From positions 42,086-106,085 of the forward strand of contig CAZZJO010000034.1 of assembly GCA_964654645.1 (NCBI GenBank): a DNA stretch of 64,000 nt. The letters are read 5' to 3'. Below are positions 1 through 64,000 of this stretch, one piece after another. The notes under the pieces are model-generated. The model did not search any database. It worked only from the letters and a program-made list of their open reading frames with translations, and was not told where the DNA came from. This stretch comes from an uncultured Verrucomicrobiota bacterium. GTDB lineage: Bacteria; Verrucomicrobiota; Verrucomicrobiia; Limisphaerales; CAZZJO01. Every line of letters starts with the position of its first letter. Position 1 is the first letter of the stretch. The position numbers and the translations under genes were made by a program.

Positions 1-9328: not shown

Positions 9329-12300
9329 TTATTCGAATCGGTTGTTGAAATCGTGAGGGAATAAAGCTGTTCTAAGTGAACGGAATACTGTAGTGGTTGG
9401 TAATAAGTCGCGGTAGACCCGTCCTTGGCTAAAATCCCATCTTAGGTATACAGACCCACTAATGTCGCTGTGTGGCCATTCAATTTGGATTCTAGTGCCA
9501 AATTCTAACCTGGATTGTCCGTTCACCCATTTTTCGATAGCCACACCTGCGTACACATCATGTTCTATGTAATTGTTTTTTCTGTCTGAATCGGCGAAGA
9601 AATATTTTGCGGCATATCCAATTTCGGTTCGGGCAGGGTAGATTAACTGTTGCCAAGTTGTTCTGAAACCAATGTTATCTGGGCTAAGGTCCTCGTTACT
9701 GGTTAATCTGAATCCTGTTTTGAGGAAGGTGTCGATCCATGGTCGGTAGGAGTAATCCATATTTATTGCATAACCCCATTTGTGATCCGCCCGGTAGCGG
9801 GTAAACAAGTCATGATCTATGTAAGTGAATGGCTCTGCCTTAGAGGTATCCAAAGTTAACCAGCGACCAAAGACCGTTACATATGGATGGAGCACGCTTT
9901 TTCTAGTGAGGTTGTAAAGGGGACCGATTTGGAATGTCGAGTGGATGCTACCTTCCCAGCGGCTTTCATGGTTTTCAATATGGCCGGTGTAACCAGCAAG
10001 GGTTAACCGCCAAGGCAAGTTTATGGTGTTTGGTCTTTGCTCAATATCTTCGCGCAATCCAAAGGTTGTATGCCCGTTATAATGGAATCGGGCGATGCCT
10101 TCTGTGGCAAACCAGGTAGTTTGTGAGAAAGCCTGTTTGTTATAGGCAACCCTAAATTCCCCAAACTTGTTAGGAATCGATTCTTTCCCAGGTTCGAGTT
10201 CATATGGTTTGGTGCGTGCCAAAGACATTAGCACACTCCAAGTACCGTCTTCTTGTCCACCAAGGGGGTAGTAATCGTAGATGTTTGTTATAGCCCTGCT
10301 CTGCAGGACTGGAGTTGTAATAAGGGGTTCGGGTTTTGGTTCAGGGGTACGCATGTTGATCCCTCGTGTGGGGGGGAATGGTTCTGGAGCAATGTTTAGT
10401 ACAGAAATACGGCACCAATCTTCCGTATATCCCTGGCGGGGATAAACTGATATGGATTGTATGTTTTCCGCCTTGAGGACATATTCGTGCACGATCCCAT
10501 TTGTATCCAATCTATCGATCCGGATCAGACACGGTGATTGGCATGCAAAAGTAATTGGGTTTTCTAGCGTGGTGCGATAGAAAAACCATGTTTCAGCAAG
10601 GGAATCGAATGGGATTGAGGCAGGGGAATTGATTCTGTCCTTTTGCAAAGTGCTAGGTTTGATCCGTACCACTTGGTTGGCAATGGGATTTGTTATCCAC
10701 ACAGACACAACATGAAGGCCTGCTGGTAGTGTGGTGGACCATTCAAGGGGAGCAGTAGAATTGGTTATAGTGACATAATTGGTGGTATTGTTTAGCTTTA
10801 TTGCGATGCTTGTAGGATGAAAAGGCAGAAATCCCACAGAGAGTGGTTGGGCCTCGATCTTTAGCTCAGTTTCGTTTGTGATTGTTAGTGTGAGCGTGAA
10901 GATCCGGTTAGCTGTCAAATCGATCCACCCAGGTTGTTTCGGGGGTAAAAGGGCCATTCGCACACGCATACTTGGCTCAAGTGTGGCGTCCAACGGAAAC
11001 GGGATGGGTTTGATTGCTGAAGAATTGGGTTGGTCTGGTGGAATGGTCCAACGGCAGTTTTTTGTTAGCCTGCGGGAATCTGGGTATGCGCTGGCGTCAA
11101 AATTGGTCTGTAGGTAGAAAAGACCATAGGTTCGAGCAATAGGTTCTAAGTCGGGGTAAAACTCTGCTAATTCAAGCCAGAACCATAACTGTTTTGGAGA
11201 TTCAACCTGTGGGAGTAGTTTTACCGCTTCCTGTAGACGGTGTTGATTAATTAGCATGCAGACTTTTTCACTAATGGGCACATTTTGGGGTGGTAAATGA
11301 TCTGCCATGTCCCAAAGTCGCCACTTTTTTATGGCAAACCACTGTTCCTTGTGAGGGAGTTGTTTTAAGTCGTCTATCGTTAATGAGAATGGAGGATTGT
11401 TATTTGGCAATCGCAGTGCTAACCTTAATTGTACGGAAGATGGTAGTGAGTGCATTTTATCATTTAGCCATGTTTCGGGGGGCTTAAATGAAAAACTTTT
11501 GTGGGGAGATGTGATAATCTCCCGGCAAGATTCTGTGGGAACCAACCAAACCTGATTATCTGTTTTAATTTTTCTGGGTGGTTTTGAGTTGAGACTCAAG
11601 GGATTCTCAAGCAAACGGAAAAATTTTTCAGGATCTGGTGCTGGTAATATGCCTGTTTGTAGGGCTGGTTCAAATCGATAAACGCGAATAAGCATTGGCA
11701 AGGAATGAGGACGGATAATGATTTCGTGTAATCCAGGACCTGTCTCGAAGAACCGAACAGCTTTCTGCCCGACTAGTTCGTTAGTTTTTGATGTAAGTTG
11801 GAGGGTAGGTGTAGGTATACACGAGCTTATAGGGATCTTATTTGTGAGATCATATTCTGTAAGCTCAATCCAAGTATCGATGGGATCGGAAAGGGTGGGT
11901 GATAAAAGCGGTCTGATTTCCAGTTTTAATCGGGTGGGGCCAAGGCATTGAATAGTAATAGGAGCGTTTGATTCCGCGCGGAAAAAAGTGGTGTAAATGT
12001 TGCGTTCAGGATTATAGACGAGTTCACCTGCTGCAAAGGATTTGATTAGTTCTGGGGCATCGTACCACAACCATGGGCCAGGAGTATTCGCATACCAATC
12101 TTCCCAAGCTAATAGACCCTCAATTCGTTCGGCTAGGTTTGAGGAGCCGAGTGATTTGCGGATATTGAGGCCTTTTCTGAGGTGGTCTAGCAATTTTCTG
12201 CCGCTTTCACCTGATACTGATAGGTGTTGTTCAGCAGCGGCGAAGTCGTAAAATGTTAAGCTTTTGATCCCAAGCCAATAACTCTTTTCACTAGAGTTTT

Positions 12301-14770
12301 GAAGTTGGTGTACAAGAGAATCAAACAAAGACCACCAATTAAGCCGGGTTGCGGAAACTAACATTTCTGGGAGCGGTTGGCTTTCCGGTGGTAAAAGGAG
12401 TCCTACGGAAAGGAAGTATTCTTCCCGACCGTTTATATAAAACGCTTTTGCCAAGTCGCTCAATGTTTCGGTACTTGGGTTTTTCAAAAATAGTACACAT
12501 TGAAGTTGTTCTAGTTCATCGTAATCTTGAGTCGCAAGCGCGTTTGATTTAAGGATTTGAATTGCTATAGTTGGGACAGAATTCGAAGGTGTTATGAAAA
12601 TTGCGCTACGCGCGTATCGCATAGCTAAGTAATGTTCTTTAAGCTGGTTTAATAACTGCGTAATGCGTTCCATTGCCTCAACTTGGGATTGGCCAACCAA
12701 TAGGAGTGCATTCCACAATTTGAGTGCTTCAATTTGGTATCCGGTTTCCTCTAGGTATTGGGCTTTATGAATTAACTCGGACGCGTTGTCTGTTTGTTGG
12801 TTGGTATGGCTAGGCAGGTTTATCTCCAGGCTGTTTGTAAAGTTGCGCCAATGCGTTTCAATAAGTTTTCGAATGGGATGGAAATGCTGGGCAAGTAAAG
12901 CATTCACTTGGTTGGCGAAGGTTTGGGAATGATTTTGAGGTGTGAGGAGTTTGAGTTTGGATAAGTGGTCTAATTGCTTTAGTGTGTGCAACAGGGTAGT
13001 TTGATTGAGCTGGAGCGGTTTATCGGCTTTGTAGGCGATCGAGACGTAAACCGGTGGACGATCGCGGTCTTGCCAAACACGGATTTTCTTAACGTCTTTT
13101 GGGAGGGGTAGTTCTGTGTATGCAGCTTGGATCCAGTTCAGTGGCAAATCGAACTCTAAGCTAAACAGCGGGATTTGAGTTGGGAACTGGGTGAATTTGT
13201 ATTCGATGACTCGGCTTGTTCCAATGGGTAGTGATGGTTCGTAAAGTATACTTTTTGGGGGCGCGGGAGATACTGTGATTGGAATTGGAGGTTTATCTTC
13301 GAGCTGTACTGAAAAAGTAGTCTCATTAGTGCAGGCTATCGCAATCAGTAGCTTGGAATTGAATGCTCTGTCGGGCAATTCGTACAAGATACCATTAGTT
13401 GAATCTTGAGGCACCGGGAGAAATCGGCCGATAGTTATGTGCCCCTGGATTTGGCGGAAGGTAGGATTGACAATAGGCATGTATTCTTTGAATGGCTCCT
13501 GATGGATTATAGGGCGTACTAGATAGGCCATTTCAAGTGTTATAGCATTGGGTGAGTAGGTTGGTAGTATTTCTCTCCAGAACATGCGGAGATTTTCTGA
13601 TTTACTCGCTGTAAAACTTAGCCGGTTATGATTTGAGAATAGTTCAGAAAACCGCCATAGCAAATCGGCAGCGATAGCCCCGGAATCGAGACTTGTATTG
13701 TCCAATATGAGAGAGTGTGAGATTTTTTCGATCCCATACAGCTTAGACAATGTAAGAGGAGCGTGTTTTTCAAAATAGTTTTTAAATATCAGGGTAGCGT
13801 GAGAACCGTCCACGGGATTGGTATGTGATTGGCAGTCAATGAATGGCAAATTAAGTTTAGTGACCAACGCGGGCGGTATATCCAGTGCGTATCCTGCTAT
13901 TAAGATTGGCGTTGTTGTTTGAATCGCTATGGTGTGTTTGTTTGGTGGTATTTGGATGTAACCGAAGGCGGGGTAGCTCACTGGGATGTAGTTGGTTTGA
14001 GTTTTAGAGTATCTGCTTCGGTCGTAAGTAGCTATTATCGGTAGTACTTCGGATTGATTTCCGTCGAGGGAGATTCTTATAAGCTGCAATATATGTTGTT
14101 TCAGGGGTTCTGTGGTGGGCCAAATGCTATAAACTACCAATTCTACCCATGTAGGACCCTCAGTATTAAATTGTAATTCGTCCCCGGGGTTTAGGAGAAC
14201 AAAAGGGTGCAGCAATGGGGCGTAATCACGCGGGAGTGTAACTTTAGTCCCGCGCAAGGGGATTGGGGTCCGATAAAACGAAGGCAAGGCGATAGTTTCT
14301 TGCATGGAGACAAAAACACCGAGCTCGATTGAGGTAGTGAAGCGGGTGGGGCGTCTAATCCGGATGCACAATGGGGAAAGGTTAGAATTGTAAACTATTA
14401 GGTCTTTGGGGGAGGGGCGAAAGCATTGGCTTGGGACGAAAGCGCGACCATCAAAAGAAAATTCAATTTCCAGGTCTTCTACTAAGATTAAATCCGAGGC
14501 GGCCAATCTGAGGAATGAAGTAGGTGGAAGAAAAATCAAGCTGTATTCACCCGGGTGCAAAGTTATGATATGGTACCCCTTTTTAATAGAGAATGTAGGT
14601 TTTTGCCCCTCAATCCAGAGTGGTTTATCTTCGATATTGTACCAGCGGGTTTGGAGGAGGATTGTCTGGTGGCAGCCCCAAGTAATTGGATTCCAGCAAG
14701 TGACAACACCCTTGCAATAAGAGGTGAATGCAGCAAGTACAATTAATGCGACTCCGAAAATACGGATCAT
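9329..14770 (-). CDS. Giant (about 1813-1821 aa) secreted protein: beta-sandwich modules, TPR-like helical repeats and a C-terminal outer-membrane beta-barrel-like domain. Putative outer-membrane export component.
   Basis: The start at 14770 (MIRIFGVALIVLAAF, signal-like) forms an ATGA overlap with the stop of the upstream gene; the track start is 14794. Helical repeat region around aa 600-905. The last ~315 aa (nt ~9332-10282) are alternating amphipathic aromatic-rich strands (WRLTLAGYTGHIE, LHPYVTVFGRWLTL, WGYAINMDYSYRPW, IGFRTTWQQLIYP, TEIGYAAKYFFAD, SRLEFGTRIQIEW, SVYLRWDFS). Confidence 0.65.
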   Translation of the reverse strand: MIRIFGVALIVLAAFTSYCKGVVTCWNPITWGCHQTILLQTRWYNIEDKPLWIEGQKPTFSIKKGYHIITLHPGEYSLIFLPPTSFLRLAASDLILVEDLEIEFSFDGRAFVPSQCFRPSPKDLIVYNSNLSPLCIRIRRPTRFTTSIELGVFVSMQETIALPSFYRTPIPLRGTKVTLPRDYAPLLHPFVLLNPGDELQFNTEGPTWVELVVYSIWPTTEPLKQHILQLIRISLDGNQSEVLPIIATYDRSRYSKTQTNYIPVSYPAFGYIQIPPNKHTIAIQTTTPILIAGYALDIPPALVTKLNLPFIDCQSHTNPVDGSHATLIFKNYFEKHAPLTLSKLYGIEKISHSLILDNTSLDSGAIAADLLWRFSELFSNHNRLSFTASKSENLRMFWREILPTYSPNAITLEMAYLVRPIIHQEPFKEYMPIVNPTFRQIQGHITIGRFLPVPQDSTNGILYELPDRAFNSKLLIAIACTNETTFSVQLEDKPPIPITVSPAPPKSILYEPSLPIGTSRVIEYKFTQFPTQIPLFSLEFDLPLNWIQAAYTELPLPKDVKKIRVWQDRDRPPVYVSIAYKADKPLQLNQTTLLHTLKQLDHLSKLKLLTPQNHSQTFANQVNALLAQHFHPIRKLIETHWRNFTNSLEINLPSHTNQQTDNASELIHKAQYLEETGYQIEALKLWNALLLVGQSQVEAMERITQLLNQLKEHYLAMRYARSAIFITPSNSVPTIAIQILKSNALATQDYDELEQLQCVLFLKNPSTETLSDLAKAFYINGREEYFLSVGLLLPPESQPLPEMLVSATRLNWWSLFDSLVHQLQNSSEKSYWLGIKSLTFYDFAAAEQHLSVSGESGRKLLDHLRKGLNIRKSLGSSNLAERIEGLLAWEDWYANTPGPWLWYDAPELIKSFAAGELVYNPERNIYTTFFRAESNAPITIQCLGPTRLKLEIRPLLSPTLSDPIDTWIELTEYDLTNKIPISSCIPTPTLQLTSKTNELVGQKAVRFFETGPGLHEIIIRPHSLPMLIRVYRFEPALQTGILPAPDPEKFFRLLENPLSLNSKPPRKIKTDNQVWLVPTESCREIITSPHKSFSFKPPETWLNDKMHSLPSSVQLRLALRLPNNNPPFSLTIDDLKQLPHKEQWFAIKKWRLWDMADHLPPQNVPISEKVCMLINQHRLQEAVKLLPQVESPKQLWFWLELAEFYPDLEPIARTYGLFYLQTNFDASAYPDSRRLTKNCRWTIPPDQPNSSAIKPIPFPLDATLEPSMRVRMALLPPKQPGWIDLTANRIFTLTLTITNETELKIEAQPLSVGFLPFHPTSIAIKLNNTTNYVTITNSTAPLEWSTTLPAGLHVVSVWITNPIANQVVRIKPSTLQKDRINSPASIPFDSLAETWFFYRTTLENPITFACQSPCLIRIDRLDTNGIVHEYVLKAENIQSISVYPRQGYTEDWCRISVLNIAPEPFPPTRGINMRTPEPKPEPLITTPVLQSRAITNIYDYYPLGGQEDGTWSVLMSLARTKPYELEPGKESIPNKFGEFRVAYNKQAFSQTTWFATEGIARFHYNGHTTFGLREDIEQRPNTINLPWRLTLAGYTGHIENHESRWEGSIHSTFQIGPLYNLTRKSVLHPYVTVFGRWLTLDTSKAEPFTYIDHDLFTRYRADHKWGYAINMDYSYRPWIDTFLKTGFRLTSNEDLSPDNIGFRTTWQQLIYPARTEIGYAAKYFFADSDRKNNYIEHDVYAGVAIEKWVNGQSRLEFGTRIQIEWPHSDISGSVYLRWDFSQGRVYRDLLPTTTVFRSLRTALFPHDFNNRFE

Positions 14771-15642
14771 TGGTGAGACACAAAGGAAAACCATTCGGCC
14801 ATGAGCTGGCGTATGAGAGCGTTTGTGTACAACATTTCTCTGGCAGGCCTTGCTATTTCAGTATGAATGAAGCGGGCGTTTGGAAATTGGCGTAATGCAG
14901 CAGCTTGGGCATTGCGTGTTCCTCCGAGCACTGAAGTGTCGTAAGGGTATGCCGCTACAATAAACCCGGTGATATCGGAAAGTGCGTATGCATAGTTTGT
15001 GAGCCAATTTGGTGGCTTGTTGGTAGCGGCGCTAAGCACTACGTCTGCGTTTAATTCGGGGTAGTTACTGGGTGCGAAACCATGAATTTGTATCACCCTT
15101 CCTGTGGGACAGACATATGCAAATGATGTGGTGAAGGACTGGAAATAGGTACCGTCCATGTGCGCCATATCAGCGAGGGTTCGGGTGACAGTTGCTACTG
15201 CTAGAGCATGAGCGCTGCTGTTTGTGAAAAGATGCAATGCAATATATCCAGTGTAAAGGTCGTTTTTGGGATGCGGTGCTTGGATTGCTAAAGGCCAGTT
15301 GCTTGGTGTAGTGGGGCGGAAGAGATAAAACCCGCGACCTGCTTGGTTAGTTACAGGTTCGGTAACAAGCCAGTATGATTGTCCGCCGTATTGTACGGTT
15401 TGCAATTGAAATCCTAAGGCCCCCCATGCTGATTCTAGTTCTGAGGTCAGGTTTGTTATAGATAACATTTCGCAAAATAGCGCCGAGGCGGTTTCAAGCT
15501 CAGTAGTTGTAGGTGCATAATAGTTCGTATTATTGGATATCAGCTGGCGAAGTAGTTGATGGAGATCGACTTCTTCGGCCTGGCTGATGGCTGTTATGAC
15601 TACCGTCGTTGTAACTAGTAGTCTTAAGTTTAGTTTACGCAT
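14767..15642 (-). CDS. Secreted 291-aa protein. Tentatively a metal-dependent amidohydrolase of the PghP/DUF867 (poly-gamma-glutamate hydrolase) or N-formylglutamate-amidohydrolase-like fold.
   Basis: Signal peptide MRKLNLRLLVTTTVVITAISQA/EE. Motifs AIQAPHPKNDLYTG, VIQIHGF and FIHTEIARPAR resemble the PH(x)GGIExGT, hhhHGY and hQLEhs motifs I recall for PghP-type enzymes. It is a paralogue of a module found twice in the 1067-aa neighbour. Confidence 0.45.
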   Translation of the reverse strand: MRKLNLRLLVTTTVVITAISQAEEVDLHQLLRQLISNNTNYYAPTTTELETASALFCEMLSITNLTSELESAWGALGFQLQTVQYGGQSYWLVTEPVTNQAGRGFYLFRPTTPSNWPLAIQAPHPKNDLYTGYIALHLFTNSSAHALAVATVTRTLADMAHMDGTYFQSFTTSFAYVCPTGRVIQIHGFAPSNYPELNADVVLSAATNKPPNWLTNYAYALSDITGFIVAAYPYDTSVLGGTRNAQAAALRQFPNARFIHTEIARPAREMLYTNALIRQLMAEWFSFVSHQ

Positions 15643-15645
15643 GGC

Positions 15646-18138
15646 TTAATAGATGGTTTCGATGTCCGCAGAAATTTTTTCTGATTGTGGAAGTGTAATT
15701 CGCGAGAGGGATAACCAACGCGGTGATTCAGACACCGTGTGGATCTCGATTTCATATTCTCCTGCGGGGACATCTTCATTTACAGGGAACACGAAGGATA
15801 AGCCTTCGTCAAGGTAGATTGATTGGCCTATTATGTAGGAAAGTCCCTGGTTTAAGGTTGAGACCACAGTTATTTCGCGCTTGGGTAGTGAGACTTCGGT
15901 GAATGGTCCATATCCTTGGTATTTAAGCCCCTTAAAGCTTAATTTAAATGCACAGGGTGAGTTACTGGCAGTCGTTGGGGAAAAGATCCTAAGTACAATT
16001 AACTCTGGCTGTGAACTGGCTTTTGAGTACTTAAATTTAAGTGTATTGGTTTGCACTTTTAAGCAGTAGCGCAGAGTGTACAGTTCCAAATTCTCGCCTG
16101 TGGAATCAGGCGAGACGTAATTAACGAAAGCACGGAGCCCGGAAGGCGTACCCATAATAGCGAGTTTGTGTATCCCTGGAGATATCCGGGGCATTCGGAT
16201 GATAGCTGGCAGGTTAGGCAAAGGTTTGTTAAATATGATTTGCTCGTCTAAGATGACACTTACGGATCCCGTGTATGCACTGGTACCTAGCAGTACTAGT
16301 GTCGGTTGTATAGTTTCTTCCTGGGGCGGACTCATGAAGGTTAAGAGGCTGTTGGTAATGGTAAGGATTGGAACGAAGACAAATGGGAGGCTGTGAAGTC
16401 TGTTGGTGTCTCTAAGCTTCGCAGGGCAGAAAACTAGGTTCCCAGGCATGGTGGACTCCCTTAGAGTCAGGGATTCCCAGTCATACAATCCGCTTGCAAT
16501 CAACTGATTAAGCACGGGGGGCCTAGGTTGAATAGCGACGATCTGGGAGAGTCTTTGAAGGCGTCGTTCCAAGGAATCTATTGGTCTAATAGTGAACCAG
16601 GTGGGGTGTTCCGGTGAAAGGAGCCCCGGCAAGAATTCAGCGGGGAATAGTGACTTTTTGGGTAGTTCTCTAGGTCTCGAGTATGCGTTAACCAGCACGT
16701 TTGATGTGTTAGCTTTGATGCGTACCCCTGTGACGTTGGTGGGCAGAACAAAACATAGGGATTGGGGGTCTGTTACTTTTAAGATAGCAGCTTTTGTTGC
16801 AATGAAATCGTATTGTGACACAGGGTTGGTGATTGTGACAGTCCCTGTATTTATGACGTATCCGGTAGAGTCAAGAAGTTGATAGATAACCGAAGGGGTT
16901 GGGTGTGGTTTTTCATTAGTTTTTGGGGGTACCAGGGCGCGAAGGTCCGCTCTAAATAGGGTGGGGTTAAACCCATCGTGATGTATGGAGAACTCGATAG
17001 GTTTTTGCTCGGGGCAAGCGAAAGTTAGAATTCTAGGCTGAGTGGGTGCAATCATATTAGTTTCGTGATCCACACATTCAATTAGCTGCCAGTATGTTGG
17101 TGTTGAGGAACGGATTTCGATGAGTCCTAATTCCGTTGGGGCGGGTAATGTGAAGGTTTTGCCCGAGGATACATATTGGTTAGTTTGCGGGTCCCCTATC
17201 GGCCAAGGATACCACGTAACTGTATTTGTGACCAAGATCGAGGAGGGTACAGAAGCGTCTTTGATACCATATAGGAATCGGACTCGTACGTGATTTGTGA
17301 CTGGTAGCACAGCGACTGTGTTTGCGTCAGATAATACACCTGGGGGCAACCACTCCTCAAATGATTCCAACCCGGAAAGATCGTCGCGTATGTAGATAGT
17401 TACGCTTTTATAGTCTTTTTTTGGTATGCCTTTAGGGGCTACTCCGGCCCAGTGGAACCGCAGCAAGTTAGCTTTTTCGGTGGGTGAGATAAGTTCAATT
17501 GGGTGTACATTTCCACGGGCGAGCAATTGTTTTTGAGAGTAACTGAGCCTATTCCACAGATATGCAGCTTTACGTTCGGGGATTGGTTTACGGCCGTAAA
17601 GCCTTACTAAGACTTGTTTTACATCTGGATCAGCTTTAGAAAGCCGTATTCTAAGCAGTCTTGTATTCTTAAACTTTGGACTATCGAGATTGACAATCCA
17701 CAGGGTACTGCTCAAAGGTATCAAATCTGGTGCGAGGAGATAGTTGGCCGGAACGAAGATTCCGGAAGATCCTTCGATGAACCCGCGTGGTTCGGATTGG
17801 AAGTAATAAATCCCTTGTGCATTGGTATGGTTTTGGCTTGCCAACATTTGGTATTCAATGGAAAAAATCACCTGGATTGCTTTGTTGGAAAGCAGATCTG
17901 CGGTGACGATTGGATTGCAAATCAGCTTTAGTTGGTTTGCCTCTTTTGGGAGGTCGAATTCAAGCCAACGATTTGTTTGAAGGAAATACGCGGTGCTTGC
18001 GAGGGCTGGTTCAGTTCTAGGGATAGTAAATCGGTGGGCAACAATCCAGACACGGATTTGGGGAATAATTTTGAGTACGATCCAAATTACTGCAATGATT
18101 GCCAAGATTAGGAACCATTTGTTACGACGGATACGCAT
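15646..18138 (-). CDS. 830-aa membrane-anchored, predicted periplasmic beta-rich protein of unknown family. It shares modules with the 1821-aa protein.
   Basis: Single N-terminal TM helix (WFLILAIIAVIWIVLKII). No recognisable enzyme motifs. Recurrent strand motifs (LTFACPEQKPIEFSI; SPGIHKLAIMG; PAGEYEIEIH) are also present in the 1821-aa protein. There are 1-nt and 3-nt gaps to the flanking genes. Confidence 0.6.
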   Translation of the reverse strand: MRIRRNKWFLILAIIAVIWIVLKIIPQIRVWIVAHRFTIPRTEPALASTAYFLQTNRWLEFDLPKEANQLKLICNPIVTADLLSNKAIQVIFSIEYQMLASQNHTNAQGIYYFQSEPRGFIEGSSGIFVPANYLLAPDLIPLSSTLWIVNLDSPKFKNTRLLRIRLSKADPDVKQVLVRLYGRKPIPERKAAYLWNRLSYSQKQLLARGNVHPIELISPTEKANLLRFHWAGVAPKGIPKKDYKSVTIYIRDDLSGLESFEEWLPPGVLSDANTVAVLPVTNHVRVRFLYGIKDASVPSSILVTNTVTWYPWPIGDPQTNQYVSSGKTFTLPAPTELGLIEIRSSTPTYWQLIECVDHETNMIAPTQPRILTFACPEQKPIEFSIHHDGFNPTLFRADLRALVPPKTNEKPHPTPSVIYQLLDSTGYVINTGTVTITNPVSQYDFIATKAAILKVTDPQSLCFVLPTNVTGVRIKANTSNVLVNAYSRPRELPKKSLFPAEFLPGLLSPEHPTWFTIRPIDSLERRLQRLSQIVAIQPRPPVLNQLIASGLYDWESLTLRESTMPGNLVFCPAKLRDTNRLHSLPFVFVPILTITNSLLTFMSPPQEETIQPTLVLLGTSAYTGSVSVILDEQIIFNKPLPNLPAIIRMPRISPGIHKLAIMGTPSGLRAFVNYVSPDSTGENLELYTLRYCLKVQTNTLKFKYSKASSQPELIVLRIFSPTTASNSPCAFKLSFKGLKYQGYGPFTEVSLPKREITVVSTLNQGLSYIIGQSIYLDEGLSFVFPVNEDVPAGEYEIEIHTVSESPRWLSLSRITLPQSEKISADIETIY

Positions 18139-18139
18139 T

Positions 18140-21100
18140 TTACCAGTCCAGTACCGGGGTTCGCAGTTTAAGAAAATTTTTTATTTTTTCTGCTTCTGTG
18201 GTTCCGAGGGTTGTTTCTTGGATATCGATGTATCTTGGGCGGAGGTTAATAACAGCTGGCAGAGCGTGATGGTTGTGGCTAATTAGTAGGTAAAGTTGTC
18301 TGGTTTGCGTGTCTAGGGCTGGAGTGAACGAGTAGGAGGGCCAGTTGGACACTATTTGCGTTAAGAGGGTTATATCCATCGTAGCCACGTACTGTAGGAG
18401 CTTTTCGCGGAGTTCCCGTGGCAATTTTGTCTTTAGCCCTTGTGTTAATCGGTCAAGCAAAAGACGTTCAACGTCGCATTCTATTGGGTTCAGGTCTATG
18501 TTTCTAAATTGGACTAGTATTGGATAGTTTTCTTGGGGTCGGAAAGCCTCCCGGAAAAATGGTGAGAGCCAAAGGGTAAGAAGGTCTTTGTTTATGGTTT
18601 GATTTAGGTAAAGTGCTTGAGGGGTACCGTATGCTTCGTAACCAGCCGATATTAATGATCCGTCGACGAATTTGTAGTCAAACTTAAGTAAGTTGAAATG
18701 GTGAAGGAACTTTTGGATGAGTGCTGAATCTGTTTGCTCTTCGGACGTGCCGGTAGCACTGCTAATGAGAATTTCGGGGATGTTGGTAGTAACAATTTGC
18801 GGTGAGTATCCGCGACATTGAATTACAAGCTTGGGGGTGCTTTTTGATTCCCGAAGTTGGACTTGATGGACTAAATTAAATAGGGTGCTTGGGTTCAAGG
18901 GGTTTAATACATCGGCCATCCCAGCTGGATTTGCCGGGTTGTGTATGCCTGCGATTGATAGATTCTCTGCTTCAAGTTCTTGCATTAAGAATACACCAAA
19001 TTCGAGGGTATTCATTTCAAATAAGGGCCGTGGTACCTCAATAATGTATGGTTGCCGTTTGCCGGCTCTGAATACGTATGTGCCCCAGTACTTTTTTACG
19101 GGGGATTCATCCGGTTCGGTAACCACAATGTATGGGGACTGGGTTTGTAAATCCCAAATGGAAAATACCCTGTAACCTATTACGTTAGCAGACAGATTGA
19201 GCGCAACCAACATCTGGTTGTGGAGGAGTTCTGCTCCAAATTCCTTCCCGCTTACTAAGTCCATCAGAGGTGTAAGCACTTCTTTATCGATGTAGAGTAA
19301 TTGTGCAGGAGTGGGAGCTTGATATAAACCGGTTCCTCGTTTGGGCAGATTACGTTTTTGCTCTAAGAGCCAAGCGGCGAGTGAATTGGTAAGCGCCATA
19401 GTTTGTTGGTACGAGGCGAGAGTCCGAGTTGCAAATTTAGCCCTTAATGTATTTGCATCCTTTTTACTGAGCCACAATTCCGCAAAGCCACCGCGTGAGA
19501 TTTTTTGTTGGACGTTTGGCGGGGGGCCCGGTTGCCAGACCAATTGTATCTCTGTTTCAACAAGCTCCTGCAGTTTTTTAAGCGGGAGATCTTTAGGTAA
19601 TTGCATTTTGATCCATAAAAAAGTAGTTTGCTGCTCCCCACTGCGTGAGCCAAGTTGCGAGGAATCAATGGGACAACGAATTTGGAGAGTATTACCTCGT
19701 CCGAAGTTTTGATGAAATACGTGGAAGAATGTGTACGGGTTGGCCAGAATGTCTGAGGATCGATCTTTGTTTACAAAGCGTCCTGTGCTACTAATAGCAA
19801 GGGCTCCACAATCTAACGTGGAAAATAACTCTATGCCTGCTTCCATTGTGGACCATTCATCCAATGGGGCGGGTACAGAAATTAGGAGGCCTTCTGGATT
19901 GTTGAGGTTAATGATAAAGTGGCCCCATCCTTGATTCTGGCCATCTTCGTGAATCCAAAGGAATTTGGATTCGATCGTTTCTATAGTATAGTGGACCTGC
20001 TCCAAAAGACTTTGGACTTCTTCGAGTAATTCAGGTTGGCCAGTTTGGAGGTATTTTTTGAGTTGTTCCATAGCGCTACGGAAATAGTTAAGCTGGGCAG
20101 GGGTAGGCGGTGAGTAGGTTTCAGGGATAAGCTTCTGGTACATGTCTACTTTTTCGTTGAGGAGGGTATGCTGTAAGTCTCCTTTAACGAGTTTGAGGGG
20201 GGCAGTTACACGAGGGGGGCGTGGTGTCGCTAGTGGTAATGAGCCAAAAACCATAGCGAGCCATAAGCCCAAAAAGTTTGCCCCAATAGCGGCAAGCAAG
20301 GCTGTTTGAAGCACAGACCTAGTAAGACGGATCGGGATTTGTTTGCTATGCATTTTTATGGCAATGAGGCTAGAAAGGAGGTATGCAAAACCGTAGTAAT
20401 CGCTAATGGTAATTCCTGGGGCAACATGTGGGAGGATGTATCCGAGGCATAAACGGTAAAAGTAAGCAACGTTAAAGAACAAGAGGACCTTCCGTGGCCC
20501 TTCCATTGTTAAGCCACTAAAGAGTGGGGTGCGTAGAAGCCAAGAGCTGATAAATAGAGTAACAAACGCTTCAGTGACAGTACTTAATATTCTTACTGGT
20601 TCGTACCAGAGCAATCCCAAGAGAGCAGGGATTAAAATCCCGCTATAATCAAGACCGTACCTGAGGTTCATTCGGGATGCAATAAAGCCTGCGATAAGGA
20701 GGATAATGTAGGACTTAGGACTGGCGGCAAGTGAAGCTGCCACGTCCGAATACATGTAGGCTATGTGGCCTATCGTAAAGTTAGTCAAGGTCATTAACCC
20801 ATATCGAACGATAAGGTAGGTGATCCCAGTTGTGATAATGAAAGGTGGTAAGCCTCGCCATAAACCGCTTTTCCAAAATTGATTTGCAATCAACGCTGAA
20901 ACGACTAACCCAAAGCTCCTAAACCATTCCTTATAATCAAGGGTAAGTCCTAGCTGGCTTTGCATCCATTGTGCTAGGTGTGGTAATGCATATCCGTCCA
21001 CAGTAACCCTGACAAATACAGCGCTGAGCAAAAGTGCGAAAAATCTGTCTCGCCCGAAAAAGCTGCACCAGGGTGCAAAGCGGGGCAAGCATTCTGACAC

Positions 21101-21343
21101 AAGCCAAACTAAGCTATAAGCAATGATACCTTCTACCACCGTTATTATCGCGCAGATTGGGTTCAAGTATATAAGTGGCACGAGATAGCCTGGGACAACC
21201 AACCCAGAATATGTCCATCCGAAACGCAGGTTTAAAAGGGAAATTACGATAACCCCTATCCAAACTGTAGTGACGACAGATTCACGTAAGCTTCCTTCAG
21301 GGAATATTGGGATAGGGAAAAGGTCCATATAGAGGTGAGCCAA
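18140..21343 (-). CDS. 1067-aa fusion: two tandem PgsC/CapC-like membrane domains, an extra TM helix, and a duplicated ~200-260-aa soluble module
   Basis: aa ~25-185 carry SGLVVPGYLVPL, FGRDRFFALLL and FRSFGLVVSALIANQFWKSGL. These match PgsC GLVVPGYLGLV, YGRRKFAAMLI and FRGIGIIVPGLIANTIQKQGL (recalled). A second, more divergent copy spans aa ~210-340 (YSGILIPALLGL, GPRKVLLFF, YLLSSLIAIKMHSKQ). The start is TTG at 21343 or ATG at 21328. Confidence 0.8.
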   Translation of the reverse strand: MAHLYMDLFPIPIFPEGSLRESVVTTVWIGVIVISLLNLRFGWTYSGLVVPGYLVPLIYLNPICAIITVVEGIIAYSLVWLVSECLPRFAPWCSFFGRDRFFALLLSAVFVRVTVDGYALPHLAQWMQSQLGLTLDYKEWFRSFGLVVSALIANQFWKSGLWRGLPPFIITTGITYLIVRYGLMTLTNFTIGHIAYMYSDVAASLAASPKSYIILLIAGFIASRMNLRYGLDYSGILIPALLGLLWYEPVRILSTVTEAFVTLFISSWLLRTPLFSGLTMEGPRKVLLFFNVAYFYRLCLGYILPHVAPGITISDYYGFAYLLSSLIAIKMHSKQIPIRLTRSVLQTALLAAIGANFLGLWLAMVFGSLPLATPRPPRVTAPLKLVKGDLQHTLLNEKVDMYQKLIPETYSPPTPAQLNYFRSAMEQLKKYLQTGQPELLEEVQSLLEQVHYTIETIESKFLWIHEDGQNQGWGHFIINLNNPEGLLISVPAPLDEWSTMEAGIELFSTLDCGALAISSTGRFVNKDRSSDILANPYTFFHVFHQNFGRGNTLQIRCPIDSSQLGSRSGEQQTTFLWIKMQLPKDLPLKKLQELVETEIQLVWQPGPPPNVQQKISRGGFAELWLSKKDANTLRAKFATRTLASYQQTMALTNSLAAWLLEQKRNLPKRGTGLYQAPTPAQLLYIDKEVLTPLMDLVSGKEFGAELLHNQMLVALNLSANVIGYRVFSIWDLQTQSPYIVVTEPDESPVKKYWGTYVFRAGKRQPYIIEVPRPLFEMNTLEFGVFLMQELEAENLSIAGIHNPANPAGMADVLNPLNPSTLFNLVHQVQLRESKSTPKLVIQCRGYSPQIVTTNIPEILISSATGTSEEQTDSALIQKFLHHFNLLKFDYKFVDGSLISAGYEAYGTPQALYLNQTINKDLLTLWLSPFFREAFRPQENYPILVQFRNIDLNPIECDVERLLLDRLTQGLKTKLPRELREKLLQYVATMDITLLTQIVSNWPSYSFTPALDTQTRQLYLLISHNHHALPAVINLRPRYIDIQETTLGTTEAEKIKNFLKLRTPVLDW

Positions 21344-21442
21344 TTTAAGTAACAGTTACCAGTAAGCGGAGCTTCTGGGTAGGTGTCAAACCAGTTTGTG
21401 AGTCATTACTTCTTAGTAAAAGCTCACCGCGAATGCCTTCTA

Positions 21443-22117
21443 CTATGTGGATGGGTGCGGTTTTTTTATTAGTTCGTAAATTTTTTCGGCTAATTGTTTT
21501 GGATGGACTGGTTTGTTCAAAAAAAGCTCTACTCCCAAAGCTGCTGCTTTTTGTTTTATCTTTGGGTCCTCCACGGTTGTAAAAACCAGAATGGGGCTTG
21601 AGTTTTGATATTCTTGCCTTAGCCATTGGATGAATCGTAGACCGTCCATTACCGGCATTAGTAAGTCTACCAAAATTATGTCGGGTTGTCTCTTCTTAAT
21701 TATTTCTTGGGCAGCGCGCCCGTGTTCAGCAAATATGCAATCGAACCCATTGGACCCAAGGGCTTTTTCAAGTAAACAACGCAAAACGGCGTCGTCTTCC
21801 ACGATTAGCACTAGTTTCCGCTCGTTTTTTTCTGGGTTGGCGGAAATCATTCCTCCGGCATGGGTTGATTCAAAAGAACTAGCACCGAGTGGCTGAGATT
21901 TACTTTCAGGTGATTTTACATCGGTTGTGCTTTCATTAGTATTAGCTTGAGCTGGTGGGGAGGGAAGATTAATTGTGTCCAGCTTTTGGACATTCTCTGC
22001 CCTTTCTTTAGACGAGGCACTACACGGCAGACTTTCGCTTTTTGCCGCTACTCCCATGTTGTGTTTGGCTTTTTTATGTTTATCCAAAAGGGTTTGATCT
22101 TCAAACTTGTTGCTCAT
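21443..22117 (-). CDS. Response regulator, receiver domain only, with a ~95-aa low-complexity N-terminal extension
   Basis: KLVLIVEDDAVLRCLL...PDIILVDLLMPVMDG...LFLNKP carries the canonical acidic pocket, phospho-acceptor Asp and conserved Lys. No output domain is present. The start codon is uncertain (M1 or M21). Confidence 0.8.
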   Translation of the reverse strand: MSNKFEDQTLLDKHKKAKHNMGVAAKSESLPCSASSKERAENVQKLDTINLPSPPAQANTNESTTDVKSPESKSQPLGASSFESTHAGGMISANPEKNERKLVLIVEDDAVLRCLLEKALGSNGFDCIFAEHGRAAQEIIKKRQPDIILVDLLMPVMDGLRFIQWLRQEYQNSSPILVFTTVEDPKIKQKAAALGVELFLNKPVHPKQLAEKIYELIKKPHPST

Positions 22118-22150
22118 ACGCCCAGCCTTTCCGCTACGTTTTAGTGCTGG

Positions 22151-22202
22151 GAATTCAAACCCACGTCCACTCTCCCACCGTTACCCACCGAGTTTCGAAT
22201 TC
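22151..22202 (-). promoter_or_regulatory. Structured or repeat element in the leader of the response-regulator gene
   Basis: GAATTCAAAC (22151-22160) and GTTTCGAATTC (22192-22202) form a 10-bp inverted repeat with one bulge. They enclose a direct repeat CCCACCG-TTA-CCCACCG (22174-22180 and 22184-22190). The element is G-rich on the sense strand and lies 34 nt upstream of the ORF start. Confidence 0.3.
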
Positions 22203-22220
22203 TTTTTTACACCCAATTAA

Positions 22221-22249
22221 AATATGTCCTATGATCAATTCTTTGCCAA
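22221..22249 (-). promoter_or_regulatory. Candidate sigma70-like promoter for the response regulator and possibly the downstream operon
   Basis: On the minus strand: TTGGCA (22249-22244), a 17-nt spacer, then CATATT (22226-22221). Promoter consensus in this lineage is unknown. Confidence 0.25.
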
Positions 22250-22316
22250 ACACAAACTCAAGCAAACACAATGCCTTTTGTAGGTTTTTCTAATTTTTGG
22301 GGTTTAGTTAGGCGTA

Positions 22317-25013
22317 CTAGGCTTGCTTTGAGATTGTTTGGAATAAACGTAGTTTTAAGGAGATCAAATAACCTTTGCCCACAGTGCTTTTTATATCAAT
22401 TGCTCCGCCCCAATCGCGTACCCAAATAGTTGCATTCCGTAGGAGTCTAAACTCTTCGGAAGTGGGATCATCAGGCGATGTTAAGATATCACGCAAAAAT
22501 TCCTCGGGCATCCCAGAGCCTGAGTTAGAGAAGGTGAACGTAACGGTTGTGCCTTCGTCTCGGATTTGAATACAGATCTCGGAATTTTCGGCAGCATCTG
22601 CAATGAGTAGTCGCAGTATTCCATCGAAAGTTGTTGTTAACTCTACTGGATTTGCTAGTACTTGGACCATGACTTGTGGTGAGTCGATTTTGAAGTTTAT
22701 TCCTGATTCTGCTGCTTTCGGAGTAAGTTGCGTGCAGACTAATTCAAGAGTTGTTAGGGCATCAATGGGAAAAAGCTTCATTGAAGAGGTGTCGACGCGT
22801 GGGCTTAGATATTTTTGGCATTCCCGAAGGATTTGAACACAGGTATCAACTTTTTGTTGTATAGTTTCTAACAAGGCAGTCCGTTCTGATGGTTGGGTAG
22901 AATCAGATTCCAAAAGTGCGGCTGCGAGCTTAATAGCGGACAGGTGATTTCTAAGGTCCACACCGAGTCTGTCCGCTACTATACCTTTTAAGCTTGCCAA
23001 TGTTGCCAGCGAGGTAGTTTCAATTAACTCGCATATAATACCCCTAATATTTGCATGTGCATACTTGAGATGGGTTTCGCGTGGATTGACCAATGGGTAA
23101 ACCCGGAGGAGAAATTGTCGATCTTCTTGTGAGGGTAAAGTAAGGGATCGAGACGCGCTGGAATGTTCAATCAAGACGTTTTGCAAAACCGTCCTTGCTT
23201 CATTGGCATTTTGATCTAAAAGCCAGGTAAGAAGTTCGAATGCGGTGAATCGTTCGGTAGGGAAATTAGCTTGCATGAGAAGCTGTTTTGCGGGTGCATT
23301 GATTTTAACCAGGCGTCCCCAAAAGTCGAATACAAAGGTGGGTATGCTTATTTGTTCGTATACGATTTCAAGGATTTCGTAGTATTGAGCAAGGGACTCG
23401 GTGGCTCTTACCAACTCGCTGTAGACGGGGTTGTTGGTTTCACTTGCAAGCCAATTTGTAAGCCGAACCCCAAACTTCGGCCGCTGCTTCTCTGCTTTGT
23501 TTGTGTAGATTGTTCGTGCAATTTCGTATGAGAGGCGCAAAAGAAGTGGTTCTAGTTTTCGGGGTGGCACTAGTCGGATTTTTTCTAGTCTGACGATCCA
23601 AATACCGATGAGTTTTCCGTCGTAAATTAGAGGGCAAATAAAATCGGTCTCCATTTCTTGGGCAGGGCCAAGGATCTTGTGCGCTAATGTTGGTGATTGG
23701 TTAGCTATAGCTTGTTTATAAACTTGGGAACCGAGATCAAGATACTCAGGGGCTAAATTGTCATCTCTAAAGTTGTAGAATTTGGTGGGAATCAATTTTT
23801 GGGTTTCTCCATTTCGCTCGAGTACCACAAAACGCTTCAGGTTAAAATTTTCTTTTAAGAATGAGGCCAGGCGGTCCCACCAACCGTTGGGGGACACATT
23901 TTTTTGAACGCCAACGCGATCTTCAATTGCGCTAATGGTTCGGAGGCGAAGTTCGTTAATAGCAAGTTGGGCTAATCGGTTTTTGTGAGCCAGTTCTAAC
24001 GTTGATTGGATAAGTATGGCTAAACACAGAGAACCGGAGGGTAACCAATAGTTGGCATACGCAAGAAGCGCCAAGCTTGTTAAAAGTGTAGAGACTATCA
24101 AAAGAAAGGTGGTTCTTAATATTGTCCATCCGCCCATGTGGGTAGATGTGAGTGATGTGGCAAACGTTATGCCCACTATTACAATAAAAAGTAGAATACC
24201 TTTTAGCTCACCGATTATTGAATGTGAGGCTAACGTATGGAGTGCGTATGCTTGGAATTCCACAAGACTCATTGCGTTTTTATTGCGGGCAAGTGGAGTT
24301 TCGATGCTTTTCAACGTAGGGTCCATCCCAATAAGCACAATTTTGTCTTTAACCAAGCTTGGTAGCAGATCCTTTTGTATTACGCGCGCGATGTCTAAAT
24401 TAGGAATTTGTCCGTATATTTTGAAGTTGACTAGAAACGAAGGCGGGAGCGGGAAATTAGAAACATTTCGCATGGATAATAGCGCTGCTTTGGCTTCCAG
24501 AGTAAGTGCATTCGTGCCGGTGATGTTTAACCCAGTGAATTGTTTTCTATAAACGCCGGCTTCCGGAGGGGCGAGATATACGGCGCCCCAATGTAAGTTT
24601 AACCCTGTTGCTTGGGCAGGCCAGGGCGCGAGCTCGAATCGGTCAGGGTCTTCAGGAACAGCGGATGCGAGCCTGCCAAAAACCACAACTTGTAGCTGAG
24701 CAGCGTATTCAAAAAAGTCCCGGCTACATTGTGTTGGCACGAAGTTAAACGCAACAACACGGGCGTTGGCTCCCATAAGGGTTTCTAGGAGTTGGATAGC
24801 TTCCTTATCGCTGAGTTGTTGTGGATCATTCACTCGGATAAAGACTACGGTGGGGGTCTGGTCGCTAACTCGGGCAGCAAACATTAATGCGGTGTCGTAG
24901 AAAAAACCATTGAGGCTAGAGAGCCACCCTGCCTGGGTCAAAATGTAGATTAAGAGGGCTACAAAGATTGGCCCTACTAACCAAGGTCTTTTTGTTTTTC
25001 CCAAAGAAGTCAT
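22317..25013 (-). CDS. CHASE2-domain sensor histidine kinase (CHASE2, TM helices, GAF-like, PAS-like, HisKA, HATPase)
   Basis: N-terminal TM helix, then a ~250-aa extracytoplasmic region followed by three TM helices, which is the CHASE2 layout. H-box VDLRNHLSAIKLAAALLES. C-terminal ATPase-like region ending GGAIDIKSTVGKGYLISLKL. The G1 box is degenerate (SNSGSGMP). Confidence 0.75.
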   Translation of the reverse strand: MTSLGKTKRPWLVGPIFVALLIYILTQAGWLSSLNGFFYDTALMFAARVSDQTPTVVFIRVNDPQQLSDKEAIQLLETLMGANARVVAFNFVPTQCSRDFFEYAAQLQVVVFGRLASAVPEDPDRFELAPWPAQATGLNLHWGAVYLAPPEAGVYRKQFTGLNITGTNALTLEAKAALLSMRNVSNFPLPPSFLVNFKIYGQIPNLDIARVIQKDLLPSLVKDKIVLIGMDPTLKSIETPLARNKNAMSLVEFQAYALHTLASHSIIGELKGILLFIVIVGITFATSLTSTHMGGWTILRTTFLLIVSTLLTSLALLAYANYWLPSGSLCLAILIQSTLELAHKNRLAQLAINELRLRTISAIEDRVGVQKNVSPNGWWDRLASFLKENFNLKRFVVLERNGETQKLIPTKFYNFRDDNLAPEYLDLGSQVYKQAIANQSPTLAHKILGPAQEMETDFICPLIYDGKLIGIWIVRLEKIRLVPPRKLEPLLLRLSYEIARTIYTNKAEKQRPKFGVRLTNWLASETNNPVYSELVRATESLAQYYEILEIVYEQISIPTFVFDFWGRLVKINAPAKQLLMQANFPTERFTAFELLTWLLDQNANEARTVLQNVLIEHSSASRSLTLPSQEDRQFLLRVYPLVNPRETHLKYAHANIRGIICELIETTSLATLASLKGIVADRLGVDLRNHLSAIKLAAALLESDSTQPSERTALLETIQQKVDTCVQILRECQKYLSPRVDTSSMKLFPIDALTTLELVCTQLTPKAAESGINFKIDSPQVMVQVLANPVELTTTFDGILRLLIADAAENSEICIQIRDEGTTVTFTFSNSGSGMPEEFLRDILTSPDDPTSEEFRLLRNATIWVRDWGGAIDIKSTVGKGYLISLKLRLFQTISKQA

Positions 25014-25601
25014 TTACGAGATAAAACCTGGGTTGCGTGTATTCATTTCGGCGTTATCCTAGAAGCTTTGCCAGGCTATTTTCCCGCCGCTCCACATATT
25101 TAACAGGGGTTTTCCGTTGTGGCAATCAACGAGAACCTACTTCTCCATACTATATCCTTGGGTTTTGTGTTGGACAAGCCAAGTAGGCGCTTGAGTTTAT
25201 TATGGTTGCAAAAGTTAAAATATATATCTAGCGACTTTAACTGCGGTTTTAGTGCACAGGTATTTTATTGAATGGCATGTAAGGGTTAGTGGTACAGAAG
25301 TGGTGGAGGATCAAGGGAATCGTTCGATAACGCTTAGATTCGCAAATTCGGGCAGTGAAGTGCTAGGGTCTTCGCTAGAACCTTGGTTAGGAACCGGCAT
25401 TGATAGTGGTAAGGTAGGCATGTGTTGGGTGATTCTTGGCGGACCGGTACGGTTAACGAAATTGGGGACCTGAATTGGCATAGCCGGTCCCAAGCTTCTT
25501 CCTAGCGGGATTTTCAATGTATGTGGATTGGTTGAAAATAATTAGGGTTGCAAAATAGTTGTTAAAATGGATTCAGAATAGTTTGACTGAGGGAGAGGCT
25601 T

Positions 25602-26294
25602 TTATTCGATTGGATTGAACCGATAACCTATACCGCGGACGGTTTCGATGTAATGGGCAGCTGCGCCGAGTTTTTCCCGTAATCGGTGCATATGGGTATC
25701 GACTGTGCGTGTGTCAGTTGTGGGGTTGTATCCCCAAACTTGCTCCAAAAGTAATTCGCGTGTTACAACCCTGCCGGGGCGCTGGGCGAGCAGACGCAAA
25801 AGTTTAAATTCAGTAGGCGTGAGTTGAACAGGAGTGTTTGCTACGGTGACGATGTAACGGCTTAAATCGATCCGGAGTTTGCCCGCAGTTATTATTTCCG
25901 GTGTTTTTTCCGGTGGTTCATTCCGCTCGAGGACCTTTTTGATTCTGAGTATAAGTTCTCTGACGCTGAATGGTTTTGTGACGTAATCATCAGCACCGAG
26001 CTCAAGTCCGAGTACGCGGTCTAGTTCGGCATTTTTTGCGGTTAGCATAATGACCGGAATGTTAGATGTGTCTGGGTTTCTTCTTAAGATTTTAAACACT
26101 TCCAGACCATTAAGTTCTGGCAGCATTAGGTCAAGTATAATCAAGTCTGGCTTGAGTTCTCTGGCTTTTTTGAGGGCTTCCAGCCCGGACTCAGCAGTAG
26201 CCACGTCGAATTCGGCCTGTCGTAAATTGAACTCTAATAGCTCCAAGGTGTCGGGTTCATCGTCAACAACTAGAATTTTGCGTCTAGCTGCCAT
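25602..26294 (-). CDS. phoB: Phosphate regulon response regulator (OmpR/PhoB family)
   Basis: Receiver domain (KILVVDDEPD...DLIILDLMLPELNG...TAK) plus a winged-helix domain (LTPTEFKLLRLLAQRPGRVVTRELLLEQVWG...VDTHMHRLREKL...GIGYRF). Adjacent to phoU-pstBACS. Confidence 0.85.
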   Translation of the reverse strand: MAARRKILVVDDEPDTLELLEFNLRQAEFDVATAESGLEALKKARELKPDLIILDLMLPELNGLEVFKILRRNPDTSNIPVIMLTAKNAELDRVLGLELGADDYVTKPFSVRELILRIKKVLERNEPPEKTPEIITAGKLRIDLSRYIVTVANTPVQLTPTEFKLLRLLAQRPGRVVTRELLLEQVWGYNPTTDTRTVDTHMHRLREKLGAAAHYIETVRGIGYRFNPIE

Positions 26295-26308
26295 GGGGGT
26301 TAAAATAG

Positions 26309-26992
26309 TTAAATAGCGTTCTCTTTAGGGGTAGTATGCGGTTTAGGTTGGTGTCGAATATCCTGTGCTTCGCACATGTATACTACGTCCTCGCATATAT
26401 TGGTTGCGTGATCGGCGATGCGTTCGAGGCATTTTGCGGTTGTTAAAATGTCTAAACATTGGGGAATTTCTTCGGGGTGATTTTTCATGTGTTCGATAAG
26501 GCGATGCCGGATTGCTTTATGGATTGCGTCTACTTGTTGATCGACGGGCAGGGTAGTCCGTGCCAATTTAGGATCTCGCATTATAAACGCATTCAATGCG
26601 TTGTGCAGCATTTCTGTGGCAGGATCTACAATGTTTGAAAGGTCGATGTCGATACTCGCGGGCGGTTCCAAGCTTAGATCTCTCGCACGTTTTGCAATTT
26701 TTGCAGCTTCGTCCCCTATACGCTCGAGGTTTTGTGAAATTTTCATGGCGGCCATCACGAAACGCAGGTCACTTGCAAGGGGTGCCCGCAGTAAAATCTG
26801 GACGGCCAAGTCGTCGATTGCGATTTCGTATTCGTCGAGTAATTGATCTTGATTGCGGACTCTCATAGCCAATTCAAGGTTACGTTCTTTAAATGCTTGG
26901 ATTGCTAGCCTGACCGAGGTTTCGGCGCAAGCGGCCATTTCAACGAGTTTTTCTTGAAGGTGTTTTAACTCTTTTTCGAGGTGCCCGTGCAT
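26309..26992 (-). CDS. phoU: Phosphate signalling complex protein PhoU
   Basis: Two PhoU repeats with the ERIGDEA / ERIADHATNI motifs. Located between pstB and phoB. Confidence 0.9.
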   Translation of the reverse strand: MHGHLEKELKHLQEKLVEMAACAETSVRLAIQAFKERNLELAMRVRNQDQLLDEYEIAIDDLAVQILLRAPLASDLRFVMAAMKISQNLERIGDEAAKIAKRARDLSLEPPASIDIDLSNIVDPATEMLHNALNAFIMRDPKLARTTLPVDQQVDAIHKAIRHRLIEHMKNHPEEIPQCLDILTTAKCLERIADHATNICEDVVYMCEAQDIRHQPKPHTTPKENAI

Positions 26993-26997
26993 AGGTT

Positions 26998-27831
26998 TTA
27001 ACCGAATCTGCCCGTTATATAGTCTTCCGTTTTTTTGTTTTTTGGTTTTGTGAATATATCTTTGGTTGGGCCGAATTCTATCAATTCGCCCATGTAAAAG
27101 AACGCGGTGTAGTCAGAAGCTCGTGCTGCTTGTTGCATATTATGTGTGACGATAACGATGGTGAACTGTTGTTTGAGGTCTTGGATTAAGTCTTCGATTT
27201 TTGCCGTGGCGATAGGATCGAGGGCAGAAGCAGGTTCATCCATCAACAAGACTTCTGGCTCGACGGCGATAGCCCTCGCTATACATAAGCGTTGTTGCTG
27301 ACCCCCTGATAGACTGGTAGCTGATGCATGCAATCTATCTTTTACTTCGTCCCATAAAGCTGCCATTTTCAAAGCTTGTTCCAGCCTTTCTTTGAGGAAG
27401 GCTCGGTTTTTAACGCCGGTAAGTCTTAACCCTATCAACACGTTTTCTTCAATTGACATATGGGGGAAAGGATTAGACTTTTGAAACACCATTCCAATCC
27501 TTCGCCTAAGAAGTGTAGGGTCAGCTTTTGGGGCGTAAATGTCGTCTCCAAATAAGCGTACTTGTCCTGTAACCCGGGCGTTAGGTTGTAAATCGTGCAA
27601 TCTGTTCAAAGCGCGCAAGAATGTGGATTTCCCGCACCCGCTAGGTCCTATGATGGCAGTAACAGCCTTTTCTGGGATGTCAATAGAAACGTTTTTAAGT
27701 ACGTGATGGTTTCCGAACCACACGTTCAAGTCTCGCACCTGGATGGCAGTTCGCGGACTTTTAATTGGTGTGATTGTCGAAAGGTCTTTGTCTACAGATG
27801 TCAAGTCTTGTGGCATTTGCACAGTAATCAT
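26998..27831 (-). CDS. pstB: Phosphate ABC transporter ATP-binding protein
   Basis: Walker [10 protein letters not shown], signature [14 protein letters not shown], Walker [12 protein letters not shown]. 4-nt overlap with pstA. Confidence 0.92.
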
Positions 27832-28688
27832 TTTTCCGTAAAAGCTTGTTTTGTGACAATCTTAATTGTCACGTTTACGCTTAACACAAACATAAGTAGC
27901 AACAGAGCACCTGCCCATGCTTGTCGGTGCCAATCTTCGTATGGTGATATAGCGTAGGCAAAGATTTGAAGTGGGAGTGCCGCAGTGGGTTGAGTAGGAT
28001 TGAAGTTCCAAAATTGGTTGCCGAATGCTGTAAAGAGCAAGGGTGCAGTTTCACCAAACACCCGCGCCACGGCTAATAATACCCCTGTTACTATTCCATT
28101 TTTAACTAGTGGCAGTGTAATGAACAGAGTGGTTTTCCATTTTGGAATGCCTAAGGCCAGGCCAGCTTCTCTGTAAGTTGAAGGGACGGTGTTTAGCATT
28201 TCCTCTGTGGTACGCATAACTAGGGGGATCATTATGAAAGCGAGAGCAACGGCACCTGCAATGGCGGAGAATCGGCCCATTGTTACTACGATGAGAGCAT
28301 ATGCCAAGATGCCCCACACGATAGATGGAACCCCATTTAGAGTGTCGCTGGTGAATCGAACTATGTTCCGAAGTTTTGGAGGGGCATACTCAGATAAAAA
28401 GGCGGCGCCTAGTATGCCTACTGGTACGCCAAATAGGGAAGCCATAGCTACTATCATAAACGATCCAACGATTGCATTTGCTATGCCTCCTCCGGGTTCG
28501 CCAACTGGCTTTGGTGTCTGGGTAAAAAACGCAAGATTCAACGCCTTGGTACCAGCGTTAATTAGATGCCAAAGTACCAGTACCAAAGGAAGTATCGTGA
28601 TAAATGCCGTCATCCAACACACACTACACCATACAAATGACCGGAATTTGCGGATTTGGTAATTGTTCCTAGATAATTGAGCGCTCAT
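27828..28688 (-). CDS. pstA: Phosphate ABC transporter permease PstA
   Basis: Six-TM permease with the EAA-type loop ([15 protein letters not shown]). Operon position. Confidence 0.88.
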
Positions 28689-28700
28689 ATAGTTTGTGGC

Positions 28701-29648
28701 TTATGGATTTGGAGTAGTGAATCGCCGAGTTGCTTGTACTGTGATTAATCGGGCTATAATATTTGTACTAAGCGTGACAAGTGCCAGCACAAGACCCAGT
28801 TCGAAAAGTGCGCTCAAGTAGATCTGCGTTGTTGCCTCAGCAAACTCGTTTGCTATAGCGCTGGCGAGGGTGTGGCCGGGGGCAAAAAGTGAAATCGCAA
28901 TTTCAGGTCTATTACCAATTACCATGGTTACTGCCATGGTTTCACCCAAGGCGCGGCTTAGCCCTAAGATAGCTGCACCAGCTATACCGGGCTTGGCGGG
29001 ACTAAGCACCGCGATTCGGATAGTTTCCCATTTTGTAGCCCCTAGGGCGTACGCAGCCTCGCGTTGGGTTTGCGGTGTAGTCATAAATATCTCAGTACAA
29101 ACCGAAGTGATTATTGGGGTGATCATGATGGCGAGCATGATGCCAGCAGCAAGTATGCAGGGCCCGAAAATCGGGCCGCTAAAAAAAGGCAAACTGCCAA
29201 AAAGGTTTTTTAGGAGTGGAAAGACATGTGAGCGTAGGAATGGGATCATTATAAAAATGCCCCATAAACCAAGGATTACGCTGGGTATTGCTGCAATTAA
29301 TTCTACCGTTGTTTTTACAACATTCCGCAGCCAAAGTGGTGCAAGTTCCGAAAGGAATACCGAAGTACCTATGCTGATTGGTAGGGCTATTATGAGAGCT
29401 AGTAAAGAGGAAACTAGTGTTCCATAAAGAAACGGTAGTGCTCCGAATTGATTTGCCACGGGATTCCAATCACTTGAAGTGAAGAACCGTAGTCCGAAAG
29501 TTGAAATGGCAAGCCATGCCCCCTTTGTGAGTTGATGTGCTAGTAAAATACCGATGATGATTGGGGTTATCGCAAATAAGAATGTGAGTCCCTGGAAAAT
29601 GAACTCTGGAATGCGGCTATATTTTTGTTTTTTAACAGCCGTGGTCAT
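28701..29648 (-). CDS. pstC: Phosphate ABC transporter permease PstC
   Basis: Polytopic permease with QREAAYALGATKWETI. Operon position between pstS and pstA. Confidence 0.88.
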   Translation of the reverse strand: MTTAVKKQKYSRIPEFIFQGLTFLFAITPIIIGILLAHQLTKGAWLAISTFGLRFFTSSDWNPVANQFGALPFLYGTLVSSLLALIIALPISIGTSVFLSELAPLWLRNVVKTTVELIAAIPSVILGLWGIFIMIPFLRSHVFPLLKNLFGSLPFFSGPIFGPCILAAGIMLAIMITPIITSVCTEIFMTTPQTQREAAYALGATKWETIRIAVLSPAKPGIAGAAILGLSRALGETMAVTMVIGNRPEIAISLFAPGHTLASAIANEFAEATTQIYLSALFELGLVLALVTLSTNIIARLITVQATRRFTTPNP

Positions 29649-29726
29649 ACTGGCGATGTCTTTCTTTATACGATAGCGGAACCTGAGGCCAATTCTTGGC
29701 CCCAGGTTCCATCACACATTAGTGGT

Positions 29727-30746
29727 TTAATATGTGATCGTGTCGATTGATTTCAAAACTCTGGTGCGTAGGTTCTCTGGGAGGGGTGCGTAATCAAGTT
29801 CTGTGGCAAATTTTTGTCCGTCTGTAAGGCCCCATCGTAGGAATTCCACCAATTTCCGGCCTTTCCGTGGGTCAGTTTGTTTCTGGTAAACCAGGATCCA
29901 TGTTGCACCTGCGATGGGATATGCATCTTCCCCGGGGGCGTTGACTACGGAGAATCTAAAGTCATCCGGCACGTTAATTGTGGCTAGAGCTGCAGTGACT
30001 GTGTCAGCAGAGGGGACCACAAACTTCCCGGCTGAGTTCTTGAGTCGAGCCACCGGGAGATTGTTTTGTTTGGCGTATGCTAGTTCAATGTATCCGATGG
30101 CACCTGGGGTGTTTTTTATTTGGCCGGTGACTCCTTCATTGCCTTTTGCCCCGAGTCCAGTTGGCCATTTCACGGAGGTACCGCGTCCGACTTTTTCTGC
30201 CCATTCTTTGTTTACCACCGATAGGTAGTCTGTAAAGATGAACGTTGTGCCGCTACCGTCAGAGCGGTGGACTACGACAAGGTCCATTGAGGGTAATGTG
30301 ACGTCCGGGTTAAGTTGTTTAATACGTTGATGGTCCCATTTGGTAATCTTGCCCAAGAATATATCTGCGAGTGTTTCTGGGTCTAAGTTGAGTTGAGGTT
30401 TACCAGGAAGATTGTAAGCAATGGCTACAGCACCCCCCACGGTGGGGATGTGTAGAATTTTGTCTTTCGCCTCGGCGAGTAATTCGTCGGACATAGGTGC
30501 GTCTGATGCTCCGAAATCAACCGTTCGTGCCAGGAGTTGGCGTTGGCCTCCTCCCGATCCGATAGATTGGTAATTGAATTGTACCTCAGGATCAACTTTT
30601 CGGTATTCATGGAACCACTTTGAGTATAACGGGTATGGAAAAGTGGCCCCAGCACCTGTGATTTGTAGTTGGCCTAGGGCATGACCGGTTACAATAACCG
30701 TGATTATCCCTATTGTCGCCAATGCAATATTTTTTTGTGTATTCAT
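29727..30746 (-). CDS. pstS: Phosphate-binding periplasmic protein PstS
   Basis: Signal peptide, then GAGATFPYPLYSKW and SIGSGGG, GASDAP motifs characteristic of PstS. Confidence 0.9.
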   Translation of the reverse strand: MNTQKNIALATIGIITVIVTGHALGQLQITGAGATFPYPLYSKWFHEYRKVDPEVQFNYQSIGSGGGQRQLLARTVDFGASDAPMSDELLAEAKDKILHIPTVGGAVAIAYNLPGKPQLNLDPETLADIFLGKITKWDHQRIKQLNPDVTLPSMDLVVVHRSDGSGTTFIFTDYLSVVNKEWAEKVGRGTSVKWPTGLGAKGNEGVTGQIKNTPGAIGYIELAYAKQNNLPVARLKNSAGKFVVPSADTVTAALATINVPDDFRFSVVNAPGEDAYPIAGATWILVYQKQTDPRKGRKLVEFLRWGLTDGQKFATELDYAPLPENLRTRVLKSIDTITY

Positions 30747-30764
30747 AAATGGATTTTGGGGTTT

Positions 30765-32096
30765 TTAGAATTTCACCATTAGATCCACTTGGACGTGATA
30801 GGTTGTTGGGTTAATTGCACCTGTGGGCACGTCTATCAAGTCGTGAATATACGCCCTAGTCCCAATTGAAAGGCTTGAAGTAAAGGCGTAGCTAGCTGCG
30901 ATGTAATGGCCACGTTTATTTGTGCCTGAGTATGAGCCCACACCCTTGCCACTAGAGGGTATGGGTATTGAGTAGTATGCAAGACTGTCGTCGTTGCTAA
31001 ACTCTTCGTACCACGCATCCGATTCAACGTAAACGTATCTATACTCGAGCGCCCACGATCCCTTTTTGGATAGGGTGCCTATGGTGATTCCCGCGTCCCA
31101 CCCGGTGTTGTTGCTTGGAGCTGCAGGATTATGAATAATTTCGCCTGATAATGATACTGGTAGTCGGCCGGGGTACAGACTTATCCCGTCTATCAGGTAC
31201 GTAATTCCCGCTCCGACCACAATGGGATTGAAGTTGTAAACCAATTGCCCAGCAGCGGTTCTTGTATTGCCTACACCTACATTGGGGACCGCTCCATTGT
31301 CGAGATTTTCGCAATTTGCAAGTCCGAATACAGCGCCCTTGACTTCGGTAATCAAGTTTGTCGACCAGGTAGATGCCCATTTGAGTTGAACGCTCGCCAT
31401 ATATGGGTCATGTGAGCTGGTAGGTAGCTCGTCTATCATGAAGGCGCCTGGAGTGATACTAATGACGTGGTTTGTTACAGGGCGCCAAGATAGAGTCCAT
31501 GCTAACCCTTCTGGTGTATAGTCTGGATCGAAAACAACCCAAGTGAAATCGTATGGATTTACCATTTTACCCACAGTTAGAGTGCCAGTTAATTCAGAGG
31601 TTTTTATTGGTGTCCATGACCAATATGCTCTATCTATCCAAACGTACTTCTTGGCTGCATTATCTTGGAAGGTTGTGTACCCACTTGCTAACGGGCTTCG
31701 ATCGGACTCTCCCGAAGCGAGTCGCAACTCAGTCGACATGTTATCTAGCAAGTTCACACTAGTACCAATTCTGAATCGGTAACGGGGTCGGAACCTGTCC
31801 ACGGTGTTTGGTGCATCCACGGTTATGTAATCTCCTCGTACACCGAAGTCACCACTGATGCGGAGTGATTGTACCCAGTCAGGCAATTGTAGTTTATTTT
31901 TTATTTCCATGGATTTTTTTGATTGTTCCTTTTGCAGTTGGATGGCTTCTTCGCGGGTAATTACCCCCTTTTCTACAAGTTTGTCTAGAAGCGCATCTGT
32001 AGACTGGGCTATCAAGATTCCGGTTAAACTCATTGTTTTGCCCAGAATTAAGCATTTTCGTAAGACATTCGTATTATTGTTCACTCGTAGTTTCAT
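30765..32096 (-). CDS. Outer-membrane porin, likely phosphate-regulon associated (OprO/OprP-like function inferred from context)
   Basis: N-terminal signal-like region and coiled-coil motif LLDKLVEKGVITREEA, followed by alternating aromatic beta-strands ending ...YHVQVDLMVKF (terminal Phe). It lies 18 nt upstream of pstS. The start could be M22 (32033). Confidence 0.65.
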   Translation of the reverse strand: MKLRVNNNTNVLRKCLILGKTMSLTGILIAQSTDALLDKLVEKGVITREEAIQLQKEQSKKSMEIKNKLQLPDWVQSLRISGDFGVRGDYITVDAPNTVDRFRPRYRFRIGTSVNLLDNMSTELRLASGESDRSPLASGYTTFQDNAAKKYVWIDRAYWSWTPIKTSELTGTLTVGKMVNPYDFTWVVFDPDYTPEGLAWTLSWRPVTNHVISITPGAFMIDELPTSSHDPYMASVQLKWASTWSTNLITEVKGAVFGLANCENLDNGAVPNVGVGNTRTAAGQLVYNFNPIVVGAGITYLIDGISLYPGRLPVSLSGEIIHNPAAPSNNTGWDAGITIGTLSKKGSWALEYRYVYVESDAWYEEFSNDDSLAYYSIPIPSSGKGVGSYSGTNKRGHYIAASYAFTSSLSIGTRAYIHDLIDVPTGAINPTTYHVQVDLMVKF

Positions 32097-32136
32097 ATTT
32101 CACAGTGTCTTCTGCACGTAAGGTTTACACGACTAA

Positions 32137-32176
32137 TTTTTCACTGAAGTTTCAAAAATGTTACAAATTGGTTACG
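32137..32176 (-). promoter_or_regulatory. Candidate Pho boxes: four 7-nt direct repeats with exact 11-nt phasing
   Basis: Sense (minus) strand reads CGTAACC-aatt-TGTAACA-tttt-TGAAACT-tcag-TGAAAAA (plus-strand coordinates 32170-76, 32159-65, 32148-54, 32137-43). A further TGTAAAC lies at 32123-32129. The architecture matches 7-nt repeats with 4-nt mostly A/T-rich spacers (aatt, tttt, tcag), as in PhoB binding sites. It sits directly upstream of porin-pstSCAB-phoU-phoB. Confidence 0.45.
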
Positions 32177-32387
32177 ATCGGCTTTGGATGAGCTCTTGTG
32201 AGGTTTTGTAAAGCCCGGGGAGGTCAGTATGCATAAAAGAACCATTACGTGGAGTGGCCTAGCTCAAAACTTAACCTACCCGCAAACTTTTGGATGTGGC
32301 GGGTGGTATTGCACTGGGGTAAAAGACCAGGGAGGTAGAAATATTTTGGTGCTGGAGAAACCGCTTGCCCTATGGTTTTATTTTTAG

Positions 32388-32948
32388 ATGTTGCACAATT
32401 GGGAGTTATTAGAGTCGAAGGAGTTGGCCAAGTATAAGGTTTTTGGGATACGTGCGGACCGAAAACGGTTTGGTCGCACGGGTACTGAACATACGTTTTA
32501 TTTGATCGAATCGCCTGACTGGGTAAATGTGGTAGCAGTTACGCGTAACCACGAATTGGTGATGGTGGAACAGTATCGTCATGGTTCTGGCACGGTTGAA
32601 TTGGAAATCCCAGGGGGGATTATAGATCCAGGAGATGGTTCACCGGAGGCGGCTGCTGCACGTGAACTTGCTGAGGAAACTGGTTATGTAGGAAAGGTGT
32701 ACGGAGTAATTTCTTGGGTTTATGCTAATCCGGCTATTATGACGAATCGGGCGTATACGGTTCTAGTAACAGGGTGTGAAATTCAAGAAGAAACAAAATT
32801 CGATCCAACTGAAGACCTTGTAACGCGCTTAGTACCGATTGAGCAGATAAATTCTCTGGTTATATCAGGGGCTATCAGACATCCCCTTGTTTTGGTAGCC
32901 CTTTACAACTTTGATTTGCTTTTGCGAAGTGGCCGGTTAGCTATTTAA
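32388..32948 (+). CDS. NUDIX hydrolase (ADP-ribose pyrophosphatase-like)
   Basis: Nudix box GGIIDPGDGSPEAAAARELAEETGY (GX5EX7REUXEEXGU). Confidence 0.8.
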   Translation: MLHNWELLESKELAKYKVFGIRADRKRFGRTGTEHTFYLIESPDWVNVVAVTRNHELVMVEQYRHGSGTVELEIPGGIIDPGDGSPEAAAARELAEETGYVGKVYGVISWVYANPAIMTNRAYTVLVTGCEIQEETKFDPTEDLVTRLVPIEQINSLVISGAIRHPLVLVALYNFDLLLRSGRLAI

Positions 32949-32983
32949 CTTGGCATTGAACGGGATCCTGCAGAAGGTAGTGT

Positions 32984-33640
32984 ATGAGACCAGAGAACGG
33001 TGAAGTCATGAATTCGTTTTCATCTAGGGGCAATTCGCGGCCCAAAGTGATTGTGTTCGATCTTGGGAAGGTCTTTTTGGAGTTTGATTACATGAAAGGA
33101 GCGGTTGGAATAGCTAGATCTGCAAAATTACCGCCAGAGGATATAATTAGGGTGATTTCGGGACACCCCGCGTTGATAGCCTACGAGACAGGCAGGATTT
33201 CTACTGACGAGTTTTTTAGGGTGATGTGTGACGTGACAGGCTTCCAGGGTTCCCCCGAGGAATTTTTTGAGCATTTCACAAACGTATTTATTCCAGTGGA
33301 AGAAATGATCGATTTTAATGAGCAATTGCGGGCGAAGGGATACCGCACTTACATACTTTCCAATACGAACCAGGTAACAGTGGAGCATATAAGGCGTAGT
33401 TACCCATTCTTTTCGCATTTTGATGGATATGTGTTTTCGTATGAGTGTGGTGTTATGAAACCAGACCCAGCTATTTATCAGGCTATGGAACGATTAGCAG
33501 GGGTGTCTGGTGAGGAGATATTTTATGTCGACGATTTACCTTCCAATGTGGAAGGGGCACGGAAGCTGGGTTGGCAAGCGTATGTCCATGAAAGCCCTAC
33601 ACGGACGATCCAGATTGCCAAGATGCTTGGTATCATTTGA
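32984..33640 (+). CDS. HAD-superfamily hydrolase (subfamily IA-like)
   Basis: VIVFDLGKV (motif I), ILSNTN (motif II) and FYVDDLPSNVEGARKLG (motifs III/IV). Confidence 0.7.
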   Translation: MRPENGEVMNSFSSRGNSRPKVIVFDLGKVFLEFDYMKGAVGIARSAKLPPEDIIRVISGHPALIAYETGRISTDEFFRVMCDVTGFQGSPEEFFEHFTNVFIPVEEMIDFNEQLRAKGYRTYILSNTNQVTVEHIRRSYPFFSHFDGYVFSYECGVMKPDPAIYQAMERLAGVSGEEIFYVDDLPSNVEGARKLGWQAYVHESPTRTIQIAKMLGII

Positions 33641-33649
33641 AGTAACCCC

Positions 33650-34453
33650 TTGAGCTCGATGCATGCCCAGTCAAGCGCACCCCAGGCTAGGTTCGAATTG
33701 AAGGTGTTTGCGTGTGAGGTTTTGCGTGATGAGTTAATGTTTATAGCGGCGAATGTGCCTCACCACTTAGATATTGACTTTCTGCCACAGGGGTATCACC
33801 AAGAGCCCCGCCAGGGGCGGTTAGAGTTGCAGTCAAGAATAGATTGTGTGGGCGAGGGTTACGATTATATTTTGGTAGGTTATGGATTATGCGGCTGTCT
33901 TTTGGAAGGATTAGTAGCGCGTCAAATTCCCCTGGTTATTCCCCGGGCGCATGACTGTCTAACGCTTTTTTTAGGCTCTAAGGAAAGATACTTGCGAATG
34001 TTCGAGGATAATCCCGGGACATATTATTTCACGCGAGGTTGGCTTCGAGCGATTGATCAGGGCCTAGCCGACCGAACCGGAACCGACTTGTCTATGTGTG
34101 ATTTACCTCAGCAAGGAGCTCCGGTGGGTTTAGAAATAGACCGACGGCATTTAGAAGGACTTGATGAGGAACAACGACGGTATTTAGAAGAGGAGCTTAG
34201 GCGGTGGATGCAAATTTATACCCGAGGCGTTTTAATTGAGTTTGATCAGTTCGTTTGCGTTGGGCTTCGGGAAAGAGTCCGCCAGCTATGTGAAAGCAGG
34301 GGATGGAAGTTTGAGTGTGTGAAGGGAGATCTAGGGTTATTACAACGGTGGCTTTCTGGGAGTTGGACGGAGCAAGAATTTCTAATTGTCCCACCAGGGC
34401 ATAAGGTGGTTGCAGATTTTGAAGGAAATGTGATTAAAGCGGTTCCGCAGTAA
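33650..34453 (+). CDS. DUF1638-like protein (tentative)
   Basis: ILVGYGLCGCLLEGL...PLVIPRAHDCLTLFLGSKERY...PGTYYFTRGW resembles my recollection of the DUF1638 signature. The track start is TTG at 33650; an ATG lies at 33659. Confidence 0.5.
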   Translation: MSSMHAQSSAPQARFELKVFACEVLRDELMFIAANVPHHLDIDFLPQGYHQEPRQGRLELQSRIDCVGEGYDYILVGYGLCGCLLEGLVARQIPLVIPRAHDCLTLFLGSKERYLRMFEDNPGTYYFTRGWLRAIDQGLADRTGTDLSMCDLPQQGAPVGLEIDRRHLEGLDEEQRRYLEEELRRWMQIYTRGVLIEFDQFVCVGLRERVRQLCESRGWKFECVKGDLGLLQRWLSGSWTEQEFLIVPPGHKVVADFEGNVIKAVPQ

Positions 34454-34547
34454 GCAGTAAGTTGGTAGGACCGGGTTACTGCGGCTAGAGACAATCGTAG
34501 GTTGAAAATTTTTTGTTAAGGGGGTATAAACGTAAAGAGAGGAAACC

Positions 34548-35111
34548 ATGGTTAAGTTGATCGTACATACAGACGAGGGGCATAAATATGAGTTTAAGTT
34601 GAAAGAGGGGGTTACTCGGATCGGGCGATCTTCTGTGGCTGATATTATGATCACTGACCCCAGTGTGTCACGGTTACATTGCGAGATCGAGGTGAAAGAA
34701 GACGGTATTTACGTGCGAGATTTGGATTCTTCGAATGGGACGTTTTTAGACGGAAAGCCTATAACATATGCCCAATTTTTACCGGGCCAGGTACTGCAGG
34801 TGGGGTGTGTCCAAATAACGGTCGAACAATCCAAATCTACCCCAAGCTTTGAAAGTTTAACTTGCTATAATCATCCTCATTACCCTGCCAGTATGCGTTG
34901 TCGTGAATGTGGCAAATTGTTTTGTGGTGCGTGCGTTCATGTGATAAGGCGTGTGGGTGGAAAGTATCTTCGTTTGTGCCCGATTTGTGGGGGTCGGTGT
35001 GAACCAATTACAGCAGTTGAAGCTGGTTCAGTAAAAAATACACTAAACACGTTTTTCCGGCGTCTTTTTGGGAAAAAGACCCAAGATGTGGATTCACAGT
35101 ATTACGAGTAA
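34548..35111 (+). CDS. FHA-domain protein with a C-terminal Cys/His-rich zinc-finger (B-box/zinc-ribbon-like) domain
   Basis: FHA core TRIGRSSVADIMITDPSVSRLHCEI...VRDLDSSNGTFLDG. C-terminal CYNHP...CRECGKLFCGACVH...CPICGGRC. Confidence 0.75.
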   Translation: MVKLIVHTDEGHKYEFKLKEGVTRIGRSSVADIMITDPSVSRLHCEIEVKEDGIYVRDLDSSNGTFLDGKPITYAQFLPGQVLQVGCVQITVEQSKSTPSFESLTCYNHPHYPASMRCRECGKLFCGACVHVIRRVGGKYLRLCPICGGRCEPITAVEAGSVKNTLNTFFRRLFGKKTQDVDSQYYE

Positions 35112-35205
35112 GTGGATCATCAGGAGCTTTTTAGAAGGGTATAACTTCTTCAAAATACGTTGGCCCCGGTTGCGTTGTTCCAGCTTTTTTGTATATTTCC
35201 AAGCT

Positions 35206-36358
35206 ATGTTAGACGTGATCAAAAACAGGGTAATTGAGTTAAGCGACAGGTTTAATCATCTAAGGAGGTTTCTTTGACATCCCTGGGGTAGAGAAACGCC
35301 TTGCCGAGTTAGAACAGCGAATGGCGGCAGAGAATTTTTGGGAGAATCGGGAACTGGCTCAGAAAACGATGGAAGAAGCCAGTTCTCTGCGCAGTAAGCT
35401 TGAGGCTGTGACGCAGATTGATCGGGAGCTAGCGGATTTGTGGGTGTTATTGGAACTTTGTGAGATAGAGCCGGAGCATGTTCAACTTCAAAATTTGCCA
35501 GAGCTGGAACAGAGCGTAGAGAAACTTCAAAAAGATATTTCGAACTTGGAAATCCGTGCTTTTTTGAGTGGTCCCCTTGATCAGAAGAACGCGATTATTA
35601 GTATAAACGCTGGGGCAGGGGGTACTGAGTCGTGCGATTGGGCGGCAATGTTATTTCGGATGTATCAGCGGTGGATTACTTCGCGTGGGTGGGAGATAGA
35701 AATTAATGATGTATTACCGGGAGAGGTGGCGGGTATTAAGAGCGCTACTTTTACTGTCAAAGGCCCTTATGCATATGGATATTGCAAGGCCGAGCGCGGG
35801 GTTCACAGGCTTGTTAGGATTTCTCCGTTCGATGCCAACCACCGTCGTCATACAAGTTTTGCAAGTGTTGATGTGATAGCAGAAATTGACGAGCCGAAAG
35901 AGATAAGCGTTTCTCCAAACGAACTCAAGATAGAGACGTTTAGATCTAGCGGGAAGGGTGGACAAAACGTAAACAAGGTGGAAACGGCAGTTCGCATCAC
36001 CCACATTCCTACGGGAATCGTTGTTACGTGTCGCAATGAACGTTCCCAGCACCAGAATCGAGCAACAGCTATGAAATTGTTGCTTTCAAAGTTATATGCG
36101 AAAAGACTGGATGAACAGAAGGCGGAGATGGAACGGTTTTACGGGGAAAAAGGTAGTATTTCTTGGGGTAACCAGATTCGCAGCTATGTTCTTCATCCGT
36201 ATAAGATGGTTAAGGATCTCCGTACTGGATATACAACGAGTGACGCCGAGGGGGTGTTAGACGGAGCATTGGATCCCTTTGTTGAGGCTTGGTTTAGGGC
36301 AGGTTGTCCTTCAAAACGCATGCAAGGCATTAGAGACGAAGAAGAGGGCACAGCTTAA
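35206..36358 (+). CDS. prfB: Peptide chain release factor 2, requiring a programmed +1 frameshift (35206-35274 joined to 35276-36358)
   Basis: ORF0 MLDVIKNRVIELSDRFNHLRRFL ends at CTT TGA C. The +1 frame continues DIPGVEKRLAELEQRMAAENFW... and carries the RF2 SPF motif (RISPFDANHRRHTSF) and GGQ (SGKGGQNVNK). Confidence 0.92.
35263..35278 (+). promoter_or_regulatory. prfB autoregulatory +1 frameshift site
   Basis: SD-like AGGAGG (35263-35268), a 3-nt spacer, then CTT TGA C (35272-35278). This is the same architecture as the E. coli prfB shift site. Confidence 0.85.
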
Positions 36359-36550
36359 AGAAATTGCTTTAGGGGATCAAAATGAGCTGTAATCACAAGC
36401 AAGAGTTATTAACGAATAGGCTACCATAGCAACCCGTCTCCGCAGAATTCGAGTTTGATAGAGGTAACTTAAAGGCTGCAACGATATTGCGTGGGGTGTT
36501 GGAGAGCCTGGCATTGTCAGAAAACAGTACTAGGCCCTTGTGAAAAATTT

Positions 36551-38677
36551 TTATGGCTCGAATTCAGGCACTATTTTGACCTGATAGAGGACGACTGGTT
36601 TATTCTGGTGGATTGATAAGTTTACATTGCCGGAGCCCACGATGTTAGAGCCTACTTGAGAAAATCCAGAAGTAGGGTAGTTGGTATTGACAAGGATTTG
36701 ATATGCGCGACGAGGTGCTGTGGGCCAAGTCAACGTAAGGTTTGTGGCCCCCTCTATCATGTAGCCAATTTGGAATCTTGAATGTTTATTTGTAGGATTG
36801 GTACCAGCAACCCATTCAGCGAGGTTAGTGGCACCGTCTTGGTCAGGATCAACCTCAGGACTAATTCCCACACACTTGAAGTAGAATTGTTCCCACCAAT
36901 CAGGTAGGCCATTATAATCGGTGTCAACGATTTTTGCTAAATTGAGCCGTCCAGCAGTGGCTACTCGTTCTCGAAGCGATTCTAAGGGATCTATGGCTGA
37001 AAGGATTCTTTTAACACGTTGATCGAGGGGCTCATCCGGAAAGTTTAATGCGGCGAGACCTACAGCAGCAGCTACAAGGGGTGTGGCCATTGAGGAACCA
37101 GTTTTATAATCGTAAACACTTGTTTCATCAGGCCAAGCTACCACCACCCCTGGAATAGGGCACATGTTACTAAGTAGTAGTCCAGCTTCCATCGTGATTC
37201 CAATTACGGGAATCCAGTTGGAGTTATATTGCAGGGTGCCGCTTATGCTCCCAGAAGTGTTGTTGTAAATAATTGCTGCTTTTGCGCCTGCAGCCATTGC
37301 GTTAGCGATCTTGGTACTAAAATAGATTTCGCCACGTTGGATCAATGCGATGTTGTTGCTTACTTCCCGTGGAAAGTCTGTGGGATAACCGAGTCGGCAA
37401 TGGTAGATAATTCCAGTTACTCCAGGAGTAACACCGGCATATTCAAAATGTTCTCCTTCAAAAACGTTGTTTGTGGTTACCACACGGCAATTTACGAGCC
37501 CGTATTTCAGTGGAATTGTTGACAATATACTATAACCAGGGGCGGCCAGATGGACGGAATTCGTGCCGTAGTTTGCGAACGTGGGGAACTGATCTTCTTG
37601 ATCGGTTGCACTTACGGTTATGATATTTTCCAGTTTGTAGCAGGCAGGGTACACGGGAATATTATCGATATTTTCGCCTTCGTTTCCCGCGGCTGTGCAG
37701 AGGATTATACCTGCTTGCCCAGCCAACTGAATTACCACGAACTCCGCCTCGTTAGAATACGATCCGGAATAAGAGGCATTCAAGGCCACTACATTAAATC
37801 CCCGTTGGCGCAGGGAAACGGCGTATTCAATTGCTGCAATGATGGCGGCGTCTTCCAAGTAGATGCCATCTGAGGAGGCTTTAAGTGGGAGGATCTTAGT
37901 TTTGTAACATGCCCCCGAAATCCCTATGCCATTATCTGCAGTTGCAGCAATGATACCCGTTACGTGAGTACCGTGGTCTCCTGAGTCACTTGAGTCCCAG
38001 GAGCCGGTTGCAAAATCGTATCCCCATATGTCATCGACGTAACCATTTCCATCGTCATCCACACCATTAAAAGGAATTTCTAATGGGTTTTGCCATATGT
38101 TAGAAATCAGATCGGGGTGGGTTCTGTCGACTCCAGTGTCGATTACTCCTATGATCACTGTGTTCGTAGATTCGCGGGTAAGTCCCCAAGCAGCAAGAAA
38201 TTTTATGTCAGCCCCAGGTGTTCCTGTGACACCGTTGATAACTTGGCCTGAATTATTTAATGCCCATTGATTAGAGAAAAACGCTTCTAGCGGAGGTCGG
38301 ATTTGAATTTCAGTGATTTTGCGTAAGTAGTTTGGTTCGACGGTTATTACAGCAGGATTGGTTTTAAGCAATTGAATCAACGCCTTGGTAGACAGGTTGG
38401 TGGAAGTCAACACCATCCATGGGGATTTGTATTTCTCGGTTAAAAGGGTGAACTGCCGTTTTATATGGAGATCATGAGCGCTAAGAAATTTTGCAATAGT
38501 AGACTTTGAAGTATCCTCGCGCCATCGAACGATCACTTCTCCTTCTTTGTACTCTTTGGAGGGATCGAATTCAAATGTTTTTGCAGTCCAGCTGAGTGGC
38601 AAAAATAGCGCAAGTAAAAGTGGTTTGATCAGTCTTTGCACACATTGCTTAATACACACAGGTGCTAGGAGGGGCAA
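36551..38677 (-). CDS. Secreted subtilisin-family (S8) serine protease with a PA domain and a C-terminal beta-sandwich module
   Basis: Signal peptide. Catalytic triad motifs VIDTGVDRTHPDL (Asp), GDHGTHVTGIIAA (His) and GSSMATPLVAAAVG (Ser). PA-like insert ALIQRGEIYFSTKIANAMAAGAKAAIIYNN. DPDQDGATNLAEWVAGTNP calcium-binding-like motif. Confidence 0.88.
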   Translation of the reverse strand: MPLLAPVCIKQCVQRLIKPLLLALFLPLSWTAKTFEFDPSKEYKEGEVIVRWREDTSKSTIAKFLSAHDLHIKRQFTLLTEKYKSPWMVLTSTNLSTKALIQLLKTNPAVITVEPNYLRKITEIQIRPPLEAFFSNQWALNNSGQVINGVTGTPGADIKFLAAWGLTRESTNTVIIGVIDTGVDRTHPDLISNIWQNPLEIPFNGVDDDGNGYVDDIWGYDFATGSWDSSDSGDHGTHVTGIIAATADNGIGISGACYKTKILPLKASSDGIYLEDAAIIAAIEYAVSLRQRGFNVVALNASYSGSYSNEAEFVVIQLAGQAGIILCTAAGNEGENIDNIPVYPACYKLENIITVSATDQEDQFPTFANYGTNSVHLAAPGYSILSTIPLKYGLVNCRVVTTNNVFEGEHFEYAGVTPGVTGIIYHCRLGYPTDFPREVSNNIALIQRGEIYFSTKIANAMAAGAKAAIIYNNTSGSISGTLQYNSNWIPVIGITMEAGLLLSNMCPIPGVVVAWPDETSVYDYKTGSSMATPLVAAAVGLAALNFPDEPLDQRVKRILSAIDPLESLRERVATAGRLNLAKIVDTDYNGLPDWWEQFYFKCVGISPEVDPDQDGATNLAEWVAGTNPTNKHSRFQIGYMIEGATNLTLTWPTAPRRAYQILVNTNYPTSGFSQVGSNIVGSGNVNLSIHQNKPVVLYQVKIVPEFEP

Positions 38678-38919
38678 TTTTTATTTGGCCCTAATCGGGA
38701 CTGAAAACATTTTCGGTTTCGACTTTGATGTGAAAAGACATCAAGACATAGAAGATCGAATTAACAAGGTGTATCAATTATTGACTTGGCTTGGATAGTG
38801 AACTGGGCTTTTGGAGAGGCGGGACCATGGACAAAAAATGCTACGGAAACCAATTGGAAGTTGGATTTCCTCAGCATTACAATCTTGCGTTTCCTGTACT
38901 TGTACCAACCTTAAGGCCT

Positions 38920-41900
38920 TTATTCACCTATCGGCATGCTAATAAGGTAAAATCTCTGAGGAGGATTGGTAGTAATGGGCAGGATTGTGATAGCCTTACC
39001 CTGGCTATCCAGGTAATTTGTAGCAATACGGGTCCAAGCGCTTATAGGCAGTGCTGGGTTGGTACTAGCGAGGATGTAGTATTTTGCGTTTGGTAATCCG
39101 TCATATACGTTGAGCTCTAGGTTATTCCCAGAGAGTGTAACCCAGACACGTGGGGCTTGGGTAAGTGTTCCGGTTATTCTGATGGTACCATCAACACTGA
39201 ATGTACTTAGATCCCATTGTAGCCCTGGACCAGGGGTAGCTGGGATGATTTCATTTACATAAGCTGTTATCATATTTTCACCTGCTTGTATCACCTTGAA
39301 TGTGTCTCCTGGGAGGAACGCGCCACCTAAGTTGCTAACGACTAAGGTAATTCCGCCGAAGGTGACCCAACCTAGGGAGGAGAGTGAGTCATATTGCCCT
39401 GTGGTTTTATCGACCTCGATCCAGAGCACACTGCCATAATCCAAAGTAAGGTTATTTAAGCATGTCATTTGCCCCAGTCCATTGCCTGGTGAGAGTATAC
39501 CACCGCCCCAGACGTTTATAGGTCCTCCAAAAGTACCGTTACCTGTAAGGGTTGCTCCGCCGTAAACTGTCACCATTGTGGCACCGAGACTCCCGTTGAT
39601 TTCGAGGGTGCCTTCCCGAACTTCAGTAGGTCCCGTGTATGTAGAATCCCCTGTGAGTGTGAGTTTGCCTGGACCGATTTTAACCAGTGCGGCAAGCCGC
39701 GAAGAAGTGCTGTCGGTGATTGTGCCTTCAAACACAGTGGAGGGCTCATTGGTATTAGAACCAATTACCCAGGTTAGGGTACCCGTCCCACTGCCAGGAC
39801 CAGTTACACGCGTATTAGCTCCTCCTTTAAGTGCACCCACCACGATTGTATTTGGGTTTCGAGCTAAGAGTGTAGCGCTGCCTTCTCCTAGATCAATCGT
39901 GGCATTTGGACAACCTAAGCAGGTATCGCCCGCTGCACTTCCTGCACTATTAAACCTGAAAGAGCCTGTGCTTGTACCAAGGTAAAATGTGCCCGTGAAG
40001 TTAGTTAGGTCCCCATTGAACGTTAGGACTGTTCCAGATGGGATCTCAACGTTAAGTTTGCAGGAACCGCTTATAGCACCATTTATTCGGTTATTTGCGG
40101 TTCCCGACCGAATGGTGCTTTCGCGGGCTATGTGAATATTATTGGGGAAGTTGCCATCGGCCGGAAGGGTAATATACAAGACTCCACCGTCTAAAACGAC
40201 AGTGTTTGTACTGGCGGAGCCAGCTTGAGTCACCTGGAGCGTACCTTTGACAGTGGTAGGTCCTGCGTAAGAGTTGCCTGCATTATTGAGTCTCAAAGTC
40301 CCTGTCCCTTCTACGACCAAACCACCTTCGCCTGTCAGAAGACCGTCTAAAGTTAACGTAGCGTTGCTGTTTACCACTTCGATTTGGCCGTTTTGCGGGC
40401 CCAATGTCATGCCGCGATCAATTGCGATAGACCCGCCAGTATATTGTAATTTACCGCCGAGTAATTGGAGGTTTTGGGGATCAGCTGTTGATTGACCAAT
40501 TGGGGAAGGTTGGTTCCCGTTGGCGATCCAAGACACACTTAACACGCCTCCTGCAATTTTAGTAGCGCCACCGTAGGTGTTCGTGGTATTGATTGTTAGT
40601 TTCCCTGAATTGGTTTTAATTAGTTCGGTTGTTGTTCCACTAATCGCACCTGCCCCGGTAAACTCATAATTGTCCGCAGTATCAACAACCACTTTGGCAG
40701 GAAGCACGGGACCTGGAATCTGTACAACACTATTAGCCAGACCCAGGTCATCAAAGACTGCTGTATCGCCATTTAGGAACTTTTCCAGCTGGCCGTTTAG
40801 GAGCCAATTTGTTGATGTGTCCACATCCCATACATTATTTGCCGGGTTACCGACCCATCGGACTGTGGCCGGCTCACGGCCAGCTGCAGTTACGACCAGA
40901 TACAGCGTTTTAGCACTTAGGTTGTTTGAAATATATCCGGTTACACCACTGAGGGTTAGGCTCGACAGTGCCCCTAACAATGAACCACCGTATTGGATTA
41001 TGGGAATGACCGAATGAGCTGGGGCCGTACCATTGACGAGCAAGGTATTAGCACCGTCTAACACAAGATCCCCACTAAGGACTATAGCGTCATTGATTGG
41101 ATTAGTTGCATTTGCAAGGTCAAATGTGAGAATTGCACCCCCAGAGATTGTCATAGTACCTTGGATGTTTAAGGTACCGTTGGTGCCATCTGTGCCGGGG
41201 TTTATACAGCTACCTGATGCAGCTTGGATGTTACCGATTATGGTACCGCGCCCCATTAACGTTCGCCCTATGCCCAACGCAAGTGTACCAATACTACTGC
41301 AATCCAGGGTAGTACCTTGTTCTACTAACACAATTCCAGCTGCACCAAGCGTGCTGGAGCCAGTGAGAGCCACTGTGCCTTCTAAAATTAAGGTATCCCC
41401 AGTGTAGTTGGCTGGACCTCCAATTATTAAAGTTCCGGTTCCCATCTTAATCAATTTTCCGCTGCCTGTAATTCCGCCATTGAGGGTGATGTTGTGTGGA
41501 TTGTTTTCTAAGTCAGCTGCTTTAATGATCCCGCCATTGAGAGTGAGTGGAACTGTGCTTTCCCAATCGGCTAAGGCGCCAAGAACTCCGCCTGTGAGTA
41601 CGAAAGCTAGGCCAGCTAGGGTACCACCAGTTTGGACTCCATTCGGCCCAATGTATAGGGTACCGGCGTTTGTTATGTAAGTTCGACCAGTAACATCTTC
41701 CGGCCTACCCAAATAAAACCCGGTTATTAAGTTTGTTCCCCCTAAAACTGAGTAGTAAACAATAGTATTGTTTTGGGTATGGCCGCATAAGACTGCTGGT
41801 GGCCCATTGTGTTGGAATAGGCCCCCGAGCTGTAAAAATCTTGAGGTTCGATTGGCTGTAACTTGACGGATTTGGAGGTTTCCGGTGTTGGTAACGTTAC

Positions 41901-42666
41901 CACCTGCCACAATCATTGAGAGAAACGAGTTCCCATTGGGCCCACCAATGTCTAGGCTAGTTGTTATCACTGTCCCATTACTCACGACTAAACCTTCTGT
42001 GCCAATTGCTCCGAAACCACCACTTGGTTGGCTCCGCCGGATTTCGACGTTACCTAAGAAATTTGATCCGCCGAGAATTAGGACTCGGGCATTGTACGAG
42101 AGGTTTCTTGGATTTATGCGAGTTGCTGTTGCAATTATGTTGCCTCCGAAATTGGTGAGTGAGCCTAAAGTGTTCCCACTTTGCCCGTGACCTCCAATGT
42201 CCAAGTCCCCACCTACCGTTAGGAGTGCATCGGGCCATATAACTAGGGAAGCCACGTTGGAAATTATTAAGTTCCCGTTTGGCACGGACATTTCACCTTG
42301 GTTAGTAATGACCACTACGGTACCACTTCCTCTAAAAATAGCTGCATCGCCGGAACCAGCTACAACAAATCCTGGTGCGCCTATGAGCAGTGGACTCTGT
42401 GCGTCAATGGTTCCAATGCTGGGAGCCGGCATTGGGGATGTGTAAAGGATCTGTAGATATCCGGGGTCAATGATCACGTTTGTGCCCTCACCTGGGACTG
42501 ATTGGTAAGTGCCATCAATTAACCAGTTTGCGGGGTTGCCCCACAAGTTATCGCCTCCAAGCCCAGTCCAGAGGGCTTGTTGGCCTAAGGAAATGATAGG
42601 TCCAGTTATTAGGTAGGTAGCGAAGATAACCATTCCAACGCAGTGGGCAAAACGCAGTGGTTTCAT
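38920..42666 (-). CDS. Giant surface/secreted protein made of autotransporter-associated beta-strand (PATR-type) repeats, with no autotransporter barrel
   Basis: Dozens of degenerate ~30-aa Gly/Thr/Asn-rich repeats (GTGTLIIGGPANYTGDTLILEGTVAL, GKLTLTGDSTYTGPTEVREGTLEING, etc.). Likely start at M33 (MKPLRFAHCVGMVIFATYLITG, signal-like, nt 42666); the track start is 42762. Confidence 0.8.
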   Translation of the reverse strand: MKPLRFAHCVGMVIFATYLITGPIISLGQQALWTGLGGDNLWGNPANWLIDGTYQSVPGEGTNVIIDPGYLQILYTSPMPAPSIGTIDAQSPLLIGAPGFVVAGSGDAAIFRGSGTVVVITNQGEMSVPNGNLIISNVASLVIWPDALLTVGGDLDIGGHGQSGNTLGSLTNFGGNIIATATRINPRNLSYNARVLILGGSNFLGNVEIRRSQPSGGFGAIGTEGLVVSNGTVITTSLDIGGPNGNSFLSMIVAGGNVTNTGNLQIRQVTANRTSRFLQLGGLFQHNGPPAVLCGHTQNNTIVYYSVLGGTNLITGFYLGRPEDVTGRTYITNAGTLYIGPNGVQTGGTLAGLAFVLTGGVLGALADWESTVPLTLNGGIIKAADLENNPHNITLNGGITGSGKLIKMGTGTLIIGGPANYTGDTLILEGTVALTGSSTLGAAGIVLVEQGTTLDCSSIGTLALGIGRTLMGRGTIIGNIQAASGSCINPGTDGTNGTLNIQGTMTISGGAILTFDLANATNPINDAIVLSGDLVLDGANTLLVNGTAPAHSVIPIIQYGGSLLGALSSLTLSGVTGYISNNLSAKTLYLVVTAAGREPATVRWVGNPANNVWDVDTSTNWLLNGQLEKFLNGDTAVFDDLGLANSVVQIPGPVLPAKVVVDTADNYEFTGAGAISGTTTELIKTNSGKLTINTTNTYGGATKIAGGVLSVSWIANGNQPSPIGQSTADPQNLQLLGGKLQYTGGSIAIDRGMTLGPQNGQIEVVNSNATLTLDGLLTGEGGLVVEGTGTLRLNNAGNSYAGPTTVKGTLQVTQAGSASTNTVVLDGGVLYITLPADGNFPNNIHIARESTIRSGTANNRINGAISGSCKLNVEIPSGTVLTFNGDLTNFTGTFYLGTSTGSFRFNSAGSAAGDTCLGCPNATIDLGEGSATLLARNPNTIVVGALKGGANTRVTGPGSGTGTLTWVIGSNTNEPSTVFEGTITDSTSSRLAALVKIGPGKLTLTGDSTYTGPTEVREGTLEINGSLGATMVTVYGGATLTGNGTFGGPINVWGGGILSPGNGLGQMTCLNNLTLDYGSVLWIEVDKTTGQYDSLSSLGWVTFGGITLVVSNLGGAFLPGDTFKVIQAGENMITAYVNEIIPATPGPGLQWDLSTFSVDGTIRITGTLTQAPRVWVTLSGNNLELNVYDGLPNAKYYILASTNPALPISAWTRIATNYLDSQGKAITILPITTNPPQRFYLISMPIGE

Positions 42667-43157
42667 GGTAGTAAGTAGTTCATTAAATTTTGACATTGGA
42701 GGCCAGGGCCTTCCCTTACAAGTATTTGCCCAAATATTATGATATTTTACCACCTGAGTCAAGGTTGGTTCAGTGGCCGTTTCTGGTGAGCTCTTGCATA
42801 TTTGGATTTAGAAAACCCTCATGGTTTCCTAGGCGCTTACTTATTGGGGTCAATCTAATACCACGGGTAATTCATTAAGCGTGCCCGGATTGTTTTAGAG
42901 AACCGCCTCACCAGCCCTCTCTCGTTTCGATGCCGAGAATCGGGCTTTGGCTTTTAAAATCGTGTTTGGGTATAAATTTTCTAATCAAGGAGCCCCAAAA
43001 TTTTGTTTGCTTTTCCAAGTCAGAGCGGTTCCCTCGAACGTATTTTCTGGGATTAGTTTCGCTACATTGGAACGATTATTTAATTTTGCGAATCGCGCAA
43101 ATGCAGGCAGTTTTAAAAAAGATTGTCTTAAAAGGGGGGGCTCAATAGTCTTGGTAT

Positions 43158-44117
43158 ATGCCCAAAATCTATGCGGACATTACTCGGACGATCGGCAACA
43201 CTCCCCTAGTACGGTTGGAAAAGACGGCGAGGTACCATGGTGTGGTGGCTGAGATTTTGTTGAAACTGGAGTTTTTCAACCCCTTGTCGAGCGTAAAGGA
43301 CCGGGTGGGTGTGGCTATGATTGAGGCTGCAATAAAGGAAGGCAAGCTAGGACCCGACACAGTAATAATTGAGCCTACGAGCGGTAACACTGGGATTGCT
43401 TTGGCGTTTGTGGCAGCTGCTCGCGGGTTACGGCTTATCCTTACTATGCCGGAAACTATGTCAGTGGAGCGTCGAAAGTTGCTTAAGGTGTTGGGAGCGA
43501 AATTGGTTTTAACTGAAGGGGCACGGGGTATGCGTGGGGCTGTTGAAAAAGCCTGGGAGCTTCAGAGAATGATCCCGAATAGCATAATCTTGGACCAATT
43601 CAGTAATCCGGCGAATCCAGAGATTCATCGTCGGACAACAGCCGAGGAAATCTGGCGCGACACTGACGGGCGTGTTGATATGTTGGTGGCGGGGGTGGGT
43701 ACCGGAGGCACAATCACTGGTATAGCAGAGGTGATAAAATCGCGAAACCCGGCGTTTAGAGCAATTGCAGTAGAACCAGCTAGGTCGCCGGTTTTATCCG
43801 GTGGACAACCCGGGGCCCATAAAATACAAGGCATAGGGGCAGGTTTCATACCAGCTGTACTAAATCGAAATATAATTGATGAAGTTATTCAGGTTGAAGA
43901 TGAAGATGCTGGGGAGACTGCGCGATTAGTGAATAGACTTGATGGGATCCCGGTGGGGATTTCTAGCGGTGCCGCAATTTGGGCTGCTATCCAAATTGGG
44001 AGGCGACCTGAGAATGAGGGTAAGCGTATTGTCACAATCGTTCCATCATGCTCGGAACGATACTTGAGCACATGGGTGTTTGAATCAGTAGATGTGGGTA
44101 GTGATCCTGTTCCTTAA
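43158..44117 (+). CDS. cysK: Cysteine synthase A (O-acetylserine sulfhydrylase)
   Basis: [25 protein letters not shown] (PLP Lys), [22 protein letters not shown]. Confidence 0.9.
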
Positions 44118-44268
44118 ACCAGACATTTTGGAGACATCCCGTCGAAGCGGGTTTTTATGCTTATATCAAGAGCTAGAGGGACTCACTTGTTTTTGGTTTT
44201 AGGCATGCAGATTGTCGGGTTACGTTTTTTAGTTTCGTTGCTGCAGGGGTTTTAGTAAACTTCTGATT

Positions 44269-44673
44269 GTGTCGGAGATAGTAAAATTCGTTCAGCATGG
44301 GGCTTCCCATATAACACCTGCGCTTGCCGAGAAGGTCTTGCGTTGTATTCCTTCTTGGAAAGTCGAGTTTGCTCGGATAAACGAGCCTCAGTTCCCTCAC
44401 TTGGTAGGGCAGCTAGAGTTTTTAGCGGATGCTGTGGAGGACACACTTGAGGGGGCTTATAAAGATCTTCCTTATATTGCTTTGGCCCAGGCTGTTTTTG
44501 CCTTGATTTATGCGCACCAGCAAACTGGAATCATTCCGAATTACATCCCTGAGCTAGGTCGGGCGGACGATTCAAGTATTGTCCGGGCCGTGTTAATTTT
44601 AAACGAAACGGCTTTTGCGCGGTACGCAGCTTGGCGCGGGCTTAATTGGAAGAAGATTTCGACTGCTCCTTAA
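44269..44673 (+). CDS. Hypothetical protein (134 aa, GTG start)
   Basis: ORF only. No motif recognised. Confidence 0.35.
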   Translation: MSEIVKFVQHGASHITPALAEKVLRCIPSWKVEFARINEPQFPHLVGQLEFLADAVEDTLEGAYKDLPYIALAQAVFALIYAHQQTGIIPNYIPELGRADDSSIVRAVLILNETAFARYAAWRGLNWKKISTAP

Positions 44674-44724
44674 AGAGAAAGAGGAGTAAAATTCGTAACT
44701 GGGAGAGGGAGACGGGAGGCTTTG

Positions 44725-45558
44725 TTATGTTTTGGGTTTACGGGCGATTATCATTCCTTGCATTATTTTCCCTGAAGCAGCCAATTCAGCTGTAAACCGT
44801 AAGTCGTTTATTAATGCGTCGTAAAATTTTTCGTTGAAGTTCAGCAGTCTTAAGATGTCGTACTTGAACTGTTTTGATGCGAGCTCCAGGTAGATTGAGG
44901 CGAAGTTAGCGAATCGACCGGTATTCTCCGCAAATTCCACTTTAGCACCAGTGGTTTTCAACAAAACCCGGTACTCTTCCAGTGTAAGGATGCTTGGAAA
45001 CTTCATAAAAGCAAGAAACCTACTTGCTTCCTCATTAGTCATTTCGTTGGGCCCTTCCATCCAGTCAGTGAAAGCGATAATGCCACCCGGTTTGAGAAGT
45101 CTGAGTGCTTCCGAGATTAGTTTAGGTTTGTCCTCTACGTAACACCAGGCATCTTCGCCCCATACGAAATCGAAACTATTTGCTGGAAGGCCTGTTTGTG
45201 TTGCTTCACCGAGGATTAGGGTCAGTTTTTCTAAGAGATTTTCCTCCCTTGCCCGGGTCCGTGCTACTTCAAGCATGTTAGGGGTAGCATCAACCCCTGT
45301 CATATGTGCTACTTCGTAAAATCGGATTAGGGCTCGCATACCAGCCCCATTCCCGCAACACAAATCGACACCTTTCTGGCCCGGTTTTATATTTGCTCGA
45401 GTAGCCAGTTCTATAGTTGATTGCAGTCCACCGATATGGATTTGATCCCCCATTAAAAGCTCCCAGATTCGACCTTCTGGCCCCGCGTACACTTGTTGGA
45501 CTGTCCAAAGCCGGATTTGGGGTGCGCTTTTCATATCAATTAGCTCGCAACCTTCCAA
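44725..45558 (-). CDS. Class I SAM-dependent methyltransferase
   Basis: Motif I GVDLCCGNGAGMRAL, then post-I VDATPNMLEVAR, then LKPGGIIAF. An alternative start is M9 (45534). Confidence 0.8.
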   Translation of the reverse strand: MEGCELIDMKSAPQIRLWTVQQVYAGPEGRIWELLMGDQIHIGGLQSTIELATRANIKPGQKGVDLCCGNGAGMRALIRFYEVAHMTGVDATPNMLEVARTRAREENLLEKLTLILGEATQTGLPANSFDFVWGEDAWCYVEDKPKLISEALRLLKPGGIIAFTDWMEGPNEMTNEEASRFLAFMKFPSILTLEEYRVLLKTTGAKVEFAENTGRFANFASIYLELASKQFKYDILRLLNFNEKFYDALINDLRFTAELAASGKIMQGMIIARKPKT

Positions 45559-45588
45559 AAGTTAAGTATTTAAAAACTTAGCTGGTAT

Positions 45589-46776
45589 TTACAAGCTTTG
45601 ATTTTTTGGGTTTCCGCTTGCTACTGTTTCGACCAGCGCTTCCACCCGCATTCCAATCCGTTCAGCGTCAGCGAGGTAGTAATCCGTATCGATTTGCAAA
45701 TATGGTATGCCTAGTTCTTGCTCGGCAAGTTTTTTGATCCAGAACGACTCCACGCTATACGTTAAGCAAGCGTGCCAAACCAAATCAATTACCGCCTGCG
45801 CTCGAAATTCTTTTACCAGGTGTCGTATGAGATCCAAGCGTTTGGAATTAGGAGTCTTAATAGAACACGGGATGACCGAATATTTCTTTGCAAGGGCATG
45901 GATAGGATCGGGGTGATCCTCTTCCACGTCTTCCATTATAGGTTTTAATCCTGTGCAGTTTTCTTGGGCCACTATTACCACCCTATGGGCCTCGATTATG
46001 TCAACTATTCTTTCCATACCATGCACTATAGGCACACCGGTCAAAAGCACACGTACCCTCCCATTAGTTCCGTCACTTTCGGTCTGACCAGTGTTAATAA
46101 AACGGTCCATAATCGCTTGGTATTGTTTAAGGTCCTCGGGAATACAGGAGATGATACTTTTACATTCTAGGACCTGGCGCCCAGTGATGGGGGGCGGATT
46201 GGCTTTCATCAAATAAGCTATAGATCGTCTGAGCCTCCGCTCGCTGTTCATCAATTGTATGGCTTGGCGTAGTTTTGCGTCTGTTATTTTTACTTTGAAT
46301 TGGTCCTCCAGATAGGTTTTAAGGTTTCTAAATTCTTTCGCCAAGAACAGAATTGCTTGGTCTGAATCTTCGCGCTGGGGTATTTCTATCAGGTAAGTTG
46401 GCAAGTCCAGGCCCATCAATTCGAACATCTTCTTTTTTCCATCACAGGTGGCCTCTGCGATTACTAAGTCTGCCATTTCCAAGAATGGATTGGCGTGTTG
46501 GACCAGGAACCCGTAGGTAGATTTTACAAGTGGGCACAGGTTTGCTGGCAGCCTAGTTTCCGCTTTCGGTATAGTGTCTGGATCTCCCCCGCAAAGGCAT
46601 ACAGGAACGGCGCCTGCTGCTATGATTAATTCTCGTGGAGCATATTCGCACATTATTCCTACTATTGGCCTGCCTTCTGCAACAGCGCGCTTGGCATATT
46701 CCAGGCACCTTGGGATCATTTGCCCGAACCATTCAAAGCCGGTTAGTTCGGCCTGATTTGTGCAACATTTGCTCAT
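45589..46776 (-). CDS. 2-hydroxyacyl-CoA dehydratase / BcrC-BadD-HgdB family protein (double-cubane-cluster-type)
   Basis: CEYAPRELIIAAGAVPVCLCGG and later conserved Cys positions (EATCDGKKK, ENCTGLK, HACLTYS) resemble the family signature as I recall it. Confidence 0.6.
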   Translation of the reverse strand: MSKCCTNQAELTGFEWFGQMIPRCLEYAKRAVAEGRPIVGIMCEYAPRELIIAAGAVPVCLCGGDPDTIPKAETRLPANLCPLVKSTYGFLVQHANPFLEMADLVIAEATCDGKKKMFELMGLDLPTYLIEIPQREDSDQAILFLAKEFRNLKTYLEDQFKVKITDAKLRQAIQLMNSERRLRRSIAYLMKANPPPITGRQVLECKSIISCIPEDLKQYQAIMDRFINTGQTESDGTNGRVRVLLTGVPIVHGMERIVDIIEAHRVVIVAQENCTGLKPIMEDVEEDHPDPIHALAKKYSVIPCSIKTPNSKRLDLIRHLVKEFRAQAVIDLVWHACLTYSVESFWIKKLAEQELGIPYLQIDTDYYLADAERIGMRVEALVETVASGNPKNQSL

Positions 46777-47186
46777 AAAATGCTTTTTTCTTTACCTGCC
46801 CCTCTATACAAGTTGAGTTTAACCCTGACGTAATTATAGCTTCAAGTAATTTTGGGTTACTTGCTTTTTGTTGATTATCCATCGTGTGGCTTCTCCCCCC
46901 TACAATCAAACCCCAGTTAGGCAAGGTTGATGTTGAAATTGTATGCAAAATGGAAGGTTCCGGCTCCGAATCGTTTGAATGACAACCCAAGGAACTGCGG
47001 TTAAAATGAGGCATTCACTATTCCTGGTGATCTCCCCAATGTTGAGTGGATGCACCCTAAAAATGTTTAATGAATTCATCAAGGGTTTATATGGGACTAC
47101 GTGAGTGTATTTCCGTTGAATTAGGCTGGAAGGTATCTCGAATTTTGGTAGGGTGAAAGCCCAGCTCGGTCAAAAATCGGAGTTGT

Positions 47187-48440
47187 GTGATGAAATACCG
47201 CGATTTTTTCCGGGAAAGTGCATGGGTGATGGCCTCCACTGTCATTGGTGGTTCGATGATGTGGGGTGTGCATTTTTTATCCAAGAAGATTCCGGAAGCA
47301 GATTATGCAGGATTTGTGACGCTGAACGCAGTATTGACCCTTGTACCCGCGATACCGTTGCAAATGGTGTTTGCGCGATGGACGGCTAAAGCGCTTGCTT
47401 TAAATAGGCCGGGGCAAGTTGCTTCGTTGTTGCGGATTGGATTGATTGGATTGTTTCTTGCGTGGTTACCAATTGGAGTATCCAGTGTCGTTTTCGGGTC
47501 GCATATTAAGTGGATTTTGAGGCTCGATGACTGGGTATCCGTTGTTTTAACTGCGATCTCTGTACTCACTGCTTTATTTTATCCTTTGGTTTTGGGGGTT
47601 TTGCAAGGAAGCCAGCGGTTTTTGTGGTTCGGATTAGGGCAAATAGTTGCGGGAGCTGGCCGGTTTTCAATCGCACTTTTATTGGTGTTGACTGTTTTCT
47701 CTTCCTTGCGCGGGATTATGATTGGGGTTTTAGTAGGATACCTATTAGCGTTGATCGTAACTGGTTGGGGAGCCAAAGACTACTTTTGTATGCGAGGGCA
47801 GCATGTAAATTGGAGAAAGTTTGCAAGTGAAACCTTGCCTATTGTTTTTGCGTTCGCTGGGTTTCAGTTTTTATTTTCGGCCGATGTGATTTTTTTGAAG
47901 GCAAAGGCAGACCCTACGGAAATGGCTTATTATAGTGCGGCGGGTGTATTGGCGCGTGGATTGGTATGGTTTGTTGGGCCCATGGCAGCCGTAATGTTTC
48001 CTAAAGTTGTGCACTTTACCGTTAAATCGGAGAAAACACGATTGTTGGAGGTCACCCTGGCACTGACTTTTTCACTTGCAGCTGTTGGCGCAGTAGTATT
48101 GTACACGGTAGGTCAGTTTGTCGTGGCCTTAGTGTACAAGAGCAGTTATTGTGAGAGGACTTTAGCGCTGTTGCCAATGTATCTGATTGGTATGACGATT
48201 TTGTCTCTTGTGAATGTACTTGTTAACAATCTAGTAGCTTCCGGTAGATACGCATTTGTAGTGCCGTTATTGGGTTTGTGTGGGGTGTACGCCTATTTGT
48301 TGGATATAGTAGGCAATAGAATGGAACAGGTCCTGAAAATCCTAATCGGCGTCGGCTTGGTTGCGTTGTTGATTTGTGGGTCGTTTACATGGTTAGACAA
48401 AGGCCGGAGGAGAACCAATGTTAATCCTGCCTTGGCTTAA
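47187..48440 (+). CDS. Polysaccharide/oligosaccharide flippase (MOP/Wzx-like, ~12 TM)
   Basis: Highly hydrophobic 417-aa protein with a Wzx-like N-terminus (FFRESAWVMASTVIGGSMMW) and many predicted TM helices. A GT2 gene is adjacent. Confidence 0.6.
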   Translation: MMKYRDFFRESAWVMASTVIGGSMMWGVHFLSKKIPEADYAGFVTLNAVLTLVPAIPLQMVFARWTAKALALNRPGQVASLLRIGLIGLFLAWLPIGVSSVVFGSHIKWILRLDDWVSVVLTAISVLTALFYPLVLGVLQGSQRFLWFGLGQIVAGAGRFSIALLLVLTVFSSLRGIMIGVLVGYLLALIVTGWGAKDYFCMRGQHVNWRKFASETLPIVFAFAGFQFLFSADVIFLKAKADPTEMAYYSAAGVLARGLVWFVGPMAAVMFPKVVHFTVKSEKTRLLEVTLALTFSLAAVGAVVLYTVGQFVVALVYKSSYCERTLALLPMYLIGMTILSLVNVLVNNLVASGRYAFVVPLLGLCGVYAYLLDIVGNRMEQVLKILIGVGLVALLICGSFTWLDKGRRRTNVNPALA

Positions 48441-48483
48441 AACGCGGCTGTCAAAAGAGTGGCTTTCTTGTAAGGATGAGGCT

Positions 48484-49314
48484 TTAAGTTTTGTCCGCCG
48501 ACCTGTCTTCAGGGTTACTAGGCAGAGGTTGGGGAGAGCGGAGCTTTTTATACAACCACTTTTCGATTGGTCTAAGTGGCCTTAAGTACTTGTAAAACGG
48601 TGAGTAGACTAGGCGAAGCCTTATGACAGACAACAACATGCTGAGTGCTGTTCGAAGCAGCACAACTTTTGATCCAGCAATATCGGTCCACTCAGTGGGA
48701 ACCTCTGCAATTTTGTAACCAGCCCTTTTTAATGAATAGAGTAAGTTGATATCAAAAGCCATGTCTGCGATGCACAAGAAAGGCAAGATTTTCTTGACTG
48801 CCTCGTACTTGATAACCTTCGCCCCGCATTGTGTGTCTTTGATCCCGAGTCGGAATAGGAGTTCGACTATAATGTGGAATACACGACTAGCAATTCTGCG
48901 TTTTATGCTTTGCTGTTGATGCAAGATTGCGCCCTTAATCCAACGCGATGCTACGACACAGTCATGGGTTGGTAAATGTTTAACTAAATCGTGGAATGCG
49001 TGAGGTGGGGTTGCGCCGTCTGCGTCTACGAACCCTATCACACTACATTTGGGGGCTTGTTTGAGCCCTTCGATGATAGCCCCGCCTTTTCCAATGGGAT
49101 CGGGAATATCTATGTAGCTTATTTCAGGGTACTGCTGTGCAATGTCCCGAACCACGCCAAGCGTGTTGTCTCTACAGCCATTTAAAACAACGAGTATTTG
49201 AAACTTGCCGGAATAGTTTTCGCGGAAATACGTAGCGTACTGCCGTAGGACTGGGCCGATGCGCTTTTCTTCATTGTAAGCAGGTATCAGCAATGTGAGA
49301 TCGGGCTCAGTCAC
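48484..49314 (-). CDS. Family-2 glycosyltransferase (polyprenyl-phosphate glycosyltransferase-like)
   Basis: LTLLIPAYNEEKRI, VVLNGCRDNT, FVDADGATPP (DxD), QCGAKV. Two C-terminal TM-like helices. Confidence 0.8.
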   Translation of the reverse strand: MTEPDLTLLIPAYNEEKRIGPVLRQYATYFRENYSGKFQILVVLNGCRDNTLGVVRDIAQQYPEISYIDIPDPIGKGGAIIEGLKQAPKCSVIGFVDADGATPPHAFHDLVKHLPTHDCVVASRWIKGAILHQQQSIKRRIASRVFHIIVELLFRLGIKDTQCGAKVIKYEAVKKILPFLCIADMAFDINLLYSLKRAGYKIAEVPTEWTDIAGSKVVLLRTALSMLLSVIRLRLVYSPFYKYLRPLRPIEKWLYKKLRSPQPLPSNPEDRSADKT

Positions 49315-49779
49315 GCTTTTACCAACTATCTTAGAATTTATTTTGATGCAATTTTATTCGGTCAGGTGCTGTTCTGAGAACAGTAACGTAGCTGCCGCGT
49401 TCATGAGAGGGCGGATAACTAAATTCAGAGGTAAAGGTTGGGTTTATGATTAATCTCTGATGAGAGAGGGGTGCTGGTTGTGGTTGAAGGGCATTGGGGT
49501 GGTGGGATAGAGAGAATATATCTAACGCTGAGCCTTGAGCTAGTTATCTGGTTGATTTCAGCTGCTTTGAGTGGGAGGACGAGGGTCTGTCCTGAACTCT
49601 AGGGCCCGCTGCATTACTGGGATGGCAAAAATAGAAATTTGGTTTTTGGGGTCTGCGCCCCTACGGGGGCGGTTACCCCTGACGCACAAACTCAGCTCTT
49701 AGCAAGTGCTCATGCCATTGTCGTATCCGATACGATTTGGGTGGGGGATAAGTTAGGTCAATGGCCTATTTGGAGGGGT

Positions 49780-51231
49780 TTATGGGGTGTGAGTGGAAGA
49801 GGTGGGAGGTGGTTGAATGTCTCGGATGCGTGCCATGGCCCATTGTAAAGCTTCCTCACGGGTTTTGAGTTCGTCTTGAAGTTGTTTTTCACGGATTTCC
49901 GAAAGCAATTGCCCTAATTTAGGGCCGGGTTGCATACCTAGCTTAATGAGGTCATCGCCCGTAAGTAGTGGGGGTATGATTTCCGGCCGATGAAGTAGCT
50001 CGCTCAGCTCGCGTTTTAAGAATTCATAGATAGACAAATCTCGGTGTGATCCTAGGCAATCGAGTCGATGTAATTCCAGCTCTAAGGGGAATGTTTCACG
50101 CATAATCATCCGTCTGAGGGTGGACTTACGCATGTTCGGGACGTCTTTGAATTGCATGTGATACCGGACCACATGTACGACGGTTTTGATTTGCTTATTT
50201 GGGAAGCGCAGTCGGGTAAGTATTTGGTGAGCGAGGGCAGCTCCTACTTTGTCGTGCTCATAGAAAGTAGTTTCCCCTGAGACAGGGTTGACTCGGCGGG
50301 TGATGGGTTTGCCGACGTCGTGCAATAGGACGCACCAAGGTAGCAATGGGTCAGCGTCGGGAGGAACTTCTTGGAGCATAAGCAGGATGTGTTTATAAAC
50401 AGTGTCTTCGGGGTGAAATCTTGAGTTTTGGCTACAATCAATGGTAGCAGCTACCTCGGGCAGGATCTCTTTGAGCAATGTGGATGCACGTAGCAATTCC
50501 AAGGCGCGGTACAAGGCTTTTGGGCGGGATTGAAGGGCGTCGACATTATCTGTTAACCACTCTTCTGGATATGGTTGTTCCACAGTTTGGAAGGCAGGGT
50601 TAAACATCCGCTCTAGTTCGTCTCGAATGCGTTCAATGCTGATGGAATGTATAGTGTGGGCATTTTTTATGATCGCGTTGAAGGTAGCTGCATCGATCCG
50701 GAAGCCCAGTTGGATGGCGAATCGCACTGCACGTAGCATACGGAGGTGGTCTTCGGCAAACCTTTCATTTGGGTCCCCAATGGTCCGAAGGATTTTCTGC
50801 TTAATATCTTCCAGTCCACCCACCCAATCTAGGAATTTTTGTTCGATGGGATCAAAAAATAGACCGTTGCAAGTGAAATCGCGGCGTTTTGCATCGTCTT
50901 CGGGAGTGCTGTATGTGACAGCCGATGGATGTCGTCCGTCTTCGTAACCGGTCTCACTACGGAAGGTTGCGACTTGGAATTGATATCCATTTTCAATGAC
51001 TATCATGACGCCGAATTTGCGTCCGACTTCCAGGGTGTTAGGAAACAATTGGGCGATGGTTTCGGGGACGGCTGAGGTGGCAATGTCGTAATCATGAGGT
51101 TCACGTCCCATGAGCAGGTCTCGAACACAGCCACCAACAAGGTATGCAGTGTACCCGTTATTTCTGAGCTTTTGGACTATACCGAGCGCAGTATTGAACA
51201 GGGTCTTGTTTTTGATAAAGGGGAAATCCAT
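49780..51231 (-). CDS. cca: CCA-adding tRNA nucleotidyltransferase with an HD domain
   Basis: YLVGGCVRDLLMGREPHDYDIAT, RRDFTCNGLF, and C-terminal HD region LLHDVGKP...YEHDKVGA. Confidence 0.85.
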   Translation of the reverse strand: MDFPFIKNKTLFNTALGIVQKLRNNGYTAYLVGGCVRDLLMGREPHDYDIATSAVPETIAQLFPNTLEVGRKFGVMIVIENGYQFQVATFRSETGYEDGRHPSAVTYSTPEDDAKRRDFTCNGLFFDPIEQKFLDWVGGLEDIKQKILRTIGDPNERFAEDHLRMLRAVRFAIQLGFRIDAATFNAIIKNAHTIHSISIERIRDELERMFNPAFQTVEQPYPEEWLTDNVDALQSRPKALYRALELLRASTLLKEILPEVAATIDCSQNSRFHPEDTVYKHILLMLQEVPPDADPLLPWCVLLHDVGKPITRRVNPVSGETTFYEHDKVGAALAHQILTRLRFPNKQIKTVVHVVRYHMQFKDVPNMRKSTLRRMIMRETFPLELELHRLDCLGSHRDLSIYEFLKRELSELLHRPEIIPPLLTGDDLIKLGMQPGPKLGQLLSEIREKQLQDELKTREEALQWAMARIRDIQPPPTSSTHTP

Positions 51232-51241
51232 AGGTGGCTTG

Positions 51242-52156
51242 TTATTCGGGGCCCCATATCTTTTTGAGCAAATTGTATGCGGCGGTGATTTGTTCGGCTG
51301 GGACGTTCGGTGCTAGTTCAAGCACTTTGATATGTTGAGGTTTTACAAATTCCGCAATCATTTCAAAATCAACCTCTCCTGTGCCCGGAGCCTGGTGATC
51401 ACTTAGCTGATTAATTACATCGTGCACATGTAACCCGCCCATGTAAACGCTCATTTGCTGGAGCCAAGTGCGGTGATTAATAAATCCAAGATTGTGCTTT
51501 ATTTGGGCGTGGCCGACATCGTGCCAGTAACAAACAACGTCAAGCCCAAGTTTTTCCAAAAGTTGTTTGAAGTCCAATTCTATTGGAAGTTCTTCGAGTT
51601 TGTCCCGGATTTCGATACCAAGCTTAATGTCGAATTCGCGGGCTTTTTCCAGGATGGGTTTTAGACTTTCCAACACTAATTCCATGTACAGTGGTGCTTT
51701 GGCGCGGCGGACGCGCCATGCCCGAAGGGCTAGGCTGGCAAAGGCGGTAATTCTACTAGACCTGCGAGGCAATAGACGGCGTAACTTAGAAGTGAAATCG
51801 CAGATTGGGAGCGATCCCAAGTGCAGAACCACAAATTTTGCCCCGACTTTTGCGGCAAATTCTATCGTGGAAATGGTGTTTTTTATAGCAGCCCGGCGTT
51901 TGTATGCGCGGACATCGGAGAACTCGAACACATTAGGGGAAGGGGCTTCGATGCCTAGGGGCAACGGACAAAAATTATGGACAGACGAAATTTTTATTTC
52001 TCTGGCATTGACGGCTTCGTAAATACCGGGCAGCTGACTTATTCGGGTCCCGTGGCTAAGTTCTGCGTATTCAAATCCCAGCTGGCGCACCTCCAATAAC
52101 ATTGTGCGCCCGTCCTGGTGCCGTTCTGTATTCCAACAGGTTGAAAAGGAATACAT
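51242..52156 (-). CDS. Sugar phosphate isomerase/epimerase (xylose-isomerase-like TIM barrel)
   Basis: FEYAELSH, VVLHLG, LGIEIRD, YWHDVGHAQ and LHVHD, a metal-binding pattern typical of the AP_endonuc_2 fold. Confidence 0.7.
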   Translation of the reverse strand: MYSFSTCWNTERHQDGRTMLLEVRQLGFEYAELSHGTRISQLPGIYEAVNAREIKISSVHNFCPLPLGIEAPSPNVFEFSDVRAYKRRAAIKNTISTIEFAAKVGAKFVVLHLGSLPICDFTSKLRRLLPRRSSRITAFASLALRAWRVRRAKAPLYMELVLESLKPILEKAREFDIKLGIEIRDKLEELPIELDFKQLLEKLGLDVVCYWHDVGHAQIKHNLGFINHRTWLQQMSVYMGGLHVHDVINQLSDHQAPGTGEVDFEMIAEFVKPQHIKVLELAPNVPAEQITAAYNLLKKIWGPE

Positions 52157-52214
52157 TTATTAATGTGGAACTGGATGGACCATTATTCCGTCCCATCCAG
52201 TCGGAAGGCCATTC

Positions 52215-52469
52215 TTACATTTCTTCCGCGTATTTGGTTTGTAGCTCGGCCAGGTAACGGGCAAGTTTTTCTTTCCTGCGACGCTTTTCGCTAGGTTTTT
52301 CGTAGTACATCCGCTCTTTCACAGCGCGCAATATCCCTTCCCGGTCAAGCTTCTTTTTGAAGCGCCGCAGCGCACGATCTAATGGTTCACCTTTTTTGAG
52401 TCTTACTTCTGTCACGCTTGTTTTCACCCCTTTCTGGTTTAAAAGCGCCGTTGAAGATACACAACCCAA
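52215..52469 (-). CDS. rpsU: 30S ribosomal protein S21 (the N-terminus is probably shorter than the track ORF)
   Basis: VRLKKGEPLDRALRRFKKKLDREGILRAVKERMYYEKPSEKRRRKE is a canonical S21 sequence. Confidence 0.85.
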   Translation of the reverse strand: MGCVSSTALLNQKGVKTSVTEVRLKKGEPLDRALRRFKKKLDREGILRAVKERMYYEKPSEKRRRKEKLARYLAELQTKYAEEM

Positions 52470-52551
52470 TTAGATTGTCAACATCGCTTCTTTAAGAAAG
52501 TGGAGAGTTCTAGCTCGAGATTATGGAGTCCCGTGATAGGATATTGCTTGT

Positions 52552-53259
52552 ATGGATATATCTGGACTTCGACGAGAATACACCCTAGGGGCATTGGACC
52601 GTGAGAGCTTGGCTCCCGATCCAATCGCTCAGTTCGAACAGTGGTTTAAAGAAGCTTCGTGCCAACGCCCAGGGGCTCGGCTCCGGCGGATTGGTGTCGC
52701 TCTTTACAAACTCTGGGATGCTATTTTAGGGAAGCCTCCAATTGACGTAAACGCAATGGTTCTCGCTACTTGTGATGCACAAGGTAATCCATCTGCGCGC
52801 ACGGTACTTCTAAAAGAGGTTAGTGCCCGCGGATTTGTGTTTTACACTAATTACGAAAGTAGAAAAGGCCAAGACATAGAACAAAATCCGAAGGGGTGCC
52901 TAGTTTTTTATTGGCCCGAGCTTGAGCGGCAGGTATGCGTGACCGGAACAATTTTCAAGTTACCGGTGGAAGAATCGGCCGCATATTTTGCTACTCGACC
53001 TCGTGGTAGCCAGATTGCAGCTTGGGCGTCTCCGCAAAGCAGGCCGATCTCTTCACGTAAGGAACTTGAGTGCAGGTGGTCCCGGTTCGAGGAACAATTC
53101 AGAGGCAAACAAGTGCCGTTACCACCTCACTGGGGTGGGTATGTGTTAGTACCTGAAATGATTGAGTTTTGGCAGGGGCGGCCAAACCGCCTGCACGATA
53201 GGTTCAGATATGTTAAACGCCCAGATGGGGCTTGGAAAATTTTACAAATAGCCCCGTAG
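52552..53259 (+). CDS. pdxH: Pyridoxamine/pyridoxine 5'-phosphate oxidase
   Basis: RTVLLKEVSARGFVFYTNYESRKG, QVCVTG, YFATRPRGSQIAAWASPQS, WGGYVLVPEMIEFWQGRPNRLHDR. Confidence 0.88.
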   Translation: MDISGLRREYTLGALDRESLAPDPIAQFEQWFKEASCQRPGARLRRIGVALYKLWDAILGKPPIDVNAMVLATCDAQGNPSARTVLLKEVSARGFVFYTNYESRKGQDIEQNPKGCLVFYWPELERQVCVTGTIFKLPVEESAAYFATRPRGSQIAAWASPQSRPISSRKELECRWSRFEEQFRGKQVPLPPHWGGYVLVPEMIEFWQGRPNRLHDRFRYVKRPDGAWKILQIAP

Positions 53260-53417
53260 CACAGGTTGGCCATTAAATTTGCACGTACTATGGGTCTATG
53301 GGGTCTATTGGCTTTGGTGCAATTTGCTATCAGGACACAATAGTGTGTAAAGATTGGGGTGCAAAAGCGGTGGAGTTTGGGCTTTGAAGTTTTTGCAGTC
53401 AGAATTATAAAAAAAGT

Positions 53418-54041
53418 ATGTTACCAACGTTATTGCAACATGGCGGTGCGCCGATGTGGGTGCTGCTTATCCTTTCGGCGGTGGCGTTCGGGATCTTTGT
53501 AGAGCGACTCCTTTATTACCACCGTATTCAGATCAACATAAACGAGTTTCTCAATGGGATTAGAACAGTGCTGAAACGTGAGAATGTGGTTGAGGCTATT
53601 TCCATCTGTGATGCTACACCCGGACCAGTACCAAGAATAGTTAAGACGGCAATTTTAATGAAGGATCAACCACGTGAACGGATCCGAGAAGCAATTCAGG
53701 CCGCCACTCTAACTGAACTTCCGAGGCTTCACCGGCGAATTCCAGGATTAGCCACAATTGCGCAGATAGGCCCGCTAATGGGGTTGCTCGGGACCATACT
53801 GGGATTTATGGAAGTGTTTGCTCGACTCGAACAAGCGGGGCTGTACGCAAGCATAAATCAATTGTCAGGTGGGGTTTGGCAGGCTCTGACATGCATGGCG
53901 TTTGGATTAGGTTTAGGCATTATTGCATATGCAGCTTATAACCACCTGGTTGCGCGAATAAACATAATAATGTTGGATATGGAACGCGCAGGGATCGAAA
54001 TTTTGAACATAATGACCGAAACCATATCTTCGCGACAATGA
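53418..54041 (+). CDS. MotA/TolQ/ExbB-family proton channel protein
   Basis: Three TM helices and the conserved LATIAQIGPLMGLLGTILG segment. Followed by an ExbD/TolR-like gene with a 4-nt overlap. Confidence 0.8.
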   Translation: MLPTLLQHGGAPMWVLLILSAVAFGIFVERLLYYHRIQININEFLNGIRTVLKRENVVEAISICDATPGPVPRIVKTAILMKDQPRERIREAIQAATLTELPRLHRRIPGLATIAQIGPLMGLLGTILGFMEVFARLEQAGLYASINQLSGGVWQALTCMAFGLGLGIIAYAAYNHLVARINIIMLDMERAGIEILNIMTETISSRQ

Positions 54042-54463
54042 CTCGTGTGCCACGACAATTGACACTGTTTGCGGGACAGTTTGATGCCATCCCTTATATG
54101 GGTGTTTTGTTCCTTTTGCTCATGTTTTTACTTTTGGCGGGGCTTGTTTACACCCCTGGTGTATTAATTCAGTTGCCGCAGGCTGAAGGGTTACCTGGAG
54201 TATCTGATCCAGTAGTTGCTGTAGCTATTGACCACACGGGCAAGCTTTTTTATGAAAATCAGATCGTTTCACCAAGTGCTTTGAAGTCTGAATTGCACCA
54301 GCAGGTTTTAAGGCACCAAGGCAAACTGGTCCTCGTCATACGCGCAGATAAGGATGTGCCCTATGAAAAGCTCGTTTCGCTTGCCTTGTTGGCACGGGAG
54401 ACTGGGATAAAAGAAGTGTTATTGGCTACCATACCCGTTGCAGTGAGGGTTAGGGAAAAATGA
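54038..54463 (+). CDS. ExbD/TolR-family biopolymer transport protein
   Basis: Single N-terminal TM helix, a periplasmic domain with VLVIRADKDVPYEKLVSLALLARETG, size of 141 aa, and operon position. Confidence 0.8.
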   Translation: MTRVPRQLTLFAGQFDAIPYMGVLFLLLMFLLLAGLVYTPGVLIQLPQAEGLPGVSDPVVAVAIDHTGKLFYENQIVSPSALKSELHQQVLRHQGKLVLVIRADKDVPYEKLVSLALLARETGIKEVLLATIPVAVRVREK

Positions 54464-55299
54464 GGTTTAGACGCTATACGTCAATACTTTCTACAGCGGA
54501 AGTTAACTCTGGTACGTCGGATGATCTGAGAATTTGTTTGCCTCTAGCTATCGCAGTAATTTTTGTACTCCAATTGGGTCTGTTATTCCTTGTGAACCGA
54601 GGGTCGCCAGTTAAAACGGTCGCGGCAAATAGCCAGACAGCGCTGGAGACCCGCTTTGTCATTTTGGCTCCGACACAAGAACCACTTCTTCTGGAGCTAT
54701 TGGATCCAACCCTATTTTTGTTGCCGAACCCCCGAGCTTTTTCAGGCAGGGTTTGGGAATTAGACCCGCCCGTGACCGAGGAACCACAAATTATGAAACC
54801 TGAGCCGATGTTTTTATCCATGTACCCAATCGATTTGCTCAAAATAGCACACAGAATTGCCAGTATTAAGGTCACTCCAAATTTTGAATTCGCTCGAAAG
54901 CACGAGGTTGAAGAAGTGATTGACTTGCAAAGCATTTCAACTCCGGTGGTGTCAGGGACGCGGGTTGAAGTCCGAGGAGAGTTACAGGGGCGCAAGATAA
55001 TTACTATGCCAAAAGAAGGAAATCTTGAAGACCGAGCCCCCCTGCCTGCACCACCTACTGTGGTTACCGTTGGGGTAGACAACGATGGGCTCCCAATTAG
55101 CGTTATTATCGAAACTTCAAGTGGGCTACCACCATTGGATGGACTTGCCCTTAAAATTGTGTCTGCAATGAGATGGGAACCTCTATTGGGTTCGGGAAAC
55201 GGTATTCGGTATACTGGAGTTCAATGGGGTAAGGTTGCGTTCTACTGGGGCACGCGATTACAGTTGGTGTTGGCCGGTAATACAGGAAACTATGAATGA
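54460..55299 (+). CDS. TonB/TolA-like energy-transducer candidate
   Basis: N-terminal TM anchor and a C-terminal ~80-aa region (GLPISVIIETSSGLPPLDGLALKIVSAMRWEP) resembling a TonB C-terminal domain. Overlaps exbD-like by 4 nt. A Pro-rich linker is weak or absent. Confidence 0.5.
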   Translation: MRFRRYTSILSTAEVNSGTSDDLRICLPLAIAVIFVLQLGLLFLVNRGSPVKTVAANSQTALETRFVILAPTQEPLLLELLDPTLFLLPNPRAFSGRVWELDPPVTEEPQIMKPEPMFLSMYPIDLLKIAHRIASIKVTPNFEFARKHEVEEVIDLQSISTPVVSGTRVEVRGELQGRKIITMPKEGNLEDRAPLPAPPTVVTVGVDNDGLPISVIIETSSGLPPLDGLALKIVSAMRWEPLLGSGNGIRYTGVQWGKVAFYWGTRLQLVLAGNTGNYE

Positions 55300-55516
55300 C
55301 GCCGCTGTCATACTTGGTTACACAGTTTTGGGTTTATTACTTGTAGCACTTGCCGCTTGGCAAAACGATCGTGTGACCACTAGGTTCCATGAACAAACCA
55401 GCCGAGACAAGGTATTTAGGTGTTCTCGATGTGGGTTTGTTTATACAGACGATGAAGACGTAAGTCGAGCGGCTTGCCCACAGTGCCGGCAATTCAATAG
55501 TCCGATCGAGTTTTGA
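55292..55516 (+). CDS. Small (74 aa) membrane protein with a C-terminal zinc-ribbon
   Basis: The ATG at 55292 overlaps the end of the tonB-like gene by 8 nt. TM helix AAVILGYTVLGLLLVALAAW, then CSRCGFVY...CPQCRQF. Its stop overlaps the next gene. Confidence 0.5.
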   Translation: MNDAAVILGYTVLGLLLVALAAWQNDRVTTRFHEQTSRDKVFRCSRCGFVYTDDEDVSRAACPQCRQFNSPIEF

Positions 55517-55521
55517 TTTGT

Positions 55522-56361
55522 ATGACCATTGTTACCCTTGGACATTCGCCAGACGCTGACGATGCATTTATGTTTTATGGCTTGACCTCTGGGAAAATCG
55601 CAAATCCCGAGATCACTTTTCGTCACGTCATCCAAGATATCCAATCGCTGAACCAACGTGCATTAGAGGGTGAGTTCGATGTAACGGCGGTAAGTTTTCA
55701 TGCGTATCCATACTTGGTAGACAATTACGTGTTATTGCCCTGTGGGGCTAGCATGGGGGACAATTATGGGCCTGTTCTAATTGCAAGGGAACAGCTAGCA
55801 CGTGAAGATATTGTACATGCCCGGATTGCTATACCAGGTACATTGACAAGTGCTTTTCTAGCATTAATGCTTTGGCTAGAACGCCCTGCATGTGAACTCA
55901 ATTATATTGTCGTTCCATTTGATCAAATTGTTGGAAAAGTTATACGAGGTGAGTCAGAGGCAGGCTTGCTAATTCACGAAGCCCAGTTGACTTATCAGGA
56001 TTGTGGGTTGAAATGCATAGTCGACCTAGGCACGTGGTGGAAGCAGGAGACTGGTTTGCCTTTGCCTTTAGGCGGAAATGTAATACATCGGCGGATACCA
56101 AAAAATAAGAGAACGATTATAGCTGGACTTATTCGCGAAAGTATTCAATATGCAATGCGGAACCGCACCGAAGCTATAGCGTATGCCATGAACTTTGCCC
56201 GCGGAACACCGCTAGAGCTTGCTATAAAGTTCATTGGAATGTATGTGAACAACTTTACAGTTGACTTGGGGAATATCGGCCGCCAGGCTTTGGAGGTGTT
56301 TTTTGACCGTGCATATTATGCGGGATTGATCCCTTTACTTCCTTCCATTGAGTTTGATTAA
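55522..56361 (+). CDS. MqnA/MqnD-family (futalosine-pathway menaquinone biosynthesis) protein, likely 1,4-dihydroxy-6-naphthoate synthase
   Basis: N-terminus MTIVTLGHSPDADDAFMFYGL and LNQRALEGEFDVTAVSFHAY, ARIAIPGTLTSAFLAL resemble MqnD (GHSPCPNDTF...). The track start is TTG at 55513. Confidence 0.6.
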   Translation: MTIVTLGHSPDADDAFMFYGLTSGKIANPEITFRHVIQDIQSLNQRALEGEFDVTAVSFHAYPYLVDNYVLLPCGASMGDNYGPVLIAREQLAREDIVHARIAIPGTLTSAFLALMLWLERPACELNYIVVPFDQIVGKVIRGESEAGLLIHEAQLTYQDCGLKCIVDLGTWWKQETGLPLPLGGNVIHRRIPKNKRTIIAGLIRESIQYAMRNRTEAIAYAMNFARGTPLELAIKFIGMYVNNFTVDLGNIGRQALEVFFDRAYYAGLIPLLPSIEFD

Positions 56362-56672
56362 TTACCCGCCGGTGATAAAGTTTTACCTTCTAATTTTGAG
56401 AAAGCAAAAGCTACCCGTCACGCGTTGAAGGTCAAATACCGTAAAAGCTTTGAACGTCTGAGAATCGTGAACTCGGGACTTTTAAATATACATTTTCCAC
56501 GCACACCCTGTCTAAGAAAACAAAGAATGAGATTCCTGCTAGTGGATTAGCGTGTTAGAGGTAGGGGGGCGCGACGGCCTTGTAATTCTGGTGTTATGTA
56601 AGTCACGGATTAATTGATGAATTAACGTCGTGCGGACGTGTGCAGGGTTAGAAATAAAATGGGATCTCCAGA

Positions 56673-57752
56673 ATGCCGATTAGGGCGCTTGCCTTAGGAA
56701 GAAACAGGAATAGAATGACGTCAAACATGCAGCCGATCGTATTTGACACACAGGTACGTAGACGAATTCGCGATTTAGTATTGCGGGTCATTGACGGAGA
56801 GGCGATTGACCGTGCTAGCTTGCTTTGGTTGTTTTCTTTGCGGGAGCCACGCGATATTTACGAGCTTTTAATCGGGGCTTATCAGATTCGGGAGGCATTT
56901 CATGGCAGACGGACATTTCTGTGTTCGATCTACAATGTGAAATCGGGTGGATGTCCAGAGAACTGTAAATTTTGTGCACAGTCAGCATGGTATTCAACAC
57001 ATGCTCCTCGATACAATCTGGTCGATGGTGAGGAAGTGCTACGTGTGGCAAAGGAGGTTAGTGCATGTTCAGTAGGAGCTTTAGCTTTGGTAGCGGCGTG
57101 GCCAACGCTCACACCTGAACTGTTGGCAAGGCTTGAACCAGTGATCCAACGCGTGAAGAGTGAGATGCGCTTAGAATTACATGCTTCCTTAGGTATGATA
57201 AATGATTTTCATGTGGCAGCCAGACTAAGTGAATTAGGTTTGGCGTGCTATCACCATAATCTAGAAACTTCCCCCCGCTATTTCTCTCAAATATGCACCA
57301 CACACACTTTTCAGCAACGGGTTACCACTGTGCGATTAGCCAAGGACGTAGGTCTCCGAGTCTGTTCAGGTGGCATTATCGGATTAGGGGAAAGTATCGA
57401 AGATCGTGTGGAACTGGCGTTAATGCTGCGTGAGCTAGACGTAGATGCTGTGCCCATAAACATTTTAACTCCGATTCCAGGGACGCCGATGGAGTCAGTT
57501 CCGCCATTACCTCCGCTGGAAATTCTAAAGACCGTAGCGTGTTTCCGGTTCGCTTTGCCACACCAACATATAACTATTGCGGGAGGGCGTCCCCAAAATT
57601 TGCGAGATCTTCAACCAATGGCACTGATTGCAGGTGCAACTGGATTGATGGTAGGGAACTATTTGACCACTTTGAACCGGCCTATTGGTGATGATCTGCG
57701 ATTGATACGGGATCTTGAATTAGAATTAGTGGATTCGCTGGGTCGGGTGTAG
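56673..57752 (+). CDS. bioB: Biotin synthase (radical SAM)
   Basis: SGGCPENCKFCAQS (CxxxCxxC), YHHNLETSPRYF, VCSGGIIGLGES. The start is uncertain; M15 at 56715 or M19 at 56727 are possible. Confidence 0.88.
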   Translation: MPIRALALGRNRNRMTSNMQPIVFDTQVRRRIRDLVLRVIDGEAIDRASLLWLFSLREPRDIYELLIGAYQIREAFHGRRTFLCSIYNVKSGGCPENCKFCAQSAWYSTHAPRYNLVDGEEVLRVAKEVSACSVGALALVAAWPTLTPELLARLEPVIQRVKSEMRLELHASLGMINDFHVAARLSELGLACYHHNLETSPRYFSQICTTHTFQQRVTTVRLAKDVGLRVCSGGIIGLGESIEDRVELALMLRELDVDAVPINILTPIPGTPMESVPPLPPLEILKTVACFRFALPHQHITIAGGRPQNLRDLQPMALIAGATGLMVGNYLTTLNRPIGDDLRLIRDLELELVDSLGRV

Positions 57753-57842
57753 AAGAAACACACTAGAAAAGCAGGATGGGGTTGGTGGCCAATACTTTGG
57801 GCTTGCAGATTTGTATTGGGTCCGGTTAACGTTTCGGTTGCT

Positions 57843-58598
57843 ATGACCCTCATCGGCCGCTTTCAAAAAGGGAAGGAAGTATTCTATGCAAAGGTGGGGG
57901 ATGGAAAGCTTTACCGCGCCAAAGGTGATATTTTTTCATGCGCGTCATTCGAGAGAAAAGGGATCCCAATGCGAGGGATTCGAGTATTACCGCCAGTAGT
58001 ACCCTCTAAAATTATAGCTGTGGGATTGAATTATGTGGATCATGCCCGGGAGCTGGGTATGGAAATCCCCAAAGAACCCATATTCTGGTTCAAGGCACCT
58101 AGTTCCCTCTTGCCCGATGGGGGTAAGATCGAATTGCCCTTTAACGATCATCGGATCGATTATGAGGCAGAACTTGCTATTGTGATTGGGAGGCGGGGGA
58201 GGAATATCCCACCAGAGGCTGCGCCAAGATACATTTTTGGTTACACGGCCGCTCAGGACATCACAGATCGTACGCTCCAACAGCGAGAGACGCAGTGGTG
58301 CAGATGTAAGTCTTTTGATACCTTTACACCGCTAGGACCATTTATTGAAACGCGACTTGATCCTAGCAAGTTATCTATTCAGTTATTTCAGAACGGCCAC
58401 CTTAGGCAAAACTCCAATACCGCCAACATGATTTTCAATTGTTTCGAATTAGTGGGTTTTGTTTCGCAGTACATGACGCTCATGCCTGGGGACGTGATTT
58501 TGACTGGGACACCTGCGGGTGTTGGCCCCATCGCCTCAGGGGATCGGCTCGAGGTGCGAATCGAAGGGTTGCCCCCTTTAATAAACACCGTCCGCTGA
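57843..58598 (+). CDS. Fumarylacetoacetate hydrolase (FAH) family protein
   Basis: GLNYVDHARELG, FWFKAPSSL, IDYEAELAIVIG, GDVILTGTPAGVG. ATG at 57843 is preferred over the track TTG at 57816. Confidence 0.82.
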   Translation: MTLIGRFQKGKEVFYAKVGDGKLYRAKGDIFSCASFERKGIPMRGIRVLPPVVPSKIIAVGLNYVDHARELGMEIPKEPIFWFKAPSSLLPDGGKIELPFNDHRIDYEAELAIVIGRRGRNIPPEAAPRYIFGYTAAQDITDRTLQQRETQWCRCKSFDTFTPLGPFIETRLDPSKLSIQLFQNGHLRQNSNTANMIFNCFELVGFVSQYMTLMPGDVILTGTPAGVGPIASGDRLEVRIEGLPPLINTVR

Positions 58599-58670
58599 AC
58601 GTTTCACGGTTTTATTAGTAAGTTTGCTTGCGGATTTCGGTAATCTGAGTTTAATCAGGGGTCACTTATT

Positions 58671-60422
58671 ATGCGCTGGACACAAACCCTTATACCAACA
58701 TTAAAAGAATCACCGGCTGAGGCTGAAATAGTCTCGCATAAGCTATTGTTGCGGGCTGGTCTTGTGCGGAAACTGGCTGCAGGTCTATACACCTTCTTAC
58801 CTCTTGGATTACGCGCACTAAAAAAGATTGAAAATATTGTGCGTGAGGAAATGGATCGTGCTGGTGCACTTGAGGTGGCCATGCCGTGTCTTCAACCCCC
58901 AGAGATTTGGCACCAAAGCGGCCGATACATCACAATGGCAGATGTAATTTTTCATGTGACTGACCGTGCAAGACGAGAATGGCTTCTAGGCCCTACGCAT
59001 GAAGAAAATATTACTGCCCTGGTGGCTAGCGAAATAAGTTCGTACCGCCAGCTACCTAAAAACTTTTACCAGATTACTACTAAATTCCGCGACGAAATCC
59101 GGCCTAGATTTGGATTAATGCGGGCTCGAGAATTTATTATGAAGGACGCTTATAGCTTTGACGTGGATGAGGAGTCCGCAAACATTAGCTATAAAAAAAT
59201 GTACGAGGCCTATGACCGGATTTTCCGGCGGTGTGGTCTGAAAACGGTCGCTGTGGAGGCTCACACAGGGGCAATTGGTGGATCGTTTTCCCACGAGTTT
59301 ATGGTGCCTGCAGAAGCAGGGGAAAACGAAATAGCGTTTTGTGATAAGTGTAGGTACGCAGCCAACATTGAAAAAGCTCAGAGCAGTATCCTATCCACGG
59401 GTGAAGAACAAAAAAATGAACCTTCTGCCGGATTACCAGAAGAATTTCCAACGCCTGGGGTAAACACAATTGATGATCTAGCTCGGCCGCCTTTCAATGT
59501 GCCTGCAAGCAGACAAATAAAGACGCTAGTGTACATAGTTGAGAGTAAACCAGTAATTTTGTTGATCCGGGGCGACGATCAGTTGAACGAAGCGAAATTA
59601 GCGGCATTAGTGGGCACGACGGTATTTAGGCCTGCTACGCCTGAAGAAATCTATGATGTGATGGGAGCGCATCCTGGTAGTCTGGGTGCTGTGACGACAA
59701 GGATGAAGAACAAGGGTCTGCCGGTATACGCAGACTTGCGATTGCAGGGGGCTAAAAGTATGACCACCGGGGCCAATCGGGATGGGTTCCATATTAAAAA
59801 CGTTGACATCGATCGCGATATCCGTGTGGATAAATGGTTTGATTTGCGAACGGTTAAGAGTGGTGAACCGTGTCCTCGGTGCAGTGCACTATTAAAATTA
59901 CAGCGGGCAATTGAGGTTGGACACATCTTCAAACTCGGTACCAAATACAGTGAGAAATTAGGGGCACGATTTTTGGATCAAAACGGGCAGGAACGATATG
60001 CGATAATGGGATGTTACGGTATAGGTGTCACTAGGACATTACAAGCCATCATTGAACAGTGCAACGATGCTGATGGCATTATCTGGCCAGTTACAGTGGC
60101 ACCTTACACAATCTGTATTACCCCTCTCGATGTAGGGCCTGGTAGTCAGCCAATGAAAGTTGCGGAGGAATTATATCGCGAATTTTGGAATGTTGGAGTC
60201 GATGCGATTTTGGATGATCGCGATGAAAGGCCGGGAGTTAAGTTTAAGGACGCTGACTTAGTTGGATTTCCTATTCGTATCAATATTGGTGCTAAGTCAT
60301 TAGCACAAAACCGGGTCGAGATTCGCGTACGTGCAACTGGTGAGATCCACCATGTCGAGCCAAACGAGGCAGTAAGAAAAACCCTAGAGTTAATCGGTCA
60401 GTTACGGGCTAAATTGGAGTGA
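58671..60422 (+). CDS. proS: Prolyl-tRNA synthetase (bacterial type with an INS editing domain)
   Basis: MRWTQTLIPTLKESPAEAEIVSHKLLLRAGLVRKLAAGLYTFLPLG, FRDEIRPRFGLMRAREFIMKDAYSF, MGCYGIGVTR. Confidence 0.93.
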   Translation: MRWTQTLIPTLKESPAEAEIVSHKLLLRAGLVRKLAAGLYTFLPLGLRALKKIENIVREEMDRAGALEVAMPCLQPPEIWHQSGRYITMADVIFHVTDRARREWLLGPTHEENITALVASEISSYRQLPKNFYQITTKFRDEIRPRFGLMRAREFIMKDAYSFDVDEESANISYKKMYEAYDRIFRRCGLKTVAVEAHTGAIGGSFSHEFMVPAEAGENEIAFCDKCRYAANIEKAQSSILSTGEEQKNEPSAGLPEEFPTPGVNTIDDLARPPFNVPASRQIKTLVYIVESKPVILLIRGDDQLNEAKLAALVGTTVFRPATPEEIYDVMGAHPGSLGAVTTRMKNKGLPVYADLRLQGAKSMTTGANRDGFHIKNVDIDRDIRVDKWFDLRTVKSGEPCPRCSALLKLQRAIEVGHIFKLGTKYSEKLGARFLDQNGQERYAIMGCYGIGVTRTLQAIIEQCNDADGIIWPVTVAPYTICITPLDVGPGSQPMKVAEELYREFWNVGVDAILDDRDERPGVKFKDADLVGFPIRINIGAKSLAQNRVEIRVRATGEIHHVEPNEAVRKTLELIGQLRAKLE

Positions 60423-60647
60423 TTCAGGTCAGTGGTATATAAGCATGTAATTCACGCAAGCTAATGGGATGGGGCTCTAGTATCTAAACACATATACTGT
60501 CCAAATGTTGGTTAGTGCTGTCTGGTATTGAGACAATATATAGTGGGTAAGCACAAAATTTTTAAAATGGTTTACTTGATACGCAGAAAGTGTCGATATT
60601 AAACTAGTAGTAGAAGCGTTACAACCATCGGTAAAAAGCAACCGGTC

Positions 60648-61142
60648 ATGTTACTTCGTAGTCAAAAAGCATGTAGGACAAATCACAAGTGGGTAAGTTC
60701 ATTCACCTTAGTTGAAATAGCGATTGCAAGTGCGCTCGTATTAATCTTGTTTGTGGGTATTTACCTTACTATAACGCAAGCGTTTGCGATTACCCGGGCT
60801 TCCAGGGAAGACCTGCGAGCTACTCAAATACTGTTGGAGCGAATGGAGGGCATAAGACTTTACAATTGGTACCAGTTGACAGATAGTAATTGGATTCCGA
60901 GGCAATTTCAGGAATATTACTATCCAGTAACCAATCTTGGGCCTCCTCCGGGGATCGTTTATTACGGGGAGTTCATTGTGACGAATGCACCATTTGTAAC
61001 AAGTTATGCAGATGAGGTAAGGTTGGTGATTGTACGCCTTTGGTGGACTAATTGGGTTGGAGGAGCACCAGTGGTAAAGATGAGGGAAATGCGGACGTTA
61101 GTAGCTAAGAAAGGACTCCAAAATTACATTTACTATAACTAA
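60648..61142 (+). CDS. Prepilin-type N-terminal domain protein (type II secretion / type IV pilus minor pseudopilin-like)
   Basis: SFTLVEIAIASALVLILFVGIYL is a hydrophobic prepilin-like N-terminal helix with Glu at +5. The -1 residue is Ser, not Gly. Confidence 0.6.
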   Translation: MLLRSQKACRTNHKWVSSFTLVEIAIASALVLILFVGIYLTITQAFAITRASREDLRATQILLERMEGIRLYNWYQLTDSNWIPRQFQEYYYPVTNLGPPPGIVYYGEFIVTNAPFVTSYADEVRLVIVRLWWTNWVGGAPVVKMREMRTLVAKKGLQNYIYYN

Positions 61143-61150
61143 CGAACTGG

Positions 61151-61723
61151 TTGCGTTCGCGACCGATGGTTAGAATGCGCGTAAAAAGTAAGATAAGAAT
61201 TGGTGGGTTTACATTGTCGGAGGTGTTGATTGCTGCTGCGACGGCTACCATTATTTTGGGTGCGGTAGTGGCTTTTACTCTCTTTAGTGGGAAAAGCTTT
61301 GTTGGCCTGTCCAACTATATGAGTTTACAGACCCGGAATCGTCAGGCTTTGGATATTTTAACGCGAGATATTCGAAACTCAGTGGCGCTGCTAGAGTATG
61401 CGACGAATCGGATTGTATTACAGCGTTTTGATGGGCAGCGGATTACGATATACTGGAATCCACAAACAGGGGTAGTTACGCGGTCGGTAAGTGGTCAAGA
61501 ACAGGTTCTATTGACGGACTGTGATTACCTTTTGTTTAGGATTTACCAGCGGAATCCACTACCTGGGAAATACGATTTTTACCCGGCAACGAATCTTAAT
61601 GGGGCTTATGATCCATTGCTTTGCAAATTAATTGATATTACTTGGCGTTGTTCAAAGCCGGTTTTGGGGCAAAAACTGCAAAGCGAAAGTATTCTGACGG
61701 CAAAGATCGTGCTAAGAAATTGA
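61151..61723 (+). CDS. Prepilin-type N-terminal cleavage/methylation domain protein (minor pseudopilin, GspJ/PilW-like)
   Basis: IRIG/GFTLSEVLIAAATATIILGAV is a canonical G/F-T-L-x-E site. The likely true start is ATG at 61166 or 61175. Confidence 0.7.
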   Translation: MRSRPMVRMRVKSKIRIGGFTLSEVLIAAATATIILGAVVAFTLFSGKSFVGLSNYMSLQTRNRQALDILTRDIRNSVALLEYATNRIVLQRFDGQRITIYWNPQTGVVTRSVSGQEQVLLTDCDYLLFRIYQRNPLPGKYDFYPATNLNGAYDPLLCKLIDITWRCSKPVLGQKLQSESILTAKIVLRN

Positions 61724-61739
61724 AGTGGGAGGGATGCAT

Positions 61740-63140
61740 ATGAAGTTAGTGCATCGGGACCGAAAACAAGGAAGTGCCCTTATAGTGGCGCTTTTAACTG
61801 CCATTATTTTGGCAATGGCGTTGGGTTCTTATTTGTTGTATACGAACACACAAACCTTGCTTGTCCGACGAGCTCAGCAGTGGAATGCTGCTTTGACGCT
61901 CTCAGAGGCAGGCATTGAGGAGGCTTTGGCCCATGTCAATAATCGGGCCCCGTTCTTAGATTATGCGGATGCCACTAACAGGCTTGCTACGGATGGTTGG
62001 GCGCAAATCACACCCAATCAATTTAGAGGCCCTACGAGGTATTTAGGAGATGGATTTTATGTGGCTACAATTACGCTTACCTGGCCTACGATACAGATTG
62101 ATTCAATTGGCTACGCTAGAGCCATCGGTGGTTCAAAGGGTATCCAGGGAATTTTGCTAGGTATATTGGGGCAACAATCCCATGACAGCGGTTATATAAA
62201 ACGACAAGTTCGTGTAATGGCAAGGGTTGATCCTTTATTTGCAACGGCTTTGGCAGGCCGTCAGAAGGTCGATCTAAATGGTAACAATGTATTTACTGAC
62301 GCGTTCGATTCGTCGGACCCTCGTTACAGCGAAAACGGCAGGTACCCCGGGAGGAATTCAAATAAAATTTTACCCAGGGGGACGGTGGCCACTTCTGGCG
62401 AATTCACTAATTCGATAGTTAACGTTGGAAATGCCGAGGTTATGGGGCGGGTACTTACCGGTCCATTAGGGGTAATAATGATAGGTCCTCAGGGCTCAGT
62501 AGGTGATGTGGATTGGGTCCGCAGCGGTAAAAAAGGAATTCAGCCTGGCTGGGCAGCTAATGATATGAATGTGATTTTTCCTGAGGTCACCAACCCTCCT
62601 GCAATTTGGATTCCAAAGGCTAAGGACAATCAAAGGGTGGACGGCGTTTTGTATGATTATGTGTTTAACACGAGCGGGGATTACATTATCCCAGGCGGTG
62701 GCAATATATACGTTGGTACAAATGCACACGTGAGATTACGTGTTGTGGGCGATTTTAAGATGAGTGGTAATGACGACCGGATTACAATTGCTCCCTCTAA
62801 TGCATCATTAAAACTATTCATGGAGGGGAGCGTATTTAAACTGTCGGGGCTAGGGGTAGTTAATCAGTCGGGTTTTGCCACAAACTTCATGTATTTTGGT
62901 TTACCAAGCAATAAGAGTGTAGAAATTTCCGGAAATGCGGAACTGGTTGGATTAATTTATGCACCTAACGCGGATATCTTTCTAAGAGGGGGTGGAAATA
63001 ACGTGATCGACGTAATCGGATCCATTGTTGGTAATAGTGTGACGATGAATGGGCACTTTGCATTCCATTACGATGTAACATTGCAAAACGTGGCGGGTGC
63101 ACGAGGATTTATACCTTTCAGCTGGCAAGAGGTTCAGTAA
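61740..63140 (+). CDS. Large pseudopilin-like protein (GspK/PilX-like N-terminus) with a C-terminal beta-helix-like repeat region
   Basis: QGSALIVALLTAIILAMALGSYLLY N-terminal helix. The C-terminal region has a GxxxLxGLIYAPNADIFLRGGGNN...GSIVGNSVTMNG pattern. GGGAGG lies 7 nt upstream of the ATG at 61740. The track start is GTG at 61725. Confidence 0.6.
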   Translation: MKLVHRDRKQGSALIVALLTAIILAMALGSYLLYTNTQTLLVRRAQQWNAALTLSEAGIEEALAHVNNRAPFLDYADATNRLATDGWAQITPNQFRGPTRYLGDGFYVATITLTWPTIQIDSIGYARAIGGSKGIQGILLGILGQQSHDSGYIKRQVRVMARVDPLFATALAGRQKVDLNGNNVFTDAFDSSDPRYSENGRYPGRNSNKILPRGTVATSGEFTNSIVNVGNAEVMGRVLTGPLGVIMIGPQGSVGDVDWVRSGKKGIQPGWAANDMNVIFPEVTNPPAIWIPKAKDNQRVDGVLYDYVFNTSGDYIIPGGGNIYVGTNAHVRLRVVGDFKMSGNDDRITIAPSNASLKLFMEGSVFKLSGLGVVNQSGFATNFMYFGLPSNKSVEISGNAELVGLIYAPNADIFLRGGGNNVIDVIGSIVGNSVTMNGHFAFHYDVTLQNVAGARGFIPFSWQEVQ

Positions 63141-64000
63141 AGGCTTCAAAAACAAATCGGTAGAATTGCCTTTACGGGGGGCAAAAAGTTTAGGGGTTGC
63201 TTCCGGCTGGGAGTAAGGCGTGTATATGTACTTGGGAGGTAGGCGAGGAGGGGGGGTGAGGAGTTAAGTAATCAACTCGCCAGCGCGGAGGAGCTATTTT
63301 TGCTCGTTAAACTTAAGTGGTGCAGACATAGGTTCCACTAGAGCTATCCCAAGAGCCTCTGGGGGAGGGGTGCCGTGTGATTATGCAAGAACGGGGTTTT
63401 CCCGAAGAGACCCCGTTATCCTGTCGATTTTAGGCACGTTAGGGGCTGTAGTCGCAAAACGTGTCAGACTGCCCATGCCAAGTTTTGAGTGGTTGAGGCC
63501 CGTATTGCCAAGGGTGGTCCCGATTTCATAATTGTTGAATCGCGCTATGAGTATTTGAGACTCGAGGGTTGAGATTTTTGAGATGCCCTTTATGCCTCTA
63601 AAAAGTGGCTGTTGGTAGATTCCTAGACAAGTATTTAAGGCGATTTTTGAGTTGATGATGCTAGGTAACACAGTGTTGGGGTTTTTAAAGTCGAGGTGTA
63701 AGCCGTTTTTGCGAAGCCGTTGGAAGTCTTATTTACGTTCTTCTATTCCAAAGCAAGTGGAGAACCGTTAGGCAAGCTTCGGTATCGAGTGTTTTTTGAT
63801 CCGGAGCGTAAATTCATACTTATAAGGTATATCTCAAGGGTGAGGAGTGTTGAAGAGGATGCGTTCCTCCGGGGCGACTTCGCGGTTCAAGGTATTGTTT
63901 GTATGTGGGATACAAATACTAAAGGACGTATTTTATTGCGTGCGAACTCTGTGGATAAAACCTGGTTTTGGAATGTGGGGTTTTGGGTTTTTATTCTGAA

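Follow-up and report, generated by a model that had tools for sequence, protein, structure and literature searches.

A protein with a predicted C-terminal barrel, encoded with PgsB and PgsC fusions: a candidate outer-membrane component for poly-amino-acid export in diderm bacteria

The outer-membrane proteins BcsC, PgaA/HmsH and PelB each combine a signal peptide, periplasmic helical repeats and a C-terminal barrel in one polypeptide, and the operon of each also encodes the synthase of the inner membrane and an enzyme that processes the polymer in the periplasm. In these systems the synthase is a glycosyltransferase; BcsC, for example, is encoded with the cellulose synthase BcsA/BcsB, and PgaA/HmsH with PgaBCD. 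In the alginate system, AlgE offers an arginine-rich lumen to a polyanionic polymer and is paired with the TPR scaffold AlgK, a separate lipoprotein. Poly-gamma-glutamate (PGA), by contrast, is associated with the amide ligase PgsB/PgsC, and the Bacillus PgsBCA(E)/CapBCA(E)D system, which belongs to a monoderm, has no outer-membrane component. PGA synthesis genes (CapB/CapC) are on record from many diderm phyla (PMC5542703). Our literature search found the polyglutamate machinery described from Bacillus only, and no account of how the polymer would pass across the periplasm and outer membrane of a diderm.

Here we analyzed a window of 64,000 nucleotides from a diderm member of the Verrucomicrobiae. 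An initial annotation had pointed to a 1821-aa candidate exporter with TPR-like repeats and a C-terminal barrel, analogous to BcsC and PgaA, inside a PgsBC-type operon. The reading frame is indeed present, all three peptides quoted from it occur in the translation, and the proposed ATGA coupling is real: the 291-aa gene ends in a stop codon that overlaps the likely start codon (Table 1). On balance we favor the view that a conserved machine spanning the cell envelope makes a PgsBC-type poly-amino-acid polymer, probably PGA, and exports it, and that this protein serves as the machine's outer-membrane component; both export and the identity of the polymer are what we infer.

Table 1. Positions, in the numbering of the 64,000-nt window, of the gene, its predicted protein regions and its neighbors (aa counted from the first ATG)
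Feature	Position	Strand	Residues	Basis or remark
Barrel-protein ORF	9329..14794	-	1821 aa	Counted from first ATG
Likely true start, ATG	14770	-	Met9, giving 1813 aa	Gene call of the public copy (P0001)
ATGA overlap	14767..14770	-	Met9	Stop of 291-aa gene and start codon of barrel-protein gene
Signal-peptide-like N-terminus	14708..14770	-	aa 9-29, MIRIFGVALIVLAAFTSYCKG	Hydropathy
N-terminal beta-rich modules	13883..14650	-	aa 49-304	AF2 model 2
Segment of four helices	13586..13798	-	aa 333-403	AF2
Mixed beta module	13022..13585	-	aa 404-591	AF2
All-alpha repeat region, ~16 helices	12089..13003	-	aa 598-902	AF2; TPR-like by predicted fold only
Beta-sandwich module, repeated motif GPxRLxxExRP	11666..12073	-	aa 908-1043	AF2; family consensus
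Second helical region	11105..11632	-	aa 1055-1230	AF2
Two beta-sandwich modules	10391..11056	-	aa 1247-1468	AF2 model 1
Pro-rich low-confidence linker	10244..10390	-	aa 1469-1517	AF2
C-terminal barrel, 14 beta strands	9431..10243	-	aa 1518-1788	AF2, most blocks pLDDT >90
Long conserved loop, strands 7-8	9779..9856	-	aa 1647-1672	Motif DQDVFTxYKxDHRxG, three family-invariant residues
Conserved post-barrel tail	9332..9430	-	aa 1789-1821	Family consensus GRGYRDFRPGExDFxDLRxRRxPxxxNN
PgsB-fusion gene, downstream partner	5094..9320	-	1408 aa	Begins 8 nt past stop of barrel-protein gene
Secreted protein, upstream partner	14767..15642	-	291 aa	Invariant His/Asp/His/His/Glu; putative periplasmic metallo-hydrolase
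Partner gene conserved in cassette	15646..18138	-	830 aa	N-terminal membrane anchor, large domain without Pfam match
PgsC/CapC-fusion gene	18140..21343	-	1067 aa	Two CapC-like membrane halves and 700-aa extension
Response regulator	21443..22117	-		Pair with CHASE2 kinase accompanies cassette in most loci
CHASE2 histidine kinase	22317..25013	-		Pair with response regulator accompanies cassette in most loci

The protein is not the product of a chance ORF. A full HMMER scan gave 651 cluster representatives as homologs (341 at E<=1e-30), mostly of ~1700-2000 aa. It had looked like an orphan, as a word-indexed protein search returned the protein itself alone and a 60-sequence profile added one protein; since the exhaustive scan gave 651 relatives, that appearance was an artefact of the word prefilter. 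The family has neither a Pfam model nor an informative name. Pfam and NCBIfam searches with the whole protein, and Pfam searches with four pieces of it at E<=10, gave nothing meaningful, and a PDB sequence search with the single protein or with the family profile gave no match. One relative, P0002, shares 34% identity over aa 632-1828. Homology to the family is full-length and includes its motifs: LGGQEDGTW, DQDVFTxYKxDHR, RPWLDT and the tail motif GRxYRDF read LGGQEDGTW, DHDLFTRYRADHK, RPWIDT and GRVYRDL here. The signal-like N-terminus was also borne out, with a hydrophobic segment at aa 1-33 and a similar N-terminus in 64 of the 70 family members that are complete at this end.

The operon context proved far stronger than had been claimed. 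Using a 22-sequence family alignment, we collected loci from 32 species genomes, which span more than 10 diderm phyla and proteobacterial classes and are almost all diderm; one locus, from a MAG labelled Clostridia, counts against an export role. The gene lies between the 291-aa and PgsB-fusion genes, as expected of the family. Genes for the PgsC fusion, the 830-aa protein, the 291-aa protein and the PgsB fusion recur as neighbors in Verrucomicrobiota, Planctomycetota, Nitrospirota, Gemmatimonadota, Legionella, Zetaproteobacteria and others, and many loci retain the full seven-gene order. Intergenic gaps across the five genes from PgsC to PgsB are no larger than 8 nt. These data provide good support for a tightly packed operon conserved across phyla. 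Promoter and terminator scans at the operon ends performed at chance level, and an Rfam search of the window gave no match.

The partner genes resemble the Bacillus PGA system in carrying PgsB and CapC/PgsC domains and differ from it in embedding them in fusions of 1408 and 1067 aa. The PgsB fusion has a HEAT-like N-terminal region, a hydrophobic helix, an amide-ligase domain (aa 723-1056) with a GTRGKSG P-loop, and a C-terminal extension. Its PgsB domain scores 207 bits, below the NCBIfam equivalog cutoff of 222.7, which leaves room for a polymer other than classical gamma-PGA. Neither PgsA/CapA nor CapD turned up among the neighbors; the 830-, 291- and 1821-aa proteins occupy the operon instead. 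For the 830-aa neighbor, a possible kinship to the barrel-protein family was considered, and hhalign gave none. Nor does the locus resemble those of BcsC or PgaA/HmsH, as no glycosyltransferase stands beside the PgsB and PgsC fusions and no pgaBCD-like genes are among the neighbors.

Tight coupling to a putative metallo-hydrolase gene, which adjoins the barrel-protein gene in most loci, could instead indicate a channel that imports the polymer or its oligomers for degradation by the 291-aa protein. One locus, L032, which also counts against export, fits such a role: it has the 291-aa gene and a homolog of the barrel-protein gene, with no PgsBC within 10 kb. The best fold matches of the barrel (below), OmpG and CymA, are sugar-uptake channels as well. 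Yet in 29 of the 30 informative loci the barrel-protein gene lies directly upstream of the PgsB-fusion synthase gene, and the cassette holds no TonB box, plug or substrate-binding-protein genes. Moreover, systems that export by the synthase-dependent route routinely include a hydrolase or lyase (BcsZ, PgaB, AlgL, PelA). Polymer uptake is thus the least probable of the readings considered here.

We next turn to the predicted structure, for which two AlphaFold2 (AF2) models were available, with mean pLDDT of 86.4 (model 1) and 82.1 (model 2, pTM 0.83). At least 12 short barrel strands had been claimed for the last ~315 aa; AF2 gives 14 long ones, each of 11-16 residues. Alternating hydropathy in the strands does not alone separate the barrel from the beta-sandwiches. 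The best Foldseek match is OmpG (2wvp and 2f1c, TMt 0.65; 2x9k, 0.59; probability 1.0), followed by CymA (target-normalised TMt ~0.45-0.48, probability 1.0), and the remaining matches are other outer-membrane barrels only. The region thus superposes on closed 14-stranded porins, with closure, lumen size and the positions of linker and tail judged from Foldseek superposition and secondary structure only. This is consistent with a well-supported prediction that the C-terminal 270 residues form a 14-stranded outer-membrane beta-barrel after Sec export.

OmpG and CymA have the same strand number as the predicted closed barrel, but their alignments with it show 6-10% sequence identity, and a family-level match is absent (no Pfam match; the family profile finds no PDB chain). 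They are also stand-alone sugar-importing barrels, whereas this one follows a periplasmic scaffold. Comparison with BcsC, PgaA and AlgE, which the initial annotation had suggested, gave little: BcsC and PgaA are absent from the best 50 Foldseek matches, and AlgE (8pz4) ranks 50 among them with TMt 0.29, far weaker than OmpG or CymA. OccK/OccD matches (TMt 0.31-0.39, rmsd >12) were poor too, and 14 strands do not fit the 18-stranded AlgE/OprD-like fold. BcsC and PgaA have 16, and no BCSC_C (PF05420) match was seen in the last 420 aa, even at E<=10. The analogy to BcsC and PgaA therefore stands for the layout of scaffold plus barrel and fails for the family, as strand number differs and there is no sequence kinship. 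Slam combines an N-terminal periplasmic TPR domain with a 14-stranded C-terminal barrel. However, the protein has no DUF560 (PF04575) match in Pfam, and Slam (type XI secretion) is of ~500 aa, exports lipoproteins and is not known to be linked to polymer synthases; we set it apart on these grounds.

By the AF2 layout, ~80% of the protein is periplasmic scaffold, and the first helical region makes up only ~17%. The helical stretches placed at about aa 600-905 and 1140-1235 lie close to the two all-helical regions in the models, and the beta-sandwich-like modules that had been described were found as well, in four blocks (Table 1). A family motif in the first block, PLRWDN by consensus, reads RWYNIEDKPLW here. 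The TPR-like character of the repeats held for predicted fold but not for sequence. Local Foldseek matches of aa 598-902 include the AspH TPR domain, the 8chy consensus TPR superhelix, OGT and SPY. With barrel and solenoid both predicted, neither of the structural outcomes that the initial annotation had named as fatal to it came about. In contrast, Pfam found no TPR in the protein, and a consensus TPR aligned to the family by hhalign scored a probability of 4.8%, indicating no TPR at the sequence level; BcsC has a long array that is detectable by sequence. Global Foldseek matches of a 1200-aa model (Cry toxins and others; TM ~0.1, rmsd >28) were meaningless. Relative to BcsC, PgaA and PelB, the periplasmic part consists mostly of beta-sandwich modules, and scaffold and barrel share one protein, unlike AlgK and AlgE.

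An order of signal peptide, large N-terminal region, Pro-rich linker and C-terminal barrel is also that of an autotransporter-like surface protein, whose barrel would move the N-terminal 1480 residues outside to bind or organise the polymer. EspP, FhaC and CdiB barrels do occur among the weaker Foldseek matches, with EspP at a TMt of only 0.47. The orthologs argue otherwise. In 7 of 22, an OmpA-type peptidoglycan-binding domain is inserted at a point between aa 465 and 466 of our protein, which itself lacks it; another ortholog has an inserted LysM domain, and a further family member is a SPOR-domain protein by its NCBI name. Such inserts place the non-barrel part in the periplasm. In addition, no Pfam autotransporter (PF03797), POTRA or passenger-repeat match was obtained, with 14 strands the barrel departs from the 12- and 16-stranded types, and coil is predicted for the linker, with no helical plug segment before the barrel, in contrast to the helical linker of classical type Va proteins. 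Type V systems cope badly with compact globular or TPR domains as passengers, and model 2 has a pTM of 0.83. We therefore consider surface display very unlikely. There is good support for the ~1480 residues before the barrel, with their beta-sandwich modules, TPR-like solenoid and second helical region, staying periplasmic.

The two faces of the barrel strands differ in composition across the family. One has on average 6.7 charged and 18 aromatic residues among 90 positions; the other, the putative lumen face, has 15.4 K/R and 11.4 D/E over 86 positions, including six conserved arginines, reminiscent of the AlgE lumen. Several features weigh against export. In this protein the charges of the lumen face sum to 0, versus a family mean of +4, and loop 4 carries invariant acidic residues, which one would not naively look for in a polyanion channel. 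The protein also lacks a C-terminal aromatic residue: its last barrel strand, which ends YLRWDF and is beta-signal-like, is followed by a 33-aa tail. At the barrel entrance, the linker closes with the near-invariant LGGQEDGTW, unchanged here.

Some of these features would suit an outer-membrane-anchored periplasmic scaffold without a conduit, with the polymer organised or retained in the periplasm or on peptidoglycan, comparable to the anchoring of PGA to peptidoglycan by CapD in Bacillus anthracis. The neutral lumen, the large share of scaffold and the peptidoglycan-binding inserts are all in line with this, as is the possibility that the barrel is blocked by its conserved tail and the long loop 4. 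But a barrel that serves only as a membrane anchor usually has 8 strands, whereas those with 14, such as OmpG and CymA, the best fold matches, are open channels. The lumen-facing arginines are conserved, and export accounts more simply for the conserved association with a synthase, which is typical of synthase-dependent secretion. A scaffold without a pore thus seems unlikely, though less so than surface display.

Export remains our preferred reading. Because this family, with its predicted terminal pore, sits in the polyglutamate-synthase operon of many two-membrane bacteria, it is the best candidate so far for the outer-membrane exit of a PgsBC-type polymer. The PgsB and PgsC fusions would polymerise the chain and move it across the inner membrane. 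Guidance of the chain through the periplasm would fall to the 830-aa protein, held by its membrane anchor, and to the periplasmic part of the barrel protein, which in some species may be tethered to peptidoglycan by its OmpA, LysM or SPOR insert. The putative 291-aa hydrolase would trim or release the polymer, and the chain would leave via the Arg-lined barrel, possibly gated by loop 4 and/or the C-terminal tail. Such a machine would work like BcsC, PgaA or PelB, having evolved independently.

There is about an even chance that the family is the dedicated translocon of an undescribed, multi-phylum trans-envelope system for a poly-amino-acid (gamma-polyglutamate or a relative), comprising the PgsB/PgsC giants, the 830-aa protein, the hydrolase and CHASE2 control. 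If so, the cassette would do for a polyamide what the synthase-dependent systems do for cellulose, PNAG, alginate and Pel, having evolved independently of them. The family offers a concrete candidate; from Verrucomicrobiota to Legionella its gene stays in synteny with a PgsBC synthase of unusual, fused form. Confirmation would establish a novel class of polymer translocon in the outer membrane, marked by 14 barrel strands, a conserved loop of its own and a tail beyond the barrel, and would define a complete new secretion cassette. The cassette could bear on the biology of biofilms and capsules in environmental bacteria and certain Legionella, and could serve the engineering of gamma-PGA secretion in Gram-negative hosts.

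Two other leads were set aside. Identity with the Zetaproteobacteria stalk (sfz) cluster was dropped, as the sfz genes encode BcsB-like, GT2, GH10 and CotH proteins (PMC8250860), and a 'PgsF' lead from a Cloacimonadota preprint yielded nothing. The conserved 33-aa tail behind the barrel is a feature that the initial annotation had missed.

The ORF annotated as a candidate outer-membrane exporter was found in place on the minus strand, encoding 1821 aa when counted from its first ATG, and the three peptides quoted from it are all present in its translation. In a public copy (P0001, Logan run SRR7539876; JGI), the start is called at Met9, giving 1813 aa. The ATG of Met9 lies at 14770 and overlaps the stop codon (TGA) of the 291-aa gene upstream in an ATGA, just as the initial annotation had given. 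On the other side, the gene for the 1408-aa PgsB fusion begins 8 nt past the stop codon. Residues 1–33 are hydrophobic, in line with the signal-like N-terminus first proposed, and the same feature is seen in 64 of the 70 family members with a complete N-terminus.

Features of the exporter gene cassette and of the 1821-aa protein (nt, window; aa, protein)
Feature	Position	Strand	Remarks
PgsB fusion, 1408 aa	5094–9320	(-)	PgsB domain aa 723–1056
Exporter candidate, 1821 aa	9329–14794	(-)	
291-aa secreted protein	14767–15642	(-)	adjoins exporter candidate upstream
830-aa protein	15646–18138	(-)	N-terminal membrane anchor; conserved in cassette
PgsC/CapC fusion, 1067 aa	18140–21343	(-)	two CapC-like membrane halves aa 1–370, then ~700 aa
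CHASE2 histidine kinase and response regulator	21443–25013	(-)	accompany cassette in most phyla
Beta modules	aa 49–304		AlphaFold2 model
Four helices	aa 333–403		AlphaFold2 model
Mixed beta module	aa 404–591		AlphaFold2 model
All-helical stretch, about 16 helices	aa 598–902		AlphaFold2 model
Beta-sandwich	aa 908–1043		AlphaFold2 model
Second helical region	aa 1055–1230		AlphaFold2 model
Two beta-sandwich modules	aa 1247–1468		AlphaFold2 model
Pro-rich linker	between aa 1468 and barrel		AlphaFold2 model, low confidence
Fourteen strands, 11–16 residues each	aa 1518–1788		AlphaFold2 model, most pLDDT above 90
33-residue tail	after strand 14		AlphaFold2 model

Judged by a word-indexed protein search, the protein would pass for an orphan: only itself was retrieved (1 match), and two matches with a 60-sequence profile. 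Yet the 5-residue-word prefilter misses the family at ~25% identity, and an exhaustive HMMER scan with aa 622–1821 as query gave 651 cluster representatives at E ≤ 1e-3 and 341 at E ≤ 1e-30. Members are mostly 1700–2000 aa and alignable along their entire length. They share the motifs PLRWDN (close to the N-terminus), LGGQEDGTW, DQDVFTxYKxDHR and RPWLDT, and a C-terminal tail with the consensus GRGYRDFRPGExDFxDLRxRRxPxxxNN. Neither Pfam nor NCBIfam matched the protein, or its pieces at E ≤ 10, and the family profile matched no PDB chain by sequence. Among five members checked, those named by their source are labeled 'hypothetical protein'; the name 'SPOR domain-containing protein' is attached to one cluster member. 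The protein belongs to a large, widespread, unnamed family, of which, as of the cassette described below, literature searches found no description.

Structure was predicted with two AlphaFold2 models, for aa 1241–1821 (mean pLDDT 86.4) and aa 41–1240 (mean pLDDT 82.1, pTM 0.83), using family alignments as input. When the barrel-end model was compared with the PDB by Foldseek, the best 50 matches were almost exclusively outer-membrane barrels, led by the 14-stranded OmpG (target-normalised TM 0.59–0.65 over some 290 columns of alignment; probability 1.0), with CymA next, also 14-stranded (TM 0.45–0.48). Superposition on these two suggests that the barrel is closed. Identity to OmpG and CymA is 6–10%, and we read the likeness as common architecture, not family membership. 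Barrels of 16 and 18 strands matched far more poorly, with AlgE at rank 50 (TMt 0.29) and PgaA and BcsC absent from the best 50. The outer-membrane barrel fold anticipated by the initial annotation is supported at the level of prediction, with a closer likeness to OmpG and CymA than to AlgE. Hydropathy alternation by itself fails to tell barrel from sandwich domains. Residue composition gives a clearly two-faced pattern: one strand face averages 2.8 K/R, 3.9 D/E and 18 aromatics over 90 positions across the family, the other 15.4 K/R and 11.4 D/E over 86 positions, with six conserved arginines (R1569 invariant). This pairing of a charge-poor aromatic face with a charged one matches the appearance expected of a water-filled transmembrane barrel. 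A 14-stranded outer-membrane barrel is predicted for the C-terminal domain with good support.

The scaffold model places helical regions where they had been proposed (aa ~600–905 and 1140–1235), and both models contain beta-sandwich modules like those anticipated. Global Foldseek matches of this multi-domain model were meaningless (TM about 0.1). Local matches included the AspH TPR domain (probability 1.0), OGT, SPY and a designed 8-repeat consensus TPR (TMt 0.46, 236 columns). At the sequence level, no TPR signal was found in Pfam searches of pieces at E ≤ 10, a Pfam scan of orthologues, or a comparison of the profile with consensus TPR. The TPR-like repeats proposed at the outset hold as predicted fold, then, but not as sequence, and 'TPR-like helical-hairpin solenoid' is a supportable description of the modelled region.

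Could the N-terminal part instead be a surface passenger, as in autotransporters? The orthologues argue against this. A Pfam OmpA (peptidoglycan-binding) domain is present in 7 of the 22 scanned, LysM in one, and one is named SPOR (orthologues P0013, P0034, P0038, P0047 and P0058 belong to this set). The OmpA insertion is clean and at a fixed point, between residues 465/466 (window ~13399/13400) of the 1821-aa protein, which itself has no such insertion. Peptidoglycan-binding domains act in the periplasm, so their presence places the non-barrel part there. With good support, the protein is predicted to be exported by Sec and to have a scaffold of several domains in the periplasm, and we consider its being an outer-membrane barrel protein with such a scaffold highly probable.

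The gene lies in a tightly packed minus-strand set comprising, in order, a CHASE2 histidine kinase, a response regulator, the PgsC/CapC fusion (Pfam Caps_synth_CapC, 4.6e-36), the 830-aa protein, the 291-aa protein, the 1821-aa protein and the PgsB fusion (TIGR04012, 3.6e-61, under the equivalog cutoff; P-loop GTRGKSG). Scanning one genome per GTDB species for GGQEDGTW gave 32 loci, the closest (31% identity) in Verrucomicrobiota and others in Planctomycetota (including Ca. Uabimicrobium and Kuenenia), Nitrospirota, Gemmatimonadota, Cloacimonadota, Riflebacteria, Bdellovibrionales, Zetaproteobacteria, Magnetococcales, Hydrogenophilales, Aromatoleum evansii, Legionella impletisoli and L. yabuuchiae. 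By tblastn with the seven window proteins, gene order is kept in most loci. In 29 of the 30 loci with downstream sequence, the exporter homologue is followed immediately by the PgsB fusion, and in most loci the 291-aa gene immediately precedes it. Two Planctomycetota loci have the cassette divided between two divergent units. In a Mariprofundaceae MAG (locus L032, 9006–22021), the 291-aa gene and exporter homologue occur with no PgsB/PgsC within 10 kb and are followed by unrelated genes (EamA transporter, 1665-aa S8 subtilase with HYR domain); this pair may have been relocated or repurposed. The PgsBC-type operon first described belongs to a conserved seven-gene cassette that includes the PgsB and PgsC fusions, with good support for a genetic lock between exporter candidate and synthase. 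Together with the widespread unnamed family, this makes the finding bigger than first supposed. CapsuleFinder, whose model for CapB/CapC systems follows the capABCDE operon of Bacillus anthracis, noted such systems in many diderm phyla (PMC5542703). The Zetaproteobacteria sfz stalk cluster was rejected as the cassette's identity, having a different gene set (PMC8250860). With a ProRS that shares 73% identity with proteins of Verrucomicrobiae MAGs and 67–68% with those of Limisphaera, the window belongs to a Verrucomicrobiae bacterium, and the host is therefore diderm.

The PgsB fusion is conserved far better than the exporter candidate (37–61% identity across phyla) and comprises a ~700-aa HEAT-like N-terminal region, a hydrophobic helix (aa 711–741), the PgsB domain and a 350-aa C-terminal extension. 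Invariant His124, Asp128, His187, His260 and Glu262, within a family marked by LQAPHxFxDxxTG, QLHGF and HLE, make the 291-aa protein look like an undescribed putative periplasmic metallo-hydrolase, possibly a polymer-trimming enzyme; Pfam, NCBIfam and PDB searches gave no match. The ~700-aa extension of the PgsC fusion, with no PDB relative, has two repeats (VPAPLxE...EAGxxLF and VPRPLFE..FEFGVxLFE) similar to the putative active-site region of the 291-aa protein. The 830-aa protein has no recognisable domain and no profile similarity to the exporter family; it may substitute for PgsA/CapA or have a BcsB-like role. In the response regulator, a low-complexity stretch of ~95 aa extends the N-terminus and no output domain is recognised; the kinase/regulator pair suggests dedicated signal-controlled expression or activity of the cassette.

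BcsC, PgaA, PelB and AlgK/AlgE export polymer by means of a scaffold and an exit barrel. We propose that the 1821-aa protein is an outer-membrane scaffold-plus-porin exporter taken into service by a polyamide synthase. The polymer would exit through its barrel, the scaffold (peptidoglycan-tethered in some species) and the inner-membrane-anchored 830-aa protein would bridge the periplasm, the 291-aa protein would process the polymer, and loop 4 (between strands 7 and 8, with DQDVFTxYKxDHR) and/or the post-barrel tail would gate the pore. That the protein is the polymer's export conduit seems somewhat the likelier reading. Some features do not fit neatly: the lumen face has a net charge of 0 (family average, +4), loop 4 carries invariant acidic residues, and the C-terminus does not coincide with the beta-signal strand, which is not terminal. 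Because the PgsB domain is divergent, the polymer might be other than classical gamma-PGA. The likeness to BcsC and PgaA seen by the initial annotation is supported as analogy, by scaffold, barrel and synthase operon, but not as membership: every comparison sets the protein apart from BcsC/PgaA/PelB-type TPR-plus-porin proteins, with no BCSC_C or TPR Pfam match, 14 strands rather than the 16 or 18 of synthase-dependent exporters, and different partner genes. TPR and a 14-stranded barrel are also found together in Slam/DUF560 proteins, but the 1821-aa protein has no Pfam DUF560 match and Slam biology is different.

Beside the cassette, on the opposite strand (441–4794), lies a Hox-type bidirectional [NiFe] hydrogenase set (by Pfam, NuoF-like, NuoG-like/Fe-S, small-subunit and HoxH large-subunit genes), which with a double-cubane-cluster reductase gene (45589–46776) points to an anaerobic lifestyle. 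At 36551–42762 (-), a 708-aa S8 subtilase-like protease adjoins a 1280-aa protein whose repeats are of the autotransporter-associated beta-strand (PATR) type. A 443-aa ORF with no NCBIfam match (30765–32096, -) lies immediately upstream of a pstSCAB-phoU-phoB phosphate operon and, by position, could encode a phosphate-related outer-membrane or periplasmic protein. GC skew over 1–64000 is ≥0 in every 2-kb bin (0.00 to 0.26), and cumulative skew never drops, despite nearly all long ORFs at 5 kb–32 kb being on the minus strand.

Follow-up and report, generated by a model that had tools for sequence, protein, structure and literature searches.

A predicted periplasmic amidohydrolase and two degenerate copies of its domain in a PgsB/CapC-type operon

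An operon in the window, a stretch of 64,000 nucleotides from an uncultured Verrucomicrobiota bacterium, encodes a PgsB-like amide ligase, a CapC-type membrane protein and a small protein of 291 residues that resembles two soluble repeats of the membrane protein. This raises the question of whether the small protein is an enzyme acting on the polymer of the operon, and what the two repeats would then do.

An operon with three copies of one domain

The operon comprises a CHASE2 sensor (22317–25013), a response regulator (21443–22117), the CapC fusion of 1067 aa, an 830-aa protein (15646–18138), the predicted hydrolase of 291 aa (14767–15642), an 1821-aa protein (9329–14794) and a HEAT–PgsB protein of 1408 aa (5094–9320), all, like the other coordinates given here, on the minus strand. 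The HEAT–PgsB protein combines a weak N-terminal HEAT-repeat match (HEAT_2) with a PgsB-like amide ligase domain at residues 723–1056 (TIGR04012 PgsB, E 3.6e-61); as its 207 bits are just below the equivalog cut-off of 222.7, the polymer need not be gamma-PGA. The membrane part of the CapC fusion (residues 1–368; 20240–21343) consists of two CapC/PgsC-like halves and one further transmembrane helix, as judged from Pfam PF14102 (two stretches, E 4.6e-36), TIGR04011 PgsC (E 9.7e-15) and the helices of the model. It is followed by repeat 1 (residues 396–662; 19358–20158), repeat 2 (residues 663–940; 18524–19357) and a C-terminal extra domain (residues 941–1067; 18140–18523), which is not covered by the alignment with the 291-aa family and has strands at residues 1005–1033 plus helices in the model.

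The operon is widespread among Gram-negative bacteria, being conserved in hundreds of species (365 or more), and our literature search found no paper describing it. The 291-aa gene occupies the same slot in 62 of the 66 loci having enough sequence; it is missing from four operons (L003, L009, L026 and L079) and is therefore not essential for synthesis. A CHASE2 protein is encoded upstream of the CapC-fusion gene in loci L001–L004, and an unannotated 889–890-aa protein takes its position in L005 and L096. Between this position and the CapC-fusion gene, a response-regulator gene is present in L001, L002, L005 and L096 and absent from L003 and L004. Pfam and NCBIfam searches returned no match for the 830-aa protein, which has an N-terminal membrane anchor, or for the 1821-aa protein, which has an N-terminal hydrophobic segment and is conserved in the operon. 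The 830-aa protein is fused to the hydrolase domain in P0175 (1157 aa; BLASTP E 9e-54 over residues 18–817), and a second fusion of this type, of 1158 aa, occurs in L048, making it a probable partner of the hydrolase.

The preliminary description of this DNA had proposed, from an alignment by eye, that one domain family occurs three times in the operon. The motif strings it quoted are indeed present, at residues 41, 89, 116, 182 and 257 of the 291-aa protein and at residues 410, 486, 552, 620, 674, 737, 766 and 838 of the 1067-aa protein. Pairwise BLASTP of the 291-aa protein gave borderline matches to repeat 1 (residues 397–556, E 5e-4) and repeat 2 (residues 738–865, E 9e-3), and the two repeats match each other with E 3.7e-10. 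The profile–profile comparison is decisive: using an alignment of 85 sequences for the 291-aa family and a profile of 38 sequences for repeat 1, hhalign gave E 1.2e-20 against repeat 1, 1.5e-21 against repeat 2 and 5e-38 between the repeats. In addition, an HMM built from four 291-aa orthologues matches the CapC fusion protein (E down to 2e-17) at almost every one of the 85 related loci, and the order of secondary-structure elements is identical across the three copies in the AlphaFold2 models. These data confirm that the 291-aa protein and both soluble repeats of the CapC–CapC fusion are homologous, as had been proposed.

Predicted active site and fold of the 291-aa protein

The 291-aa ORF starts with ATG, and its first 22 residues (MRKLNLRLLVTTTVVITAISQA, then EE; 15577–15642), read from the sequence, form a putative signal peptide. 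Of the 85 family members, 79 carry a hydrophobic 12-mer at the N-terminus, and the protein is predicted to reach the periplasm via a Sec-type signal peptide. The family counts 2974 cluster representatives (E ≤ 1e-3) and has no model of its own in Pfam, NCBIfam or the PDB sequences, in which no member has a match above threshold. As neither the PF05908 nor the PF05013 threshold is reached by any member, the 291-aa protein is not a PF05908 member; nonetheless, no enzyme family other than PF05908 turns up repeatedly in the weak Pfam matches.

In the alignment of 85 diverse family members, H124, D128, T131, H187, G188, H260, E262 and R268 are invariant (85/85), R154 and D158 are each kept in 84, and H161 in 54. 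These residues fall into four sequence motifs, which we assigned from conservation and the PghP alignment described below. Q121-A-P-H124-P-K-N-D128-L-Y-T131 (15250–15282) would supply metal ligands 1 and 2, R154-x3-D158-x2-H161 (15160–15183) a substrate-binding loop, Q185-I-H187-G188-F189 (15076–15090) ligand 3, and H260-T-E262-I-A-R-P-A-R268 (14839–14865) the catalytic Glu. The invariance of H260 is a further feature that sets this family apart. In the AlphaFold2 model, the first motif lies at the end of strand 118–122 and the start of helix 131–140, H187 is at the end of strand 182–189, and E262 is in the last strand with R268 six residues further on. For the three predicted ligands and the Glu, these places along the strands and helices agree with the fold.

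The claim that only the secreted copy keeps the His/Asp/His/Glu set, for which the residue numbers H124, H187 and E262 had been given correctly, holds across the family, since the set is replaced in the repeat alignments of 38 homologues. In repeat 1 the equivalents of H124, D128, H187 and H260 are A492 (34/38), E496, R556 and E622 (each 38/38), and that of E262 is W, V, I or F at position 624 among the homologues (W624 here). In repeat 2 they are R772 (37/38), E/D776, R844 (38/38), S/V/I at 923 and W925 (38/38), with R931 invariant at the R268 position. The D158 equivalent is kept in both repeats, and those of T131 and R268 mainly in repeat 2. The His and Glu had been described as replaced by L, R and W; His is indeed absent from these positions, but Leu was wrong, as the profile alignment pairs H124 with A492 and R772 and the by-eye register of this region was off by one proline. 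Both repeats are ancient duplicates of the hydrolase domain in which none of the three His remains and the predicted catalytic Glu is lost as well.

The same description had likened these residues to the pattern of PghP and N-formylglutamate amidohydrolases (FGases), and the structural model supports a carboxypeptidase-like amidohydrolase fold. The AlphaFold2 model of the 291-aa protein (pLDDT 94.1, pTM 0.89) gave 39 Foldseek matches in the PDB at E ≤ 1e-3, and nearly all of the top 22, which include 2qvp, 4oko, 3b2y, 3ieh, 3a9l, 21dc, 4b6z, 2odf, 5onj and 2qj8, are zinc amidohydrolases sharing a single fold. The best E-values, 9e-7 to 6e-5, belong to M14-like proteins (the Shewanella putative metallopeptidases 2qvp, 3b2y and 3ieh, and REP34, 4oko), although these superpose poorly, with rmsd 9–13 Å across some 300 columns and TM-scores near 0.4. 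PghP (3a9l) matches with E 1.8e-5, the phage PM1 PGA hydrolase (21dc) with 3.5e-5, FGase-like Atu2144 (2odf) with 7.5e-5 (target-normalised TM-score, TMt, 0.46) and PghL (5onj) with 1.4e-4 (TMt 0.55). Matches in BFVD include a pithovirus protein annotated as N-formylglutamate amidohydrolase (TMt 0.64, rmsd 4.1), a phage PGA hydrolase, and MurNAc-LAA amidases and lysins (E 1.7e-3 to 3e-2). TM-scores in the PDB search are moderate (0.34–0.55), and none of PghP, FGase and M14 stands out as the nearest neighbour.

The motifs it named for PghP, PH.GGIE.GT, hHGY and QLE, are present in its sequence as SPHAGGIEVGT, FHGY and VQLE, in register with APHPKNDLYT, IHGF and HTE of the 291-aa protein. The profile alignment of the family with PghP is weak (hhalign E 0.025, probability 2%; among 100 shuffles of each kind, 1 by columns and 16 by blocks reached the score). 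It pairs H124 with H40, D128 with E45, T131 with T48, H161 with H78, H187 with H103, E262 with E165 and R268 with R171. With a PghP HMM, 37 sequences in a set of 138 family members scored at E < 1, 10 of them at E < 0.1, compared to none of the reversed sequences at E < 1. Mutation of H40, E45, H78, H103 or E165 kills PghP activity; in PghL, E165 is the equivalent of CPA Glu270, and R171 binds a PGA carboxylate (PMC6506827). All of the mutation-sensitive residues and R171 have partners in the 291-aa protein in this weak, in-register alignment.

Proposed role and alternative explanations

We consider it fairly probable that the 291-aa protein is a periplasmic, metal-dependent amidohydrolase that trims, sizes or releases the polymer of the operon, and that the two fused domains are pseudo-enzymes. 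After export, the enzyme would hold a metal, probably zinc, by H124, D128 and H187, with E262 as general base and R154, D158, H161 and R268 binding substrate carboxylates. Its substrate would be the polyamide product of the PgsB-like ligase and CapC–CapC membrane protein, most probably a gamma-glutamyl polymer, on which it may act as the chain crosses the envelope. In the repeats, the D128 position remains acidic and the H187 position has gained an invariant Arg. Over 38 homologues, K+R averages 4.0 before the last transmembrane helix vs 1.3 after; by the positive-inside rule, with charge counts as the sole basis of the 1067-aa topology, we infer that the repeats lie outside the cytoplasm. They would probably sit on the periplasmic face of the synthase and keep or steer the growing chain there without cleaving it.

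An unlikely alternative is that the protein is an active metallo-amidase whose substrate is not the backbone, and that FGase-like chemistry serves to take a small acyl or formyl group, a primer or a lipid anchor off the polymer or a precursor of it. PgaB offers a comparison, as it performs de-N-acetylation rather than depolymerisation. The FGase-type structures, 2odf and the pithovirus protein, match as well as PghP, and PghP has neither the invariant H260 nor the H-x3-D spacing. However, PF05013 is absent from the weak Pfam matches, whereas PF05908 recurred, and two pseudo-enzyme copies fixed to the synthase suit a polymer groove better than a small-molecule pocket. Furthermore, R268 corresponds to the polymer-carboxylate Arg of PghL and H161 to PghP H78 (PMC6506827).

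Still less likely is a role in the cell wall, as an Amidase_3 or M14-like enzyme (amidase or carboxypeptidase) acting on peptidoglycan, which would open the sacculus to let the trans-envelope machine through or attach the polymer to peptidoglycan in the manner of CapD. The M14-like peptidases at the head of the PDB matches, the amidases and lysins in BFVD and the predicted periplasmic location would fit such a role. The poor M14-like superpositions, the lack of the M14 HxxE motif and of any Pfam match to Amidase_3 or Peptidase_M14 argue against it, and the strict linkage to PgsB/CapC, together with the two paralogous synthase domains, favours the polymer.

We would give even less credence to the idea that the His/Asp/His/Glu residues bind a metal for structure or sensing and that all three copies are non-catalytic scaffolds or polymer-binding modules, although two paralogues do appear to retain the fold without catalysis. 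The invariant set maps one-to-one onto the PghP mutagenesis residues, including the general-base Glu (PMC6506827), and E262 and R268 would be superfluous in a purely structural site. Conservation in 85 of 85 free copies vs complete loss in the fused ones is a contrast typical of an enzyme paired with pseudo-enzymes. Finally, a chance or compositional similarity of the three copies, to which the pairwise BLASTP values alone might have pointed, is refuted by the profile–profile E-values, the HMM matches in nearly every locus and the common order of secondary structure.

Comparison with known systems

The PGA hydrolases PghP and PghL (YndL; PF05908 Gamma_PGA_hydro, formerly DUF867; MEROPS M86) share with the 291-aa protein the alpha/beta fold, the order and similar spacing of the functional residues, and the tie to a PgsB/CapC polymer system. 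They differ in that ligand 2 of PghP is a Glu (H-x4-E) instead of an Asp (H-x3-D). The 291-aa protein, in turn, has a signal peptide, the additional H260 and an N-terminal three-helix add-on of about 55 residues with a Y-x-x-P-T-x-x-E-L motif. Its gene lies inside a synthesis operon of diderm bacteria with two catalytically dead paralogues fused to CapC, whereas PghP and PghL are found in phages or prophages of Bacilli.

FGase/HutG (PF05013; 2odf, 2q7s) has the same fold class, but gave no sequence-profile signal in the 291-aa family. FGases are cytoplasmic and act on small molecules. The M14-like zinc carboxypeptidases (2qvp/3b2y/3ieh, Francisella REP34 4oko, CCP5 and carboxypeptidase A) share the logic of His, acidic residue, His and distal Glu, but the 291-aa family lacks their HxxE motif and any Peptidase_M14 match in Pfam. 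For PghL, the N-formylglutamate amidohydrolase family is reported to be the nearest structural neighbour (PMC6506827).

With regard to operon logic, the 291-aa system resembles those of BcsZ, AlgL and PgaB for polysaccharides and, for Bacillus PGA, PgdS and CapD. These are secreted or periplasmic enzymes that degrade or modify a polymer and are encoded in its synthesis and export operon. Their folds and chemistry are unrelated to those of the 291-aa protein, PgdS being an NlpC/P60 enzyme and CapD a gamma-glutamyltranspeptidase. We know of none among these systems in which dead hydrolase copies are fused to the synthase, as they appear to be here.

Composition and distribution of the operon

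Seven co-directional genes, all on the minus strand and separated by short gaps or overlapping in the ORF calls, are found in the window. They encode a CHASE2-domain sensor (22317-25013), a response regulator (21443-22117), a 1067-aa CapC fusion protein (18140-21343), and proteins of 830 aa (15646-18138), 291 aa (14767-15642), 1821 aa (9329-14794) and 1408 aa (5094-9320). Residues 1-368 of the 1067-aa protein fall into two membrane halves that resemble CapC/PgsC and are matched by PF14102 in two stretches above the cut-off (E 4.6e-36), and residues 723-1056 of the 1408-aa protein are a PgsB-like amide-ligase domain (TIGR04012, E 3.6e-61; 207 bits, below the equivalog cut-off of 222.7). These two matches suggest that the setting is a poly-γ-glutamate-type synthesis operon of unusual architecture, in which the PgsB-like amide ligase and the PgsC/CapC membrane protein are encoded together, as in a PgsBCA-type operon. 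Pfam and NCBIfam gave no PgsA/CapA family match among five operon proteins, and no model of either collection matched the 291-, 830- or 1821-aa protein.

The 1408-aa protein consists of ~700 N-terminal residues with a weak HEAT-repeat match, a hydrophobic segment, the ligase domain and a C-terminal extension of ~350 residues; the N-terminus of the 1821-aa protein is hydrophobic. Only 3 nt separate the 830-aa and 291-aa genes, and the longest 1821-aa ORF overlaps the 3′ end of the 291-aa gene by 28 nt (14767-14794). In the near-identical locus L001, the corresponding call of 1813 aa begins at Met9 of this ORF; the same start in the window would leave a 4-nt ATGA-type overlap, suggesting that the two genes may be translationally coupled. 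The CHASE2-domain sensor lies upstream of the operon in the window and in the related loci L001-L004, and its place is occupied by an unannotated 889-890-aa protein in L005 and L096. In the window, L001, L002, L005 and L096, the gene immediately before the CapC-fusion gene encodes a response regulator. These upstream genes suggest that polymer synthesis is under the control of a dedicated extracytoplasmic signal. The plus strand of the window is unusually and uniformly G-rich, with a GC skew at or above zero in all 2-kb bins of 1-64000 (0.00 to 0.26); the operon itself is on the minus strand.

We scanned one genome per GTDB species by pattern, and 365 species encode a CapC fusion relative. The closest relatives are from Verrucomicrobiota (51% identity), and the carriers include many Gammaproteobacteria (among them Competibacter, Methylococcaceae, Thiomargarita, Parabeggiatoa and Legionella londiniensis), Zetaproteobacteria, Desulfobacterota, Magnetococcales and Planctomycetes. 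The gene for the 291-aa type of protein, a predicted hydrolase, is located ~2.4 kb past the CapC fusion gene, after the 830-aa gene, in 62 of the 66 loci with enough downstream sequence. It is absent from four otherwise complete operons, namely L003 (a metagenome contig), L009 (Methylococcaceae), L026 (Candidatus Thiomargarita nelsonii) and L079 (Planctomycetia). Hidden or frameshifted copies in these four loci were rejected, as the only matches in six-frame HMM scans were both repeats of the CapC fusion protein. In L003, a gene of ~1700 aa directly follows the 830-aa-like gene. The four absences indicate that the enzyme is an accessory, widespread but dispensable, which fits trimming or release rather than polymerization.

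One domain family in three copies

The preliminary description had proposed that the 291-aa protein and the two soluble domains of the 1067-aa protein, repeat 1 (residues 396-662) and repeat 2 (663-940), belong to one domain family. The motif strings quoted for them are all at the positions given, and the numbering of H124, H187 and E262 is right. With BLASTP, the 291-aa protein matched the 1067-aa protein only at borderline significance (E 5e-4 for residues 397-556 and 9e-3 for 738-865), and the two repeats matched each other with E 3.7e-10. Because the pairwise evidence was borderline, relatives were needed. A word-indexed protein search with the 291-aa sequence returned a single relative, 97% identical, and the same kind of search with a four-sequence profile only four. 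We therefore fetched the operons around homologues of the 1067-aa protein as a route to orthologues of the small gene, and found a gene of 287-375 aa in the same slot; an alignment of four orthologues already shows the same His, Asp, His and Glu to be invariant. The resulting four-sequence HMM was run on all ORFs of 85 related loci; 62 of them gave a match to the small protein (E 1e-40 to 1e-138), and nearly all 85 gave one to the CapC fusion protein (E down to 2e-17). An exhaustive HMMER search of 1.84 billion representatives returned 2974 clusters at E<=1e-3, 2134 of them at E<=1e-10. It was only through operon walking in related loci and this exhaustive search that the family became visible.

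We then compared an 85-sequence alignment of the 291-aa family (A4) with a 38-sequence profile for each repeat. The hhalign E-values were 1.2e-20 for A4 against repeat 1, 1.5e-21 for A4 against repeat 2 and 5e-38 between the repeats; on these profile comparisons the three-fold homology is beyond doubt. At the N-terminal end, all three copies carry additional helices containing a Y-x-x-P-T-x-x-E-L motif (25-77 in the 291-aa protein, and 396-450 and 663-722 in the 1067-aa protein); PghP, a phage-type poly-γ-glutamate (PGA) hydrolase, does not have this add-on. The add-on helices drew spurious profile matches to protein A three-helix repeats.

Fold, conserved residues and compartment

The AlphaFold2 model of the 291-aa protein built with A4 (pLDDT 94.1, pTM 0.89) has three N-terminal helices (27-75) and a β-hairpin (79-94), followed by an α/β core. 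H124 and D128 are located between strand 118-122 and helix 131-140, H187 ends strand 182-189 and E262 is in the last strand (257-264), positions that in the model fit the carboxypeptidase-like fold class. Foldseek against the PDB gave 39 matches at E<=1e-3, of which the best 22 are almost all zinc amidohydrolases of carboxypeptidase-like fold. They include Shewanella putative metallopeptidases (2qvp, 3b2y and 3ieh; E 9e-7 to 8e-6), Francisella REP34 (4oko), PghP (3a9l, E 1.8e-5), the PGA hydrolase of phage PM1 (21dc, E 3.5e-5), a Burkholderia carboxypeptidase (4b6z), Atu2144 (2odf, E 7.5e-5, with chains at 7.5e-5 to 2e-4), PghL with bound PGA (5onj, E 1.4e-4, target-normalized TM-score 0.55, rmsd 4.9 over 217 columns) and an aspartoacylase-family protein (2qj8). 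In BFVD, the matches comprised proteins annotated as N-formylglutamate amidohydrolase (FGase; E 9e-6 to 2e-4, target-normalized TM-score up to 0.64) and the PGA hydrolase of phage Bobb (E 1.1e-4). The model thus has the open α/β fold with mixed central sheet of PghP/PghL, and through 2odf and the BFVD entries it also resembles the FGase fold; both enzyme types are named in the preliminary description. The TM-scores are moderate and pick out no single family; on the modelled structure, the 291-aa family is a separate family within the carboxypeptidase-like fold class. Purine nucleoside phosphorylase/MTA nucleosidase matches (E 3e-4 to 1e-3) were set aside, as they share only the general phosphorylase/hydrolase-like fold and do not have the His/Asp/His/Glu set. 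An M23/LytM-type peptidase, considered on account of the HxxxD and H-x-E/H motifs of the 291-aa protein, was likewise rejected, as the model is α/β and no M23 entry is among the Foldseek matches listed.

When the 1067-aa protein was modelled in full with AlphaFold2 (pLDDT 81), both repeats had the order of secondary-structure elements of the 291-aa protein, and residues 941-1067 formed an extra C-terminal domain. Foldseek with this whole model returned nothing significant, the best match being the aspartoacylase-family 2qj8 (E 0.22); the fold assigned to the repeats is thus based on their homology to the 291-aa family and the matching order of elements.

Ten residues (G104, H124, D128, T131, H187, G188, L239, H260, E262 and R268) are identical in all 85 sequences of A4, eight more (P123, R154, D158, Q185, S204, G240, T242 and N244) are kept in >90%, and H161 is kept in 54/85. 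The pattern is the same in 55 further orthologues, drawn independently from genome loci. We counted the equivalent positions of the repeats over 38 sequences. H124 corresponds to A492 in repeat 1 (34/38) and R772 in repeat 2 (37/38), H187 to R556 and R844 (both 38/38), H260 to E622 (38/38) and to S, V or I at 923, and E262 to W, V, I or F at 624 and to W925 (38/38). D128 remains acidic, as E496 (38/38) and as E or D at 776 (38/38), D158 is kept as D531 and D811 (each 37/38), and R268 corresponds to R at 630 (26/38) and R931 (38/38). Every His of the set and the Glu at the E262 position are therefore gone from the fused repeats, while the acidic residue at the D128 position and the D158 equivalent are retained and new residues of their own are fixed, suggesting that the repeats are under their own constraint rather than in mere decay. 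The claim that only the secreted copy keeps the catalytic-type set holds in substance (85/85 against loss in both repeats), but its register at H124 does not: the Leu assigned there came from an alignment one proline off, and the profile alignment places Ala or Arg at this position. With a predicted enzyme and its pseudo-enzyme counterparts in one operon, this is a clear-cut natural case of such a set.

The 291-aa protein begins with a typical Sec signal, MRKLNLRLLVTTTVVITAISQA, followed by EE, and a comparable hydrophobic N-terminus is present in 79/85 family members. The 830-aa protein carries an N-terminal anchor. P0175 (1157 aa) is an 830-aa-type protein (BLASTP E 9e-54 over residues 18-817) fused to a hydrolase domain (864-1125); the 1158-aa ORF of L048 (13185-16661) is also such a fusion, and P0191 (1124 aa) likewise joins both in a single polypeptide, the hydrolase domain being C-terminal in such fusions. 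They provide Rosetta-stone evidence that the two proteins act jointly. Averaged over 38 homologues of the 1067-aa protein, the K+R count is 4.0 in the 17 residues that precede the last TM helix and 1.3 in the stretch following it, which by the positive-inside rule would place the repeats in the periplasm, the same compartment as the enzyme. P0080 (636 aa), which has no similarity to the 830-aa protein, is an apparent tandem of two hydrolase-type domains with the PH-type motifs PHPLNDMYTP and VPHPVYELGT and nearby H-I-E motifs RFVHIE and RFLHIE; these motifs suggest that both of its domains may be active, unlike the dead tandem on CapC.

Relation to known hydrolases and proposed role

Direct searches with the 291-aa sequence gave nothing in Pfam, NCBIfam or the PDB. 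PF05908, the family of PghP and PghL, is the sole enzyme family recurring among the sub-threshold Pfam matches listed, in 3/85 and 2/55 relatives (best E 0.0044-0.0061). The FGase profile PF05013 is not among the matches listed (in one of the two scans, the first 25 of 39 families) for 140 members scanned with E up to 1 or 10. Peptidase_M14 gave no Pfam match with the 291-aa protein or its relatives, whose motif is H-x3-D and not HxxE, and the M14-type fold matches have rmsd of 9-13 Å. PDB-sequence profile matches to protein A repeats (N-terminal helices) and to a Musashi RRM (the GRGFY...PH stretch) were rejected as chance.

We aligned A4 to a PghP family profile of 10 sequences, phage phiNIT1 PghP and nine diverse phage homologues. 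The hhalign match is weak (E 0.025, probability 2%) but collinear over 149-177 columns, and pairs H124/H40, D128/E45, H161/H78, H187/H103, E262/E165 and R268/R171. H124, D128 and H187 are thus in register with the PghP ligands, and the distal Glu and Arg of PghP fall on two invariant residues. In the PghP-type enzymes, zinc is bound by H40/41, E45/46 and H103/102, PghP is inactivated by mutation of H40, E45, H78, H103 or E165, the last of which corresponds in space to Glu270 of carboxypeptidase A, and R171 anchors a carboxylate of bound PGA in PghL (PMC6506827). The controls were mixed. The alignment score was reached by 1/100 column shuffles and 16/100 block shuffles, so that the sequences by themselves leave the link to PghP unproven. 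A PghP HMM matched 37/138 family members at E<1 and 10/138 at E<0.1, compared to 0 reversed sequences at E<1. The motifs that the preliminary description gave are truly those of PghP. Taking profiles and models together, we read the 291-aa family as a distant relative of PghP/FGase-type enzymes, predicted to work in the same way; the original observation is confirmed and its interpretation is supported at every computable point, the enzyme role being a prediction.

What is understood of poly-γ-glutamate synthesis comes almost entirely from Bacillus PgsBCAE, and no route is known by which diderms would produce such a polymer, guide it across both membranes and release it. In the mechanism we envisage, the PgsB-like ligase and the double CapC would polymerize and translocate a γ-glutamyl-type polyamide, and the chain would be taken up by the two periplasmic pseudo-hydrolase domains, in grooves that descend from the ancestral active site and in which Arg in place of a metal-binding His would suit a polyanion. 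The free paralogue, held nearby via the 830-aa protein, would then cleave amide bonds, with a metal on H124, D128 and H187, E262 as general base, and R154 and R268 holding substrate carboxylates. Cleavage could set the chain length or free the polymer, with the 1821-aa protein as a possible export route. Among other identities for the 291-aa protein, an amidase that modifies instead of depolymerizing is unlikely, a peptidoglycan enzyme less likely again, and a non-catalytic metal-binding module the most doubtful of the three.

We put forward tentatively a wider reading, which is less likely than not to be right as a whole. The operon would encode an undescribed trans-envelope secretion machine for a γ-glutamyl-type polyamide in diderms; the species that carry the operon number at least 365 and reach from Verrucomicrobiota to Legionella, Competibacter, Thiomargarita and Planctomycetes. 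The periplasmic part of its synthase would be the system's own depolymerase, duplicated and inactivated; in place of PgsA, the two dead domains would guide the polymer along a groove that does not cut it, and the one live paralogue, docked via the 830-aa protein, would determine the length of the chain or release it. The findings as such supply a concrete set of parts open to testing: a secreted enzyme whose predicted active site is defined (H124, D128, H187, E262 and R268), a pair of pseudo-enzyme domains fused to a double CapC, and a gene fusion tying the enzyme to the 830-aa protein. As the ~3000 sequence clusters of the family have no Pfam or NCBIfam model, one biochemical characterization would give an annotation to thousands of 'hypothetical proteins'. 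Their hosts include bacteria of environmental importance (Competibacter, Accumulibacter, large sulfur bacteria and Zetaproteobacteria) and at least one Legionella species. New γ-PGA-type hydrolases would also be of practical interest for capsule stripping or polymer sizing.

Literature searches found no description of this operon; a Cloacimonadota preprint describes a different cluster, CapB-CapC-PgsF. Bacillus PgsB is far shorter than the 1408-aa protein, the TIGR04012 PgsB model having 380 positions. The closest known family to the 291-aa protein is PghP/PghL (M86, PF05908), with FGase and M14 as fold neighbours. Whereas the zinc ligands of PghP are His-x4-Glu...His, the second ligand in the 291-aa family would be the Asp of H-x3-D, one residue closer, and the extra invariant H260 and the helical add-on are features of the 291-aa family. 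Together with scores below the PF05908 threshold, these differences place it outside PF05908. It is best called a new family, a variant of a known enzyme kind in a new operon architecture with two built-in pseudo-enzymes.
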